The notes beneath the pieces were generated by a model. It made no database searches. It was not told the origin of the DNA and was given only the letters and a program-made list of their open reading frames with translations. From assembly GCA_963704705.1 (NCBI GenBank), contig OY969931.1, positions 510,001-542,000 of the forward strand: DNA of 32,000 bases, given 5' to 3'. The stretch comes from an uncultured bacterium (GTDB taxonomy: Bacteria > Patescibacteriota > Gracilibacteria > UBA1369 > PNNO01). The position numbers and the translations under genes were made by a program. How positions within the stretch are numbered: the first letter of the stretch is position 1; every line of letters starts with the position of its first letter. Positions 1 through 32,000 of the stretch are shown here, piece after piece.

Positions 1-1
1 A

Positions 2-2248
2 ATGCCTGAAGTCATTGATCCTTCTGAAGGAGACACAATGAGAATTTATTACACTCTTGATACATGCGCTTACGTAAAAGTAAATGTAACTGACCCTTCA
101 AACAGCAATGCGCATGTAGCTGAGCTTCAGGACTGGACATATCAGTGTGATGGTGAACATTATGTTGTTTGGGAAGGCAAAAACGACAACAACCAAATTA
201 TGCATAATGGTGATTATAAAATTACAATTGATGCAAATAACAGCAAAGGATCAGATGAAGAAGTGGAATTTGTTGAAGTTACAGATAATAACGGAGGCGG
301 AAACAACAATGGAAATCTTCCTGATGTTTATGACTTAAGTTTAAACAGAGATGTGTTTGATCCTTATGATCAGACAGTTACATTAACTTATAAACTGGAC
401 GAATGTTCGGATGTAACAATCAAGATTTACGATGAAAATGATAATTATGTTGATACTTTAACTAATGCTGAAAATAAGTGTTCAGGTACTTTTACAGAAA
501 CCTGGAATGGTGAAGATTCATCAAATAATGAAGTTGATGATGGAAATTATTACTTCAAAGTCTATGCTTTAAATGATTACGGAAGCGATTCTGAAAAAAA
601 ATATGTTGAAGCTGATTCAAGCAGCAATAATTCAGGCAATGACAAACCGCAAATTACAAATGTAGATGTAAATCCAGATGTATTTAATCCTTATGATGAA
701 GATACTGAATTGAAATTTAAATTAAATACTTGTGCAGATGTAAGCATTGATGTTCGTGATCAGGATAATGATGTTGTTTATGAGGTTATTCATAATAAAA
801 ATTTATGTAGCGGTACACATTCTTACAAATGGGACGGTGAAGATGATAATAATCATTATGTAAGAGAAGATAATTATGAATTTTACATCAGAGCTGAAAA
901 TGATGAAGGAACTGATACAGCACGAGCTGATGTTGATGTTGATTACAACGGCTACACTTACAATTCAGGAGAAAGATGTTCAAATTACCTTGATGTAAGC
1001 ACAAGCAGTGAATATTGCGATGCTATTGAATATGTAACTGGAAGAGGAATTTTCGACGGATATCCTGACGGAACATTTAAACCTTATCAGGCAATTAACC
1101 GCGCTGAAACTTCAAAAGTTATTATTAAAGGATTTGATTATCCTATACTTTCACCTGACGGAACAAACCTTGGATTCTGGGATTTATTACCTGAAGCTTG
1201 GTATATTCCTTATATAAAAACAGGTAAGGCTTACGGAATTTTACAGGGATATCCTGATGGTTCATTCCAGCCTGCAAGAACAGTAAACCGCGTGGAATTA
1301 CTTAAGATTTTCCTTGAGTCAGCAAATGTAGCATTGCCTACTTGCAATACAGCTCCTTATGTTGACACTCCAAAACAAGCGGATACAGAATGGTATATTC
1401 CATATGTTTGCTATGCGAAAATGAACAATTTAATGGATACAGACTATTATGGTCACTTTAATCCTGATAAACCAATGACTCGCGGCGATGTAGCTGAGTT
1501 ATTCTACAGATTTTCAAACCGCGATTATAATACCAATTACACTTATAACGACCCATATTATTACGACGATTACTACTACACCAACACAACTACCGGAACA
1601 GTAGCAAAATTAAGCAATGTTGAACTTTCTGATGATAAGGTTGAACGAGGCGATGCATTCACTATTTATTATAATTTGAATGTACGATCTGATGTAACTA
1701 TTGAAATCCTTGATGAAGATGGTGATGTTGTAAGAGAAATTATTGATGACTTCAGCCAGTCAGCAGGAAGATTATCAGCTCGCTTTAACGGAGAAAATGA
1801 CGATGGTGACGATTTAAGATTGGGTGATTACACTGTAAGAATAGTTGCACGTAACTATTATGGATCAGACAAAGAAGAAATTGATTTTGAAGTTGCTGAA
1901 AACGGAGGAAGCAGTAGCGACGACTACAGAGATACCAATAAATTAGTTGATGTTTACGATCTTAATCTGGATCCAGACGAGTTCGATCCTGATACTGAAG
2001 ACACGACTTTTTCATTCAGATTGAGCAGAACAGCAAATGTTACAGTTAAAGTTTACGATGATAACAATCACCTTGTATTAAGATTGATTGATGAAGAAGA
2101 TTTAAGAGGAGGATATCAGTCAGTGAACTGGGATGGTGATGATAAAGACGGATATCAGGTTGATGACGGTGATTATAAAATTGTAATTCAGGCAGATAGT
2201 TCGCTTGGAAATGATGAAGAAGAAATTTATGTAACAGTAAACAGCTAG
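2..2248 (+). CDS. Cell-surface (S-layer-type) protein, 5'-truncated at the window edge. Five ~100-aa Ig-like beta-sandwich repeats flank three SLH domains.
   Basis: The ORF is open from the window edge and has no signal peptide, so the N-terminus lies outside the window. Repeat modules by eye: aa 1-95, 106-205, 216-314, 533-633, 647-748 (pattern ...VFDPYD..T.L.Y.L....V.I.I.D......L.......G.....W.G.D.....V.DG.Y...I.A....G.D....V.V), resembling FlgD-Ig-type domains. The central region carries three SLH-like units (YLDV..SEYCDAIEYVTGRGIFDGYPDGTFKPYQAINRAE; FWDL.PEAWYIPYIKTGKAYGILQGYPDGSFQPARTVNRVE; YVDT..TEWYIPYVCYAKMNNLM....GHFNPDKPMTRGDVAE). Confidence 0.8.
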   Translation: MPEVIDPSEGDTMRIYYTLDTCAYVKVNVTDPSNSNAHVAELQDWTYQCDGEHYVVWEGKNDNNQIMHNGDYKITIDANNSKGSDEEVEFVEVTDNNGGGNNNGNLPDVYDLSLNRDVFDPYDQTVTLTYKLDECSDVTIKIYDENDNYVDTLTNAENKCSGTFTETWNGEDSSNNEVDDGNYYFKVYALNDYGSDSEKKYVEADSSSNNSGNDKPQITNVDVNPDVFNPYDEDTELKFKLNTCADVSIDVRDQDNDVVYEVIHNKNLCSGTHSYKWDGEDDNNHYVREDNYEFYIRAENDEGTDTARADVDVDYNGYTYNSGERCSNYLDVSTSSEYCDAIEYVTGRGIFDGYPDGTFKPYQAINRAETSKVIIKGFDYPILSPDGTNLGFWDLLPEAWYIPYIKTGKAYGILQGYPDGSFQPARTVNRVELLKIFLESANVALPTCNTAPYVDTPKQADTEWYIPYVCYAKMNNLMDTDYYGHFNPDKPMTRGDVAELFYRFSNRDYNTNYTYNDPYYYDDYYYTNTTTGTVAKLSNVELSDDKVERGDAFTIYYNLNVRSDVTIEILDEDGDVVREIIDDFSQSAGRLSARFNGENDDGDDLRLGDYTVRIVARNYYGSDKEEIDFEVAENGGSSSDDYRDTNKLVDVYDLNLDPDEFDPDTEDTTFSFRLSRTANVTVKVYDDNNHLVLRLIDEEDLRGGYQSVNWDGDDKDGYQVDDGDYKIVIQADSSLGNDEEEIYVTVNS
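977..1519 (+). other. Three tandem SLH (S-layer homology) domains inside the surface protein
   Basis: aa ~326-506 match the SLH consensus (aromatic-x-D-V/L ... GI.xGYPDGxFxP ... (T/N)RxE) three times. Confidence 0.65.
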
Positions 2249-2271
2249 GATTAAACGACAATTCGATTGTT

Positions 2272-2313
2272 AAAGGCCCTTATCAGGTTGCTCACCCTAT
2301 AGGGCCTTTTTTT
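2272..2313 (+). terminator. Rho-independent terminator after the surface-protein gene
   Basis: AAAGGCCCT (2272-2280) pairs with AGGGCCTTT (2301-2309). The GC core is 7 bp, the loop is 20 nt, and a T-run follows (2307-2313). It sits 24 nt after the stop codon. Confidence 0.75.
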
Positions 2314-2347
2314 ATATTGCCGGGCAAACCCACTTTAGTACAATAAC

Positions 2348-2376
2348 TTGCTCCAGTGAAAATTTAGGTTTATAAT
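2348..2376 (+). promoter_or_regulatory. Candidate sigma70-type promoter for the ytxH-like gene
   Basis: TTGCTC (2348-2353), 17-nt spacer, TATAAT (2371-2376), 26 nt upstream of the ATG at 2402. Confidence 0.4.
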
Positions 2377-2401
2377 ATATATACACTATTAACATAAAAA
2401 T

Positions 2402-2824
2402 ATGGGTAAAAAATCTAGTTTAATATTAGGACTACTTGCCGGAACTGCTCTTGGCATACTTTTTGCACCAAAAACCGGAAAAACTTTAAGAAAACAAATT
2501 AAAGAAGAACGCGATAGCGGAGGTTATGGCCTTTCAGCAATAAAAGAAGGTTTTGTTGGAATGGGAAAAGAAGTTGTTGATACAGCTAAAGAGGCTTATG
2601 AATCTGAAGATGTTCAGGAACAGATTTCAATGGCTAGAGAAAAAGCTGAAGAATTGGCTGAAGAAGGGAAAGAACAAGTAAGAAGAGTTGCTAGAAGAGC
2701 TGGCAGAAAAGCAAAAATGACTGCTACCAAAGTAGGACGAAAAGCAGGCAGAAAAGCTAAAAAAACTGCTGCAAAAGTAGGACGAAAAGCTAAGGCATTT
2801 ACAAAAAAGAAAATTGGAAAGTAA
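2402..2824 (+). CDS. YtxH-domain membrane-anchored protein with a Lys/Arg-rich repetitive C-terminus
   Basis: The N-terminus LILGLLAGTALGILFAPKTGKTLRKQIKEE is the hallmark YtxH motif. The C-terminus repeats (A)GRKAK..TA.KVGRKA. A 17-nt direct repeat AAAGTAGGACGAAAAGC occurs at 2729 and 2773. Confidence 0.7.
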   Translation: MGKKSSLILGLLAGTALGILFAPKTGKTLRKQIKEERDSGGYGLSAIKEGFVGMGKEVVDTAKEAYESEDVQEQISMAREKAEELAEEGKEQVRRVARRAGRKAKMTATKVGRKAGRKAKKTAAKVGRKAKAFTKKKIGK

Positions 2825-3644
2825 TGATAAGATAGGGGTTTTAGGTCCAAAATATACTTTCAGCGATCAGGCAGCTGATCAATATATTAAACATGAGAAA
2901 AAGGTTTATTTTTCAGGTATCTGGGATGTTTTTGAAGCTTTAAAAAAAGGCAAAATTCAAAAGGGGATTGTTCCGATTGAAAATACAATTCACGGTACAG
3001 TCCGCGAAACTTTTGATTCTTTATTCTTATCAGATTTAAAAATAATTTATCAGTTTGCGCTGCCCATTCATCATTGCGTGGCTGTTTTGGCAGGCACAAA
3101 AAAAAGTGAAATTAAAAAGGTGATTTCTCATCAACAAGCTTTAAGCCAGTGTCAAAAATATATCAGAAAAAATTTTCCAAAAGCCCAACAGATAGCCTTT
3201 TCTTCAACTGCAGAAGCAATAAGCAGTATGAAAAAAATGCAATCAGGAGTAGCTGCAGTTATTTGTTCTGAGCAGGCAGCAAAAGAAAACGGGCTTAGAA
3301 TTATTGCTAAAAATATTGCGGATCAAAAGGGTAATAAAACTTATTTTTCGGTTTTAGCCCCGGAATTCGCAAAGCCGAAAGGCAAAAATATACGTACTTC
3401 AATAGCATTTCACTTTCAAAAAGACCATCCAGGTACTTTATTCAGTGTATTCAAGGCTTTTAATGATGCAAAAGTGAATATGACAAAAATCGAATCACGG
3501 CCAACATTGGAAAAATGGGGAAATTACATATTTTTTCTGGATTTTGAAGGTGATATGAATGATCCAAAAATTGAGAAGTTGCTTAAGTTAATTGAGAAGA
3601 AAGTCGCTTTATTAAAAATATTTGGTAGTTATTTAGTGAAATAA
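2814..3644 (+). CDS. pheA: Prephenate dehydratase (PDT domain + ACT domain)
   Basis: IGVLGPKYTFSDQAA at the N-terminus; a C-terminal ACT region with the conserved ESRP motif (NMTKIESRPTLEKWGNYIFFLDFEG). The start is a TTG at 2814 that overlaps the upstream gene by 11 nt. The nearby ATG at 2824 is out of frame. Confidence 0.85.
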   Translation: MESNDKIGVLGPKYTFSDQAADQYIKHEKKVYFSGIWDVFEALKKGKIQKGIVPIENTIHGTVRETFDSLFLSDLKIIYQFALPIHHCVAVLAGTKKSEIKKVISHQQALSQCQKYIRKNFPKAQQIAFSSTAEAISSMKKMQSGVAAVICSEQAAKENGLRIIAKNIADQKGNKTYFSVLAPEFAKPKGKNIRTSIAFHFQKDHPGTLFSVFKAFNDAKVNMTKIESRPTLEKWGNYIFFLDFEGDMNDPKIEKLLKLIEKKVALLKIFGSYLVK

Positions 3645-3645
3645 T

Positions 3646-4251
3646 ATGCATAGTTTTAAATTAACAAAGATTAATAAAAATTCATGGTATTTTCCGCTTA
3701 TTATTGTAGTAATATTTTTTTTATTAAGTTATTTTTTTAGAAATCAATATACTCCGATTATCTTTGTTGTAATTTTTTTCTCTTTTACGATAATTTCCGG
3801 CATGCTAACAAAGAAAGTAATTTTGGAGGTTCAAAATAACAATATAATGATTAGAACAAAAAGCAGCGAAGTAATATTTATGACATCAATAAAACCAGAT
3901 CAAATTAAAAAAGCATTATGGAAAGATGAAGGAAAGGGGATAGGCCCGGCAGTTATTTTAAAAATGCCTGATGGTACTGACATTTCTATTGGTACCATGA
4001 ATATAAGTTTTAATTGGGCTCAACCCGTAGAAGAAATTATTAAACCAAATTATTCGTTAGAAGATAAACAATGGAATGATTTTATTCAGGCAATCGGTTT
4101 ACATAGCGAAGTTTTAAACTCCGATGAAATTTTAGCAAATATAGAAAAAACAAAAAAAGTAGTAACTAGAATAAGCATGGGAATTATTATATTTACAGTT
4201 GCCTTGGTTTTAATTTCCGTGGGGCTTCTTTTATGGCTCGATATTTCTTGA
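3646..4251 (+). CDS. Hypothetical membrane protein (2 N-terminal TM helices, soluble middle, C-terminal TM helix)
   Basis: The ATG lies 1 nt after the pheA stop. Hydrophobic segments are YFPLIIVVIFFLLSYFF, IIFVVIFFSFTIISGML and GIIIFTVALVLISVGLLLWL. I recognise no family. Confidence 0.6.
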   Translation: MHSFKLTKINKNSWYFPLIIVVIFFLLSYFFRNQYTPIIFVVIFFSFTIISGMLTKKVILEVQNNNIMIRTKSSEVIFMTSIKPDQIKKALWKDEGKGIGPAVILKMPDGTDISIGTMNISFNWAQPVEEIIKPNYSLEDKQWNDFIQAIGLHSEVLNSDEILANIEKTKKVVTRISMGIIIFTVALVLISVGLLLWLDIS

Positions 4252-4346
4252 TTTGTTTTCCGTTTGAATAAGCCGTATGAATCGCGGTAGAGCAAGGGAA
4301 TTTAAAATCTTTAAGAATTTTGGAAGTTATTCGGTAAGATAAATTT

Positions 4347-5594
4347 CTATTTAAAAATACCGTTTGAGCGAAGATAATGATGTTTAGGTAGTCCCATAAA
4401 ACGGCATTTCTTTAATATTTCCTTGGCTTGCTTTTTTGATTTATAAGTAAGCTTTCCTGTAAGAAATTTAGTTACAATATTGAAAAATCTATTGGATAGA
4501 TATTGAACTTGTTTTGTATCAGTAACAAATTGATATGCTCTGGCATATTGTGAGAAATATTGATTTTGTTTCTTTTTATCCAGCCATAAAAATTCTTTAA
4601 GTCTTGCAATTCTTTTTGTTTCTGTTGTATGTGGATTATATTTGAATCGTTTTTTCCATTCTTTTGATATTCTGGTAATGCTTTTTTGAGGAAATTGAAC
4701 TTTCCCGTCTTTATATTGTAAACCGTGAAAATCAAAAGTTAAGTCATTAATGTTGCCGAATTGGCATTTATCCAGATTAAATTCGAGTTTCAATTTTTTA
4801 ATTTCTGTTTCAAGGTATAGTTTTATTTTTCTAAGTTTAACCGGGTCTTTATCCATTATTATAAAATCATCTCCTACTCTTCTGTACAGTGCAACCTGTT
4901 TTCCAATTATGTTATCAAGGTGATTTACATTCAAATTAAGGAAATGAGGACAAAAAGTCATACCCTGCAAAATACCTGTTCTATATGACATTAATGTTCC
5001 TTTATTAATGAATGGCTGTTTGATTATATTTCTTATGATTTCAAGAACGCGATCTTCAAAATCCATATTTTTTAGAATCTTCAAAATTATTTCATGATCT
5101 ATAAAATCAGCATATTTTTTAATATCCATTCTTAATACATATAATTCTTTACCGTAATTTCTAAGATAGAATCGCCTAACGCTTCTTGATGCGTAATAAC
5201 TGGCTTTATCACTTCTGAATGAATATACATAATCTGAATATGCAGCTGCAATAACCGGTTCGATTTGTCTTAATACGGCCTGACATTTAATTCTGTCTTT
5301 TAAAGTTAAAGAAAATGTGCCTCTGATTCCACCGTCTTTTTTAGGAACTTCGATATATTTTGCAGGTAATAAATTAACACCTGTTTTTAATTCTTTTTGG
5401 ACTGTTGCAAGCAGTTTATCGATATTTATTTCTGCCTTGGAAAGTGTTTGTCCATCAATACCTTTATAGCTATAAGTTTTGCATTTTTCAGTAAATTTTT
5501 TATATAAATCCAAATATGCCTGGCTTATGTTGTCCCAGGACACAATTGCATCATACATCGAAATTGGTTCTTTTGTTTTGAATAAATTCAGCAT
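4347..5594 (-). CDS. Stand-alone prokaryotic reverse transcriptase (415 aa): RT fingers/palm plus an alpha-helical C-terminal extension
   Basis: RT motifs by eye: motifs 1-2 PKKDGGIRGTFSLTLKDRIKCQAV (aa 84-107); YSFRSDKASYYA; motif 3 LRMDIKKYADFIDH (aa 155-167); motif 4 GILQGMTFCPHFLNL; motif 5 LYRRVGDDFIIM (V240-G-D-D243, nt 4866-4877); motifs 6-7 LEFNLDKCQF....FDFHGLQY. There is no endonuclease, nitrilase, primase or other fused domain. Confidence 0.9.
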   Translation of the reverse strand: MLNLFKTKEPISMYDAIVSWDNISQAYLDLYKKFTEKCKTYSYKGIDGQTLSKAEINIDKLLATVQKELKTGVNLLPAKYIEVPKKDGGIRGTFSLTLKDRIKCQAVLRQIEPVIAAAYSDYVYSFRSDKASYYASRSVRRFYLRNYGKELYVLRMDIKKYADFIDHEIILKILKNMDFEDRVLEIIRNIIKQPFINKGTLMSYRTGILQGMTFCPHFLNLNVNHLDNIIGKQVALYRRVGDDFIIMDKDPVKLRKIKLYLETEIKKLKLEFNLDKCQFGNINDLTFDFHGLQYKDGKVQFPQKSITRISKEWKKRFKYNPHTTETKRIARLKEFLWLDKKKQNQYFSQYARAYQFVTDTKQVQYLSNRFFNIVTKFLTGKLTYKSKKQAKEILKKCRFMGLPKHHYLRSNGIFK

Positions 5595-5925
5595 TTTTTT
5601 TGTATTCTCTGAAACGCCATTACAATACAGTTACGCCATAAAAATAATATAAATGACTAACTGTTAGTGATATGCATACAACTTACTGATCAATCCATAG
5701 GTGATCTGAAAGTGGGTTATGAAGAGAATATGAATATATTCTTAGAATAACTCACTAAGAGGATCATTAGTGGATAGTGAAGAAAGTATGTATGCTTTAC
5801 AATTCCCACTGTTATTCCCGGCATCTGTCAGGGAAATAATTATAATTTCTTAAATAACAGCCGCAATGTTTTAGATGCATCCCTTCTCAAAGATAAAATT
5901 GTAATGGCATTTCAAAGAACAAATC
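5595..5925 (-). ncRNA. Candidate structured noncoding RNA / long 5' leader co-transcribed with the RT gene (possible RT template or scaffold RNA)
   Basis: There is no ORF longer than 35 codons on either strand. A 17-bp long-range stem forms on the minus-sense RNA: UGAAAUGCCAUUACAAU (5914->5898) pairs with AUUGUAAUGGCGUUUCA (5626->5610), with a single U-G wobble. The same position would be an A-C mismatch on the plus sense. The stem encloses 271 nt that contain several local helices. The 3' arm ends 15 nt before the RT ATG. A promoter lies just upstream of the 5' arm. Confidence 0.5.
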
Positions 5926-5930
5926 GTATT

Positions 5931-5939
5931 ATTATACCA
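5931..5939 (-). promoter_or_regulatory. Extended -10 promoter (TGgTATAAT) driving the RT leader/ncRNA
   Basis: The minus strand reads TTTTGTGGTATAATAATACG. TATAAT is 5936->5931 with TG at 5939-5938. The -35 is weak (TTAGCT). The predicted start is ~5925, about 10 nt upstream of the 5' stem arm. Confidence 0.5.
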
Positions 5940-5996
5940 CAAAATTAACAAAAAGCTAAATATTGTATATGTATAGGTTAAGTTTTGCCTTTATTC

Positions 5997-6025
5997 TGGT
6001 AAAAAAGGCAATTTTGTAGTATAAT
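5997..6025 (+). promoter_or_regulatory. Candidate promoter for the ABC-like/PLD/PrsW cassette
   Basis: TGGTAA (5997-6002), 17-nt spacer, TATAAT (6020-6025), 26 nt upstream of the ATG at 6051. It overlaps an 8-bp hairpin (5985-5992 / 6004-6011). Confidence 0.3.
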
Positions 6026-6050
6026 AATCAGAAATAAAAAATAAAAATAA

Positions 6051-7772
6051 ATGCAATACGAGCTCACAAAAAAACAAATAATCTCGGAATCAAATAAAAT
6101 TCGCAGCGAATTTAGGCGAATAAACTTGGAAAAAAGCCAAAAAAAATATATTGGAAATTTTCTAAAAAAACACAAAAAGACTTTTTACATGCTTATTATT
6201 CTTACTGCAACTGAAACGCTTATAAGCATAGCTTTGCCGATAATAAGTCATCTTTATCTGGAAAAAAGTTTTGATTTGATGAGTTACAGTACTTTTCTGA
6301 TTGTTGGAATTAGTCTGTTTGTTTTAATTATTTTGTTTTTAATTAATAGTTTTTACAGGATTTTTGCCACACAGAAGTTCACAATGGAGGCTATTAATAA
6401 CGTACGTGAAGCATGGTACATTTATTATTTAAAGCACTCAGCTGCTTTTAAAGCAAACTTTGACGGGAAAAAATTGATGACCAAGTTCTTATATCATATT
6501 CAGTTATTAAGGCTTGGAGTAAGTAATGTTCTTGCAACAGGGCTTCAGGCTCTTTTGATGTATATTGCGATTTTGTTGTTTTCAATATTTTTCAATCCAA
6601 AGTTGTTTTTGGTTTTATGGCTTTCTGTGCCGCTTTTTATAATAATATTTCTTATCACAGATTATATAGGACGACATTATATTACCCGCGAACAAACATT
6701 TAACAGCAGAATAGTCGAACATTTAGCTGATACATTATTGAATTTTTCTCTGTTTAAATCACAGGGCAGGGAACGGGCAAAACTTAAAGACTTTGATAAT
6801 TTGATTGAAGTAGATACTTATTTTAGAATTAGAAGACAATTATGGCTTCAATTCAGTAATAGATTTTTGTATGGAATTATTCTTCTTGTTGGAGTGATTT
6901 TCTATTTTGTTCAGATTTACTGGCCATTTGTAGAATTTGATTCTCTTACAAATGTGGCAGCGACAGGTATTATAATGGCATATTTTGTGAAAGTTTTATA
7001 TTCCACAGCAAGAGTAGGAATGTTTTATGAGGCATTTAGATTAGGTTTGAGATTAGTAGTGCCAAAATTTCCATATAATATAAATAAATCCATCCTTAAA
7101 CTTCCAAGTTGGAAAAAATTGAGATTCCATAGCAAAAAAACAAAGCTCGCAAAATATGGAAATTACATAAAAGATTTTAATTTTGAAATTGAAAAAGGGA
7201 AAAAATATCTTGTCTATTCGAATGGATCATATGGAAAATCAACACTGGCAAAATATTTAACCGGTACAAAATCCAATTCGAGTATAATTGTAAATCTCGA
7301 TAAAAGGCGATTCACTTCCGATATTTTCACTTCTTACAAAAATAACAGCTTCTTTATTTCCGAGGAAATCCGTTTTGATATTACTCTGGCTGAGTACATT
7401 TTTGCTAAAGGTCTTGATGATATTTCAAGAGCTGATATTGATGAGTTAATAGATAAGCTGAAAAAATACGAAATATTTGATTTTTTATTTGATCATAAGA
7501 GTTTTATTGGAAGAGAGGTTGTATCAGGGGATCTTTCAACACAGGAAAATGCACTTTTGCAAATTGCACATTGTATTATGAATCCTAAAAAACTTATTTC
7601 TATTGATCACAGCTGTTTTGATGAATCTTATTCACAGATTATAAGAGGGTTGGAAATTTTGTTAGAAGAATGTCCTAAAACCACATATGTTTTCTTTTCA
7701 AATAAACCAAATAATTTATTTAAGTATGACAAAACGTTCGAGCTTAATAAGGCCGAGTTTAAAGAGATATAA
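6051..7772 (+). CDS. ABC exporter-like protein (N-terminal 6-TM type-1 exporter domain + C-terminal nucleotide-binding-like domain with degenerate catalytic motifs)
   Basis: The TM-rich region is aa ~45-330. The NBD-like region has Walker A-like SNGSYGKST, a signature-like LSTQE (instead of LSGGQ), Walker B LISIDHS (D-H instead of D-E), no Q-loop Gln (FFISEE), and FFSNKP where the H-loop His is expected. These alignments are by eye. Confidence 0.65.
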   Translation: MQYELTKKQIISESNKIRSEFRRINLEKSQKKYIGNFLKKHKKTFYMLIILTATETLISIALPIISHLYLEKSFDLMSYSTFLIVGISLFVLIILFLINSFYRIFATQKFTMEAINNVREAWYIYYLKHSAAFKANFDGKKLMTKFLYHIQLLRLGVSNVLATGLQALLMYIAILLFSIFFNPKLFLVLWLSVPLFIIIFLITDYIGRHYITREQTFNSRIVEHLADTLLNFSLFKSQGRERAKLKDFDNLIEVDTYFRIRRQLWLQFSNRFLYGIILLVGVIFYFVQIYWPFVEFDSLTNVAATGIIMAYFVKVLYSTARVGMFYEAFRLGLRLVVPKFPYNINKSILKLPSWKKLRFHSKKTKLAKYGNYIKDFNFEIEKGKKYLVYSNGSYGKSTLAKYLTGTKSNSSIIVNLDKRRFTSDIFTSYKNNSFFISEEIRFDITLAEYIFAKGLDDISRADIDELIDKLKKYEIFDFLFDHKSFIGREVVSGDLSTQENALLQIAHCIMNPKKLISIDHSCFDESYSQIIRGLEILLEECPKTTYVFFSNKPNNLFKYDKTFELNKAEFKEI

Positions 7773-8931
7773 AAAGCATTTCTTTATGCTTGTGGGATTT
7801 CTACTGGTGACTGCTTACCCTGTTTATTTGTTGTCTTCTGATCTTTCAGCTCATTTTATTATTGAACATCAATATAGTCCTAATTTTGAGGTTAATGTTG
7901 ATTATGATTTGGATTTAAATGTTTATGAAAATATTAACAATCAAATAAGTTTTACTGAGAAAGTATTGGACTCTATCAATAATGCACAAGAAGAAATATA
8001 TATAGCAATGTATTCATTTAATATAGAAGAAATTAGAGATGCATTGGTTAAGGCTGAAGAAAGAGGTGTTAAGGTAGTTCTTTATTATCATAATTCCAAG
8101 AGTTTGAAGATGGATGAATTTTTGGGAGATGTTAAAGACAAATTAGATGTCAGATATGTAGCAAAAATTGAAGGTGGAGAAAGTTATTATAATCTTCATC
8201 ATAAATTTATGATTGTTGATCCGAATCTTGAGACCAGGATTTTATTAACCGGCCCATGGAACTGGTCACATTTTCAGGAGGATTTAGATCCTAATATTAT
8301 AATCGAAACTCATGATAAAGAAATTATAAGTAGCTATATGCAGGAAATCGGAAGAATTGACAGAGGTTATTCTGGATATTTTAAATTCAGGGATTTAACT
8401 TATCTTCCTTGGGATAAATTGATTAATTATCCGAATGGTGAAAGTGTTGAAATTTGGTGGTCACCTGGAAGAAATGCCAATTCAATCGAAGGAAGGGTTA
8501 TTGCATTAATTAAAGAAGCAAAAAATAAAATTGATGTAAGTATGACTCAATTTGATTCGTATCAAATTGCTACATGGCTTATAAGAAGGGCTAAAGACGG
8601 AGTTAAGGTAAGAATGATAGTAAGTGCCAATACTGTTGAAGACGAACAATCAATTGTTCCATGGTTTAAAAATAAAATTAAAGAATTGAATTTAAATATT
8701 GAAGTGTATGAAGGAGGCACTTTAGCTACAGAAGAGAATCCTGAGTATTCGATTTTTCATCATCACAATATGATTATTGACGATAAAGTAACATTTACAA
8801 GCACGGCAAACTGGACGTTTGGAGGATTTTTTGCGAATGATGAAAACAGTATGGTAATTACAAGTGAAAAAATTACAAAAGATTTTCAAAATATATTTGA
8901 TAACTATTTAAATTACCTAAATAATAAATAA
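7726..8931 (+). CDS. Membrane-anchored phospholipase D / HKD-superfamily protein (two PLD-like halves)
   Basis: The first half has an intact HxK(x)4D motif, YNLHHKFMIVD...LLTGPWNWS. The second half reads FHHHNMIIDDKVTFTSTANWT, which keeps His, Asp and the S-x-N but lacks the Lys. The ORF-track start at 7687 overlaps the ABC gene by 86 nt. The ATG at 7726 (MTKRSSLIRPSLKRYKKHFF + TM helix LVGFLLVTAYPVYLL) gives a typical positive-inside signal anchor. The ATG at 7786 is an alternative start. Confidence 0.7.
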   Translation: MTKRSSLIRPSLKRYKKHFFMLVGFLLVTAYPVYLLSSDLSAHFIIEHQYSPNFEVNVDYDLDLNVYENINNQISFTEKVLDSINNAQEEIYIAMYSFNIEEIRDALVKAEERGVKVVLYYHNSKSLKMDEFLGDVKDKLDVRYVAKIEGGESYYNLHHKFMIVDPNLETRILLTGPWNWSHFQEDLDPNIIIETHDKEIISSYMQEIGRIDRGYSGYFKFRDLTYLPWDKLINYPNGESVEIWWSPGRNANSIEGRVIALIKEAKNKIDVSMTQFDSYQIATWLIRRAKDGVKVRMIVSANTVEDEQSIVPWFKNKIKELNLNIEVYEGGTLATEENPEYSIFHHHNMIIDDKVTFTSTANWTFGGFFANDENSMVITSEKITKDFQNIFDNYLNYLNNK

Positions 8932-8932
8932 T

Positions 8933-10042
8933 ATGGATTATGCATTTATCGGACAAGCAGCGATTGTTGTCATTCTGGCATTAATTCCAGCCTTAATTTG
9001 GTTGCGTATTTGGAGAGGGAAAAGAAGTTCCAAAACAGGAAAACGATATATGCTTTTAGCTTTTGCTTTGGGAGCTTTGTCTGTTTTTCCTGTATTCTTT
9101 GTACATTGGATTTGGGCTACATTTCCCCAAACAGATGTTATTAATTTAATTACTCAGGTAGAGGTTACACCCAAACAAAAAGTTATTATCCTGTTTACTA
9201 TAGTTGCGATTGTTGAAGAAGTAGCTAAATTTTTGGTTGTACTATCTATTGATAAATCTTCAAAACTTGTAAGATCCATTCATGACGCGATTAAATTTGG
9301 AGTAACAGCTGGGCTTGGATTTGCTTTTGCGGAAAATATTTATTATTTTTATACAGTTGGTGTAAATATGCAGTTAGTGCAGTTTATTGCTTTATTTACT
9401 TTTAGATCATTAATCACTGTTTGCGGACATTTAATCTTTTCAGGTGTATTCGGTAATTATTATGGTATATCTAAATTTTCCAAATCATATGCTACTCAGG
9501 CTTACTGGGGAAATACAAGAAAACTTGATAAACGATCGCTAACTGATCAGCAATTGGACAGAAAAGCATTTATTTTCAGAAAAATGATGATCGCTAAAGG
9601 ACTTACATATGCTGTTGTTTTGCATGCCATGTTTAATTACTTTTTGGAAAATCAAATGGTAAGTTATGTTTTATGGCTAATTGGAATAAGTCTTATTTAT
9701 CTGGTTTATTTATACAAAAGGAGAAGCGGATATATTAATGTTTTATATAGAGAATCCAAATTTTCACATATGAGAGATAGAGATAAAGATGTTGTGCTTG
9801 AATTACTTGGCATGTGGTACAAAGAAGGCAAATATATGCAGGTAATAGATACCTCAAAAAGATTATTAAAAAAAGATCCAAACAACCCATTAATACGTTT
9901 ATTTTTAAATAAAGCTGTTGATAACCAGAAATTTATTGATGCATATAGTGCAATCAGGAATCTTTTCTTTCCAAAAAATTATCTAGAAGGATTGGATGAA
10001 GAAGAATTTGATGAAGAAGAAAAAAATGAAAAATCGACTTAA
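8933..10042 (+). CDS. PrsW-family intramembrane protease with a ~90-aa soluble C-terminal extension
   Basis: Family hallmarks: EExxK (IVEEVAKFLVV), GLGFAFAENIYYFY, CGHLIFSGVFG and HAMFNY, spread over multiple TM helices. The ATG is 1 nt after the PLD stop. The C-terminus ends in an acidic tail (EEEFDEEEKNEK). Confidence 0.75.
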   Translation: MDYAFIGQAAIVVILALIPALIWLRIWRGKRSSKTGKRYMLLAFALGALSVFPVFFVHWIWATFPQTDVINLITQVEVTPKQKVIILFTIVAIVEEVAKFLVVLSIDKSSKLVRSIHDAIKFGVTAGLGFAFAENIYYFYTVGVNMQLVQFIALFTFRSLITVCGHLIFSGVFGNYYGISKFSKSYATQAYWGNTRKLDKRSLTDQQLDRKAFIFRKMMIAKGLTYAVVLHAMFNYFLENQMVSYVLWLIGISLIYLVYLYKRRSGYINVLYRESKFSHMRDRDKDVVLELLGMWYKEGKYMQVIDTSKRLLKKDPNNPLIRLFLNKAVDNQKFIDAYSAIRNLFFPKNYLEGLDEEEFDEEEKNEKST

Positions 10043-10071
10043 TTGACAGGTAAGCGATAATAACGTATAAT
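10043..10071 (+). promoter_or_regulatory. Consensus sigma70 promoter
   Basis: TTGACA (10043-10048), exactly 17 nt, TATAAT (10066-10071), immediately after the PrsW stop and 44 nt upstream of the ATG at 10115. Confidence 0.6.
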
Positions 10072-10114
10072 ATAGGAGGTAAAAATAATTAATATTCTTT
10101 AAATAAAAACAAAA

Positions 10115-10687
10115 ATGGAAGAAAACAAAAAACCAGTTCCACCAATGATGGAACAAAAATTAGTAAAATTTGAGATCGGAAAATTGCTTGCATTAGTCAT
10201 TACTGTAGTTGTAGTTGCAGGTGTTGCAGGTATATTCCTTACTTCAAATTATTTTAAGGGTGATCTTGGTGATGCTCAAAACGGAGCATTAAGTCAAGAT
10301 GAAGAATTTGCTTTACAGCAGAATTGTAATACTTTTACAATTCCACAAATTCAGGAGAGATTATCAAGTTCTTATGTAACTGCTGAAGAAAAAAGTATTC
10401 TTCATGCATGTATGAATGAATTATATGAAGATAGATCAACAGTACCTCAGATAGTTCCAAAAGATGATGACACTGTAAATACAACAGTACCTCAGATAGT
10501 TCCAAGAGATGATGATACTGTAAATACAACAGTACCTCAGATAGTTCCAAAAGATGATGACACTGTAAATACAACAGTACCTGCGATAGTTCCAAAAGAT
10601 GATGACACTGTAAATACAACAGTACCTCAGATAGTTCCAAGAGATGATGATACTGTAAATACAACAGTACCTGCGATAAAAAAATAA
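10115..10687 (+). CDS. Single-pass membrane protein with a C-terminal array of 15-aa repeats (TVPQIVPKDDDTVNT)
   Basis: N-terminal TM helix LLALVITVVVVAGVAGIFLT. The exported part ends in 5.3 tandem 15-aa repeats. A promoter lies upstream and a terminator downstream. Confidence 0.7.
   Translation: MEENKKPVPPMMEQKLVKFEIGKLLALVITVVVVAGVAGIFLTSNYFKGDLGDAQNGALSQDEEFALQQNCNTFTIPQIQERLSSSYVTAEEKSILHACMNELYEDRSTVPQIVPKDDDTVNTTVPQIVPRDDDTVNTTVPQIVPKDDDTVNTTVPAIVPKDDDTVNTTVPQIVPRDDDTVNTTVPAIKK
10439..10678 (+). repeat. 45-bp in-frame tandem repeat, 5 full units plus a 15-nt partial unit
   Basis: Units start at 10439, 10484, 10529, 10574, 10619 and 10664 (partial). Two unit variants occur: AAA..GAC (Lys) and AGA..GAT (Arg). 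A further CAG/GCG (Gln/Ala) difference is present in unit 4 and the partial unit. Confidence 0.95.
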
Positions 10688-10712
10688 AAGTATTTTAATA
10701 ATTTAAAATTTT

Positions 10713-10750
10713 AAAGGGTTCCATTGCATATGCTTGGTACCCTTTTTTTA
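10713..10750 (+). terminator. Rho-independent terminator after the repeat-protein gene
   Basis: GGGTTCCA (10716-10723) pairs with TGGTACCC (10735-10742) with one mismatch, followed by T7 (10743-10749). It lies inside the N-terminal extension of ORF-track entry 10724..11578, which argues that extension is not translated. Confidence 0.7.
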
Positions 10751-10810
10751 TTGCATTCATTTTCTATTTTAAGTAAGCTAAAATCATCATACTTCATAAC
10801 AAATTTGATT

Positions 10811-11578
10811 ATGGAAGCTTTAGTTGTTTTTTATCCGATTTTTATAATTGTCGGTATTATTGTTTTAGTGAGCATTCGGCAGATTAATGAGTATCAACGC
10901 GGTGTTATGTTCACTTTGGGTAAATATACAGGCACTAAAATGCCGGGATGGCGCTTGGTTATACCGATATTTCAAAGTATGCGAAAAGTTGATATTCGTA
11001 CAAAAGCAGTTGATGTACCAGATCAGGAAGCAATTACAAAAGATAATGTTTCTATTCATATTAATGCGGTAATTTATTACAAAATTTCAGCAGCTGATAA
11101 GTCAATTATTGCAGTTGAGAATTTTTATTGGGCTATCAGCCAGCTTGCGCAAACTACAATGCGTAATGCGGTTGGTGAAGTAAGCTTAGATGATTTATTG
11201 AAAAATAGAGATCAAATCGCACACAGAATTCAGCAAATTGTTGATAAAGCTTCTGACCCTTGGGGTATTAAAGTTGAATCAGTTGAGTTAAAAGATATTG
11301 TACTTCCGGCAGATTTAAAAAGAACAATGGCAAAAGAAGCAGAAGCTGAACGTGAAAAACGTGCTGTTATCATTAGAGCTGCAGGTGAAGTTGAGGCAGC
11401 TGATAATATGGCAATAGCTGCAAAAATGTTAAATTCAGCTCCTGGGGCACTTCACTTAAGAACTCTTCAGACAATTAATGATCTATCATCAGATCAATCA
11501 AACACAACTATCTGGATGGTTCCTATTGAAGCGCTTAAAGCACTTGATACCATTTCAAAGAAAGGTATTCGGGAATAG
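10811..11578 (+). CDS. SPFH/band-7 (stomatin/prohibitin-like) membrane protein
   Basis: TM helix, then INEYQRGVMFTLGKY...VDIRTKAVDVPDQEAITKDNVSIHINAVIYYKI and a coiled-coil KEAEAEREKRA. The start is moved to the ATG at 10811 (Met30 of the track ORF), downstream of the terminator. Confidence 0.8.
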   Translation: MEALVVFYPIFIIVGIIVLVSIRQINEYQRGVMFTLGKYTGTKMPGWRLVIPIFQSMRKVDIRTKAVDVPDQEAITKDNVSIHINAVIYYKISAADKSIIAVENFYWAISQLAQTTMRNAVGEVSLDDLLKNRDQIAHRIQQIVDKASDPWGIKVESVELKDIVLPADLKRTMAKEAEAEREKRAVIIRAAGEVEAADNMAIAAKMLNSAPGALHLRTLQTINDLSSDQSNTTIWMVPIEALKALDTISKKGIRE

Positions 11579-11696
11579 CGTGAATACACACTAAGTTCAA
11601 AAAGATAATTGAATTTTTACGCAAAATAGGTGTTATTCATAGTTATTTTTCAACTTGGGAATATAATGAAACAGAGGATTGTATGATTCAAACATC

Positions 11697-11724
11697 TTGA
11701 CAAAAATAATAAATTTGCTATAAT
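11697..11724 (+). promoter_or_regulatory. Near-consensus sigma70 promoter
   Basis: TTGACA (11697-11702), 16 nt, TATAAT (11719-11724), 29 nt upstream of the ATG at 11753. It is bracketed by a perfect 9-bp inverted repeat, AGGATTGTA (11675-11683) / TACAATCCT (11725-11733). Confidence 0.55.
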
Positions 11725-11752
11725 TACAATCCTATCATTAATAATTTTCAAA

Positions 11753-12340
11753 ATGAGTGAAATGGATACAAATGAAACTTCACCACTTTCTAAAGAATTC
11801 GTTGATCTGATGGATGAATTTATGGGGGAACAAATTATCAGTTTCACTGCTTGGCAAGAAATAATAGCATGTGAAACCGAAGAAGCTGCCCGAAAAATAT
11901 TTGAGGCACAGTTCGATTCACCTGAGCACGCTAAAGAAGCTGAAGCTTATCTGACTAATTACATACGGGGATGTAATGCTGTATTAGCTGATGAAAATGC
12001 ACTTAAAATGAAAAAATTACATCCATCAATGACTGATTTATTAGTAAAAATGACTGAACTTGGATCTAAAAGAATGATTCAATATCTTGCTGAACTTAGA
12101 GAAAGCCCGTCAATGACAATTAAACAAGTTAGAGAAAGGTGCAAGGAAGATCTTGCTAGATTTGAAGCAGCTAATATAACTGAAGTTGCAGTTCAGGTTT
12201 ATAGAACAGCAGTTTATGAAGCTATGTCTAAATATAAGGGTGAATTGACTCAAGAACAGAAAGCTGCATTTAGAGCTGAATTAGAAGCATTAGAAGTTAA
12301 ATTTCATGAAACTTTAAATGGAAGCCTTGAAATAGCTTAA
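11753..12340 (+). CDS. Hypothetical acidic all-helical cytoplasmic protein
   Basis: 195-aa ORF with its own strong promoter. No TM helix or signal peptide and no family I recognise. Its stop overlaps the purD stop (convergent, TTAA). Confidence 0.55.
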   Translation: MSEMDTNETSPLSKEFVDLMDEFMGEQIISFTAWQEIIACETEEAARKIFEAQFDSPEHAKEAEAYLTNYIRGCNAVLADENALKMKKLHPSMTDLLVKMTELGSKRMIQYLAELRESPSMTIKQVRERCKEDLARFEAANITEVAVQVYRTAVYEAMSKYKGELTQEQKAAFRAELEALEVKFHETLNGSLEIA

Positions 12341-13650
12341 GAACGTAATTTTTTCATGTGATCCACTCGTTTCTGAATAAGTGCATCTGTTCCTATATCA
12401 TCTCTATAAAATACTTTGCCGCTAACGCTTGAAAGAGCTGAGGCGGCTATTTTTTCAGCTTCGCTGATTGTGTCTGCTATTCCGACAAATGCAAGTGCGC
12501 GCGAGCCGCTCATATAAATGCCGTCTTCTTTTTCATCAACAGAAGCATAATATAATTTTACTCCTTCCGGCACCTCGCCAATTTCAATTTTTTCGCCTTT
12601 TACAGGGTTTTCAGGATAACCTTTCGGCACAACATATTTGCAGACTGTAGCTTTCATATCAAATCTTGCATCATACATATGTAAAGTTCCTTCGATAATA
12701 TGTTCGCATAATGTCACAAAATCGCTTTTTAAAATCGGCAGCACGTTCATGGCTTCAGGATCACCAAAACGAGCGTTGTATTCGATTAAACCAAGCCCTT
12801 TCGCAGTTGCAATAAACCCGCCGTACATAATTCCTTTGAATTCGCAGCCGGTTTCATCAAATAAAGCTTTTGCTGTTCTTTGAGTAATTTCAATTGCTTT
12901 TGCAACATCTTCAGGCTTGATAAAAGGCAATAAGTGATTCGCATCACTATATGTCCCCATTCCACCTGTATTAGGACCTGTATCGCCGTTAAAAGCGCGT
13001 TTGTGGTCTTGCACAGCAGGCATTGGGATAACTGTTTTACCATCACAAAAACACATTAAGCTGAATTCTTCTCCCACAAATTTTTCTTCAATTACAACGC
13101 GGCCGAATTTTTCTATGCATTTTGATGCCCATTCAATTCCTTCTTCTTTATTTTCAATATGTTCACCACTTACTTTTACACCTTTCCCGCCCATTAATCC
13201 GTCTGCTTTAACCACATATTCGCCGCCCAATTCATCAATGAATTCAGCCATTCCTTCTGGTTTTGTGAAAACTTTGAATTTAGGATTACCAGGTACATCG
13301 TGTTTAGCCAGTAAATCGCGAGTAAATGATTTTGATGATTCAAGTCTTGCAACTGTTTTTAGTGGTGCCATTGATCTAACTTCGACTTCCAGCAAAGCAT
13401 CAACACATCCGTCAGCAATAGGATCATCAGGGCCTACAATTGCAAAATCCACACCTTCTTCTGTTGCCAATTTTTTAAGTTCATCAAATTTATCCAACGG
13501 ACCGATTTCATAACGGTCAGCAAGTTTTGCTATACCCGGATTTTTAGCTTTGCCATAGGCAATAAGCGAAATATCCTGCGGGCTTCTTTTAAGTGCTTCT
13601 GCTATTACATGTTCTCGTGCACCATTACCCACTAATAATACTTTTTTCAT
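12337..13650 (-). CDS. purD: Phosphoribosylamine--glycine ligase
   Basis: MKKVLLVGNGAREHVIAEAL..., an ATP-grasp core (VVKADGLMGGKGV, EEFSLM) and IEYNARFGDPE. Confidence 0.9.
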   Translation of the reverse strand: MKKVLLVGNGAREHVIAEALKRSPQDISLIAYGKAKNPGIAKLADRYEIGPLDKFDELKKLATEEGVDFAIVGPDDPIADGCVDALLEVEVRSMAPLKTVARLESSKSFTRDLLAKHDVPGNPKFKVFTKPEGMAEFIDELGGEYVVKADGLMGGKGVKVSGEHIENKEEGIEWASKCIEKFGRVVIEEKFVGEEFSLMCFCDGKTVIPMPAVQDHKRAFNGDTGPNTGGMGTYSDANHLLPFIKPEDVAKAIEITQRTAKALFDETGCEFKGIMYGGFIATAKGLGLIEYNARFGDPEAMNVLPILKSDFVTLCEHIIEGTLHMYDARFDMKATVCKYVVPKGYPENPVKGEKIEIGEVPEGVKLYYASVDEKEDGIYMSGSRALAFVGIADTISEAEKIAASALSSVSGKVFYRDDIGTDALIQKRVDHMKKLRS

Positions 13651-13662
13651 GATTAAATATAG

Positions 13663-15150
13663 TTAAAGTAGAGTCATTGGTTCTCCCTGGTCTTCTTTCA
13701 AAGGATGAGCTTTTCGACGTATTTCTTCAGCTTCTTTTAATGTTTTTTCAGTAACTTCAGGTGTTGGATATTTGCCCGTGAAACACGCTCCGCAGAAGGT
13801 TTTAATGTCTTTATTTCCCATATGAGCCGCTTTTATAAGATCTTTAAGATCCTGATAAATAACTTTATCAGCGCCAATCACTTTTGCGATTGTTTCATTT
13901 TTAATATTATATGCCACAAAATCTTTTCTTGTAGGCATATCAACCCCGTAAACACATGGAGATATTAATGGGGGAGCACAAGAGGCGATATAAACCTTTT
14001 TAGCGCCTGCGTTTCTGCACATCTCGATTATTTTTTTGGATGTATTTCCGCGAACTATACTATCGTCAACCAATAAAATATCTTTGTCTTTTAATTCAAG
14101 CGGAATCGGATTTAATTTGAATTTAATTGATTTTCTGCGAATTGCCTGACCCGGCATAATAAAAGTACGTCCGATATATCTGTTTTTAACTAAACCTTCT
14201 CTGTATTTAACGCCAAGTTTGTGAGCAAGAGGAATTGCCGAGCTTCGTGAACTGTCAGGAACCGGTATAACAACATCAATTTTGAGTTTTTCTTTTTTAA
14301 TTTTTTCAGCAAGGTATTCCCCAAGTCTTAATCGTGTTTTATAAACATTAATTTTATCAATTGTTGAGTCAGGACGCGCTATATAAACCCATTCAAATAA
14401 GCAATGTGCTCTTGGTTTATTTGGAGCGCAAATTTTTCTGTGAATATTATTCTCTTTATCAATAAATACAACTTCTCCCGGCTCAATATCACCGATTAAT
14501 TCATATTCCAAAGTATCAACAGCAACACTTTCAGAAGCGATTATGTAATTTGTTTTTAAAGTGGATTTTTTTTGGCCCATACAAAGAGGTCTGATTCCAT
14601 ATGGATCTCTAAATGCAACCATCCCATGTCCGCCAATCAAAGTTATTACACTGTAACTGCCTTTAACCCTTTTAAATACTCTTTTCATTGCTTCAAATAT
14701 ATTTTCAGGGTTCATTTTTTTAACTTTCTCGGCTCTGAATTCGTGGGCAACAACATTTAATAAAACTTCGGAATCACTGCTTGTATTTAAAAATCTTTTA
14801 TCATGATCAATAACTTCTTTTTTAAGCTGATCATAATTTGTTAAATTTCCGTTATGTACAAGCGCAATACCATAAGGAGAATTTACATAAAAAGGCTGTG
14901 ATTCTGTTGCTTTATAACTTCCTGCGGTTGGATATCGGACATGCGCAATTCCCATTGAGCCTGTAAGCCTCATCATGTTTTTTGTTCTGAATACATCACG
15001 CGCAAGACCATTGCCCTTTTTTAAATGAAAATGATCATCAAAAGTAACTATTCCAGCGGAATCCTGGCCACGATGCTGTAATGTGATCAGGCCGTCGTAC
15101 AATTCAGGTGCCACATTTTCTGATCCCATAATACCTAAGATTCCACACAT
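13663..15150 (-). CDS. purF: Amidophosphoribosyltransferase (glutamine PRPP amidotransferase)
   Basis: N-terminal MCGILGI (Ntn Cys1), HRGQDSAG, and the PRTase motif ILLVDDSIVRGNTS. Confidence 0.92.
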   Translation of the reverse strand: MCGILGIMGSENVAPELYDGLITLQHRGQDSAGIVTFDDHFHLKKGNGLARDVFRTKNMMRLTGSMGIAHVRYPTAGSYKATESQPFYVNSPYGIALVHNGNLTNYDQLKKEVIDHDKRFLNTSSDSEVLLNVVAHEFRAEKVKKMNPENIFEAMKRVFKRVKGSYSVITLIGGHGMVAFRDPYGIRPLCMGQKKSTLKTNYIIASESVAVDTLEYELIGDIEPGEVVFIDKENNIHRKICAPNKPRAHCLFEWVYIARPDSTIDKINVYKTRLRLGEYLAEKIKKEKLKIDVVIPVPDSSRSSAIPLAHKLGVKYREGLVKNRYIGRTFIMPGQAIRRKSIKFKLNPIPLELKDKDILLVDDSIVRGNTSKKIIEMCRNAGAKKVYIASCAPPLISPCVYGVDMPTRKDFVAYNIKNETIAKVIGADKVIYQDLKDLIKAAHMGNKDIKTFCGACFTGKYPTPEVTEKTLKEAEEIRRKAHPLKEDQGEPMTLL

Positions 15151-15164
15151 GAGCGCTTTGGTTA

Positions 15165-16022
15165 TTATATATTATTAAGCCGTTTAGCGGCTTTAACTGT
15201 ATTTTCCATTAAGCACGCCACTGTCATTGGTCCTGCGCCTCCTGGTACTGGAGTAATATAAGACGCTTTTGGTTCAATTTTTTCAAAATCGCAGTCACCG
15301 CGAAGTTTGCCGTCTTCCATTCTGTTTGTTCCTATATCAATAACAACGGCTCCTTCTTTAACCATATCCTCGGTAATCAAATTAGGTTTTCCAACAGCAA
15401 CACAAAGCAAATCAGCATTTAAAGTATGTTTTTTTAGATCTTTGGTTTTGATATGACATGTTGTCGGAGTTGCACCGCGATTGAGAAGCATTGTTGATAA
15501 TGGTTTACCAACAATATTACTTGCGCCAACAATTGTGGCATCCATTCCTTCTACGTTAATATCATAATATTCAAGCATTTTAATCACACCTGCAGGAGTG
15601 CATGGCGGTAAATCTTCAAATTCAGTACCTAAAAACATTTTCCCTAGGTTGTAAGCAGTAAATCCATCAACGTCTTTATGCGGGTCAATTGCCCGGATAA
15701 CCTTTGGAACTTCAAAGTGCTCAGGCAAAGGAAGCTGTACCAAAATTCCATGAATAGAATAATCCTGATTTAACTCCTCGATTTTATCTAAAAGTTCAGC
15801 CTGGCTTAAGTTTGTATCATAATCAAATTGTACCCATTCAATGCCGGTTTTTTCACAGGCTTTTCTTTTTTGTTTGATATAAGAAAGGCTGGCTGGATTG
15901 TCTCCAACCAAAATAACAGCCAGTTTTGGCTGCAGGGTGTGTTCCTTTTTCAATTTATCTACCTCTTTAGCAAGATTTTCGTATATCTCATTAGCTATTT
16001 TTTTGCCATCTATAAGCGCCAT
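15165..16022 (-). CDS. folD: Bifunctional methylenetetrahydrofolate dehydrogenase / methenyl-THF cyclohydrolase
   Basis: LAVILVGDNPASLSYIKQKRKACE, HGILVQLPLP, DVDGF, GASNIVGKP and TPVPGGAGPMT. Confidence 0.92.
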   Translation of the reverse strand: MALIDGKKIANEIYENLAKEVDKLKKEHTLQPKLAVILVGDNPASLSYIKQKRKACEKTGIEWVQFDYDTNLSQAELLDKIEELNQDYSIHGILVQLPLPEHFEVPKVIRAIDPHKDVDGFTAYNLGKMFLGTEFEDLPPCTPAGVIKMLEYYDINVEGMDATIVGASNIVGKPLSTMLLNRGATPTTCHIKTKDLKKHTLNADLLCVAVGKPNLITEDMVKEGAVVIDIGTNRMEDGKLRGDCDFEKIEPKASYITPVPGGAGPMTVACLMENTVKAAKRLNNI

Positions 16023-16096
16023 ATTTGAAAAACCTTAGGACGGGCTTAATATTAACATTTAAGCTGAAAAAGTGGAAGGGGATTTTGGAATTACAC

Positions 16097-18517
16097 TTAT
16101 TTCACCACAATATTCACCAAACGTCCCGGTACATAAATTTCTTTGATAATTTGTTTTCCTTCAAGGTATTTACTTACATTATCCAGATCTTTGGCAGCTT
16201 TAATGGCATCTTTTTCTTCAACATCAGAAGGAACTATCGTTTTTGCACGTACTTTACCGTTAACCTGAACAACAAGTTCGATTGTATCTTCAACCAAATA
16301 TGCATCATCAAATTCCGGCCATTTTGCATCAAATACGCTTTTTTTGTTGCCCAGCCATTCCCACAATTCTTCTGCCAAATGCGGTGCAAGCGGAGCAATA
16401 AGTCTTACTGCAATGTTTTTTGAGACTTTATCAATGCGTGTTTTTGTTGCTGTATTTGTGAACTCCATTAATGCAGAAACGCAAGTATTAAAATGAAAAT
16501 CCTGAATATCTTCAGTTATTTTTTTAATTGTTTTATTAAGTGATACTTTTAATGTTTTTTCATCTTCAACTGTTGCTTCCGTGTAAATAAGGTCAAAGAA
16601 TTTATCAACAAATCTTGCAATTCCCTTTATTCCTGTGTCATTCCAATCTCCGCCTTCACTAAAAGGTCCCATGAACATAAGATACATCCTGAAAATATCG
16701 CTTCCATATTTTTCAACAAATTCATCAGGTGAAACAACATTACCTTTTGATTTAGACATTTTTGCGCCATCCTTAGTGATTAATCCCTGATGTACAAGTT
16801 TTTTAAATGGTTCTTCAAAGTCTATAAATCCAAGATCTTTCAATACTTTATTAATAAAACGTGCATATAAAAGGTGCATACACGCATGTTCAGGCCCACC
16901 AATATACATATCAACCGGCAACCATTTATTTGTACGTTTTTTTTCAAAAGCCTGTTTATCGTTGTTGGCACTTGGATATCTTAAATAATACCAGCTTGAA
17001 CAAACAAAAGTATCCATTGTATCGGCTTCTCTCTCGGCTTTTTTACCGCAATTTGGACATTTTGTATTAATAAAGCTCTTAACTGTTGCAAGTGGGGCTT
17101 TTCCTTTTGGTTTATAATCAATGCCTTTTGTCATTGGTAATGTTACCGGCAAATCTTTTTCAGGAACAGGCAATGCACCGCACTTTTCACAATTAATAAT
17201 CGGAATAGGCGCTCCCCAGAACCTTTGACGTGAGATTAGCCAATCCCTTAATTTATATTGAATTTTAAAATCACCTTTTTGATCTTTTTGAAGCAATTTG
17301 GTTATTTCTTTTCTTGCTTCTTTGGATGTTTTTCCAATGAATTTACCTGAATTGACTAGTTTACCATCTTGGGTAAATGCTTCTTTTTTAATGTCAGACT
17401 TACCTTTTGTTGGTTTAATAACCTCTTTTATCGGAAGTTTGTATTTTTTTGCGAATTCATAGTCTCTTTCATCGTGTGCAGGAACAGCCATTACTGCTCC
17501 GGTTCCGTAAGAGGCAAGTACGTAATCTGCAATCCATACAGGTACAATTTTGCCATTTACAGGATTAATTGTGTAAGAACCTGTTTCAACTCCTGATTTT
17601 TCCCTTCCTTCAGCTGTTCTTTCAATGTCCGCAACTTTTTTGGTCTTTTTTATGTAATCATTAACATTTTCTTTATGTTGATGCGTAGTGATTTGTTTAA
17701 CAAGTTCATGCTCAGGTGCCAAAACCATGTAAGTACAGCCAAATAATGTATCTATACGTGTTGTAAATACTTTTACTGATTTTCCTGTTTTTTCTTTGGT
17801 TTCAGGATCAACAAATTCAAAAGTAATTTCAGATCCGATGCTTTTGCCAATCCAGTTTTCCTGCATTAATTTGGTTTTTTCAGGCCAATCCAAACCATCA
17901 AAATTCAATAATCTTTCAGCATATTTCCTGATATTAAAAAACCATTGGTTTAAGTCTTTTTTTGTAACTTCTGCATTGCACCTTTCACATTTACCTTCGT
18001 GAACTTGCTCATTTGCAAGTACGGTTTTACAGTTAGGACACCAGTTAACAGGTGATTTCTTTTTATAAGCCAAATCGTTTTTATATAGCTGCAAAAATAA
18101 CCATTGAGTCCATTTATAATAGGCGGGTGAACTTGTCTGAACTTCAGTGCTCCAATCATACATAGTGCCCATTTTGCTAAGCTGCATCCGCATGTAATCA
18201 ATGTTTTTCTCAGTACTTTTAGCTGGGTGCACACCGTGTTTTATCGCATAATTCTCAGCTGGAAGCCCAAAACTGTCAAACCCCATTGGTTCAAATACAT
18301 TAAAACCTTTCATTCTTTGATATCTTCCCCAGCTATCAGCTGGTGCATAGCTGTACCAATGCCCAACATGCAGCTTATCACCTGAAGGGTAGGGAAACAT
18401 TACAAGATTGTAATATTTTGGGCGATTTGAATCGTTAAAATTCGTTTTATAGATCCCGTCTTTTGCCCATTTAGCTTGCCATTTTTTTTCTGCTTTTCGC
18501 GGGTCGTATAATGACAT
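16097..18517 (-). CDS. leuS: Leucine--tRNA ligase
   Basis: 806 aa. HIGH-type motif (PYPSGDKLHVGHWYSY), KMSKS motif (GAKMSKSKGN) and a CP1 editing domain region. Confidence 0.95.
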   Translation of the reverse strand: MSLYDPRKAEKKWQAKWAKDGIYKTNFNDSNRPKYYNLVMFPYPSGDKLHVGHWYSYAPADSWGRYQRMKGFNVFEPMGFDSFGLPAENYAIKHGVHPAKSTEKNIDYMRMQLSKMGTMYDWSTEVQTSSPAYYKWTQWLFLQLYKNDLAYKKKSPVNWCPNCKTVLANEQVHEGKCERCNAEVTKKDLNQWFFNIRKYAERLLNFDGLDWPEKTKLMQENWIGKSIGSEITFEFVDPETKEKTGKSVKVFTTRIDTLFGCTYMVLAPEHELVKQITTHQHKENVNDYIKKTKKVADIERTAEGREKSGVETGSYTINPVNGKIVPVWIADYVLASYGTGAVMAVPAHDERDYEFAKKYKLPIKEVIKPTKGKSDIKKEAFTQDGKLVNSGKFIGKTSKEARKEITKLLQKDQKGDFKIQYKLRDWLISRQRFWGAPIPIINCEKCGALPVPEKDLPVTLPMTKGIDYKPKGKAPLATVKSFINTKCPNCGKKAEREADTMDTFVCSSWYYLRYPSANNDKQAFEKKRTNKWLPVDMYIGGPEHACMHLLYARFINKVLKDLGFIDFEEPFKKLVHQGLITKDGAKMSKSKGNVVSPDEFVEKYGSDIFRMYLMFMGPFSEGGDWNDTGIKGIARFVDKFFDLIYTEATVEDEKTLKVSLNKTIKKITEDIQDFHFNTCVSALMEFTNTATKTRIDKVSKNIAVRLIAPLAPHLAEELWEWLGNKKSVFDAKWPEFDDAYLVEDTIELVVQVNGKVRAKTIVPSDVEEKDAIKAAKDLDNVSKYLEGKQIIKEIYVPGRLVNIVVK

Positions 18518-18577
18518 TTTATTTTATTTAAAAACACTTAGTCAATTATACCGAAAAAGCAATTTGACCGCCATAGA

Positions 18578-19159
18578 TTATTGCTCATCCAAAGGACTGG
18601 AAGCCATTGCTGAAGGGATCATGGCCTCACCACCCACAGGCATTGAAACATCTTTTAAAATTAGACCAATACCCGCAATTTCATCTTCTTTATTGGTCAG
18701 GGGTATACCACTGGCCATATACAGTTTATACTTTCCATTAATATCCTTAATTCTAAAAGGACCTATATTTTGTTTTTCCATATGTTCATTTACCAGCTCT
18801 ACCATCTCATTCGCGAAAAATGGCAAATCTTTTGGATGTATAAATGTAAAGAAGTTTACACCATCGACTTCTTCTTTTGAATATCCGAATGAATTTCTCC
18901 ATTTTTCCGTTGAAAACTGAATAGTTGTATCCTTTTTTAAAACAAATATAGCATCTTCCTGATTATGTAACAGATCTCTATAAAATTCTTCGGATTGAGT
19001 AATCTCAACAGCTTCATCTGTTAATACGAATGCCTTTAATTCGTTTTGATTGAAAGCAAGATTACCTTCTCCGATAACAAAAAGTACTGTCGACATTGTC
19101 ACAAGGAACATACATGTGGCAATAATGAACATTTTTCGTTTCGTGAGGATTGATGTCAT
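18578..19159 (-). CDS. Membrane-anchored PAS-domain protein without a recognisable output domain
   Basis: N-terminal TM helix FIIATCMFLVTMSTVLFVI, then a PAS-like fold (IQFSTEKWRNSFGYSKEEVDGVNFFTFIHPKDLPFFANEM...GPFRIKDINGKYKLYMASGIPL). Confidence 0.65.
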   Translation of the reverse strand: MTSILTKRKMFIIATCMFLVTMSTVLFVIGEGNLAFNQNELKAFVLTDEAVEITQSEEFYRDLLHNQEDAIFVLKKDTTIQFSTEKWRNSFGYSKEEVDGVNFFTFIHPKDLPFFANEMVELVNEHMEKQNIGPFRIKDINGKYKLYMASGIPLTNKEDEIAGIGLILKDVSMPVGGEAMIPSAMASSPLDEQ

Positions 19160-19351
19160 ATTGATTTTTGTTTTAAGTAAGCCATTATTGTTTCACCTCT
19201 CATCTGTTATTTTCTGTTTTATTGTCTTTTTAACACATTAAACCATCTATATTATGCCATAAAATTAGCAAAAAGTCAATATAGTAAAGCAATAATTTTA
19301 CTTATTTTATAAATTGTTGTATAATAAAAATAGCTCAAAATAAAAACATAA

Positions 19352-19510
19352 ATGAAAATAAATTATAAATCCAAAATCGGACTTAGAGTTATCGATTATA
19401 TTAATAATCAATACTGGTTAAGCGCGGCAATATCAATTACTTTATCTGGCTTGGCGCTTTTGTGGGCTATTGGATTGTTGTTCGCCCTTAATATCCAAAA
19501 TACTCTTTAA
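19352..19510 (+). CDS. Possible small membrane protein (52 aa), below the ORF-track size cutoff
   Basis: ATG at 19352: MKINYKSKIGLRVIDYINNQYWLSAAISITLSGLALLWAIGLLFALNIQNTL. It has one clear TM helix. A candidate promoter TTTACT-17-TATAAT (19297-19325) lies upstream. The 3' end overlaps the tmk 3' end by 23 nt (convergent). There is no obvious Shine-Dalgarno sequence. Confidence 0.25.
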   Translation: MKINYKSKIGLRVIDYINNQYWLSAAISITLSGLALLWAIGLLFALNIQNTL

Positions 19511-20078
19511 CGCCTTCCCACACTAATCTTGCTGTATCTTCCTTTTTTTCCTGTAATTTAATAATGTACCAAGCGTATTTTTGGGCTACCTCAAGATGAG
19601 ATTGCCTGGCTTTTCGCATTAAATTATCATTTGTTTCGTGTATATGGCCCTTTTCAATTGCCTGTTTTGTTCTTTCGCCGTCAATCAAAATCGCCATATC
19701 CGACCGAAGTAAATATTTATTGATTTGTTCAAGCCATTCTTCGTTTGCTCCTTTTGCAGCTCCCCATGCCAAAGCAGTACCAATGTAATCTTCTGCAATG
19801 ATTGTTTTGCCTTCCATTAATAATTTTTTCAATTCAGGTTCATACTGATGTCTGTTGATAGTAAACCAAAGCTGGAGTTCTTCTTCTGAAATATTTTGCT
19901 GACCATCTCTTAAAATTTTATTCAAATAGGGACCCGACGGTTCTAAATCATAAATCGGATATTTAAGATAAACCGGATCAAAGCCTTCTTTTTTAAGTCT
20001 GTCAGCCAAAATTCTCGCATGAGTAGACTTGCCAATGTTATTGATTCCATAAAATGTGATGAATTTTCCTCTGAACAT
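19488..20078 (-). CDS. tmk: Thymidylate (dTMP) kinase
   Basis: MFRGKFITFYGINNIGKSTHARILADRLKKEG (P-loop). The length and layout are typical of Tmk. It lies directly downstream of dut. Confidence 0.8.
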   Translation of the reverse strand: MFRGKFITFYGINNIGKSTHARILADRLKKEGFDPVYLKYPIYDLEPSGPYLNKILRDGQQNISEEELQLWFTINRHQYEPELKKLLMEGKTIIAEDYIGTALAWGAAKGANEEWLEQINKYLLRSDMAILIDGERTKQAIEKGHIHETNDNLMRKARQSHLEVAQKYAWYIIKLQEKKEDTARLVWEGVKEYFGY

Positions 20079-20081
20079 ATT

Positions 20082-20522
20082 TTATTTGTTATCTGTTGAA
20101 CCGAATCCACCCCTAGAGTCTTTCGTCATTTCGTCCACTTCTTCCCATTCAAGCTTATCAATTCTAATAAATACTCCCTGTGCAATTTTTTCTCCTCTTT
20201 CAACTATAACAGACTCATCAGTAAAATTGTAGACCTGAATTTTTATTTCATCTTCATTTCCGCAATAATCATGATCAATAATTCCCAGCCCATGTGGCGG
20301 AGTTAAGCCTTTTTTCTTTGGAGTAGAACTTCTTGAAGCAACCATCAGCATATAACCCTTCGGAACTTCAACGATAATATTCCCAGGTATAAGTTTTATT
20401 TCTTTTGAAGGGATTTCAATACTTTCTCTGGCTATAATATCAAATCCAACACTGCCGTTTGTTTCATAGACAGGCAAAGGTAATGTTTTGTCGATGCGTT
20501 TAATTTTGGCTTTATAATTCAT
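20082..20522 (-). CDS. dut: dUTP diphosphatase
   Basis: GSVGFDI, ASRSS, GLGIIDHDYCGNEDEI and a C-terminal SRGGFGST. The start is moved to the ATG at 20522 (MNYKAKIKRIDK...). The 39-aa track extension would overlap the divergent DUF1385 gene and its promoter. Confidence 0.88.
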   Translation of the reverse strand: MNYKAKIKRIDKTLPLPVYETNGSVGFDIIARESIEIPSKEIKLIPGNIIVEVPKGYMLMVASRSSTPKKKGLTPPHGLGIIDHDYCGNEDEIKIQVYNFTDESVIVERGEKIAQGVFIRIDKLEWEEVDEMTKDSRGGFGSTDNK

Positions 20523-20524
20523 AA

Positions 20525-20553
20525 TTGAGTTGACTTTACTTTTCATGTATAAT
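20525..20553 (+). promoter_or_regulatory. Candidate promoter for the DUF1385 gene
   Basis: TTGAGT (20525-20530), 17 nt, TATAAT (20548-20553), 39 nt upstream of the ATG at 20592. Confidence 0.45.
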
Positions 20554-20591
20554 TTAATGAAAGACCGTAAATAGTCAATTAATAAATTAAA

Positions 20592-21548
20592 ATGCAAATT
20601 AAAGATAATAAAAAAATAGATTTTGCAGTAGGCGGACAAGCTGTAATTGAAGGCGTTATGATGCGCTCAAACGAATTTATAACCGTTGCTGTACGTAAAG
20701 AAAGCGGAGGCATTGAACTTAAAGAAGACCCTTTTAAATCAATCACAAAAAAAATTAAATTTCTTGGCTGGCCTTTTATAAGGGGAGTGGTTGGACTTGT
20801 AGAGATGATGCTGGTAGGAATGAAGGCTCTCAATTATTCTGCAAGTGTTATGATTGGTGATACTGAAGGCAAAAAGCGAGAAGATATGACAGCAAAAGAA
20901 AAGTTTATTGAAAAACTCATGATGGCATTTTCTTTTATTTTTGCTATTGGAATGAGTATATTTTTATTTAAGTTTTTACCTTTATGGATAACTGAATGGA
21001 TAAGCGGTATATATGAACCATTAAGACAATCAATTTTATATAATATTATTGACGGTGTACTTAAAACTTCATTTTTCGTTTTATATATATGGCTTTTAAC
21101 ATTAATGCCAAGTATTAAACGTGTTTTTGAGTATCACGGAGCAGAACATAAATCAATTTTTACCTATGAAAAAGGGCTTCCTTTAACAGTTGAAAACGCA
21201 AAAAATCAATCAAGGTATCATCCCAGATGCGGTACAAGTTTTATATTAATTGTATTTATGATTAGTGTGTTGGTTTATACTTTGTTACCGCGTGATCCTG
21301 ATTTTGCCATGCAATTTTTACGCAGACTTGCATTTTTACCTTTAATTGCAGGTATTTCTTATGAATTCTTGAAATGGAGTGCAAAGCATACGGATAACAA
21401 ATATATGAGAATGGCTGTTGCTCCCGGACTTTGGTTTCAGAGATTAACTACAAAAGAACCTGACGATAAACAGCTTGAAGTTGCTCTAAAAGCCCTAGAT
21501 AAAGCTCTAGAGCTTGAAGATAAAAAGACTGCTGAAGTTGTTATTTAG
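20592..21548 (+). CDS. DUF1385 (YqhQ-like) membrane protein
   Basis: GGQAVIEGVMMRS near the N-terminus and EYHGAEHK in the middle, both family hallmarks, plus multiple TM helices. Confidence 0.8.
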   Translation: MQIKDNKKIDFAVGGQAVIEGVMMRSNEFITVAVRKESGGIELKEDPFKSITKKIKFLGWPFIRGVVGLVEMMLVGMKALNYSASVMIGDTEGKKREDMTAKEKFIEKLMMAFSFIFAIGMSIFLFKFLPLWITEWISGIYEPLRQSILYNIIDGVLKTSFFVLYIWLLTLMPSIKRVFEYHGAEHKSIFTYEKGLPLTVENAKNQSRYHPRCGTSFILIVFMISVLVYTLLPRDPDFAMQFLRRLAFLPLIAGISYEFLKWSAKHTDNKYMRMAVAPGLWFQRLTTKEPDDKQLEVALKALDKALELEDKKTAEVVI

Positions 21549-22233
21549 CCAGTGAAGTAGTATCGAGTTTAATTCCAGGCCCCATTGTTGTACTTAATGT
21601 AATTGACTTAATAAAAGTACCTTTTACTCCTGATGGTTTTTCATCAACTATTTTTTTGATGTAACTTTCAAGATTTTCTTTTAGTTTAGCTTCTCCAAAA
21701 GAAATTTTACCGAATATATTATGAAGATTTCCTAGTTTATCATTTCTGTATTCGATTTTACCTTTCATTAATTCTTTAATAACTTTAGATGGTTCAGGTG
21801 TAACAGTTCCTGATTTAGGATTTGGCATTAATCCTTTTTGGCCAAGAAGTTTAGCTACTTTACCAATATGTTTCATCATGTCAGGAGTGGCAACAGCAAT
21901 ATCAAAATCAAGCCATCCGTCACTGACTTTTTCGATTAGTTCTTCAGCCCCTGCTTCAATAGCGCCGGCATCTTTACATTCTTTAACTTTGTCTTCAGGT
22001 ACAAATGCTGCAACTTTAAGTTTTTTACCTGTACCGTGCGGTAAATTCATAGTACCTCGAAGTGCCTGGTCAGCCTGTTTCGGATCGATTCCAAGGTTCA
22101 TGTGAATTTCACAAGATCCGTCGAATTTTGTTTTTGATGTTTGTAAAAGCAATGAAACAGCCTCATCAAGACTGTAAAATTCCTTTCCTTTTAGCAGATC
22201 TTTTGCTGCTTTGTAGTTTTTGCTACGTTTCAT
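21541..22233 (-). CDS. rplA: 50S ribosomal protein L1
   Basis: MKRSKNYKAAKDLL...FDGSCEIHMNLGIDPKQADQALRGTMNLPHGTGK. The start is moved to the ATG at 22233. The 29-aa track extension (MGGGTEGAYAAG...) is a translation of the GC-rich structured leader. Confidence 0.92.
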   Translation of the reverse strand: MKRSKNYKAAKDLLKGKEFYSLDEAVSLLLQTSKTKFDGSCEIHMNLGIDPKQADQALRGTMNLPHGTGKKLKVAAFVPEDKVKECKDAGAIEAGAEELIEKVSDGWLDFDIAVATPDMMKHIGKVAKLLGQKGLMPNPKSGTVTPEPSKVIKELMKGKIEYRNDKLGNLHNIFGKISFGEAKLKENLESYIKKIVDEKPSGVKGTFIKSITLSTTMGPGIKLDTTSLAK

Positions 22234-22338
22234 GGTAGTTTGGGTTAAGTGGTAAAGCGGGGAATTGCAGTTAAGGGCTTTAATTCCAGCTGCATAGGCA
22301 CCTTCGGTGCCCCCTCCCACTAAATAAAAATGATTTGT
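22234..22338 (-). promoter_or_regulatory. Structured GC-rich leader of rplA; candidate L1 autoregulatory site mimicking the 23S rRNA L1 stalk
   Basis: Minus-sense RNA: ...UUUAGUGGGAGGGGGCACCGAAGGUGCCUAUGCAGCUGGAAUUAAAGCCCUUAACUGCAAUUCCCCGCUUUACCACUUAACCCAAACUACC-AUG. AGUGG (22321-22317) pairs with CCACU (22252-22248). A GGGAG sits next to that helix. There is a GGCACC/GGUGCC hairpin (22311-22297) and a GGAAUU/AAUUCC helix. The region is far more GC-rich than its surroundings. Confidence 0.4.
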
Positions 22339-22755
22339 TTAAGCTTTCATTGTTTTTCTTTCTTTTCTGTCGCGTTCAATTATTCCCCAATGGAAAATCC
22401 AAAGAGGGAATCCTACGACAACTTGTGCAATACCTATTGATAAAGTTCTTTTTGCTTCATTTGTAAATACAGATTTTTCTTCAACCTCACTATTTACCAT
22501 TGCTTGTTTTTGTCTCATTAAACAATTGTCATAATCAGTATTTGAATAGCCTTCACAATTTTCAATAGTCGCAACTGCAACTGGTCTGTCATAATAATCA
22601 TATTCTTCAACACCGAAAACAAATGATTTAAAGGCCTGATTAACTATATTTACAGCACCGATTATAAAAACAATAAACGTAATTGCAGTAATCAAATACA
22701 GATAAATAAATCTGATAATTGACATCTTGCTTCTTTTTTGGCTTTTTGGAGGCAT
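22339..22755 (-). CDS. Hypothetical 2-TM membrane protein inserted between rplK and rplA
   Basis: TM helices FIYLYLITAITFIVFIIGAVNIV and LSIGIAQVVVGFPLWIFHWGII, with a Cys-containing exported loop between them. It is co-oriented with rplK and starts 21 nt downstream of it. Confidence 0.6.
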   Translation of the reverse strand: MPPKSQKRSKMSIIRFIYLYLITAITFIVFIIGAVNIVNQAFKSFVFGVEEYDYYDRPVAVATIENCEGYSNTDYDNCLMRQKQAMVNSEVEEKSVFTNEAKRTLSIGIAQVVVGFPLWIFHWGIIERDRKERKTMKA

Positions 22756-22776
22756 TTTTTAATTATTAAATTAAGT

Positions 22777-23205
22777 TTATCCTTCTTCAACTGTCACACC
22801 CATACTCCTTGCAGTACCCGCGATAATTTTTGTTGCTGCTTCAATATCATTTGCGTTTAAATCCTGCATTTTTTCTTCAGCAATCTTCGCTAATTGTGAT
22901 TTTTTAATGCTTGCAACCTTATTTTTATTAGGTTCACCAGAACCTTTTTGAAGGTTAATCGCTTTTTTAATTAAAACTGCCGCAGGAGCGGTTTTCATGA
23001 TAAACGTAAAAGATCTGTCTTCAAATACTGTTATTTCAACCGGAACAATGGTTTCACCCATTTGACCTGTTTGATTGTTGAATTGAGTACAGAAATTTTG
23101 GATATCAAGACCGTGCTGACCCAACGCTGGACCAACCGGTGGAGCAGGATTAGCTTTACCTGCTGGAATTTGTAGTTTTATAACTGTTAATATTTTTTTT
23201 GCCAT
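22777..23205 (-). CDS. rplK: 50S ribosomal protein L11
   Basis: [39 protein letters not shown]... Confidence 0.95.
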
Positions 23206-23206
23206 T

Positions 23207-23881
23207 TTATAGTAAGTTAATTAAATTTTTCATCTTGTTATGATTTTTGGCCGGGTAGTAGAGAGTATACAAGCGCTCTTTAATCTTTACAACTAAAAAT
23301 ACAGAATTTTTTTCTTCGTTATGATTTGCAAAAAAAGAGTGATCACCGTATTGATTAGTTTCATTTATTATAAATTCACCCGTATCTGTTATTTTTGTCT
23401 TAATAGAGTTGTAAACTTCAAGTGCTATATCTGAATTCGGAAAGATTAGTTCGTCTATGGTTCCTGCGTATTCTTCTGATTCAGTGATTATAAATTGCTT
23501 GTGGTTGTCATCATTATATTCACTGATATCAATATTTTTAAATATAGTTCCTTTAAAATCTTCAGATACCAGATCAGCAACTTTAAAACCTGCATTCACA
23601 ACTTTTGTGATATCGATTTTTGGGTAAACTGGTTCTGCTGTTGTTGTTTCAGTTTCAACAGTATCAACAGTATCAAATGGAGAAACTATCGCAGGAAAAT
23701 CAGCTACCGGCGGTTCTTCGTCTGTTTTTTCATCAGTGATTTGTTCTTCACTAATCACCCCTTTAATTTGGTTATCTGATTCGGCTTGATTAGGACTGAA
23801 ATGGCGTATACCAAGTAGAGTCCCAACAACAAGGACAACTACAATTGTAATTACGATAAAAGCGATTGTGAGCTTATTCAT
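23207..23881 (-). CDS. Hypothetical N-terminally anchored exported protein inserted between nusG and rplK
   Basis: TM anchor [20 protein letters not shown], an acidic linker and a ~130-aa globular part. Its ATG overlaps the nusG stop (TAATG), and its stop is 1 nt before the rplK ATG, so it is translationally coupled within the operon. Confidence 0.65.
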
Positions 23882-24426
23882 TATTTCTTCTTAACTTGTG
23901 TAAAGTCTAGTTCTACAGGTGTTTCACGTTCGAATATTGTGATCATAACTGTAACTTTACCTTTTTCTTCATCAATTTTATTAATAACACCTTCATAATT
24001 TGCAAAAGGACCATCAAGAACAGTAACGGTATCGCTGATATTAAAGTCAATTTTAAATCTTGGCTCTTCTTTACCCATATGTTTTTCAATAACTTTCCAT
24101 TCATCTTCACTTACTGGTACAGGAGTTGTGCCTGATCCAACAAATCCCGTTACATTAGGTGTGTTTCTAACAACATACCAAGATTCATCGGTTACTATCA
24201 TATCAACAAGAACATAACCAGGGAAAATACGTTTTTCTTCAGTGGTTGGCTCACCTTTTTTAATAACGATTTGGGTTTCTTTAGGAACAACAACATCAAA
24301 AATATAATCCTGCATGTTCATTGTTTCAATACGCTGTAAAAGTGCTTCACGCACAGCATCTTCGTACCCAGAGTAAGTATGAACCACATACCAGTGCCGA
24401 CCTGTTCCAGCAGCTTGTTTAGCCAT
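23881..24426 (-). CDS. nusG: Transcription termination/antitermination factor NusG
   Basis: WYVVHTYSGYEDAV (NGN domain) and a C-terminal KOW (GPFANYEGVINKIDEEKGKVTVMI). Confidence 0.93.
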   Translation of the reverse strand: MAKQAAGTGRHWYVVHTYSGYEDAVREALLQRIETMNMQDYIFDVVVPKETQIVIKKGEPTTEEKRIFPGYVLVDMIVTDESWYVVRNTPNVTGFVGSGTTPVPVSEDEWKVIEKHMGKEEPRFKIDFNISDTVTVLDGPFANYEGVINKIDEEKGKVTVMITIFERETPVELDFTQVKKK

Positions 24427-24430
24427 TATT

Positions 24431-24625
24431 TTAAGTTAAAGTAAGTAAATATTTGTATCCGAAATTGAATAATCCATCAATTAATCCAAGGACAATTGCC
24501 ATAAAAAGACAAAATCCAAGAACAATTGCTGTTAATTTTATTGCCTGATTTTTTGTTGGCCATGTCACCTTACGTAATTCCTGAAAACTGGTAACAAAGT
24601 AATCTGTAAATGCATTTTTTGCCAT
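24431..24625 (-). CDS. secE: Preprotein translocase subunit SecE
   Basis: 64 aa. ELRKVTWPTKNQAIKLTAIVLGFCLFMAIVLGLID, in the conserved position upstream of nusG. Confidence 0.88.
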   Translation of the reverse strand: MAKNAFTDYFVTSFQELRKVTWPTKNQAIKLTAIVLGFCLFMAIVLGLIDGLFNFGYKYLLTLT

Positions 24626-24677
24626 AATAGTGTTGATTAGCGAGGTAACTTTAAAAAGCCCCCCTTGTTCGAAACGA

Positions 24678-24706
24678 ATTATATTATCATTTTACCACTA
24701 TTGCAA
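24678..24706 (-). promoter_or_regulatory. Candidate promoter of the secE-nusG-rplKA operon
   Basis: The minus strand reads TTGCAA (24706-24701), 17 nt, TATAAT (24683-24678), 52 nt upstream of the secE ATG. A second TGgTAAAAT element lies inside the spacer (24689-24698). Confidence 0.45.
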
Positions 24707-24845
24707 GCTGAAATTTGGATTAATTAGCTAAGCGGCCTTGCAGGGTGAGTATTCGTACACCATTTATATCGAAAAGTCCAGTTGAAATACTGGAAATAGC
24801 CTGCTTGTTTTGATAGAATCTTGATATAAATTAAATCAAAATATA

Positions 24846-25649
24846 ATGAACGATAACGAATTATACAAACTCTGCCAGGAGTATGGAGTAAAGGCTCGCA
24901 AATGGAAAAATAAATTTATTTCTTTGCTCCCTGAAGTTGCAAAAAGAGAACTTTATAAAAAGAAAGGTTTTGAATCCATTTATGAATTTGCAGCAAAAGT
25001 GGGAGGAGTTGGAAGAAAAACAGTTGAAGCGGTTTTTCAGGTTCAAAAATATATTGAAGATAAACCGGCACTTAAAGCTGTTTTGCCAAAAGTTGGAATA
25101 AATAAGATTAGAACAATTGCAACACTGGCAACCCAGGAAAATCAAATTGAACTTGCTGATAAAGTTATTAAAATGTCTAAACCTGCACTTGAACTTTATG
25201 CTAAAGAACAAAGAGCGCCAAAAATTGAAACTCCTCCCGGGAGGAAAATGAGAATTTTAAGTTTTCATGTAGATGAAGCGGTTGAATTGGAATTAAGAAA
25301 ATTAAAAAATGAAGGAGAAACATTTAATGATGTAATGAGAAAACTTCTTGCACTTGTTCCGAAAGAGAAAGTGGTTAAGCCGCGCAAGACAAAAAAGTCG
25401 AAATCGAGGCCGGTTCCTGCCCAACAACGACGCGAAGTTTCAGCTGAAACAAATGGTAAATGTTCAATCCCGGGCTGCAACAAGCCGGCTGAAGAAATCC
25501 ATCACAAAAAACCATGGGCAATATTTAAAAAACACGATGAGCTACAAGCCCTTTGCAAAGGCCATCATGAGCTCAAACATCAAGGTGACACGCTGATCGA
25601 TAAAAAATTTAGAATGTATAAAATGCAGGCAGCATTAAATTCGGGTTAA
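24846..25649 (+). CDS. HNH endonuclease-domain protein with a helical N-terminal domain
   Basis: C-terminus CSIPGCNKPAEEIHHKKPWAIFKKHDELQALCKGHHELKH (CxxC...HH...CxxH HNH/zinc-finger layout), preceded by a basic linker KPRKTKKSKSRP. Confidence 0.75.
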   Translation: MNDNELYKLCQEYGVKARKWKNKFISLLPEVAKRELYKKKGFESIYEFAAKVGGVGRKTVEAVFQVQKYIEDKPALKAVLPKVGINKIRTIATLATQENQIELADKVIKMSKPALELYAKEQRAPKIETPPGRKMRILSFHVDEAVELELRKLKNEGETFNDVMRKLLALVPKEKVVKPRKTKKSKSRPVPAQQRREVSAETNGKCSIPGCNKPAEEIHHKKPWAIFKKHDELQALCKGHHELKHQGDTLIDKKFRMYKMQAALNSG

Positions 25650-25674
25650 AAGACTTTATTTAAAGCGGAATTTG

Positions 25675-25683
25675 TGGTAAAAT
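25675..25683 (+). promoter_or_regulatory. Candidate extended -10 promoter (TGgTAAAAT) for the 691-aa gene
   Basis: TTTGTGGTAAAATAAT at 25671-25686, 32 nt upstream of the ATG at 25715. Confidence 0.35.
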
Positions 25684-25714
25684 AATATGAAGAAATTAAA
25701 ACAAAAAACACACA

Positions 25715-27790
25715 ATGGATTTCAACATATTCTTTGAGGGAAAATTTGTTTATCACGGGGGCGCGGAAAAGCCACGTGGTCAAGAAGCTGCTTCACAAAA
25801 AACAGGAAAAGACTCATTTAATGAAAGAATGGATTATATTGAACAAAAAATGAAAGCCCTGGAAGACAGAATAGCGGAAAAATTGGCAGAATTAAAAGGT
25901 AAAAGAACAAGATTAAGCACAAGGAGAAAAATTAAAAGATTGGAAAAAACAGTCAAAGACATAAGAGAAAAAATAAAGAAATTAAAAGAAATGAGGGAAA
26001 AAGACAGGGAAAAGGCTATTGTTATAGTTAATAAAAAACTTGATGACGTGATGAAGAGAGAAGGTGTTAAGCTACCGGAAAATCCTGCAAAAGCACCGAA
26101 TACGCCTTCAAAGTATGGACCAAGTGAATCCAAAATAGGTCCGCGGGAATACACGAAATTAACTAAAAAACAGGAAATTGCTATTAAGCAGCTTGGTAGA
26201 TACATCGCAATGGATCTTAATAAACTTAATGAAGTAGGTTATTTAAGATCTGATATTAGAAATGTTTTAAATGTAAGAGTTAGACAACTTGTTTTTATTT
26301 TGGGATATGATCCGGATAAACCGCATTTAAGTTTAAAACATCATGAATATTTTAAATTACCAAACGGTTATTCTCTTGCTCTTTACAAGTGGAAAAAAGA
26401 TCCCCAATCAAAACCTAATGTAATGTTTTATAAAGGTTCTGAACTGGTACTTTATCAGCAAGACGGCGGATTCCAGGCACCGGAAGGTGACACACATATT
26501 GATAAAGGAAGGCAATATGCGGAGATGGTAAAATGTTTTCATTTATTTCCGCAAACTTTTTATGTTGAAAAAGGGAAATTGGTAATTAAAAACGGAAAAG
26601 AGGATGAATTTCATAAACTCTTAGGGGATATCATGAAATTCAGCGGAAAATTTAAATGGGATGTCAGAATTCACGGTTGTGCATTAGGCTATAGTCCGGA
26701 TCAAAAAGGGCTGATAATTACACCTTACAATACTGATTTTAAATTTCTAATTAAACCTCCTTCACCAAGAATGGTTTTTGAAAGAGGTGTGGAGCCTGAT
26801 CATATTGTTTACGAGACGCCTGAGAAAAAAGCTGAAAGGGCAAATAAATTTAGAGAACAGGAGAAGGCTAAAAAAGATGCTGAAAAATTGAAAGCGCTTC
26901 AAAATCGTGAGATTGAAAGAGGAAAGGCAAAACTGGAAAACAGGATTGACGACAAAAAATACAAAAGTATTGTTCAAAAGGATATAAATCCAAAAAACCC
27001 TTATGAATTCAGAATAATTGCCAAAGATAAAAAAGCTGAGAAGCTTATAAGTAAAACAAGAATCAATGAACTTCTTAAATTAAAAAATTGCAAAAGTGTT
27101 TTGTTTGTAACAATTACAGGACCAAACGGGAAGAAAAGAGAAGGTATGTTTTATCCTGGTCAGGATACATGTTATGAGATGGTGAACGATAAACAAACTG
27201 ATCAAAGGCTTAGATTCGTTAAAGGAGATCATTTTAAAATTGCATTTGCAGAGCCGAGTAAAGAGAATTACAGAAAATTAAATCCAAAATTAAAAAGAAA
27301 TATTAAAGAACCGGTTAAAGAAAAGTCCGAATTGGATGATTTTAAAAAATTGCCGACTCTTAAGGATTATGAACAAAGAGATTTAGCAAAAAAAGCGCGG
27401 CTTTCTCAATCAAAAGAGCAGCAAGAAAAAAACAAAGCAAACTATGAAAAAATGAAAAAGCTTTTGGGAACAACATTCAGTAAATTTAAACCTAATCAAA
27501 ATAATCCAACTGAATTTAAAATAACTTCAAACTCATTGGCAAAACTTAAGATGAAAGAATTATTTGCTGGATTAAAAAACTTTAAAGATGAATCTGTACG
27601 TGTTTCAATTACCGATAAATCAGGGAAAAAACGCTTTGGGGTATGTCTTCCGGGGCAAAACCCTCCTGCGATTTACAGAATAGAAAACGGAAAACAAACA
27701 AATAATGAAATGAAATTTTTTAGAAACGAATTAATCAGGGTAGAATTTTCTAAATCAAAACCAAAACAAAAACCTAATGGAAAAAAATAG
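25715..27790 (+). CDS. Large lysine-rich hypothetical protein (coiled-coil N-terminus, central globular region, two ~90-aa C-terminal repeat modules)
   Basis: 691 aa with no signal peptide or TM helix. The internal duplication is aa 424-516 versus 592-683 (shared NP.EF.I...V.(V/F).IT...GKKR.G...PGQ.....Y...N.KQT.....F). Its 3' end overlaps the next gene's start by 14 nt. Confidence 0.7.
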   Translation: MDFNIFFEGKFVYHGGAEKPRGQEAASQKTGKDSFNERMDYIEQKMKALEDRIAEKLAELKGKRTRLSTRRKIKRLEKTVKDIREKIKKLKEMREKDREKAIVIVNKKLDDVMKREGVKLPENPAKAPNTPSKYGPSESKIGPREYTKLTKKQEIAIKQLGRYIAMDLNKLNEVGYLRSDIRNVLNVRVRQLVFILGYDPDKPHLSLKHHEYFKLPNGYSLALYKWKKDPQSKPNVMFYKGSELVLYQQDGGFQAPEGDTHIDKGRQYAEMVKCFHLFPQTFYVEKGKLVIKNGKEDEFHKLLGDIMKFSGKFKWDVRIHGCALGYSPDQKGLIITPYNTDFKFLIKPPSPRMVFERGVEPDHIVYETPEKKAERANKFREQEKAKKDAEKLKALQNREIERGKAKLENRIDDKKYKSIVQKDINPKNPYEFRIIAKDKKAEKLISKTRINELLKLKNCKSVLFVTITGPNGKKREGMFYPGQDTCYEMVNDKQTDQRLRFVKGDHFKIAFAEPSKENYRKLNPKLKRNIKEPVKEKSELDDFKKLPTLKDYEQRDLAKKARLSQSKEQQEKNKANYEKMKKLLGTTFSKFKPNQNNPTEFKITSNSLAKLKMKELFAGLKNFKDESVRVSITDKSGKKRFGVCLPGQNPPAIYRIENGKQTNNEMKFFRNELIRVEFSKSKPKQKPNGKK

Positions 27791-28892
27791 TAAAAAAATT
27801 AGAAAATTTTTTGCACAATTGGCACTGGTGCTTGTATTAAGCGCAATGCTTATCTCGTTTTCAAATTCAGTATTGGCAGCTGCTGGAGATGCTGTGGGCC
27901 AGAATAATGCAACAAGTGGTTCAACCCCGGTTGATAATCCGAATGCATCAACTGCTCCATCAACACCTACAACTTCAACATCTGGTACGCAGCCAATAAC
28001 TGCTCCCGGTGCAGGTAAGGAGAATTTAATTTTTGTGCCACTTGATACAAGTGCATATCAGGATTTACCTCACCTTACACAGGTAACTCCTACTGGTATG
28101 TTAAACGAATTTGTAAGCGGAATAATCAAAAACGGTAAATGGATTTTGGGAGCTTTTGCAGTGCTTTATATCGTTGTTGCAGCTATAAAATTAATAATAG
28201 CAGGTGATAACGAAGATACTGTTACAAAACAAAAAAATGCAATTATGTATGGAATCATAGGTTTGGTTGTAATTGGATTTGCAAATGATATAACCAGAGT
28301 TTTGTCTGTGGCATGCGCTCCGGGCCAGATTGATTGTGCAAAAGGCGGATTTTTAAAAGATCCGGCCAATATGGTTCAGCAGGCAGCCTTATTTACTCAA
28401 ACAACAAGAATACTCATAACATTTATTAAATATGCTATCGGAGGCATTGCAGTTTTGATGCTTGTAAGGAATGGTTTGAGACTTGTTGCTTTGGCAGGAA
28501 ATGAAGAAAGTGTGACAATTGATAAAAAGAATCTTATTTATACATCAATTGGTTTGGTTTTAATTATTCTTGCAAGCAGTTTTGTCGATAAAATTTTATT
28601 CATTGTTGATCCTTTAAAATACTCAACAATTACAGGAGTTGAGCCGGCTATCAATCCAACAAGGGCTGCTCAGGAAGTTGTGGGTATAACAAACTGGGCG
28701 GTTTTATTTACGGCTCCCCTGGGGATTTTAATGTTGATTGCGGGTGCTTTAATGTATGCGGCATCTGCCGGAAACGAGGAGCAAATGACGAAAGCAAAGC
28801 GTTTAATTATGTTCGCAATTATTGGTATGGCAGTAATTTACGGTGCTTTTGCCATTGTTAGTACCGTTATATCAGGTCAATTTATTCCGTAA
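27777..28892 (+). CDS. Secreted/membrane protein with three tandem TrbC/VirB2-like (type IV secretion 'pilin') modules
   Basis: Signal peptide (FAQLALVLVLSAMLISFSNSVLAAA), then a Pro/Thr/Ser-rich linker, then three TM-loop-TM hairpins with the loop motif AG(D/N)EE: IIAGDNEDTVTKQKNAIMYGIIGLVVIG (nt ~28098-28292), ALAGNEESVTIDKKNLIYTSIGLVLII (~28368-28592) and ASAGNEEQMTKAKRLIMFAIIGMAVIYGAFAIV (~28659-28877). Confidence 0.75.
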   Translation: MEKNSKKIRKFFAQLALVLVLSAMLISFSNSVLAAAGDAVGQNNATSGSTPVDNPNASTAPSTPTTSTSGTQPITAPGAGKENLIFVPLDTSAYQDLPHLTQVTPTGMLNEFVSGIIKNGKWILGAFAVLYIVVAAIKLIIAGDNEDTVTKQKNAIMYGIIGLVVIGFANDITRVLSVACAPGQIDCAKGGFLKDPANMVQQAALFTQTTRILITFIKYAIGGIAVLMLVRNGLRLVALAGNEESVTIDKKNLIYTSIGLVLIILASSFVDKILFIVDPLKYSTITGVEPAINPTRAAQEVVGITNWAVLFTAPLGILMLIAGALMYAASAGNEEQMTKAKRLIMFAIIGMAVIYGAFAIVSTVISGQFIP

Positions 28893-28899
28893 TTAATTT

Positions 28900-29847
28900 A
28901 TGAAAACAAAAAACTTTCTTAAATCATTGGTTCTGGTTCTTACATTGGCTACTTTATGCCTTACAATTAAGCATGTTTTTGAAACAAGCATTGTGAATGC
29001 GGCCCTTGATACTACTTATTTGGACAAAATTCAAAATGTTACGGATTTACCAACATTTGACAGTTCTCATGGGCAGGCAATTCAAAGACCTGGAGTTTCG
29101 AATATAACCAGCGCAGTATTTTTTGTGTTGGATATGCTTAAATTTTTAATAGGAGGTGTTGCGGTAATAATACTTATTCTCATCGGAGTTCGTTTAATAA
29201 TTGCCCGCAAAAAAATCGATGAAGTATGGCCTAAACAAAAAGAACATCTGATAATGATTGCTACTGGATTTGTATTAATAATGCTCGCTGATTATTTGGT
29301 TAAAAGGGTGTTATTTGGTGCTGAAGGCGAAGTATATCAATCAGAGGCATCTGTTCAGTTAGCAGCAGGAGCCGCCACAGAACAGATTAAAGGTATTTAT
29401 AATTTAGCCATGATTCTAGTAGGACTGTTAGCTGTTTTGATGACAATTATTGCCGGATTCAGATTATTAATAAGTGCAGGTAATGAGGAAGCTCAAACCA
29501 AAGTAAAAAAACAGATGACATGGCTTATAATTGGTTTATTTGTTATTGGTGTCGCAGAATTTGTTGTTCAGGATTTTATATTTCCAAACAAAGGAGCACA
29601 GATTCCCGCAGCAGATCAAGGTATAAAACTAATTGTAAGCTTTACAAATTTTGCTGCAGCCTTTATTTCAATCATTGCATTTATTGTGTCATTGTATGGA
29701 GGTTATTTATATGTAATTGCTGCAGGAAATGAAGAACAGACCACGAAGGCTAAAAAGGTACTTATGGGTGCGATTATAGCCCTTATTCTAGGGCTTGGAG
29801 CATTTGCTGTAGTTAATAGTGTGATTCAGCTTAAGCCAGGAGCTTAA
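28900..29847 (+). CDS. Paralogous protein with three TrbC/VirB2-like pilin modules (the first is degenerate)
   Basis: Signal peptide, then modules IIARKKIDEVWPKQKEHLIMIATGFVLIM (degenerate loop), ISAGNEEAQTKVKKQMTWLIIGLFVIGVAEFVV and IAAGNEEQTTKAKKVLMGAIIALILGLGAFAVVN. Confidence 0.75.
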   Translation: MKTKNFLKSLVLVLTLATLCLTIKHVFETSIVNAALDTTYLDKIQNVTDLPTFDSSHGQAIQRPGVSNITSAVFFVLDMLKFLIGGVAVIILILIGVRLIIARKKIDEVWPKQKEHLIMIATGFVLIMLADYLVKRVLFGAEGEVYQSEASVQLAAGAATEQIKGIYNLAMILVGLLAVLMTIIAGFRLLISAGNEEAQTKVKKQMTWLIIGLFVIGVAEFVVQDFIFPNKGAQIPAADQGIKLIVSFTNFAAAFISIIAFIVSLYGGYLYVIAAGNEEQTTKAKKVLMGAIIALILGLGAFAVVNSVIQLKPGA

Positions 29848-29850
29848 ATA

Positions 29851-29879
29851 TTGTAAAAAACTTAATTTTCTGCTATAAT
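29851..29879 (+). promoter_or_regulatory. Candidate promoter for the pilin-PKD gene
   Basis: TTGTAA (29851-29856), a 17-nt spacer ending in TGc, then TATAAT (29874-29879), i.e. an extended -10, 25 nt upstream of the ATG at 29904. Confidence 0.5.
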
Positions 29880-29903
29880 AAAAAGAAAAATAAACATAAA
29901 AAA

Positions 29904-32000
29904 ATGAAAAAATTATCAAAATATATCGGAATAATATTTGTAGCTACATTGTTTGCTACTTTTCTTATGAATATTCAAGTCGCATCTGCTGACCTATGCA
30001 GTGAACTTGCACAGTCAACAGGAGGCTTTTTTAGCTGCGGAAGTAAAGAAGTTACAACATTCACTCAGTTCCAGGGCGGTTTACAGCCACCTTCGGCTGA
30101 AGGATATGATCCTACTCTTACACAGCAAACTGATCTAAGAGATTTCATTGTTAATGCAGTGAATTTTGTACTTGGATTTTTAGGCCTTGTTGCAGTTGTA
30201 ATGGTAATCTACGGAGGATTCATGTATGTTACGGCCGCGGGACAGGAAGAGCAAACAACCAAAGGAAAGAAAAGCGTAATGTACGCGATGATTGGTATAG
30301 TTATTATTCTTATATCTTATGCATTAGTTAATACAGTTATTAAAGGAGTCGGAAAAGGAACAGATGCTGGAATTAATTCCGGGACTCAGCAACTTGCAGG
30401 AGCAGCTCCTGAAAATTTAACGGGTGATCAGACTCAGGCAATTCAAAGATTATTTTATGCTGCGGCATTGCAGGTTCAAAGAGCAGCTGAAGATTTGGCT
30501 ACTAATTATTCTCATTATGTTGATGTTGACGATGCATTGGCTCAGCTTGAAGCAGTACCGTATGTTGATCGCGCAGACCAATTACATGTATTTTTAGGAG
30601 ATATTAAACGTGCATTAAGTAATATTATTTCAGCTTCAGGTGAGTTGAGCAGAACTTCTGAAGCAGCTAAGTTTGCAGAAGATTATGTTGATACATTTTT
30701 AAATCAATCTCAGCAGCAATTGACTGCTGATTGGACTACTTGGTGGTCGGACAACAGTGCTGATCTTCAATATGAAATAGATGCAATACTTACAGAGTCA
30801 GGAGCAGAAGGTGAAAGTATATGGAAAGCAAATCTGCTTGATTTTGCTGATGCAGTTGAAAAAATCATTAGTAATTTAAATGATTTAAAAAAACAGATTG
30901 AAAGCTCAGGATTAGTTACAACTTCTGAAACTGATTTTGGTGTAGCTTTTGATAGAGCTGTAAATAGTTTGGAAAATCTAATACCAATCGGTTTTGAAGT
31001 TCCGACAAATCAAAAAGTGATTGACGCACTTGAAGCATTAAGTGATTTACACACCGTGGTTCAGAACATCAAGTTTGTAGCAGCAATTATTAATGCGGAT
31101 GTTACTAAAGGCAATGCTCCGTTAATAGTAAATGTTGACGCACTTAATTCAGTAAGACCGGATTATGAAAGTATTAATCAGGATGATATTGAATGGGATT
31201 TTGGTGACGGAACCATTGTTGAAGGTAAATTCGCTACTTCTCACATTTATAGGGAAACAGGAAGTTTTGTAATTAAACTTACAATTAAAGGTGATTCTGC
31301 TAAAGGAATTGCTTCTGGTGTTGCTTATCAGGATGTTAAAATCGGTCCGCCTGCATCTCAGATTAATTTAAATGTAACTGTAGGAGACAGATTCCTTGGT
31401 TATTTGAGTTTCTACAAAGACGGATTCCTGGTTATAGATAAAAATAGATTAAACGTAACTTTAACAGAAGCCCGTGATATTGGTATTACATTTGATGCTT
31501 CTGAAACAAGAGGCGGTTCGCAGTCAGAACAGGAACAGGAAGCAGGAGGAACATATATTCAAACTGTTTCATGGGATTTTGGTGATGGAAGCGATACAAT
31601 ATTTGGAGAAATGGTTGCGAATGATGTACAAACACATTATTACGGTGAAGAGGGGACATATCCTGTTATAATTGAAGTTGTTGATTCAAGAGGAATTAGA
31701 GACAGAAAAGTATTTGAGGTAGTTGTTGATTCACCGGCAGCAAGAATTGATTTGAAGCCTGGAACAACAGCGAGAATTAATGAGGATGTAACATTTGATG
31801 GTGGTCAGTCTTCAACTGATGGCGGCCAGATTTCAGGTTACAAATGGAGTGTTTCAAATCCTCAATTAAAATATTCAGCGGAAGAAACCGATGAAAGTTT
31901 TACTAGTTCATTTGAAAGCCCGGGAGTTTATGATGTTTCACTAGTTGTTAGTGACAACCTGGGAAATACAGCAACTGATAATACGAAACTTAAAATTGAA
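29904..32000 (+). CDS. Large secreted protein, 3'-truncated at the window edge: signal peptide + one TrbC/VirB2-like pilin module + ~260-aa helical region + at least three PKD-like domains. Not present in the supplied ORF track.
   Basis: My own translation from the ATG at 29904 runs 699 codons to the window end without a stop. MKKLSKYIGIIFVATLFATFLMNIQVASA (signal peptide); FVLGFLGLVAVVMVIYGGFMYVTAAGQEEQTTKGKKSVMYAMIGIVIILISYALVNTV (pilin module, nt ~30132-30341); PKD hallmarks WDFGDG at nt 31194 and 31571; and VTFDGGQS...YKWSV...GVYDVSLVVSDNLGNT. Confidence 0.85.
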   Translation, partial: MKKLSKYIGIIFVATLFATFLMNIQVASADLCSELAQSTGGFFSCGSKEVTTFTQFQGGLQPPSAEGYDPTLTQQTDLRDFIVNAVNFVLGFLGLVAVVMVIYGGFMYVTAAGQEEQTTKGKKSVMYAMIGIVIILISYALVNTVIKGVGKGTDAGINSGTQQLAGAAPENLTGDQTQAIQRLFYAAALQVQRAAEDLATNYSHYVDVDDALAQLEAVPYVDRADQLHVFLGDIKRALSNIISASGELSRTSEAAKFAEDYVDTFLNQSQQQLTADWTTWWSDNSADLQYEIDAILTESGAEGESIWKANLLDFADAVEKIISNLNDLKKQIESSGLVTTSETDFGVAFDRAVNSLENLIPIGFEVPTNQKVIDALEALSDLHTVVQNIKFVAAIINADVTKGNAPLIVNVDALNSVRPDYESINQDDIEWDFGDGTIVEGKFATSHIYRETGSFVIKLTIKGDSAKGIASGVAYQDVKIGPPASQINLNVTVGDRFLGYLSFYKDGFLVIDKNRLNVTLTEARDIGITFDASETRGGSQSEQEQEAGGTYIQTVSWDFGDGSDTIFGEMVANDVQTHYYGEEGTYPVIIEVVDSRGIRDRKVFEVVVDSPAARIDLKPGTTARINEDVTFDGGQSSTDGGQISGYKWSVSNPQLKYSAEETDESFTSSFESPGVYDVSLVVSDNLGNTATDNTKLKIE
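31112..32000 (+). other. Three PKD-like Ig domains at the C-terminal part of the pilin-fusion protein (the last is cut by the window edge)
   Basis: PLIVNVDA....IEWDFGDGT...SHIYRETGSFVIKLTIKG; ITFDASET...VSWDFGDGS...HYYGEEGTYPVIIEVVDSRG; VTFDGGQSSTDGGQISGYKWSV....FESPGVYDVSLVVSDNLGNTA. Confidence 0.7.

What the first reader, a model, noticed from the sequence alone, without database searches (positions are those of the whole stretch)
4347..5594. Stand-alone reverse transcriptase with a non-canonical R-V-G-D-D-F catalytic box, outside any intron, DGR or CRISPR context
Seen: all seven RT motifs are recognisable. The motif-5 box reads LYRRVGDDFIIM (nt 4866-4877), where group II intron, retron and DGR RTs normally read R-Y-(A/M/V/C)-D-D-F. 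The conserved Tyr is Val and the variable residue is Gly. Motif 3 (DIKKYADFIDH) keeps the aromatic steric-gate position, which is consistent with a DNA-synthesising enzyme. I saw none of the family-specific signatures: no DGR motif-4 SQ signature, no retron VTG triplet in motif 7, and no fused effector domain. The gene is monocistronic, convergent with a housekeeping-side gene and divergent from the ABC/PLD/PrsW cassette. A ~120-aa basic helical C-terminus (aa ~300-415) may be a thumb or RNA-binding domain. Inference: this is a member of one of the poorly characterised unknown-group (UG/Abi-like) or group-II-like RT clades, or a new one.
Basis: partly seen in the sequence, partly recalled or inferred. 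Interest (0 to 1): 0.7.

Follow-up and report, generated by a model that had tools for sequence, protein, structure and literature searches.

The report
RT with ncRNA, ABC and PLD partners
The odd reverse transcriptase is real, but it is not stand-alone: in about 100 loci, mostly from tiny 'candidate phyla radiation' (Patescibacteria) bacteria, it sits next to its own pseudoknotted non-coding RNA, a crippled ABC-transporter-like membrane protein and a membrane-anchored PLD-type enzyme, a four-part system I could not find described.

Summary
The ORF at 4347-5594 (-) is a 415-aa intact reverse transcriptase. Its V-G-D-D catalytic box is not a singleton: every family member examined (about 90) reads Y-x-R-[VILMC]-G-D-D, and every out-group RT reads R-[Y/F]-x-D-D. 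By sequence and predicted fold it is closest to group II intron RTs. No intron RNA, DGR repeats or CRISPR array is present, so it is a new group-II-like (G2L-type) clade.

The "stand-alone" reading is wrong.
1. In 96 distinct loci the RT always lies next to the same divergent ABC-exporter-like gene and tandem-HKD PLD gene. Three gene arrangements occur, and no locus with enough sequence lacks them.
2. A structured ncRNA of about 320 nt lies immediately 5' of the RT (window 5603-5921, -). It has a 16-33 bp closing stem, a pseudoknot domain, variable hairpins and a 3' hairpin. The pseudoknot helix is 96-99% paired, and all six of its pairs covary.
3. The ABC ATPase motifs are degenerate.
4. The PLD is predicted to face outward and resembles NucT/DrmC and PLD3/4-type nucleases.

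Best reading: a retron/DRT-like RT system templated by the ncRNA, with membrane effectors, probably a conflict (defence) system. The function is inferred, not shown.

The parts
4347..5594 (-). Reverse transcriptase, 415 aa: RT0-7 fingers/palm, thumb and a helical C-terminal domain. G2L-type, with motif C Y-R-R-V-G-D-D.
   Evidence: ORF. RVT_1. Group II RT model TIGR04416 scores 133 bits, below its cutoff of 300. The family profile hits group II intron RT structures at ~130 bits. AF2 model pLDDT 86; Foldseek best match is GsI-IIC RT, TM 0.73-0.78.
4866..4877 (-). V240-G241-D242-D243 codons (catalytic motif C). They align with Y221-A222-D223-D224 of GsI-IIC RT.
   Evidence: The motif is family-wide as [VILMC]-G-D-D; out-groups read Y/F-x-D-D.
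5603..5921 (-). Conserved structured ncRNA (~319 nt), from the start of the 5' closing arm to the end of the 3' closing arm. It ends 8 nt before the RT start codon.
   Evidence: Alignment of close relatives. Helix finder against shuffles. RNAfold architecture. Covariance model hits.
5931..5939 (-). Candidate extended -10 promoter box TGgTATAAT for the ncRNA-RT transcript.
   Evidence: TGnTATAAT is conserved upstream of the 5' arm in five of six relatives (L005 reads TGgTATACT; L008 and L012 lack it or are cut off). No -35 hexamer was found by the consensus scan. The transcription start is inferred only.
5898..5921 (-). 5' arm of the closing stem (TGTTCTTTGAAATGCCATTACAAT).
   Evidence: It pairs with 5603-5626. 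Helix score is 51, against 23.3 +/- 3.2 (max 36) in dinucleotide shuffles. Compensatory changes are seen among relatives.
5603..5626 (-). 3' arm of the closing stem (ATTGTAATGGCGTTTCAGAGAATA). It abuts the RT translation start region.
5796..5899 (-). Pseudoknot domain. It comprises SL1, S1 (GCATCT 5873-5878 pairing with AGATGC 5821-5826), H2 (GGCTGTTATT 5853-5862 pairing with AATAACAGTG 5807-5816) and an outer helix.
   Evidence: CM R1 hit, 44 bits, E 4e-5. Pair counts: the S1 helix is 95.7%, 96.2% and 99.1% paired, with 6/6 pairs covarying, on three alignments.
5672..5795 (-). Variable, G-poor central region with hairpins and short direct repeats. It is the candidate template ('msd-like') segment.
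   Evidence: It is variable in length (about 25-226 nt) and sequence between loci, while the flanking scaffold is conserved. The template role is inferred, not tested.
5627..5671 (-). Conserved single-stranded ATCAC(T) motif plus the 3' hairpin (AACAGTTA...TAACTGT).
   Evidence: Compensatory changes in close relatives. An equivalent hairpin, often with a CCGTTTGG/CCGTTAAGG-like loop, occurs in other clades.
6051..7772 (+). ABC-exporter-like membrane protein (573 aa; transmembrane domain plus a degenerate nucleotide-binding domain). Conserved partner of the RT.
   Evidence: Pfam ABC_membrane 43 bits and ABC_tran 31 bits. Full-length but weak alignment to ABCB1, TM287/288 and Sav1866. Walker B reads D-N/H with no catalytic Glu; there is no LSGGQ and no H-loop His. 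Adjacent to the RT in 82 of 96 loci, with the rest truncated or ORF-call artefacts. Reciprocal search.
7687..8931 (+). Membrane-anchored tandem-HKD PLD-family protein (414-aa ORF; the gene caller starts it at 7726, giving 401 aa). Conserved partner.
   Evidence: Two PLDc_2 domains. NucT 85 bits and DrmC 56-72 bits, against cardiolipin synthase 24 bits. Closest solved sequences are NucT, Nuc and Zucchini. AF2 pLDDT 88.8; fold matches are bacterial PLD, PLD3/PLD4 and vaccinia F13. HKD1 is MHHKFxxxD; HKD2 is HxHxxxxD. A basic N-terminus followed by one TM helix in 37/40 members.
8933..10042 (+). PrsW-family intramembrane protease. It follows PLD only in the window's own clade and is probably not a core part.
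   Evidence: Pfam and NCBIfam. Present in W, L001-L007 and L013 only.

Best explanation
The ORF is the polymerase of a conserved four-part module: a ~200-420-nt pseudoknotted ncRNA, a group-II-intron-like RT (YRR[V/I/L]GDD), an ABC-exporter-like membrane protein with a degenerate ATPase site, and a membrane-anchored two-HKD PLD enzyme of the nuclease-like branch.

Proposed mechanism:
- The ncRNA and RT are made from one transcript.
- The RT binds the pseudoknot domain held by the long closing stem.
- It reverse-transcribes part of the ncRNA, most likely the variable hairpin region, as in retrons and DRT2/9/10.
- The resulting RNP or cDNA controls, or is handed to, the ABC-like/PLD membrane pair.
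- Biologically this is most likely a conflict (anti-phage or abortive-infection type) system of Patescibacteria.

Shown here: the four components, their strict linkage, the RNA structure, the intact polymerase catalytic residues, the degenerate ABC motifs and the PLD motifs.

Inferred: RNA binding, cDNA synthesis, which segment is the template, the role of ABC/PLD as effectors, and the defence function.
For: Linkage:
- RT-ABC-PLD are co-directional with overlapping ORFs in 73 loci and divergent in 9. The remaining 14 of 96 distinct loci are contig ends or ORF-call artefacts.
- A third, convergent arrangement occurs in L117.
- Searches started from ABC or from PLD return the same operons.
- Other neighbouring genes differ between loci.

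ncRNA:
- The closing stem exceeds the 95th percentile of dinucleotide shuffles in 41 of 47 loci, and exceeds every shuffle in 30 of 47.
- On a plain MAFFT alignment, 78% of cells are paired against 35-44% for slid controls.
- The pseudoknot helix, which was not part of the covariance model, is 96.2% and 99.1% paired with 6/6 pairs covarying.
- The covariance model hits 85 of 107 loci. Every hit with E<=0.25 is on the RT strand and upstream of the RT, including loci not in the seed. The only two matches elsewhere have E 0.7-0.8.
- G-U pairs make the structure strand-specific.
- The ncRNA stays with the RT in all three gene arrangements.
- Some loci carry two tandem ncRNAs that share the scaffold but differ in the central hairpins.

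RT:
- D157, D242, D243 and K276 are invariant.

Analogy and distribution:
- Retrons, DRT2, DRT9 and DRT10 all combine an RT, an upstream ncRNA template and often a membrane or nuclease effector (PMC12632851 read; PMC9226505).
- The distribution is patchy: about 55 clusters at 50% identity among 1.84 billion representatives.
- Some genomes carry 2-3 paralogous copies.
- One copy lies in a 61%-GC Longimicrobiales contig. This fits an accessory, horizontally moving system.
Against: - There are no experimental data of any kind.
- In the eight genomic contexts whose flanking genes were annotated, the neighbours are housekeeping or envelope genes, not defence islands or mobile elements.
- Within the window's clade the locus is syntenic down to ~50% RT identity, which looks like vertical inheritance.
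- Only 1 hit was found in 2.9 million viral contigs.
- The PLD domains are predicted to be extracytoplasmic. That fits poorly with a nuclease effector that destroys intracellular DNA.
- The ABC and PrsW proteins have no PADLOC hit.
- No priming feature is recognisable: there is no conserved retron-like branching G next to the stem.
- An A-B-A' template search was uninformative in these AT-rich RNAs.
Confidence: 0.55

Rival explanations
1. This is a domesticated, non-defence cell-envelope function specific to episymbiotic Patescibacteria. The cytoplasmic RT makes a single-stranded nucleic acid from its ncRNA. That product is passed through, or regulates, the ABC-like membrane protein, and it is processed by the surface-exposed PLD3/4-like exonuclease. 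Possible roles are nucleic-acid export, surface display, or scavenging and uptake control.
For: - The PLD has a basic N-terminus followed by a single TM helix in 37/40 members, which predicts catalytic domains outside the membrane.
- Its fold matches the type II membrane ssDNA exonucleases PLD3/PLD4. By HMM its nearest sequence relatives are NucT and Nuc; the closest out-group PLDs in the large protein database are secreted proteins with a T9SS tail.
- The ABC protein has an exporter-type architecture, and its most conserved residues lie in the transmembrane and coupling region.
- Neighbours are housekeeping or envelope genes, and the locus is stably syntenic in the window's clade.
- The system is almost confined to one bacterial radiation.
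Against: - The family is rare and patchy rather than core: about 55 clusters at 50% identity, and 42 loci among 185,579 species representatives found by a pattern-limited scan.
- Paralogous copies within genomes and a copy outside the radiation look like an accessory system.
- The ABC ATPase site lacks the catalytic Glu, the signature motif and the H-loop His, so active transport is doubtful.
- The topology rests only on the positive-inside rule.
Confidence: 0.2
2. The upstream RNA is only a cis-regulatory leader. It would autoregulate RT translation, as domain IVa does in group II introns. The RT would then act on other substrates, for example as a G2L4-like DNA-repair polymerase or by copying cellular or phage RNAs. 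ABC and PLD would be co-regulated neighbours rather than partners.
For: - The 3' arm of the closing stem ends 0-20 nt before the start codon in many loci, so the ribosome-binding region is partly sequestered.
- From my own knowledge (not checked in a paper here): group II intron RTs bind an RNA stem containing their own start codon, and G2L4 RTs work without a dedicated template RNA.
- The G2L4 structure is among the fold matches.
Against: - A 200-420-nt RNA with a pseudoknot, a 16-33 bp closing stem and a variable internal cargo is much more than a translational operator.
- Tandem second ncRNA copies that do not abut the RT start codon exist.
- G2L4 sequences score only 42 bits against the family profile.
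- ABC/PLD linkage survives three different gene arrangements and divergence down to ~25% identity.
Confidence: 0.12
3. It is a decaying group II intron or other retroelement remnant, and the upstream RNA consists of degenerate intron domains.
For: The best sequence and fold matches are group II intron RTs.
Against: - No group II intron RNA model matches, even at E<=10.
- In most loci the RT stop codon overlaps the ABC start, which leaves no room for domains V and VI.
- The ORF is intact, and catalytic residues are invariant across ~35%-identical homologues.
- The RNA structure is under purifying selection of its own kind.
- The locus is single-copy and syntenic in related genomes.
Confidence: 0.02
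4. The polymerase does not make DNA. The G-D-D box resembles that of viral RdRPs, and the residue aligned with the steric gate is small. Together these could make it an RNA-templated RNA polymerase, or a polymerase of mixed sugar specificity.
For: - Motif C is xGDD family-wide.
- Ala162, variable across the family (A/S/T/F/C), aligns with F143 of GsI-IIC RT; F143 as the gate residue is from memory.
- Related out-group RTs give weak Pfam RdRP_1 hits around motif C.
Against: - An invariant Tyr161 sits one residue upstream and could occupy the gate position after a local register shift.
- The whole fold and all the best matches are DNA-synthesising RTs.
- The query itself gives no RdRP_1 hit.
- Some YGDD intermediates exist among ordinary RT relatives.
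Confidence: 0.03

Closest known systems
Group II intron reverse transcriptases/maturases (e.g. GsI-IIC RT, Eubacterium rectale and Roseburia intestinalis maturases)
   Same: They are the best sequence and structure matches: TIGR04416 133 bits, family profile against PDB ~130 bits, Foldseek TM 0.73-0.78 over almost the full length. The N-terminal extension/RT0, RT1-7 and thumb are all present, and motif 7 is of the F-L-G type.
   Different: There are no intron RNA domains and no endonuclease domain. The score is far below the family cutoff of 300. Motif C is [V/I/L]-G-D-D instead of Y-A-D-D. The gene is embedded in an ncRNA-RT-ABC-PLD module.
G2L (group-II-like) RTs, including G2L4 (PDB 9d4s/9d5x)
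   Same: It meets the operational definition: it is closest to group II intron RTs and lacks the intron RNA (definition in PMC8632793). G2L4 is among the fold matches.
   Different: G2L4 sequences score only 42 bits against the family profile. The published G2L associations I could read (a queuosine-gene cluster, defence islands) do not include ABC/PLD or this ncRNA. From memory, G2L4 is a stand-alone repair polymerase with Y-I-D-D.
Retrons (msr-msd ncRNA + RT + effector)
   Same: The layout is the same. The ncRNA lies directly 5' of the RT on the same strand and is closed by long inverted repeats. A conserved recognition domain comes first and a variable hairpin region second. Accessory protein genes are tightly linked, and several known retron effectors are membrane proteins or nucleases (retron layout from general knowledge; retron I-A paper seen).
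   Different: The RT is not in the retron clade: NF038233 scores 26 bits against a cutoff of 235, and PADLOC retron RT models score 15-28 bits. No conserved branching-G context is seen next to the stem. A pseudoknot domain is present. The effector pair is new.
DRT2, DRT9 and DRT10 (UG2, UG28, UG17): class 2 UG/Abi RTs with template ncRNAs
   Same: Each combines an RT with an upstream structured ncRNA, which is pseudoknotted in DRT2. DRT10 adds a membrane (SLATT) effector. DRT9 structures are among the fold matches. PADLOC scores are UG17 70 bits and Drt9 55 bits.
   Different: These models score lower than the group II intron model. The ncRNA has a different size and architecture. No known poly-U or A-B-A' template loop could be identified. 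The partners differ.
CRISPR-associated RT-Cas1 (e.g. PDB 7kft)
   Same: It is the next-best sequence relative: 110 bits against PDB, and PADLOC Cas1_IIIb 72 bits.
   Different: The locus has no Cas1 fusion, no cas genes and no array.
Telomerase (TERT + telomerase RNA)
   Same: This is an analogy only. The RNA has a core-enclosing helix plus a pseudoknot. Motif C lacks the Tyr; from memory, TERT reads L-V-D-D-F. The DRT10 paper links class 2 UG RTs to telomerase.
   Different: No sequence-level relationship was tested or found. No short template with an alignment region was identified.
PLD-family nucleases: NucT/Nuc, DISARM DrmC, Zucchini, PLD3/PLD4
   Same: The PLD partner's best HMM matches are NucT and DrmC. 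The two-HKD bilobal fold with an N-terminal membrane anchor parallels PLD3/PLD4, which are ssDNA 5' exonucleases.
   Different: It is a tandem fusion of two Nuc-like halves. The second motif reads H-x-H-x4-D instead of H-x-K-x4-D. The substrate is unknown, and fold matches also include lipid-acting PLDs and PssA.
Type IV (ABCB-like) ABC exporters: Sav1866, TM287/288, MsbA, PCAT1
   Same: It aligns over its full length as a half-transporter, with about six TM helices plus a nucleotide-binding domain.
   Different: Scores are very low (38-63 bits). The catalytic Glu, the LSGGQ signature and the H-loop His are absent, and the Walker A Lys is not invariant. The most conserved residues are in the membrane and coupling region.

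Membership tests
Group II intron RT/maturase | Protein reaches the curated family score (NCBIfam TIGR04416, cutoff 300 bits) | tested here: not met
   133 bits over residues 43-336.
Group II intron RT/maturase | ORF lies inside an intron RNA (domains I-VI; domain V/VI detectable) | tested here: not met
   No Rfam group II model matches at the gathering score in the window, nor at E<=10 in 4000-6300. In relatives the RT stop overlaps the next ORF.
Group II intron RT/maturase | Y-A-D-D catalytic box | tested here: not met
   V-G-D-D here, and [VILMC]-G-D-D in all family members.
G2L (group-II-like) RTs | Closest relatives are group II intron RTs | tested here: met
   Best HMM, PDB-sequence and fold matches.
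G2L (group-II-like) RTs | No intron RNA structure | tested here: met
G2L (group-II-like) RTs | Branches within the published G2L lineage (G2L4, G2L5 and the further clades of Toro et al. 2019) in a reference phylogeny | not tested
   The reference RT dataset was not available. G2L4 structures score only 42 bits against the family profile.
Retron | RT belongs to the retron RT clade | tested here: not met
   NF038233 scores 25.8 bits against a cutoff of 235. PADLOC retron RT models score 15-28 bits. Retron RT structures score 27-32 bits.
Retron | ncRNA directly upstream of the RT, flanked by inverted repeats (a1/a2) | tested here: met
   Closing stem of 16-33 bp, significant against shuffles. 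The ncRNA is on the same strand, and its 3' arm ends 0-79 nt (0-20 nt in most loci) before the RT start.
Retron | Conserved priming G and production of branched msDNA | not testable with these tools
   No conserved G next to the stem by eye. Biochemistry is needed.
UG/Abi (DRT) RTs | Best match to one UG/Abi group profile | tested here: inconclusive
   UG26 87, UG4 82, UG17 70 and Drt9 55 bits, all below the group II intron model and a generic RT model at 125 bits. The partners published for those groups differ.
DGR RT | Template/variable repeat pair and accessory Avd near the RT | tested here: not met
   No TR/VR-like repeat in the window. The DGR RT structure scores only 50 bits.
CRISPR-associated RT | Fusion to or adjacency with cas1/cas genes and a CRISPR array | tested here: not met
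   No array. The neighbours are ABC, PLD, PrsW and prephenate dehydratase.
ABC transporter (active ATPase) | Walker A GxxGxGK[ST], LSGGQ signature, Walker B hhhhD-E, H-loop His | tested here: not met
   The Walker B Asp is invariant but is followed by N/H. The signature and H-loop are absent. The Walker A Lys is below 90% conserved.
PLD/HKD superfamily | Two H-x-K-x4-D motifs forming one active site | tested here: met
   The first motif, MHHKFxxxD, is invariant. The second is H-x-H-x4-D, with both His and the Asp conserved (a K-to-H variant). The bilobal fold is predicted with pLDDT 88.8.

The most novel reading that the evidence does not exclude
This would be a reverse transcriptase system that works at the cell envelope rather than in the cytoplasm. 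The RT copies the variable part of its own pseudoknotted RNA into single-stranded nucleic acid. That product is passed to an ATPase-dead ABC-like channel and a surface-exposed PLD3/4-like exonuclease. The result would be a nucleic-acid export or processing device of episymbiotic Patescibacteria, or alternatively a polymerase with altered sugar or processivity properties because of its V-G-D-D active site. This would be a role for an RT with no described precedent.
Probability: 0.1. Interest if true: 0.95.

Novelty: new variant of a known kind. Interest (0 to 1): 0.78.

Why it matters
Bacterial RTs that work with a dedicated ncRNA (retrons, DRT2, DRT9, DRT10) have each revealed an unexpected way of making DNA, and several have become genome-engineering tools.

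- This module adds a lineage that arose from group II intron-type RTs rather than from the retron or UG/Abi clades. It would therefore be an independent domestication of the 'RT + template RNA + effector' design.
- Its catalytic box departs from the near-universal Y-x-D-D.
- Its RNA can be defined well by covariation alone.
- Its partner pair, a pseudo-ABC exporter and a membrane PLD, has not been linked to RTs in anything I could find.
- It is concentrated in Patescibacteria, whose biology is largely inaccessible. A compact four-part cassette that can be synthesised and tested in E. coli would make part of it experimentally tractable.

Tried and rejected
- Rfam at gathering and at E<=10: nothing relevant.
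- tRNA scan: none.
- Consensus promoter scan: it did not list the conserved extended -10 box, because there is no -35 hexamer. The promoter call therefore rests on conservation only.
- RNAduplex for the closing stem was too greedy. I replaced it with a contiguous-helix finder and shuffle controls.
- First upstream windows were wrong for loci whose RT ORF is over-extended 5'. This was fixed by anchoring on the conserved N-terminal motif.
- Test for DRT10-like A-B-A' template patterns: short direct repeats are too frequent in these AT-rich RNAs to be informative.
- G-U content of central hairpins against the closing stem (5% vs 11%), as a hint of DNA-level selection: judged too weak, because MFE helices are biased.
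- G-poverty of the central region holds in the window's clade but is not universal.
- Literature searches for RT + ABC + PLD in Patescibacteria/CPR, and for G2L in CPR, found nothing. myRT, the UG/Abi paper and the 2021 review do not mention such a system.
- UG38, the CPR group of Mestre et al., scores only 28 bits, so it is rejected.
- Cardiolipin synthase reading of the PLD: 24 bits against 85 for NucT, so it is disfavoured. Fold search cannot separate lipid from nucleic-acid PLDs.
- Phage origin: 1 hit in the viral contig collection.
Full report
**Observation**

The window carries an intact 415-aa ORF at 4347-5594 on the minus strand. Pfam RVT_1 matches residues 83-293 over the whole model. 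The box L-Y-R-R-V-G-D-D-F-I-I-M is residues 236-247, and the quoted nt 4866-4877 are the V-G-D-D codons.

I found no Rfam family at threshold in the window and no group II intron RNA even at E<=10 around the gene. There are no tRNAs, no CRISPR array and no TR/VR-type repeat pair.

**The V-G-D-D box is a family signature**

A search of 5.8 billion proteins found 31 full-length homologues down to about 30% identity, named where named at all as Patescibacteria. In their alignment Y237, R238, R239, D242 and D243 are invariant, and G241 is present in all but one.

A profile search of 1.84 billion cluster representatives found about 55 clusters belonging to the family. Inspection of motif C in all 184 retrieved proteins shows a clean split:
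- Every family member reads Y-x-R-[VILMC]-G-D-D.
- Every out-group RT reads R-[Y/F]-[A/C/S/G]-D-D.
- A few intermediates read Y-G-D-D.

In the HMM alignment to the GsI-IIC group II intron RT, V240 and G241 align with Y221 and A222. In the same alignment the invariant Tyr161 aligns with F142. The residue aligned with F143, which I recall as the steric gate, is Ala162, and that position varies in the family.

**What kind of RT it is**

- The best profile is the group II intron RT/maturase model, at 133 bits against a curated cutoff of 300.
- PADLOC UG/DRT models score lower: UG26 87, UG4 82, UG17 70, Drt9 55 and UG38 28 bits. Retron models score lower still.
- The family profile hits solved group II intron RTs at about 130 bits, RT-Cas1 at 110, G2L4 at only 42 and retron RTs at about 30.
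- An AlphaFold2 model (pLDDT 86) matches GsI-IIC RT with TM 0.73-0.78 over nearly the full length, followed by G2L4, DRT9 and DGR RTs. The helical C-terminus is therefore the thumb plus a further group-II-type domain.
- The nearest out-groups in the representative library are tandem RT-RT fusions, RT-primase (TOTE) fusions and RT-Cas1.

By the operational definition in the 2021 review (closest to group II intron RTs, no intron RNA; PMC8632793) this is a G2L-type RT and a distinct clade. I did not run a reference phylogeny.

**It is not stand-alone: the protein partners**

Close relatives (50-80% identity) show the same divergent ABC-PLD-PrsW arrangement as the window. In relatives at about 35% identity the RT is the first gene of an RT-ABC-PLD operon with overlapping ORFs.

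I fetched 42 loci from species-representative genomes and 59 from metagenomes and typed six-frame ORFs with family HMMs. Among 96 distinct RT loci:
- 73 have ABC immediately downstream and co-directional.
- 9 have it divergent.
- The remaining 14 are contig ends or ORF-call artefacts. Two of these demonstrably have the partners (L054; L110).
- PLD follows ABC wherever the sequence continues.

A third arrangement, ABC-PLD convergent with RT, occurs in L117. Searches started from the ABC protein or from the PLD protein return only this family before a large drop in score. Their most distant members again sit in RT-ABC-PLD operons. Other neighbours vary. PrsW is confined to the window's clade.

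**It is not stand-alone: the RNA**

The ~450 nt between the RT and ABC genes hold conserved blocks with compensatory changes among close relatives. Across the whole family the region upstream of the RT has one architecture, read 5' to 3':
- a long closing stem whose 3' arm ends within ~60 nt (one locus 79) of the RT start, and within 20 nt in most loci;
- a small hairpin;
- a pseudoknot domain;
- a variable region of one to several hairpins;
- a conserved single-stranded motif;
- a 3' hairpin, often with a CCGTTTGG- or CCGTTAAGG-like loop.

The evidence for this structure is as follows.
- The best closing helix has a median score of 40, against 23.3 +/- 3.2 (max 36) in dinucleotide shuffles. 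It exceeds the 95th percentile in 41 of 47 loci. The arm sequences differ completely between clades.
- On a plain MAFFT alignment of 35 pseudoknot domains, 78% of cells pair, against 35-44% when partners are slid. The pseudoknot helix is 95.7% paired with all six pairs changing on both sides.
- A covariance model built without the pseudoknot helix hits 42 of 48, 40 of 56 and 3 of 3 loci. Every hit with E<=0.25 is on the RT strand and upstream of the RT, including loci not in the seed. Only two chance-level matches (E 0.7-0.8) lie elsewhere.
- On those model-derived alignments the pseudoknot helix, which the model did not contain, is 96.2% and 99.1% paired with 6/6 pairs covarying.
- A divergent clade missed by the model shows the same design by eye.
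- Some loci carry two complete ncRNAs in tandem, with the same scaffold but different central hairpins and closing stems.

In the window the RNA spans 5603-5921 (-). A conserved extended -10 box lies at 5931-5939.

**The partners in detail**

The ABC protein:
- It aligns end to end with ABCB-type half-transporters, but very weakly.
- Across the family the Walker B Asp is invariant but is followed by Asn or His instead of the catalytic Glu.
- The LSGGQ signature and the H-loop His are missing, and the Walker A Lys is not invariant.
- A set of residues in the membrane and coupling region is invariant.
- It therefore looks like an exporter-fold protein that no longer hydrolyses ATP in the usual way.

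The PLD protein:
- It has two PLDc_2 domains. Its best profile matches are the nucleases NucT (85 bits) and DISARM DrmC, while cardiolipin synthase scores 24 bits. The closest solved sequences are NucT, Nuc and Zucchini.
- The first HKD motif is canonical. The second is H-x-H-x4-D throughout the family.
- A confident model (pLDDT 88.8) has the bilobal PLD fold. It matches a bacterial PLD, the type II membrane ssDNA exonucleases PLD3/PLD4 and vaccinia F13, and then lipid PLDs and PssA. Fold alone does not settle the substrate.
- In 37 of 40 members, a basic segment (typically net +3 to +8) precedes a single N-terminal hydrophobic helix. By the positive-inside rule this puts the catalytic domains outside the cytoplasmic membrane.

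**How it most likely works**

Shown here:
- four strictly linked components;
- an RNA under strong structural selection that travels with the RT in all gene arrangements;
- an RT with all catalytic residues intact.

Inferred from established knowledge of retrons and of DRT2, DRT9 and DRT10 (PMC12632851; PMC9226505):
- The RT binds the pseudoknot domain.
- It copies part of the RNA, most plausibly the variable hairpin region. That region occupies the position of the retron msd.
- The product or the RNP controls the ABC-like/PLD pair.

The following fit an accessory conflict system:
- The distribution is patchy.
- Single genomes carry paralogous copies with different RNAs.
- One copy lies in a 61%-GC Longimicrobiales contig.

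The following argue against a defence function:
- The flanking genes are housekeeping or envelope genes.
- The locus is stably syntenic in the window's clade.
- The PLD is predicted to face outward.

These leave real room for a non-defence envelope function. I therefore put 0.55 on the retron/DRT-like conflict-system reading. I put about 0.2 on an envelope or nucleic-acid-trafficking function, about 0.12 on 'leader RNA only, RT acts elsewhere', and very little on an intron remnant or an RNA-polymerase activity.

**Comparison with what is known, and novelty**

It works like a retron or DRT, but it fails the membership tests for retron, DGR, CRISPR-RT and group II intron RTs, and it does not clearly belong to any UG/Abi group. 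It fits only the loose G2L category.

Full-text searches for this gene combination, and the main RT classification papers, gave nothing. The search tool does not cover all journals, so prior description cannot be excluded.

I class it as a new variant of a known kind: an RNA-templated accessory RT system with a new RT clade, a new ncRNA and a new partner pair.

Noticed in passing
L027:939-1334, L052:5408-5802, L015:2567-3077, L055:130-453: Two pseudoknot-domain hits lie in tandem upstream of a single RT. In L027 and L052 they are two complete ncRNAs with the same scaffold but different central hairpins and closing stems. In L015 only the two domain hits were seen, and in L055 the second hit is weak (E 0.14). 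This may mean several 'cargo' RNAs serve one enzyme.
   Followed up: partly
L040 central ncRNA region (about 60 nt upstream of the 3' hairpin); L003; L013/L014; window 5672-5795: The central variable regions contain short tandem or direct repeats. L040 has (AACTAAACTG)n-like repeats, L003 has two 11-nt tandem duplications, and the window has ATATTC ATATTC. In the window's clade these regions are G-poor (10-15% G). A repeat-templating role was not testable.
   Followed up: partly
window 7687-8931 (+) and family alignment A7: The second HKD motif of the PLD partner reads H-x-H-x4-D (Lys replaced by His) in at least 90% of the family. The first motif is canonical.
   Followed up: partly
window 6051-7772 (+) and family alignment A5: The ABC partner has lost the catalytic Glu, the LSGGQ signature and the H-loop His, but keeps invariant residues in the transmembrane and coupling region. 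It also has a ~45-residue basic N-terminal extension before TM1.
   Followed up: partly
P0082, P0083, P0089, P0090; P0091, P0099: The nearest out-group proteins are 740-860-aa fusions of two RT domains in tandem, and RT-TPR-primase (TOTE-type AEP) fusions. Some give weak Pfam RdRP_1 hits at motif C.
   Followed up: no
L025 (Longimicrobiales MAG, 2.96-Mb contig, local GC 61%): A complete ncRNA-RT-ABC-PLD cassette occurs outside Patescibacteria in a high-GC genome. Its RNA keeps the same helices written in GC-rich sequence. This suggests horizontal transfer.
   Followed up: partly
L022, L039, L040 (one MAG, CAYOAT); L016/L041; L027/L047: Single genomes carry two or three paralogous cassettes, each with its own closing-stem and pseudoknot sequences.
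   Followed up: no
window 10437-10672 (+), inside ORF 10115-10687: Five tandem copies of a 45-nt unit encode the repeated peptide TVPQIVPKDDDTVNT in a small membrane-anchored protein just downstream of PrsW.
   Followed up: no
window 2694-2790 (+), inside ORF 2402-2824: A 45-nt tandem duplication lies in a YtxH-like, Lys/Ala-rich small protein.
   Followed up: no
window 2-2248 (+): This is the C-terminal part of a very acidic, repetitive surface protein. Homologous genes in related loci carry FlgD_ig and SLH domains, so it is probably S-layer associated.
   Followed up: no
L054/L055, L116: In several operon-type loci the cassette is flanked by pseudopilin (T2SSG/N_methyl) genes, in L054/L055 also Fic-pseudopilin fusion genes. 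This may be coincidence in pilus-rich Patescibacteria.
   Followed up: no
P0205: A 566-aa protein combines LptA/LptC/OstA-like domains with a segment 57% identical to the ABC partner's membrane domain, on a 1.8-kb contig. It is probably an assembly or gene-call chimera.
   Followed up: no

What the first reader, a model, noticed from the sequence alone, without database searches (positions are those of the whole stretch)
5595..5940. Promoter-driven ~330-nt noncoding region upstream of the RT, closed by a 17-bp strand-specific long-range stem: candidate RT template/scaffold RNA (retron-like or DRT-like architecture)
Seen in the sequence. (i) An extended -10 promoter, TGgTATAAT, lies on the RT strand at 5939-5931. 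(ii) About 10 nt downstream of the predicted start, UGAAAUGCCAUUACAAU (5914->5898) pairs over 17 consecutive positions with AUUGUAAUGGCGUUUCA (5626->5610). That 3' arm ends 15 nt before the RT ATG. (iii) The single non-Watson-Crick position is a U-G wobble in the RT-sense RNA but an A-C mismatch in the opposite sense, so the helix is selected on the RT-sense transcript. (iv) The enclosed 271 nt contain further helices: hairpin 5839-5812 with a CCC/GGG core; AGUGGG 5810-5805 with CCCACU 5716-5711; CACUAA 5772-5767 with UUAGUG 5758-5753; AGAAUAU 5742-5736 with AUAUUCU 5731-5725. (v) A CACUA motif recurs three times, and AUGGCGU is duplicated at the 3' end (5639-5633 and 5620-5614). (vi) There is no ORF longer than 35 codons on either strand. 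Established knowledge: retron msr-msd RNAs are flanked by inverted repeats (a1/a2) and sit immediately upstream of ret in the same transcript. The published DRT2 and DRT9 defence systems consist of just an RT plus an upstream structured ncRNA used as template. Inference: this is the cognate RNA of the RT, producing msDNA-like or repetitive cDNA, rather than a plain 5' UTR. I did not see a canonical retron branch-G context or a fully stop-free circular frame, so the mechanism may differ from both models.
Basis: partly seen in the sequence, partly recalled or inferred. Interest (0 to 1): 0.85.

Follow-up and report, generated by a model that had tools for sequence, protein, structure and literature searches.

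The report
Pseudoknotted partner RNA of a reverse transcriptase
The non-coding stretch in front of this reverse-transcriptase gene encodes a real, roughly 320-nt folded RNA with a pseudoknot; it accompanies a rare reverse-transcriptase family of tiny "candidate phyla radiation" bacteria, together with two membrane proteins, and I found no description of this four-part module in the libraries I searched.

Summary
The 17-bp helix is real and extends to 22-23 bp (5920-5898 with 5626-5604). The region folds far better than shuffles (z = -7.9).

About 110 homologous loci from Patescibacteria show it is a conserved RNA on the RT-sense strand. In 16 relatives, 95% of cells pair and 28 of 45 pairs show compensatory changes. 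G-U pairs outnumber A-C mismatches 77 to 8.

The fold is a closing helix P1, hairpin P2, three-way domain P3, variable arm P4 and hairpin P5. A 6-bp pseudoknot (5878-5873 with 5826-5821) is 100% Watson-Crick in two separate clades.

The RT resembles group II intron RTs but belongs to no scored retron, DRT or UG family. No intron RNA was detected.

Every locus also encodes an ABC-exporter-like protein that has lost its catalytic glutamate. A membrane-anchored two-domain PLD enzyme, predicted to face outwards, follows it. In this window both genes are inverted (6051-8931, + strand), yet the RNA stayed with the RT.

The best reading is an RT-bound partner RNA that acts as scaffold and probably template. 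Templating is unproven: I could identify no template, branch G or never-ending frame. I rate it a new variant of the RT-plus-ncRNA kind.

The parts
5931..5939 (-). Extended -10 promoter element TGGTATAAT for the ncRNA-RT transcript (inferred)
   Evidence: Sequence. Conserved as TGnTATAAT-type boxes 9-38 nt upstream of the P1 5' arm in orthologous loci. Not flagged by the generic scan.
5604..5921 (-). Structured ncRNA core, 318 nt from P1 5' arm to P1 3' arm; it forms the 5' leader of the RT mRNA
   Evidence: z = -7.86. RNAalifold gives 45 pairs, 28 compensatory. 95.1% of cells pair against 34-53% in slid controls. No Rfam match.
5898..5920 (-). P1 5' strand (closing helix)
   Evidence: 7 of 18 counted pairs show double changes. 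An equivalent long-range helix beats the maximum of 20 shuffles in 70 of 90 loci.
5604..5626 (-). P1 3' strand; ends 9 nt before the RT start codon
5881..5892 (-). P2 hairpin (length varies among relatives)
   Evidence: 4 of 4 pairs with double changes.
5873..5878 (-). Pseudoknot 5' strand GCAUCU
   Evidence: 96 of 96 cells Watson-Crick paired, 5 of 6 pairs with double changes, slid controls 19-50%. Replicated in clade 9 (114 of 114).
5821..5826 (-). Pseudoknot 3' strand AGAUGC, in the loop of P3b
5853..5866 (-). P3 5' strand
   Evidence: 10 of 13 pairs with double changes.
5803..5816 (-).
5818..5831 (-). P3b hairpin CUG-ACAGAUGC-CGG
   Evidence: The middle pair occurs as 5 different standard pair types.
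5677..5794 (-). P4 variable arm, a long irregular hairpin; roughly 20-200 nt in relatives
   Evidence: 38 pairs, 23 compensatory in 5 close orthologs; for length variation.
5665..5676 (-). J4/5 conserved single-stranded segment UGCAUAUCACUA; the CUCAYU-type motif recurs in all clades
   Evidence: Alignments. Candidate template or protein-contact site by inference only.
5627..5664 (-). P5 hairpin, directly abutting the P1 3' strand
   Evidence: 6 of 7 pairs with double changes, 100% paired.
4347..5594 (-). Reverse transcriptase, 415 aa, group-II-intron-like fold; catalytic Asp residues conserved; motif C is YRRVGDD
6051..7772 (+). ABC-exporter-like membrane protein with degenerate ATPase site; conserved partner, transcribed divergently here
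   Evidence: (up to 275 bits to the partners downstream of distant RTs).
7687..8931 (+). Two-domain PLD (HKD) protein with N-terminal membrane anchor; conserved third protein
6010..6028 (+). Mirror copy of the promoter box, AATTTTGTAGTATAATAAT, facing the ABC gene; inverted repeat with 5928-5946
   Evidence: I3, 19 nt, 95%; conserved in orthologs.

Best explanation
The region encodes a roughly 320-nt pseudoknotted RNA. It is transcribed from its own extended -10 promoter as the leader of the RT mRNA.

Its fold is a 23-bp closing helix P1 that encloses hairpin P2, a three-way P3 domain, a variable arm P4 and hairpin P5. The loop of the P3b hairpin forms a 6-bp pseudoknot with the strand just after P2.

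I propose (inferred) that the group-II-intron-like RT binds this RNA to form a ribonucleoprotein. The RNA would position, and probably template, DNA synthesis, as in DRT2, DRT9, DRT10 and retrons.

The RNP works with two invariably linked envelope proteins. One is an ABC-exporter-like protein that can probably bind but not hydrolyse ATP. The other is a membrane-anchored PLD-family nuclease or phospholipase predicted to face outwards.

P1 buries the ribosome-binding region in several clades, so it may also limit RT translation. It may also be an RNase III site that frees the RNA.

Shown: the RNA, its strand, its fold, and its exclusive linkage to the RT and to the two partner genes. Inferred: RT binding, templating and the biological role, which is most likely an accessory, defence-like system.
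For: - **Fold stability:** z = -7.86.
- **Window clade (16 sequences):** 95.1% of cells pair and 28 of 45 pairs show double changes. The covariation score is 0.459 against at most 0.14 when partners are slid, and 0 of 500 shuffles reach it.
- **Pseudoknot:** 96 of 96 and 114 of 114 cells are Watson-Crick paired, with 5 of 6 pairs compensatory, in two clades whose RTs share about 30% identity.
- **Clade 9 RNA:** 60 pairs, 50 of them compensatory.
- **Strand:** G-U 77 against A-C 8.
- **Upstream gap:** an ORF-free gap, mostly of 230-460 nt, lies upstream of the RT in about 110 loci, whatever the neighbouring gene's strand.
- **P1-type helix:** present in 70 of 90 loci.
- **Covariance model:** a model built from the window clade's P3 domain finds 13 hits with E < 0.2 in other clades. 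Eleven lie about 150-350 nt upstream of the RT on its strand. The other two are L071 at 156-255 and L004, about 660 nt upstream. In the 32-kb window only this RNA is found.
- **Natural experiment:** in the window clade the ABC and PLD genes were inverted, but the RNA stayed in front of the RT.
- **RT:** the catalytic aspartates are invariant. The model matches the whole GsI-IIC RT (TM 0.74-0.79), then G2L4 and DRT9.
- **Partner linkage:** the RT and ABC genes overlap in distant clades, and the PLD gene follows in 99 loci. The PLD family is as rare as the RT and sits on the same contigs.
- **Precedent:** Class 2 DRT RTs use upstream structured ncRNAs as templates (PMC12632851).
Against: - No experiment or transcriptome data were available. 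RT binding and cDNA synthesis are inferences.
- No template could be identified. P4 is dispensable in length (L057 and L001 are short), there is no conserved U-tract, and short A-B-A' repeats in J4/5 are not distinguishable from chance.
- The nearest RT relatives by sequence and fold are group II intron RTs and G2L4. These either bind an intron RNA that they splice or use no dedicated RNA.
- Flanking genes in 40 loci are housekeeping, not defence islands.
- The window clade keeps the locus in one chromosomal place down to about 45% RT identity. That is unusual for defence systems.
- A PLD predicted to face outwards fits poorly with a cytoplasmic nuclease effector.
Confidence: 0.6

Rival explanations
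1. A cis-regulatory leader only. The RNA controls translation or stability of the RT mRNA, for example by autoregulatory RT binding near its own start codon, as group II intron RTs do at domain IVa. It would not serve as a template.
For: - It is the 5' leader of the RT mRNA.
- The P1 3' strand ends 0-40 nt before the ATG and contains GGAG/GGGGG-type Shine-Dalgarno-like sequences in clades 6 and 9.
- The RT is group-II-like.
- No template was found.
Against: - About 300 nt with five helices and a perfectly covarying pseudoknot is far more than is needed to mask a ribosome site.
- The core is conserved down to about 30% RT identity.
- Structurally related DRT9 uses such an RNA as template (PMC12632851).
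- The two roles are not mutually exclusive.
Confidence: 0.22
2. A true retron. P1 would be the a1/a2 duplex of an msr-msd RNA, and the RT would make branched msDNA from a 2'-OH of a guanosine.
For: Inverted repeats flank a structured RNA immediately upstream of the RT in the same transcript. One JGI source names homologs 'retron-type RT'.
Against: - The RT scores 25.8 bits against a 235-bit cut-off for the retron St85 RT model.
- PADLOC retron RT models score at most 28 bits.
- The closest folds are group II RTs, not retron RTs.
- No conserved G follows the 5' arm.
- The pseudoknot and five-helix core are unlike msr-msd.
Confidence: 0.05
3. A degenerate group II intron or another mobile retroelement. 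The upstream RNA would be the remnant of intron domains I-IV.
For: The RT's best family match is the group II RT/maturase (133 bits). Its fold matches GsI-IIC RT over its full length.
Against: - No Rfam group II model (Intron_gpII or group-II-D1D4) matches, even at E up to 10.
- The 133-bit score is far below the 300-bit cut-off.
- There is no room for domains V and VI, because the ABC gene overlaps the RT stop in most loci and only 95 nt follow it here.
- The window clade is syntenic rather than mobile.
- No integrase or transposase is enriched nearby.
Confidence: 0.05
4. A DNA-level feature: a divergent-promoter spacer whose inverted repeats act as protein-binding or recombination sites, with no functional RNA.
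For: The region lies between divergent genes in this window. A second inverted repeat covers both -10 boxes.
Against: - Pairing is strand-asymmetric, with G-U 77 against A-C 8.
- The same structure lies upstream of the RT in loci where the upstream gene is co-directional and unrelated.
- Compensatory changes preserve helices, not sequence.
Confidence: 0.02

Closest known systems
DRT9 (UG28) and DRT10 (UG17) RT-ncRNA defence systems (Class 2 UG/Abi)
   Same: A structured ncRNA is encoded upstream, with a large closing helix decorated with stem-loops. The RT is a single protein without RNase H. DRT10 also has a membrane effector (SLATT). DRT9 is among the best structural matches. Weak HMM hits: Drt9 55 bits, UG17 70 bits.
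   Different: HMM scores are far below family level. This RT is closer to group II intron RTs. The RNA is about twice as long (about 320 nt against 137 nt for DRT10) and has a covarying pseudoknot. The partners are an ABC-like protein and a PLD, not SLATT. The hosts are Patescibacteria, and no defence-island context was found. No template loop or poly-U could be identified.
DRT2 (UG2) RT-ncRNA system
   Same: An ncRNA of similar size lies upstream of the RT, with a stem that brings distant segments together.
   Different: The Drt2 model does not hit the window RT among the top families. There is no conserved never-ending frame on either strand. Two extra conserved proteins are present.
Group II intron RTs (GsI-IIC, E. 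rectale) and free-standing group-II-like RTs (G2L4)
   Same: These are the best sequence and fold matches: 128-133 bits, TM 0.74-0.79 over the whole protein, including the N-terminal extension, thumb and C-terminal helical domain.
   Different: No intron RNA is present and motif C is VGDD rather than YADD. As far as I know, G2L4 has no dedicated RNA partner. Here a dedicated non-intron RNA and two membrane proteins are conserved.
Retrons (msr-msd RNA + RT + effector)
   Same: Inverted repeats close a structured RNA just upstream of the RT. The architecture is tripartite with effector genes, and several retron types pair with ABC-type ATPases plus a nuclease.
   Different: The RT is not a retron RT. 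There is no conserved branching G. The RNA has a pseudoknot. The ABC-like partner has an exporter-type transmembrane domain, and the PLD is predicted to be extracytoplasmic.
Telomerase RNA (ciliate-type: closing stem I, stem-loop, pseudoknot, distal stem-loop)
   Same: The general layout is shared: a ring closed by a long-range helix that carries a hairpin, a pseudoknot and a distal arm. This rests on my own knowledge and on PMC12632851, which links Class 2 DRT RNAs to telomerase RNA.
   Different: There is no sequence or model-based relation and no identified template or boundary element. This is a resemblance only and was not tested.

Membership tests
Retron | RT belongs to the retron RT clade | tested here: not met
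   NCBIfam retron_St85_RT scores 25.8 bits against a 235-bit cut-off. PADLOC retron RT models score at most 28.5 bits. Retron RTs rank far below group II RTs in the fold search.
Retron | Inverted repeats a1/a2 flank msr-msd upstream of the RT | tested here: met
   P1 is a 22-23 bp helix. It is much longer than typical a1/a2, and the enclosed fold differs.
Retron | Conserved branching guanosine next to the 5' arm; branched msDNA product | tested here: not met
   No conserved G lies in the 5 columns after the P1 5' strand in A3 or A4. The msDNA itself is not testable here.
DRT2 (UG2) | RT matches the UG2/Drt2 profile | tested here: not met
   Drt2 is not among the top 25 PADLOC hits for the window RT. 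It scores 30-66 bits (partial) for distant homologs.
DRT2 (UG2) | ncRNA template that yields a never-ending ORF after rolling-circle reverse transcription | tested here: not met
   The circularised P1-enclosed segment has a longest open run of 37 (sense) and 43 (antisense) codons in the window. Only 1 of 16 relatives (L125) has a fully open frame.
DRT9 (UG28) | RT matches the UG28/Drt9 profile; conserved poly-U template loop | tested here: not met
   Drt9 scores 54.7 bits, E 1.8e-15, over a partial match. No U-tract is conserved across clades.
DRT10 (UG17) | RT matches UG17; adjacent SLATT protein; A-B-A' template loop after a stable stem-loop | tested here: not met
   UG17 scores 69.6 bits. 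The neighbours are ABC-like and PLD, not SLATT. Short direct repeats in J4/5 were seen by eye only and cannot be told from chance.
UG26 (closest UG group by score) | RT matches the UG26 profile at family level | tested here: not met
   The score is 86.9 bits for the window RT and 119 bits for L006, over 265 of 398 model positions. The reported UG26 partner is a Vsr-like endonuclease (PMC9226505), which is absent here.
Group II intron | RT/maturase at equivalog level | tested here: not met
   TIGR04416 scores 133.2 bits against a 300-bit cut-off.
Group II intron | Intron RNA domains (D1-D4 upstream, D5-D6 downstream of the ORF) | tested here: not met
   No Rfam match at E up to 10 in 4000-7000. 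The downstream gene overlaps the RT stop in most loci.
Group-II-like (G2L) free-standing RTs | Group-II-type RT fold and sequence without an intron RNA | tested here: met
   This is a loose operational class, and membership in a named G2L subgroup was not tested. G2L4 itself is distant: 42 bits and 13-15% identity.
Known RNA families (Rfam 15) | Match to any curated covariance model | tested here: not met
   Only chance-level hits, E at least 1.2 and well below gathering scores.
Canonical ABC exporter | Intact Walker A, signature LSGGQ, Walker B plus catalytic Glu, H-loop His | tested here: not met
   Walker A and the Walker B Asp are conserved. The catalytic Glu is Asn in 58 of 71 homologs (His here). 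The signature and H-loop are not conserved.

The most novel reading that the evidence does not exclude
This may be a previously unrecognised kind of RT system that works at the cell envelope rather than in the cytoplasm. A telomerase- or DRT-like RNP would be built on a dedicated pseudoknotted RNA and would make DNA, or sense nucleic acid. Its output would be coupled to a non-hydrolysing ABC-exporter-like channel and a surface-exposed PLD nuclease or phospholipase. Possible roles include exporting or presenting RT-made DNA, or gating uptake or degradation of foreign DNA or host lipids in episymbiotic Patescibacteria. In some lineages it looks vertically inherited and sits among housekeeping genes.
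Probability: 0.15. Interest if true: 0.95.

Novelty: new variant of a known kind. Interest (0 to 1): 0.78.

Why it matters
RT-plus-ncRNA systems (retrons, DRT2, DRT3, DRT9, DRT10) have each revealed an unexpected way of writing DNA. This locus adds several things.

- **A new RNA family.** It has no Rfam match, has strong covariation support and contains a pseudoknot.
- **New partners.** As far as I could find, a degenerate ABC exporter and an outward-facing PLD enzyme have not been described with any RT.
- **An understudied host group.** It occurs in candidate-phyla-radiation bacteria, whose immunity and host-dependence are poorly understood.

The RNA model and about 110 loci make the system directly testable. 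One can ask what DNA, if any, is made, from which part of the RNA, and how that couples to the membrane.

Tried and rejected
- **Rfam:** a scan at E up to 10 over 4000-7000 gave only noise.
- **Promoter scan:** the generic scan does not list the extended -10 box.
- **Never-ending frame (DRT2-like):** rejected, because it is not conserved. Only L125 has one.
- **My own loose hairpin-plus-pseudoknot motif scan:** uninformative. It hit 89 of 90 loci against 77 expected by chance, and I discarded it. Alignment-based pair counts replaced it.
- **Simple sequence motifs from the window clade:** they do not occur in distant clades. Homology across clades only appeared with per-clade alignments and the covariance model.
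not supported by the comparative consensus.
- **AUGGCGU duplication as a template-realignment repeat:** not conserved.
- **A-B-A' repeats in J4/5:** seen by eye in some clade 9 RNAs (for example UCAUU-G-UCAUU in L010, L053 and L079). They are too short to separate from chance, so I make no claim.
- **Defence-island test:** flanks of 40 loci are housekeeping genes.
- **Literature:** seven searches found no description of an RT with ABC-like and PLD partners in Patescibacteria. One possibly relevant preprint (10.64898/2026.09.22.753630) could not be opened, but it contains none of the terms Patescibacteria, ABC or PLD.
- **Organism name:** could not be retrieved.
Full report
**What is in the window**

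The RT gene is 4347-5594 on the minus strand (415 aa; Pfam RVT_1). Upstream of it, 456 nt are free of long ORFs, up to a divergent gene at 6051-7772.

The 17-bp helix 5914-5898 / 5626-5610 is exact, with one U-G. It extends to 22 nt at 91% complementarity and to 23 pairs when wobbles are counted. As RNA in the RT sense, 5595-5925 folds to -100.7 kcal/mol against -61.0 +/- 5.1 for dinucleotide shuffles (z = -7.86). Rfam has no match.

**Related loci**

The RT family is rare. A search of 5.8 billion proteins gave 35 hits, of which about 32 are clearly in-family. A profile search of 1.84 billion cluster representatives gave roughly 45-55 clusters above about 230 bits, before scores fall into generic group-II-like RTs.

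I collected about 130 loci in total: 55 from genome contigs, 60 from metagenome contigs and 15 by exact protein look-up. About 110 of them could be scored for the region upstream of the RT. Nearly all named ones are Patescibacteria, including Peregrinibacteria, Falkowbacteria, Magasanikbacteria and Paceibacterota. In these loci the ORF-free gap upstream of the RT is mostly 230-460 nt, whichever strand the upstream gene is on.

**The RNA is real, and it is on the RT-sense strand**

Five close orthologs (73-81% RT identity) already show changes that keep pairing. One example is the middle pair of hairpin 5831-5818, seen as U-G, U-A, C-G, A-U and G-C.

Sixteen RNAs of the window clade (alignment A3) give the following:
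- an RNAalifold consensus of 45 pairs, 28 with compensatory changes
- 95.1% of cells paired, against 34-53% when the 3' partners are slid by 1-3 columns
- a covariation score of 0.459 against at most 0.14 in slid controls, with 0 of 500 shuffles reaching the observed values
- 77 G-U cells against 8 A-C across these pairs, so the helices exist on the RT-sense transcript and not on its complement

**Architecture (window coordinates, minus strand)**

| Element | Coordinates |
|---|---|
| P1 | 5920-5898 with 5626-5604 |
| P2 hairpin | 5892-5881 |
| P3 | 5866-5853 with 5816-5803 |
| P3b hairpin (inside P3, with a small P3a) | 5831-5818 |
| J3/4 | 5802-5795 |
| P4 variable arm | 5794-5677 |
| J4/5 | 5676-5665 |
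| P5 | 5664-5627, abutting P1 |

P4 is a long irregular hairpin in the close orthologs, with 23 of 38 pairs compensatory. In more distant relatives it varies from very short to about 200 nt.

A pseudoknot joins GCAUCU (5878-5873) to AGAUGC (5826-5821) in the P3b loop. All 96 cells are Watson-Crick paired, 5 of 6 pairs have double changes, and slid controls give 19-50%.

**The same RNA across the whole RT family**

RT sequences split into four main clades at about 45% identity. Clade 9 RTs are about 30% identical to the window RT. Their upstream regions (alignment A4, 19 sequences) give 60 consensus pairs, 50 of them compensatory, in the same order P1-P2-P3/P3b-P4-P5. The same pseudoknot is there, with 114 of 114 cells paired and 5 of 6 pairs compensatory. 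Clades 6 and 12 show the same layout.

A P1-type long-range helix whose 3' arm ends 0-40 nt before the RT start exceeds the best of 20 shuffles in 70 of 90 loci.

Covariance model R1 was built only from the window clade's P3 domain. It recovers an unseeded clade member (L126, 87 bits). It also gives 13 hits with E < 0.2 in other clades. Eleven of these lie about 150-350 nt upstream of the RT on its strand. The other two are L071 at 156-255 and L004, about 660 nt upstream. In the 32-kb window it finds only this RNA.

**The RT**

Its best family match is the group II intron RT/maturase, at 133 bits against a 300-bit cut-off. PADLOC DRT and UG models score 55-87 bits and retron models at most 28 bits.

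The closest solved relatives by sequence are group II intron RTs, then Cas6-RT-Cas1, then DRT9. An AlphaFold model (pLDDT 87, pTM 0.81) superposes on the whole GsI-IIC RT (TM 0.74-0.79). G2L4, DRT9 and the DGR RT follow. The catalytic aspartates are invariant, and motif C reads YRR[VIL]GDD rather than YADD. The RT is therefore an active-looking, free-standing group-II-like RT outside every named family scored.

In distant clades a gene of about 570 aa overlaps the RT stop. It encodes an ABC exporter-type transmembrane domain plus a nucleotide-binding domain. The window's divergent gene 6051-7772 is its specific homolog, scoring up to 275 bits and matching all 94 partners.

The ATPase site of this protein is degenerate across the family. 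Walker A and the Walker B aspartate are kept. The catalytic glutamate is Asn in 58 of 71 homologs (His here). The signature motif and H-loop histidine are lost.

A two-domain PLD (HKD) protein follows in 99 loci. Here it is 7687-8931 (Pfam PLDc_2, 5e-39). Its nearest solved relatives are the nucleases NucT and Nuc, and Zucchini/MitoPLD. All 58 homologs examined have a Lys/Arg-rich N-terminus followed by one strong hydrophobic helix. By the positive-inside rule this predicts that the catalytic domains face outwards. The second HKD motif is a conserved HxH variant. The PLD family is as rare as the RT and lies on the same contigs. Its nearest outgroup carries a secretion-sorting domain.

The unit is therefore ncRNA-RT-ABC-like-PLD. 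In the window clade the ABC-PLD pair is inverted, so that it diverges from the RNA-RT pair. A 19-nt copy of the promoter box faces each way (5928-5946 and 6010-6028). The RNA stayed with the RT, which argues that it serves the RT rather than the operon as a whole.

**Context**

Flanking genes of 40 diverse loci are ordinary housekeeping genes, such as DNA polymerase III alpha, RNase HII, sigma factors and pilins. No defence or mobile-element families are enriched.

The window clade keeps the locus between the same neighbours (PLD/ABC on one side; prephenate dehydratase and YtxH on the other) down to about 45-50% RT identity. Yet only a small fraction of Patescibacteria carry the cassette, and some genomes carry two or three copies. 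It is therefore an accessory system.

**Mechanism**

Shown: a conserved, pseudoknotted, RT-sense RNA that is co-inherited with an active-looking RT and two envelope proteins.

Inferred: the RT binds this RNA, and the RNA scaffolds and probably templates DNA synthesis. This rests on analogy with DRT2, DRT9, DRT10 and retrons (PMC12632851; PMC9226505). I could not locate a template:
- there is no conserved never-ending frame
- there is no conserved U-tract
- no conserved G follows the 5' arm
- P4 is too variable in length to encode a required product

The best candidates are the conserved single-stranded joints, above all J4/5. It carries a CUCAYU-type motif in all clades and lies between two stable helices.

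P1 covers Shine-Dalgarno-like sequences in clades 6 and 9. A regulatory role in RT translation is therefore likely as well. A helix of 22-26 bp is also a plausible RNase III substrate, which is my own inference.

**Rivals**

- A purely regulatory leader is the main alternative (about 0.2).
- A true retron, a decayed group II intron and a DNA-level repeat are each contradicted by tested features. See the membership table.

**Novelty**

Seven literature searches found no description of this RT family, its RNA or the RT-ABC-PLD association. One possibly relevant preprint could not be opened.

I rate it a new variant of the RT-plus-ncRNA kind. There is a modest chance that the envelope-facing partners mark something categorically different.

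**Caveats**

- All evidence is comparative and computational.
- The alignments are MAFFT-based.
- The covariance model's E-values are rough.
- Membrane topology rests on hydropathy and charge only.

Noticed in passing
window 5928-5946 and 6010-6028: A 19-nt inverted repeat (95%) places the same AATTTTGTrGTATAATAAT box in front of both divergent transcription units, ncRNA-RT and ABC-PLD. It looks like a duplicated promoter left by the inversion that split the ancestral operon, and it is conserved in orthologs.
   Followed up: partly
window 6051-7772 (+): The ABC-exporter-like partner keeps Walker A and the Walker B Asp. It lacks the catalytic Glu (His here, Asn in 58 of 71 homologs), the LSGGQ signature and the H-loop His. 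It is probably a nucleotide-binding but non-hydrolysing pseudo-transporter.
   Followed up: yes
window 7687-8931 (+): The PLD protein has a Lys/Arg-rich N-terminus plus a single membrane anchor in all 58 homologs, which predicts outward-facing catalytic domains. Its second HKD motif is a conserved HxH variant (HHHNMIID here). Public annotation starts it 13 codons later (401 aa).
   Followed up: partly
L125:2703-2963 (ncRNA interior of a 54%-identical ortholog): The P1-enclosed segment is 261 nt, and one sense frame is completely stop-free when circularised (87 codons). This is the only such case among 16 relatives. It is probably chance, but it is the pattern expected of a DRT2-like never-ending ORF.
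   Followed up: no
L017 about 1130-1230 (also L077); loci with upstream gaps of 620-1100 nt (L008, L043, L045, L052, L053, L004): In L017 a second copy of the J4/5-P5-P1 3' end of the RNA lies just upstream of the complete RNA. This suggests tandem or partial duplication of the RNA gene. Several loci have upstream gaps large enough for two RNAs.
   Followed up: no
L012, L029 and L030 (one MAG, contigs CAYOAT010000007.1 and CAYOAT010000004.1); also pairs L005/L031, L038/L048, L017/L039, L010/L040: Some single Patescibacteria genomes carry two or three divergent copies of the whole cassette.
   Followed up: no
proteins P0079, P0081, P0087, P0091: Proteins of 740-858 aa match the RT profile in two or three separate stretches. 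They may be tandem or fused RTs related to this family.
   Followed up: no
L071:156-255: A covariance-model hit (29.7 bits, E about 0.003) to the P3 domain lies about 1.9 kb upstream of the RT, away from the expected place. It may be a chance hit or a second RNA copy.
   Followed up: no
window 3646-4251 (+): A 201-aa ORF with no Pfam, NCBIfam or PADLOC match lies between the RT and prephenate dehydratase. It is absent at this position in the 81%-identical ortholog L116, while L121 and L122 have a 210-aa gene there. It is a variable insertion next to the cassette.
   Followed up: no

Follow-up and report, generated by a model that had tools for sequence, protein, structure and literature searches.

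The window analysed here, a stretch of 32,000 nucleotides from an uncultured Peregrinibacteria-type bacterium, contains two neighbouring open reading frames, genes A and B, which encode the paralogous proteins P1 and P2 and are separated by 7 nt (Table 1). A first-pass annotation had given the coordinates of both exactly. Gene C follows and runs beyond the end of the window, and past it on the longer contig L001 lies gene D, whose product is a PKD protein of about 780 aa with six PKD repeats. The first reading had overlooked C and D.

The Lys-rich gene placed upstream of gene A has no Pfam or NCBIfam match and no transmembrane (TM) segment in its product. It is confined to 11-12 close relatives, and in other genomes secE lies directly upstream of the cassette. 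This gene is lineage-specific and probably lies outside the conserved cassette.

Table 1. Genes, hairpin modules and linker of the locus, numbered from the first nucleotide of the window
Feature	Position	Strand	Description
Upstream gene	25715..27790	+	691 aa, Lys-rich; stop overlaps start of gene A by 14 nt
Gene A (P1)	27777..28892	+	ORF, 371 aa; signal peptide (~aa 1-35), disordered Ser/Thr/Pro-rich region (aa 36-95), three pilin-like hairpins, two conserved linkers predicted to be extracytoplasmic
A module 1	28089..28322	+	aa 105-182; loop AGDNEDTVTKQKN; own orthologue group, self-score 96.7 bits
A linker 1	28323..28379	+	..SVAC APGQIDC AKGGFLKDP..; Cys pair
A module 2	28380..28613	+	aa 202-279; loop AGNEESVTIDKK; conserved ITFIKYxIGG helix
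A module 3	28653..28889	+	aa 293-371; loop AGNEEQMTKAKR; canonical type; nearest to B module 3 and the G3 module
Gene B (P2)	28900..29847	+	ORF, 315 aa; signal peptide, three pilin-like hairpins; paralogue of A
B module 1	29092..29328	+	aa 65-143; degenerate loop ARKKIDEVWPKQKEH
B module 2	29362..29595	+	aa 155-232; loop AGNEEAQTKVKK
B module 3	29608..29838	+	aa 237-313; loop AGNEEQTTKAKK; canonical type
Gene C (G3)	29904..32000, cut by window end	+	1483 aa in contig L001; signal peptide, then a single pilin-like hairpin and an extended ectodomain holding 7 PKD repeats; TM segment and basic tail at the C-terminus
C module	30123-30359		loop AAGQEEQTTKGKK; seventh module, at start of gene C, fused to PKD repeats

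Family membership of the proteins

Hydropathy gives both P1 and P2 an N-terminal signal-like segment, called as a signal peptide by inspection, and six TM-like segments. Judging from hydropathy, the positions of the motif and the helices predicted by AlphaFold2, these segments form hydrophobic helix pairs, each with a short charged loop. In the AlphaFold2 model of P1 the hairpin helices span residues 105-142/146-176, 196-238/243-274 and 294-329/334-366 with a local pLDDT of 85-94, and residues 35-75 fall below 50. The layout of a signal peptide plus three hairpins, proposed earlier for each protein, agrees with hydropathy in both and with the model in P1. The structure prediction that had been suggested for the packing of the hairpins was informative in part: the three hairpins of P1 were modelled, but their mutual packing is of low confidence (pTM 0.47).

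The Pfam profile T4SS_pilin (PF18895, cutoff 26.6 bits) matches three separate stretches in P1 (E 5.4e-26, 90.9 bits), three in P2 (E 3.1e-25, 88.5 bits) and one in the product of gene C (36.1 bits), so that the search for pilin domains with their boundaries returned the module count that had been read from the sequence. Moreover P2 reaches 52.4 bits with NCBIfam NF045849 (Mbov_0395 pilin-like conjugal transfer protein), above its cutoff of 40 bits; P1 (30.7), C (36.6) and the single-hairpin protein P0092 (within 31-38) score below it. With the TrbC/VirB2 profile (PF04956, cutoff 27.9 bits) P1 scores 25.9 bits and C 22.3, and P2 gives no match. At E<=0.01 this profile matches 61 of the 78 three-module homologues (best 6.8e-12) and 27 of the 58 single-module homologues (best 1e-8), and at the family level the homologues also cross-match DUF4134 and DUF6112. 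A superfamily relationship to TrbC/VirB2 is likely from these profile comparisons, and the link to type IV secretion systems (T4SS) would run through remote homology. No solved pilin was reached by sequence search or by fold search, and the fold searches were uninformative.

The membership in PF18895, the family-level matches to PF04956 and the score of P2 with NF045849 bear out the description of the modules as TrbC/VirB2-like. It is supported that A and B are two adjacent paralogues, each fusing three such pilin modules. The number is almost constant, as 87 of 88 homologue clusters have three modules and one has four.

A generic 6-TM permease was considered and rejected, since neither Pfam nor the fold search gave a transporter or permease signal: no transporter family matched at E<=0.01 across the 78 homologues, and the best Foldseek match in the PDB had an E of 0.59. 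The CPR Pam pilus was rejected as well. The only matches are weak ones to PamR (42.7 and 22.8 bits, cutoff 300) and fall in C and D on their PKD/Ig domains, and Pam pili (PamA/PamB), encoded by the pam operon, are made of Ig-like pilins joined by donor-strand exchange and belong to a different fold class (10.64898/2026.03.03.709456).

Modules and linkers

The six modules of A and B align nearly without gaps at 16-38% pairwise identity (at most 42% once the G3 module is added), and an HMM built from the six scores 93-104 bits per module. The recurring loop motif that had been noticed is present in the second and third modules of both proteins, the loop of A module 1 being one residue longer. 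The degeneracy reported for the first module of B is also real and is kept in 76 orthologues, whose consensus indicates that the AGNEE motif has been lost family-wide.

The seven module positions of A, B and C fall into separate orthologue groups, with self-scores of 97-127 bits and cross-scores of 18-80, those among A module 3, B module 3 and the C module being 60-80. One orthologue group per position indicates non-redundant, position-specific roles, like those in a defined complex and unlike those in a homopolymer. The same three modules are 58-67% identical to solitary single-hairpin pilins of the same clade.

It might be supposed that A and B are polyproteins, cut in their linkers to give six single-hairpin pilins and serving as a compact way of coding a pilin array. 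The second helices would run from inside to outside like the core of a signal peptide, so that signal peptidase could in principle cut there, and separate pilin arrays of similar size are found in Saccharibacteria. Nevertheless the four linkers of A and B have no common cleavage motif, and in two of them (..FIVDPLKYS.. and ..IFPNKGAQIP..) no small-x-small site occurs close to where the helix ends. In linker 1 of A a Pro stands immediately after the sole A-x-A-like site (SVAC-A-P). This linker is among the best-conserved parts of the protein (G190, G191, F192, L193 and P196 are at least 90% conserved, n=78 sequences), and its number of Cys is always 0 or 2, with 2 in 34 of 76 sequences, a pattern consistent with an extracellular disulfide. 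In other concatemers the linkers have a median length of 11 aa, many having 0-6 aa and some none at all, which, together with the conservation of linker 1 of A, leaves little room for processing. The near-constant count of three modules also speaks against cleavage products, and no split versions of the three-module genes were seen among the loci. We consider this explanation highly improbable. The net charge is -0.7 to +1.0 in the loops and -0.2 to -3.0 in the linkers, a weak bias between the two, which counts against the topology proposed below.

Distribution and genomic context

The module matches about 50,800 representatives (50,849) of clusters made at 50% identity. The usual form is a single-hairpin protein of 90-145 aa, much as the first-pass annotation had stated, and the best 120 word-index matches are all single-hairpin proteins of 89-144 aa. 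Multi-module versions are a minority form, as expected, but they are less unusual than had been implied: counting only scores that need more than one module, at least 220 of the 50,849 representatives are concatemers, with 2-17 hairpins, some of them archaeal. The triple-hairpin pair is a recurrent and apparently undescribed form within a pilin family that is already known.

The A- and B-type three-module genes are next to each other in 76 of 81 loci, taken from about 80 species-level Peregrinibacteria/Peribacteria genomes. On contigs that reach far enough, B is followed by C (a one-module PKD giant of about 1500 aa) in at least 62 loci and by D in 54. The four-gene cassette of two triple-hairpin genes and PKD surface genes is thus conserved. 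Its operon is closely spaced, the median gaps being 2, 55 and 11 nt, and has secE-nusG-rplK-rplA as its constant neighbour, which points to a core, vertically inherited locus. No ICE genes were found around the cassette in the window or in the related loci. A C-terminal hydrophobic segment is present in 40 of 60 full-length orthologues of C. The product of D probably contains a divergent eighth hairpin, with moderate support from hhalign (probability 83%).

No VirB4, VirB6, VirB3 or T4CP was found in the 32-kb window, in accordance with the earlier observation that VirB4/VirB6/VirD4-type genes are not visible there. The accompanying guess that T4SS ATPase and channel genes might lie just downstream did not hold, as PKD surface proteins are encoded there instead. 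No T4SS genes occur in the 9.5 kb downstream on contig L001 or within 10 kb on either side in about 80 related loci, which likewise lack VirB4, VirB6, VirB3 and T4CP in that range, and a T4SS ATPase is absent within 10 kb in about 87 contexts.

These contexts bear on whether A and B build a true pilus, in which they would polymerise with lipid as covalent pilin pseudo-trimers, served by a VirB4 encoded elsewhere, and C and D, as minor pilins or tip pilins, would bring PKD adhesins into the fibre through their hairpins. The distance from virB4 is not decisive, since members of the class Gracilibacteria have their T4SS components scattered, and a pilus in Patescibacteria is judged likely in reviews. 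Both termini of the pilin lie near the outer surface in the T4SS pili that have been solved, so that short external linkers could bridge neighbouring subunits. The homology to conjugative pilins and the closeness of the last modules of A and B and of the C module to the solitary pilins of the clade fit this picture as well. However, the seven position-specific orthologue groups leave no obvious major subunit in the operon, the C-terminal TM anchor of most C orthologues would tether C to the membrane, and a regular helical lattice could hardly accommodate concatemers that have as many as 17 hairpins and next to no linkers. With no T4SS ATPase nearby, we regard a pilus as rather unlikely.

The same lack of T4SS genes in every context would suit pilin descendants that work independently of both T4SS and adhesin display, as a 6-TM channel or as a lipid-handling or membrane-organising scaffold, their co-location with PKD genes then reflecting a shared envelope function. 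The class Gracilibacteria is reported to lack VirB6 homologues, an absence that would allow membrane platforms to be recruited, and the archaeal concatemers of 8-17 hairpins have housekeeping and Mrp-antiporter genes as neighbours but no PKD partner. Against such a role, neither the family nor the fold comparisons revealed a likeness to transporters or channels, and C and D use the same hairpin as their membrane anchor. Moreover the linkage of a hairpin concatemer with a hairpin-PKD protein recurs in an independent lineage with a different partition, where an 8-hairpin protein, a single pilin, a pilin-PKD fusion and a multi-PKD protein are encoded in this order. Such an independent role appears improbable.

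Proposed assembly and known systems

Our preferred reading, to which we give a probability of about 0.45, is that A and B are uncleaved 6-TM concatemers in a hairpin assembly of fixed composition that anchors PKD adhesins. The evidence speaks for a membrane or base assembly of this kind, with a fixed composition, and against a processed polyprotein. A and B would be Sec-exported polytopic membrane proteins, each with six TM helices forming three VirB2/TrbC-superfamily hairpins. Both termini and the two linkers of each chain would face the outside, and its three short charged loops the cytoplasm. As a hairpin has both its termini on one side of the membrane and the chain starts with a signal peptide, concatenation preserves the pilin topology. 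Cys occurring in the linker only in pairs is as expected for an outside location, and the PKD ectodomains that follow the hairpins of C and D must be outside, which supports the same topology.

Gene C would supply a hairpin, a PKD-repeat region of about 1300 aa and an anchor at the C-terminus, and gene D a signal anchor, the divergent hairpin and its six PKD repeats. The four proteins may form a hetero-oligomer of fixed composition with about eight different hairpins, in the shape of a pilin-like bundle, ring or pilus base embedded in lipid; bundle and ring are conjecture, given the low confidence of the predicted packing. Through this assembly the host-dependent Peregrinibacteria cell would hold long PKD adhesin arms at its surface and display them. 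Covalent fusion would fix how many of each non-equivalent hairpin are present and which ones are neighbours, one chain taking the part that falls in Saccharibacteria to arrays of separate pilin genes, which are divergent and essential. A VirB4 machine from elsewhere could extrude the assembly, or could use it to nucleate a pilus of the solitary single-hairpin pilins. We infer the topology, the lack of cleavage, the physical co-assembly and the adhesin-anchoring role from the features described above, and a shared operon alone is no proof of physical assembly.

An analogy is offered by the rotor c/K subunits of archaeal A-type and eukaryotic V-type ATPases, which are duplicated, triplicated and up to 13-fold fused, the fusion fixing the ring stoichiometry and letting individual hairpins diverge. 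There too a small oligomerising two-helix hairpin is concatenated a variable number of times per chain. This is analogy and not homology: there is no sequence relationship, A and B have signal peptides, putative extracellular linkers and adhesin partners, and a ring geometry is conjecture for them.

With TrbC/VirB2 (PF04956) of Gram-negative T4SSs, A and B share the signal peptide and the pair of hydrophobic helices with a short charged loop between them. TrbC/VirB2 pilins are characterised by N-terminal processing or cyclisation and by assembly, together with stoichiometric phospholipid, into a pilus outside the cell. A and B differ in having three hairpins per chain, in scoring under the PF04956 cutoff, in the lack of adjoining T4SS genes and in their monoderm host. 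Pilin-like subunits have been reported as essential channel parts even in systems without pili. The likeness of P2 to Mbov_0395/MMCAP2_0565 of Mycoplasma ICEs (NF045849), a monoderm T4SS, fits the MPF-FATA ancestry proposed for Patescibacteria T4SS; there a single hairpin of about 80 aa is encoded in an ICE, whereas here concatemers are encoded in a core chromosomal locus.

The VirB2 arrays of Patescibacteria, with 2-11 pilin-domain genes in tandem or one gene apart and a pilin near virB4 in 1135 of 1948 assemblies (Quinonero-Coronel et al. 2025, PMC12102498), share with the cassette the PF18895 family, the superphylum and divergent hairpins encoded side by side. Covalent joining of hairpins is mentioned neither there nor for the T4SS locus of Ca. 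Southlakia epibionticum, which encodes six separate, divergent, essential VirB2-like pilins (Wang et al. 2023, PMC10633639). Against those six separate genes the cassette has 3+3(+1+1) hairpins, in three consecutive PF18895 genes and probably a fourth. Whereas array members elsewhere are single-hairpin proteins, the cassette encodes two three-hairpin proteins and one 1483-aa PKD fusion, its hairpins being covalently joined, away from virB4 and accompanied by hairpin-PKD fusions.

Architecture and family membership of the three-module genes

The first-pass annotation had read two adjacent paralogues here (genes A and B), each joining three TrbC/VirB2-like pilin modules in one polypeptide. This central interpretation is supported and the finding is real. 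Both ORFs were found where they had been placed, and hydropathy and Pfam agree on three TM-loop-TM hairpins per protein. Each protein has an N-terminal signal-like segment and then six TM-like segments, and the charged AGNEE..K.K loop recurs between the paired helices, as judged from hydropathy and motif positions. PF18895 (Pfam T4SS_pilin) matched three separate stretches in A (E 5.4e-26) and three in B (E 3.1e-25), with scores of about 90 bits against a cutoff of 26.6. An HMM made from the six modules recognized exactly three per protein (93-104 bits each); the six share 16-38% identity in a near gap-free alignment. The triple hairpin is confirmed, far beyond chance. The loop of the first module of B is indeed degenerate (ARKKIDEVWPKQKEH), and this loss of the motif is common to the orthologues.

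In an AlphaFold2 model of A (78-sequence alignment), helix-loop-helix hairpins were obtained at 105-142/146-176, 196-238/243-274 and 294-329/334-366, with local pLDDT of 85-94 and a disordered Ser/Thr/Pro-rich stretch preceding them. Modelling of the packing within the chain, as had been proposed, gave the three hairpins and, at an overall pTM of 0.47, no prediction of how they pack against each other.

Profile comparison places the modules in PF18895 and, very probably, in the VirB2/TrbC superfamily, with a putative pilin function. PF04956 (TrbC/VirB2) scored A at 25.9 and C, the third gene of the locus, at 22.3, under the 27.9-bit cutoff; at E<=0.01 it matched 61 of 78 three-module homologues (best 6.8e-12) and 27 of 58 single-module homologues (best 1e-8). 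Smaller numbers matched DUF6112 and DUF4134, the latter being the Bacteroides TraE-type VirB2 family. In addition, B passes NCBIfam NF045849, the "pilin-like conjugal transfer protein" of Mycoplasma ICEs (52.4 against 40 bits), and A, C and one single-hairpin relative approach that cutoff. The link to TrbC/VirB2 seems solid at family level, as had been suggested. A generic 6-TM permease had been named as the contrary outcome, and no transporter or permease family was matched in Pfam searches of the window proteins and homologues. Profiles of the seven modules and of 58 single-hairpin members reached no T4SS pilin among all PDB chains, giving chance-level matches only (bacteriocin AS-48, E 0.32; MacB, E 0.095). 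Foldseek, which lacked discriminating power here, returned nothing significant for either model, and tblastn of one module against 72,556 plasmids gave no match.

The four-gene cassette and its surroundings

A public contig encoding an identical A protein (L001) extends the locus downstream, where A and B are followed by genes C and D. A seventh module, absent from the first-pass annotation, lies at the start of C, whose full product (1483 aa) continues after this one hairpin with seven PKD repeats and ends in a hydrophobic segment that bears a basic tail. In the product of D, a Pro-rich cytoplasmic N-terminus is followed by a signal anchor, then by a hairpin (loop ARRDDKITKRKG) and six PKD repeats. 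The D hairpin aligned with the single-hairpin pilin family at an hhalign probability of 83% (E 9e-6) and is probably an eighth, divergent module. C and D appear as giant surface proteins with a pilin-like hairpin as membrane anchor; pilin-adhesin fusions of this kind are without mention in the T4SS literature consulted. A link to the CPR Pam pili was rejected, as these are of a different fold class and the match reflects Ig/PKD similarity only.

Features of the window and of other contigs
Feature	Sequence	Coordinates	Strand	Description
Large envelope protein	window	2-2248	+	five FlgD-Ig-like repeats, three SLH domains, PKD trace
Reverse transcriptase	window	4347-5594	-	RVT_1, E 2.2e-16
HNH-like gene	window	24846-25649		267-aa ORF before the Lys-rich gene; only in close relatives
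Lys-rich gene	window	25715-27790		691 aa; stop overlaps A start by 14 nt
Gene A (P1)	window	27777-28892	+	371-aa ORF
Gene B (P2)	window	28900-29847	+	315-aa ORF, 7 nt after A
Gene C	window; L001	29904 to beyond window end (window 29904-32000); 4397-8848	+	signal peptide and seventh module
C module (seventh)	window	30123-30359	+	loop AAGQEEQTTKGKK; PF18895 36.1 bits
Gene D	L001	8859-11186		775 aa, directly after C
Single-hairpin pilin P0092 (Peregrinibacteria)	L082	10001-10402		133 aa, 63% identical to C module
Cassette-like locus	L086	9925-16481		8-hairpin protein, 155-aa single pilin, 383-aa pilin-PKD fusion, 718-aa multi-PKD protein
Archaeal (Altiarchaeales-type) proteins	L084; L085	10001-15328; 4175-9247		617, 1039 and 1775 aa; about 8-17 pilin-like hairpins

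Homologues of A, the most distant at 28% identity, form 88 clusters; 87 have three modules and one has four. Scanning species-representative genomes gave 80 loci, whose labels are almost without exception Peregrinibacteria, Peribacteria or Gracilibacteria. A pair of neighbouring three-module genes is present in 76 of 81 loci; behind the pair come a one-module protein of 1400-1800 aa (at least 62 loci) and then a PKD protein of about 780 aa (54 loci), with median intergenic gaps of 2, 55 and 11 nt. The cassette always stands divergently beside secE-nusG-rplK-rplA, followed by tmk, dut, folD and purF, as it does in the window, and this constant housekeeping neighbourhood indicates a vertically inherited core cassette and no mobile element. 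The genes after D are variable and include a Cys-rich anchored surface protein, a fumarase-like gene and an FtsJ-like gene.

On the other side of A, the Lys-rich protein has no TM segment, no Pfam or NCBIfam match and an apparent internal repeat (two ..G(P/K)(N/S)GKKR.G...PGQ.. segments); its gene occurs only in 11-12 close relatives, there between secE/nusG and the cassette. Relatives of the ORF preceding it carry an HNH-like motif and stand at varying positions in related loci, which suggests that a mobile HNH gene was inserted beside the cassette in this lineage. A promoter and terminator scan found 22 sites where 21.1 are expected by chance. The best plus-strand sigma-70-like site (29851-29879, TTGTAA-17-TATAAT, extended TG) falls in the 56-nt gap before C and carries no statistical weight. 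Farther away in the window, the large envelope protein is a surface protein with S-layer-type anchoring, here in a CPR genome. A diversity-generating retroelement (DGR) or group II intron was looked for around the reverse transcriptase; neither a template/variable repeat pair (within 1-8000) nor any Rfam match, group II introns included, turned up, and the enzyme may be a retron, an orphan DGR or another type of reverse transcriptase.

The first-pass annotation had seen no T4SS genes in the window and expected that they might lie downstream. The first part holds and the second does not, since neither the window and L001 nor the 10 kb around any related locus contain a VirB4, VirB6, VirB3 or coupling-protein gene. 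That A and B have a membrane role independent of any T4SS is quite unlikely in our estimation. The gene of P0092 is likewise solitary, adjoining murB far from any T4SS gene, and its product could be the major subunit, with the cassette proteins as its cap or nucleus. For the class Gracilibacteria it has been remarked in print that T4SS components are dispersed and VirB6 is not detectable, and a cassette free of T4SS genes together with a solitary pilin fits this description. A search of part of the supplement of PMC12102498 for Peregrinibacteria entries, and so for VirB4 in these genomes, found none.

Concatenation across lineages and module evolution

In order to survey how common concatenation is, a single-module profile was used in an exhaustive HMMER search of 1.84 billion cluster representatives, which gave 50,849 matches at E<=1e-3, of which 6,257 reach E<=1e-10 and 220 reach E<=1e-30. 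One module alone attains about 88 bits at best, so that the last 220 proteins must hold more than one; among the matches listed (150 of the 220) all show 2-17 matched stretches. Our own HMM, run on 145 listed concatemers, found three modules in 97, four in 25 and 5-12 in 21, and the linkers are short (median 11 aa). Concatemers are therefore a recurrent minority, at least 0.4% of all matches and about 3.5% of the confident ones. The usual form of the family is, as had been supposed, the single hairpin, to which every one of the best 120 matches of a word-index search belongs (89-144 aa).

PF18895/VirB2-like pilins of Patescibacteria and their arrays of separate genes are already known (PMC12102498). 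Fusion of pilins within one protein is without mention in the literature searched on Patescibacteria pilins. Apparently undescribed are three features: conserved triplets joined covalently, a conserved cassette of four genes in which PKD giants are anchored by hairpins away from any T4SS genes, and a wider concatemer series, from 2 to 17 hairpins, which reaches into archaea.

Position-specific HMMs for the seven module positions, built from 76 genomes, resolve seven orthologue groups (self-scores 97-127 bits). The duplication of A and B and both triplications thus took place before these genomes radiated, and all hairpins have stayed distinct since then. The third modules of A and B and the C module form one subgroup (cross-scores 60-80 bits), nearest to solitary pilins, and a second subgroup unites modules 1 and 2 of A and B (47-63 bits). 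A correspondence of m1 with m1 and m2 with m2 between A and B was not retained, the cross-scores being about equal and only the m3 pair clear. In many of the representative concatemers (P0209-P0353) the last module is of the canonical type, nearest to solitary pilins, and the internal ones are of the m1/m2 type, which hints at a general N-to-C polarity. A four-module family of Gracilibacteria has the order Bm1-Am2-Bm2-Bm3, with 450-900 aa and long N-terminal extensions.

Proteins of other lineages with six or eight modules were considered as fusions of A and B and rejected as such, since position-specific HMMs gave assignment margins of only 0-10 bits and no A1-A2-A3-B1-B2-B3 order. The higher-order concatemers of other lineages look like independent concatenations. 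L086, which belongs to an independent CPR-like lineage, follows the cassette logic of the window but divides the hairpins among its genes in another way. One protein of 8-10 modules is annotated as from an Altiarchaeales archaeon, and the 1775-aa protein has 12-17. The archaeal concatemers share a neighbourhood (CPSase, Cas4-like, ribosomal L39e, concatemer, Mrp antiporter), and no T4SS or PKD genes were found near them on L084 and L085.

Possible function and comparison with known systems

The signal peptide of A and B would place the N-terminus outside, so that linkers and C-termini would also lie outside and the charged loops inside, each hairpin entering the membrane and returning. Hairpins of such topology can be freely concatenated and directly followed by PKD ectodomains. 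Positive-inside charge analysis gave a weak bias. Linkers hold either no Cys or two (two in 34 of 76 for A linker 1 and in 8 of 76 for B linker 1), a pattern suggestive of extracytoplasmic disulfides. A polyprotein processed into monomers, as the first-pass annotation had entertained, is in our view very improbable: A linker 1 (SVACxPGxxxCxxGGFLKDP) ranks with the best conserved parts of A, the four A/B linkers have no common cleavage motif, and two of them lack a small-x-small site near the helix end.

We are inclined to suggest, at a probability of roughly 0.45, that A and B remain uncleaved 6-TM concatemers and join the hairpins of C and D in a complex that anchors PKD adhesins. This would be a lipid-embedded hairpin bundle of fixed composition, a ring or a pilus base, holding long PKD arms, in which fusion would set the stoichiometry and neighbour order of non-equivalent hairpins. 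The analysis establishes architecture, family membership, conservation and context, and co-assembly, topology and function are inferred. That A and B are instead true polymerising pilins, pseudo-trimeric ones, agrees with the family to which they belong and is possible but doubtful.

A more far-reaching reading, which as a whole we consider unlikely, is that concatenated VirB2-like hairpins form an unrecognised class of polytopic membrane proteins that arose from conjugative pilins and occurs, at 2-17 hairpins per chain, both in CPR bacteria and in Altiarchaeales-type archaea. They would make up closed rings or short tubes, filled with lipid and genetically fixed in stoichiometry, that need no adjacent T4SS ATPase; in Peregrinibacteria they would be a membrane hub or pilus-nucleating cap for PKD arms of more than 1000 aa, and might replace the VirB6 platform. 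If so, the fusions would serve as a Rosetta stone, indicating that in Patescibacteria the essential pilin arrays work as ordered hetero-oligomers and not as interchangeable antigenic variants.

Patescibacteria are monoderms, yet they carry VirB2-like pilins, unlike other monoderms, and these are essential for growth on the host in the one species that is genetically tractable. Covalent fusions are natural experiments which indicate what hairpins are neighbours and in what ratio, and they argue that the pilin copies are non-equivalent parts of one assembly. The cassette is a concrete and testable candidate for host attachment in Peregrinibacteria, and the 2-17-hairpin series with its archaeal members suggests that the pilin hairpin was reused as a general building block of membrane proteins.

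The topology proposed for the A and B hairpins is that of VirB2-type pilins in the membrane. A/V-ATPases have fused multi-hairpin rotor subunits, to which A and B are parallel by analogy. Moreover, pilin-like subunits are essential channel parts even in pilus-less T4SSs, and the T4SS locus of Ca. Southlakia encodes six separate, divergent and essential pilins (PMC10633639), a parallel to the non-equivalent hairpins that are fused in A and B.

Follow-up and report, generated by a model that had tools for sequence, protein, structure and literature searches.

The reading frame that runs off the end of the 32,000-nucleotide stretch of DNA analysed here (the window, C1:510001-542000 once placed in the whole genome) encodes a large protein that joins a VirB2-like membrane hairpin to a bundle of helices and a long array of PKD domains. 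It is the third gene of a conserved cassette of four, which probably builds a cell-surface attachment structure. The reading that we favour, with slightly better than even confidence, is that the product is a membrane-anchored PKD adhesin, docked via its hairpin into a heteromeric VirB2-like assembly. The host is an uncultured Peregrinibacteria/Peribacteria-type CPR bacterium, with a single-membrane (monoderm) cell. No description of a hairpin-PKD fusion protein was found in the literature that we searched.

Gene, architecture and internal promoter

An ORF scan shows that the frame starting at the ATG at 29904 on the forward strand is open for 699 codons, up to the window end, as had been noted in the first-pass annotation of the window. 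Extending the contig revealed an intact gene for a 1483-aa protein, with its stop codon at genome position 544355, 2.35 kb beyond the window. When checked over its full length in the whole genome, the frame had no N and no frameshift. The protein consists, in this order, of a signal peptide, a PF18895 hairpin, a disordered linker, a seven-helix bundle, ten PKD/Ig-like domains, and a C-terminal membrane anchor (Table 1). The succession of signal peptide, hairpin, helices and PKD domains, initially read from the letters of the window, was upheld by Pfam and by an AlphaFold2 (AF2) model built on a 65-sequence alignment (mean pLDDT 80). Seven further PKD/Ig domains and a C-terminal transmembrane (TM) helix with a basic tail lie past the window end, beyond the view of that first reading.

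Table 1. Features of the fusion gene and of the two genes upstream, in window coordinates.
Feature	Position	Strand	Evidence
Cassette gene 1, 371 aa, three VirB2-like hairpins A1-A3	27777..28892	+	PF18895, 3 stretches, 90.9 bits
Cassette gene 2, 315 aa, three VirB2-like hairpins B1-B3	28900..29847	+	PF18895, 3 stretches, 88.5 bits
Promoter-like TTGTAA-17 nt-TATAAT with TG (extended -10), in 56-nt spacer	29851..29879	+	Consensus scan
Start codon and Sec-type signal peptide, aa 1-29, ...IQVASA/DL	29904..29990	+	ORF, hydropathy, AF2 helix
Conserved N-terminal ecto-segment, aa 30-76	29991..30131	+	Conservation
VirB2-like (PF18895) two-helix membrane hairpin, aa 77-145	30132..30338	+	PF18895, AF2
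Gly/Thr/Ser-rich flexible linker, aa 146-174	30339..30425	+	pLDDT, conservation
Seven-helix bundle (stalk), aa 175-390, family-specific	30426..31073	+	AF2
PKD domain 1, aa 395-481	31086..31346	+	Pfam PKD/PKD_4, Foldseek, own profile
PKD domain 2, aa 518-607	31455..31724	+	Own-profile hmmsearch
PKD domain 3, aa 621-701; gene runs off window	31764..32000	+	Pfam PKD_4 at aa 617-694

The gene had also been credited with its own extended -10 promoter. The predicted site matches the consensus at 10/12 positions, and taken alone it is no better than chance, since the region yields 21 promoter-like sites against 19.7 expected. It does, however, recur in the family: of the 65 orthologous spacers (median length 56 nt), 34 have an extended -10 (TGnTAnAAT) about 25-30 nt ahead of the start codon, and the chance of such a motif, by a rough base-composition estimate, is about 1 % per spacer. 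Judged from these spacers, the internal promoter is conserved. We also considered a diversity-generating retroelement, as there is a reverse-transcriptase gene at 4347-5594, but no template/variable repeat pair ties it to the fusion gene, and a direct-repeat search over the whole window returned only short, low-identity pairs.

The VirB2-like hairpin and its cassette

The signal peptide has a hydrophobic segment at aa 4-22 by hydropathy, modelled by AF2 as a helix at aa 4-21; its cleavage site was read off the sequence by eye, and M1 is nearly invariant among homologues. The ecto-segment that follows carries Cys32, Cys45 and the motif FTxFxGxLxxPxxxGY, in which F53, G58 and Y68 are invariant or nearly so (mean conservation 0.49, low AF2 confidence). 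The Pfam model PF18895 (T4SS_pilin) then matches aa 79-144 with 36.1 bits in the window part and 34.8 in the full protein, for a cutoff of 26.6, while its sister model PF04956 (TrbC) stays below threshold (22.2 and 20.9 bits versus 27.9). The two helices of the hairpin span aa 78-110 and 115-149 in the AF2 model, with hydropathy segments at aa 88-106 and 128-146, and reach a pLDDT of 92-97 when the hairpin is modelled alone. The loop between them, AAGQEEQTTKGKK, is short, basic and predicted to be cytoplasmic. The protein thus has the layout of PF18895 proteins, in which a signal peptide precedes two hydrophobic helices and their short basic loop, but it is a multidomain protein of 1483 aa and not a small stand-alone subunit of roughly 70-150 aa. 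Foldseek searches of the PDB with the hairpin model gave only generic helical hairpins (E > 1), with no conjugative pilin noticed among the top 50 and with ring-forming ATP-synthase c subunits among the nearest non-significant look-alikes. The sequence profile of the hairpin, searched against the PDB, likewise matched no conjugative pilin and nothing relevant, and we found no proof of polymerisation for any PF18895 protein in the literature searched.

The hairpin is the best-conserved part of the protein (0.70, with 22/69 columns conserved at 90 % or more). The other membrane segments, which serve as an internal control, have much lower values (0.34 for the signal peptide, 0.35 for the C-terminal TM helix) and not a single column at this level. 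Invariant polar or glycine positions include N87, G94, Y103, G105, G131, N143 and T144. A single family profile picks up the hairpin (109 bits) and all six modules of the two upstream proteins (39-69 bits; A1-A3: 49.5-66.3), the closest being B3, with 43 % identity. By these sequence measures, the hairpin and the six pilin modules next to it are homologous, as had been proposed, and the conservation contrast rules out the ordinary signal-anchor that had been raised as the objection to this kinship. Elsewhere in the genome (184267-184674), a free 135-aa pilin, which lacks the ecto-segment, is 59 % identical to the hairpin over 80 aa (59-62 % across comparisons); it recurs as a frame of ~130-165 aa in most of the same-order genomes read from match rows. 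Other lineages join this type of hairpin to unrelated ectodomains, namely Big_5, Cys-rich repeats, and collagen-like repeats.

The same fusion is widespread in related genomes. About 100 full-length homologues share its architecture, and each of the 16 same-order genomes sampled has a full-length orthologue. Grouped at 50 % identity, with E <= 1e-30, the family has 110 clusters. The gene order is nearly always the same: two triple-hairpin genes, the fusion gene, and a gene encoding a protein with three TM segments and PKD domains (3TM-PKD). Across the 71 loci carrying the fusion, both multi-hairpin genes are directly upstream in 57 of the 59 with room for them, so that the association with these genes, inferred earlier from this window, is evolutionarily fixed. 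The PKD gene is directly downstream in 52/56 loci and nusG/secE are upstream in 46/50. The place of the cassette beside secE-nusG-rplKA is fixed and its vertical inheritance near-universal. No transporter or wall-synthesis genes were found within it.

A tree of the modules from 28 genomes places A1, A2, A3, B1, B2, B3 and the fusion hairpin (F) in one clade each, and splits F, the free pilin, A3 and B3 from A1, A2, B1 and B2 with 100 % support. On this tree, the seven hairpin positions of the cassette are separate ancient orthologous classes; having one clade per position implies that no position is recent or can be exchanged for another, as one would expect of a defined hetero-assembly. The downstream 3TM-PKD protein probably contains a degenerate eighth hairpin. 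Its TM2-loop resembles pilin helix 1 (over 38 aligned columns, the hhalign probability is 86 %, whereas a reversed control reaches 1.4 %), with a weak match to the pilin-module profile (11.8 bits).

Stalk, PKD array and C-terminal anchor

The linker after the hairpin is poorly modelled (pLDDT < 50 at aa 148-173) and poorly conserved (0.32). It leads to seven helices (aa 175-216, 224-245, 250-271, 275-297, 306-334, 344-357 and 369-387), with pLDDT mostly of 85-97. A helical stretch had been expected here and is present, but it covers about 215 aa in the AF2 model (aa 175-387) instead of the ~260 aa estimated at first. This stalk is the least conserved region in sequence (0.27). A sequence profile search of the PDB gave only non-specific helical-bundle matches (E >= 0.001), and Foldseek gave helical matches with TM-scores of at most 0.18, the longer model yielding PKD matches only. 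The bundle is therefore confidently predicted by AF2 and has no structural relative in these PDB searches. We also looked for a VirB5/TraC-like tip domain in the stalk and rejected it, since there was no VirB5-type match in Pfam, nor any by PDB profile or Foldseek.

Concerning the PKD domains, at least three had been announced from the window, with the motif WDFGDG twice. Three PKD stretches are recognised by Pfam before the window end, and the motif occurs at aa 431 and 567. In the full protein, both PKD_4 (203 bits) and PKD (179 bits) match 7 stretches, and the family's own profile maps ten PKD/Ig domains (PKD1: 75 bits; PKD2: iE 9.5e-10). The first one superposes on the PKD domains of ColG/ColH (Foldseek target-normalised TM-score of about 0.8, E 6e-5), and the third match of the long model is a PKD domain from an archaeal surface-layer protein. 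The cores of the domains are moderately conserved, in contrast to the fast-evolving sequence of the stalk. Judging by the signal peptide and the positive-inside pattern, the array would lie outside the membrane. Because PKD domains are generic and are also found in S-layer and enzyme-associated proteins, we infer the adhesive role of the array and do not read it from the domains themselves.

The C-terminus, ...ETQANILGNTNIPLILLNLAIFGIVSLSLYQLSLKEVKIKK, comprises a TM anchor at aa ~1453-1473 (TM scan) followed by a KEVKIKK tail. Such a TM helix and basic tail at the C-terminus are kept in the fusion protein and in at least 66 of 100 homologues; one subclade of orthologues lacks the anchor, so that a double-anchored geometry is not universal. 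The protein was rejected as a sortase substrate since there is no LPXTG ahead of the C-terminal hydrophobic segment. The homologues have instead a loose pre-TM motif, (G/S)AN(L/I/V)(F/L), which is not common to the other tail-anchored proteins of the genome. A sortase gene does exist in this genome (450660-451091), which also codes for SLH-domain proteins and for many tail-anchored exported proteins.

Possible functions and comparison with known systems

We propose the following arrangement. After Sec export and cleavage of the signal peptide, the two-helix hairpin would be inserted in the cytoplasmic membrane, its basic loop facing the cell interior, leaving about 1300 residues outside, i.e., the flexible linker, the seven-helix bundle, and the ten PKD/Ig domains. 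At an estimated 4 nm or so per PKD domain, the PKD arm would be tens of nm long, and the C-terminal TM helix with its basic tail would anchor the distal end of the protein in this membrane too, here and in most orthologues. Beyond anchoring, the hairpin would be a specific co-assembly module, through which the PKD arm joins other VirB2-like hairpins in a fixed, heteromeric assembly. This assembly would include the two triple-hairpin proteins and probably the 3TM-PKD protein; the free 135-aa pilin, whose hairpin is of the same type, may also take part. The assembly may take the shape of a short, pilus-like stub or else of a ring or platform in the membrane, and it would display PKD arrays for attachment to a host cell, a partner cell or another surface.

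The first-pass annotation had suggested that a binding module could be placed on a structure made by the upstream proteins, or at its tip or base. A pilus-tip role is disfavoured, because the C-terminal TM helix and basic tail should hold the protein's far end in the membrane of the producing cell and because there is no similarity to VirB5/TraC; a position at the base, or within a membrane-proximal assembly, fits better.

Energy for the assembly may come from a VirB4-like ATPase. The sole such gene is at genome positions 854834-857173, beside gyrA and about 310 kb from the cassette, and none was found within +-10 kb of the fusion in the 71 orthologous loci. The cassette is also unlinked to VirD4. 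A TrbL/VirB6-like match in the genome is sub-threshold, with 18.9 bits. With VirB4 never adjacent and no VirB6-like match above threshold, we did not recognise an assembly machine for the cassette. VirB4 is present in 40/41 same-order genomes with 62-75 % identity, and since both it and the fusion (16/16) are near-universal in the order, their co-occurrence is uninformative on dependence.

The strongest alternative, which we nevertheless regard as unlikely, is that the hairpin is a mere anchor drawn from an abundant family of CPR membrane proteins and that the PKD array acts alone, for instance in a coat like an S-layer or as an adhesin of a generic kind, next to multi-hairpin genes that are merely co-located envelope genes. 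It draws on the frequency of PKD arrays in surface and S-layer proteins, including our third Foldseek match, on the SLH-domain and tail-anchored exported proteins of this genome, and on the lack of linkage with the assembly machinery. The unrelated ectodomains joined to the same hairpin elsewhere also suggest a portable anchor, but the hairpin of the fusion is twice as conserved as the two other membrane segments of the protein and has invariant polar and glycine positions. Moreover, the order of the four genes is fixed over an order-level clade, and its seven hairpin positions are each an ancient orthologous class, both of which speak against this alternative.

It is quite improbable, in our view, that polymerisation of the hairpin with the free pilin or the triple ones gives an extended pilus of VirB2 type, built by the VirB4 system, which would carry the PKD arm off the cell as a functional analogue of VirB5. 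The fusion hairpin and the free pilin are indeed of the same type, and a C-terminal extension is sterically possible, given that the C-terminus of the pilin points outward in solved F-type pili; yet a 1340-aa appendage on each subunit could not be packed into a filament, and the fusion would be a rare subunit at most. Similarly, the VirB4 conserved across the order fits such a pilus, whereas its lack of linkage to the cassette, like that of VirD4, does not. The subclade of orthologues without a C-terminal anchor is in favour of this reading, but the fusion and at least 66 of 100 homologues do possess the TM helix and basic tail and show no cleavage motif of the LPXTG type. According to a review (PMC12857230), the T4SSs of Patescibacteria may produce pili and lack VirB5, but the stalk shows no resemblance to VirB5/TraC. 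Finally, a hairpin-bundle membrane channel or an envelope-spanning scaffold, serving uptake or envelope integrity with PKD arrays as spacers or binders of the cell's own wall polymers, is very improbable: the place beside secE-nusG-rplKA and the near-universal vertical inheritance do resemble a housekeeping envelope function, and the non-significant ATP-synthase c look-alikes and the contrast between fast-evolving stalk and moderately conserved PKD cores are compatible with it, but nothing specific favours a channel, a fast-evolving exposed stalk with long Ig arrays is more typical of interaction surfaces, and the cassette is devoid of transporter or wall-synthesis genes.

The docked PKD adhesin can be placed in a more ambitious scheme, which we put forward only tentatively. 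The cassette and the free pilin might form an undescribed heteromeric machine, a Peregrinibacteria-type host-contact organelle (short pilus or conduit) with VirB2-type hairpins in a 3+3+1 arrangement, a probable degenerate eighth one and the free pilin, the hairpin positions being fixed and non-interchangeable. If true, the fusion would be the first T4SS-type pilin with its own adhesin arm, and it would take the role of the VirB5 or PrgB adhesins, which have not been found in Patescibacterial type IV systems. CPR bacteria show an enrichment in VirB2-like pilins, which are essential in the sole genetically tractable species, and we know of no adhesin assigned to the VirB2-like systems of CPR. 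The core-genome cassette, in which two proteins concatenate three hairpins each, seven positions are conserved as separate classes, and a pilin-type hairpin is covalently tied to a long PKD arm, offers a bounded system for structural and biochemical study. It makes predictions on hetero-assembly of the hairpins, on double-anchored topology, and on separate promoter control of the adhesin genes. Co-assembly of the hairpins, if it takes place, would illustrate how episymbiotic bacteria turned pilins of the conjugative type into an attachment device.

The closest known proteins are the VirB2-like pilins of Patescibacteria (PF18895/PF04956), which are essential in Southlakia epibionticum (Wang et al. 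2023, PMC10633639). A study of the T4SS of Patescibacteria detected no adhesin and mentions neither PKD domains nor fusions (Quinonero-Coronel et al. 2025, PMC12102498). The fusion shares with these pilins the above-cutoff PF18895 match, the signal peptide and two-helix hairpin with basic loop, the several diverged paralogues per genome in arrays, and a monoderm CPR host with VirB4 but no relaxase-type conjugation context. However, the pilins are small separate proteins, whereas the fusion hairpin bears ~1340 aa of stalk, ten PKD domains and C-terminal anchor, its neighbours are three-hairpin polypeptides, and the cassette is beside secE-nusG, unlinked to VirB4. A functional analogy is possible with the VirB5/TraC tip proteins of Gram-negative T4SSs and the PrgB-type LPXTG adhesins of Gram-positive ones (PMC12857230), i.e., contact with a target cell, through a helical domain and/or an adhesin, for a T4SS-related surface structure. 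Still, there is no sequence or fold similarity to VirB5, neither LPXTG nor a polymer-adhesin domain, and the adhesin is here covalently joined to a pilin-type module, while theirs is a separate subunit. ColG/ColH and the archaeal S-layer PKD proteins also have tandem PKD/Ig domains and, for the former, one that superposes on PKD1, but they have no VirB2-type hairpin, no helical stalk of the present family and no conserved multi-hairpin partners.

Another CPR-specific surface appendage, the Pam pilus (PamA/B/R), is made of Ig-fold subunits joined by donor-strand exchange, and its filament is proposed to be tethered by the Ig/FnIII protein PamR, via a TM anchor at the C-terminus of PamR (Troman et al. 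2026 preprint, PMC13278184). The fusion also has such an anchor, but it scores only 42.7 bits with the PamR model NF058578 (cutoff 300), over one PKD-like stretch, and was rejected as a member. The cassette is made of helical hairpins and the two systems are unrelated. Lastly, Mbov_0395 and MMCAP2_0565, pilin-like conjugal transfer proteins from ICEs of Mollicutes (NF045849), are VirB2-like two-TM proteins of wall-less or monoderm bacteria. With a cutoff of 40 bits for this model, the fusion is below it (36.6) and the neighbouring cassette gene 2 above (52.4). Mbov_0395-type proteins are 80 aa long and belong to conjugative elements, whereas the fusion is a giant of the core chromosome.

Architecture of the fusion protein

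The reading frame starting at the ATG at position 29904 of the window, which the first-pass annotation had described as open to the window's end, runs there without interruption for 699 codons. In the source genome, a single contig of 1.37 Mb with 35.5% G+C on which the window spans C1:510001-542000, it continues with no N and no frameshift to a stop at position 544355, giving a protein of 1483 aa. Pfam identifies a T4SS_pilin domain (PF18895) at aa 79-144, with 36.1 bits in the window part and 34.8 bits in the full protein (cutoff 26.6), and seven PKD or PKD_4 stretches (179-203 bits), whereas the match to TrbC (PF04956) falls below the Pfam threshold. With a profile made from the first PKD domain of the family itself, ten tandem PKD/Ig-like domains were resolved at aa 395-1436. 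The hydropathy scan revealed four hydrophobic elements: a signal peptide (aa 4-22), both hairpin helices, and a C-terminal segment (scan maximum at aa 1448-1466), taken as a transmembrane segment (TM) at aa ~1453-1473 and followed by KEVKIKK. At least 66 of the 100 homologues share this C-terminal anchor. Since one subclade lacks it, the hairpin would be the constant attachment point. A loose (G/S)AN(L/I/V)(F/L) motif precedes the C-terminal TM by about 10 residues, even in homologues that are only ~30% identical. This motif was not seen in the genome's other tail-anchored proteins and may serve as a signal of processing or juxtamembrane type.

We modelled the N-terminal part with AlphaFold2 from an alignment of 65 orthologous sequences covering this region, all translated from fetched loci (mean pLDDT 80, pTM 0.65). 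The model has a signal-peptide helix, the hairpin (aa 78-110 and 115-149), a low-confidence linker (aa 148-173), a seven-helix bundle or stalk (aa 175-387, pLDDT mostly 85-97), and the first PKD domain, which matches the PKD domains of ColG/ColH in a Foldseek search of the PDB (E 6e-5, target-normalised TM-score ~0.8). The bundle has no meaningful Foldseek match in the PDB (TM-score at most 0.18) and a PDB sequence-profile search concurs; the stalk is thus a confidently predicted, family-specific fold with no known relative, and it is not VirB5-like. The hairpin modelled alone is a clean two-helix hairpin (pLDDT 92-97) with only non-significant generic Foldseek matches, the fold being so small; its assignment to the pilin family rests on the sequence profile. 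Taken together, Pfam, hydropathy, and AlphaFold2 bear out the layout proposed earlier, i.e. signal peptide, pilin hairpin, helical region, and at least three PKD domains.

Related hairpins and the gene cassette

The first-pass annotation had set beforehand, as the test that could refute it, whether the hairpin is kin to the neighbouring pilin modules or an ordinary signal-anchor. A single hairpin profile of the fusion family matches all seven hairpins, scoring 109 bits on the fusion and 39-69 bits on each of the six upstream modules (A1-A3 and B1-B3, in the first and second cassette genes), whose identity to the fusion hairpin is 23-43%. By that test, the fusion hairpin is homologous to its neighbours. 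We then built a tree from these seven hairpins in 28 genomes and five free pilins. Each of A1, A2, A3, B1, B2, B3, and the fusion hairpin (F) forms one side of a single branch, a result equalled by none of 500 label shuffles. One split with 100% support separates F, the free pilin, A3, and B3 from A1, A2, B1, and B2; the former share one hairpin type, ending in (A/F)(L/I/V)VNT(V). The position classes are clear, but the internal order is unreliable because the alignment is short (69 columns). The positions were fixed before the lineages diverged and have not been exchanged since, as a defined hetero-assembly predicts.

The closest relative of the fusion hairpin in the genome is not a neighbouring module, but a free pilin with a signal peptide (59% identity over 80 aa, including residues just past helix 2). 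The giant protein is in effect this small pilin with a C-terminal extension of ~1340 aa. Orthologues of the free pilin share MAGs with the fusion (locus L077 with L009, L080 with L007, and L083 with L006) and, among the matches inspected, hairpin-matching frames of ~130-165 aa occur in most genomes of the order. The free pilin is a candidate major subunit of whatever structure the hairpins would build.

ORF calling and profile labelling of the loci revealed a nearly invariant order (arrowheads give direction): rplA<, rplK<, nusG<, secE<, triple-hairpin>, triple-hairpin>, hairpin-stalk-PKD>, 3TM-PKD>. Among the 71 loci carrying the fusion, two multi-hairpin genes immediately precede it in 57 of the 59 with room, and a PKD gene immediately follows it in 52 of 56; nusG/secE are no more than 5.5 kb away in 46 of 50. 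In the window, two extra genes separate secE from the first pilin gene (see table).

Coordinates of the cassette and of other features of the genome
Feature	Position	Description
748-aa protein	window 2-2248 (+)	ORF from the window's first bases; five FlgD-Ig-like and three SLH domains
Reverse transcriptase	window 4347-5594 (-)	415 aa; RVT_1, 60.6 bits
190-aa ORF	window 10115-10687	
45-nt tandem repeat	window 10392-10723	six copies, up to 96% identical, within the 190-aa ORF and slightly beyond it
267-aa Cys/His-motif protein	window 24846-25649	adjoins the 691-aa gene
691-aa Lys/Glu-rich protein	window 25715-27790	stop overlaps first pilin gene's start; found again in close relatives only (L008, L010)
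Free-pilin-preceding ORF	genome 183283-184161	292 aa
Free pilin	genome 184267-184674	135 aa
Sortase gene	genome 450660-451091	
C-terminus of the fusion protein, with the (G/S)AN(L/I/V)(F/L) motif	genome ~544220-544355	
Cassette gene 4	L001:4567-6894 = genome 544366-546693	775 aa; Pro/Ala-rich N-terminus, three TM, six PKD
770-aa protein	L001:7118-9430 = genome 546917-549229	N-terminal TM; Cys-rich and Thr/Pro-rich regions
VirB4-like ATPase	genome 854834-857173	778 aa; P-loop_TraG/AAA_10
VirD4/TrsD-like paralogues	C1 497.7, 644.7, 668.6, 736.6 kb	four frames of 744-886 aa

The Pro/Ala-rich N-terminus of gene 4 is predicted to be cytoplasmic. Its TM2-loop-TM3 region looks like a degenerate pilin hairpin: the family hairpin profile matches it weakly (11.8 bits), hhalign gives a probability of 86% (E 5e-6, 38 columns; reversed control 1.4%), and the profile recognises the orthologues in loci L021 and L025 at E < 1e-3. 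The 770-aa protein, which follows the cassette only in close relatives, has no Pfam or NCBIfam match; its C-terminus (PSTGPE, a hydrophobic stretch, and RRKKKK) resembles an LPXTG-type sorting signal, and the genome has a sortase gene.

The extended -10 promoter claimed earlier for the fusion gene was recovered in its 56-nt upstream spacer as TTGTAA-17-TATAAT with TG, matching 10 of 12 consensus positions in a promoter scan that overall did not exceed chance. Of 65 orthologous spacers, however, 34 carry the motif TGnTAnAAT ~25-30 nt ahead of the start codon, with proteins only ~30% identical, and so the adhesin genes probably have their own promoter in many lineages; the motif is absent from loci with spacers of 9-20 nt. 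A separate promoter would permit an adhesin dosage different from that of the hairpin proteins.

Distribution of the family and of type IV secretion genes

The same fusion was sought in related genomes. A word-indexed search with aa 1-420 returned 100 proteins, nearly all of 1400-1700 aa with precomputed PF18895 and PKD matches, from Peregrinibacteria, Gracilibacteria, and the Patescibacteria group, and called "PKD domain-containing protein" where named. An exhaustive search gave 110 representative clusters (50% identity) at E <= 1e-30, and a scan of species-representative genomes gave 80 loci from MAGs of Peregrinibacteria, Peribacteria, and "Gracilibacteria". Of 151 sampled genomes of the class, 16 belong to the window's order, and each of these encodes the full-length fusion; outside the order we found mostly hairpin-only matches, some within other giant frames. 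Distant members join the hairpin to other ectodomains (Big_5, Cys-rich repeats, collagen-like repeats), suggesting that a hairpin with a large ectodomain is a wider theme.

The single VirB4-like ATPase of the genome is encoded by a solitary gene next to gyrA and an S41 protease. Its presence in 40 of 41 genomes of the order (62-75% identity) makes it a core gene, but it is nowhere linked to the cassette: none of the 71 fusion loci has VirB4 beside the fusion. The coupling-protein paralogues are scattered, and TrbL/VirB6 gave only a sub-threshold match in the genome. This agrees with the dispersed T4SS components and missing VirB6 described for the class Gracilibacteria (Quinonero-Coronel et al. 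2025, PMC12102498), a study that reports having detected no adhesins and is silent on PKD and on pilin fusions. In Southlakia, the pilins predicted in the T4SS cluster are reported to be essential (Wang et al. 2023, PMC10633639), and a 2025 review (PMC12857230) notes that VirB2-like proteins set the Patescibacterial systems apart from other monoderm T4SSs. In the literature searched, one further paper names PF18895, merely as a freshwater-enriched domain, and no others do. Large exported proteins figure in the reports on the Peribacteria genome (PMC4736985) and on Vampirococcus (PMC8080830), neither of which mentions this architecture.

Possible role of the PKD arm and other features of the window

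From its signal peptide, basic loop (KGKK), and basic C-terminal tail, the protein is predicted to have its N-terminus outside, the hairpin loop inside, ~1300 aa outside, and the tail inside. We slightly favour a reading in which the cassette proteins, perhaps with the free pilin, form a heteromeric assembly of VirB2-like hairpins, and the fusion hairpin docks a PKD arm, held at both ends, into it. Assuming ~4 nm per PKD domain, the arm would roughly reach tens of nm. The cell would use the assembly to attach to a partner cell or a surface, adhesion being suggested by domain type only.

No part of the fusion protein is as well conserved as the hairpin. Over 64 full-length orthologues, its mean top-residue frequency is 0.70, with 22 of 69 columns conserved at 90% or more; the PKD region has about 0.5, and the C-terminal TM (0.35), the signal peptide (0.34), and the stalk (0.27) have no such column. 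Conserved polar and glycine positions of the hairpin include N87, G94, Y103, G105, G131, N143, and T144. This pattern is that expected of a specific helix-packing interface, not of a generic membrane anchor, and we consider it rather unlikely that the hairpin is a plain anchor on an independent surface protein. A true pilus-borne adhesin seems improbable: it would fit the hairpin type common to the free pilin, but the C-terminal anchor speaks against placing it at a long pilus's tip. Of the places proposed at first for a pilin-anchored adhesin, on the structure or at its tip or base, the tip is thus the one that we disfavour. A channel or scaffold with no adhesive role is a very improbable alternative to the docked arm.

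The window also encodes a reverse transcriptase. With no template/variable repeat pair found in the window, it is not evidently part of a diversity-generating retroelement that targets the PKD genes. The 45-nt tandem repeat would correspond to a 15-residue protein repeat. Finally, the 748-aa protein with SLH domains points to a putative SLH-anchored surface layer in this CPR bacterium.
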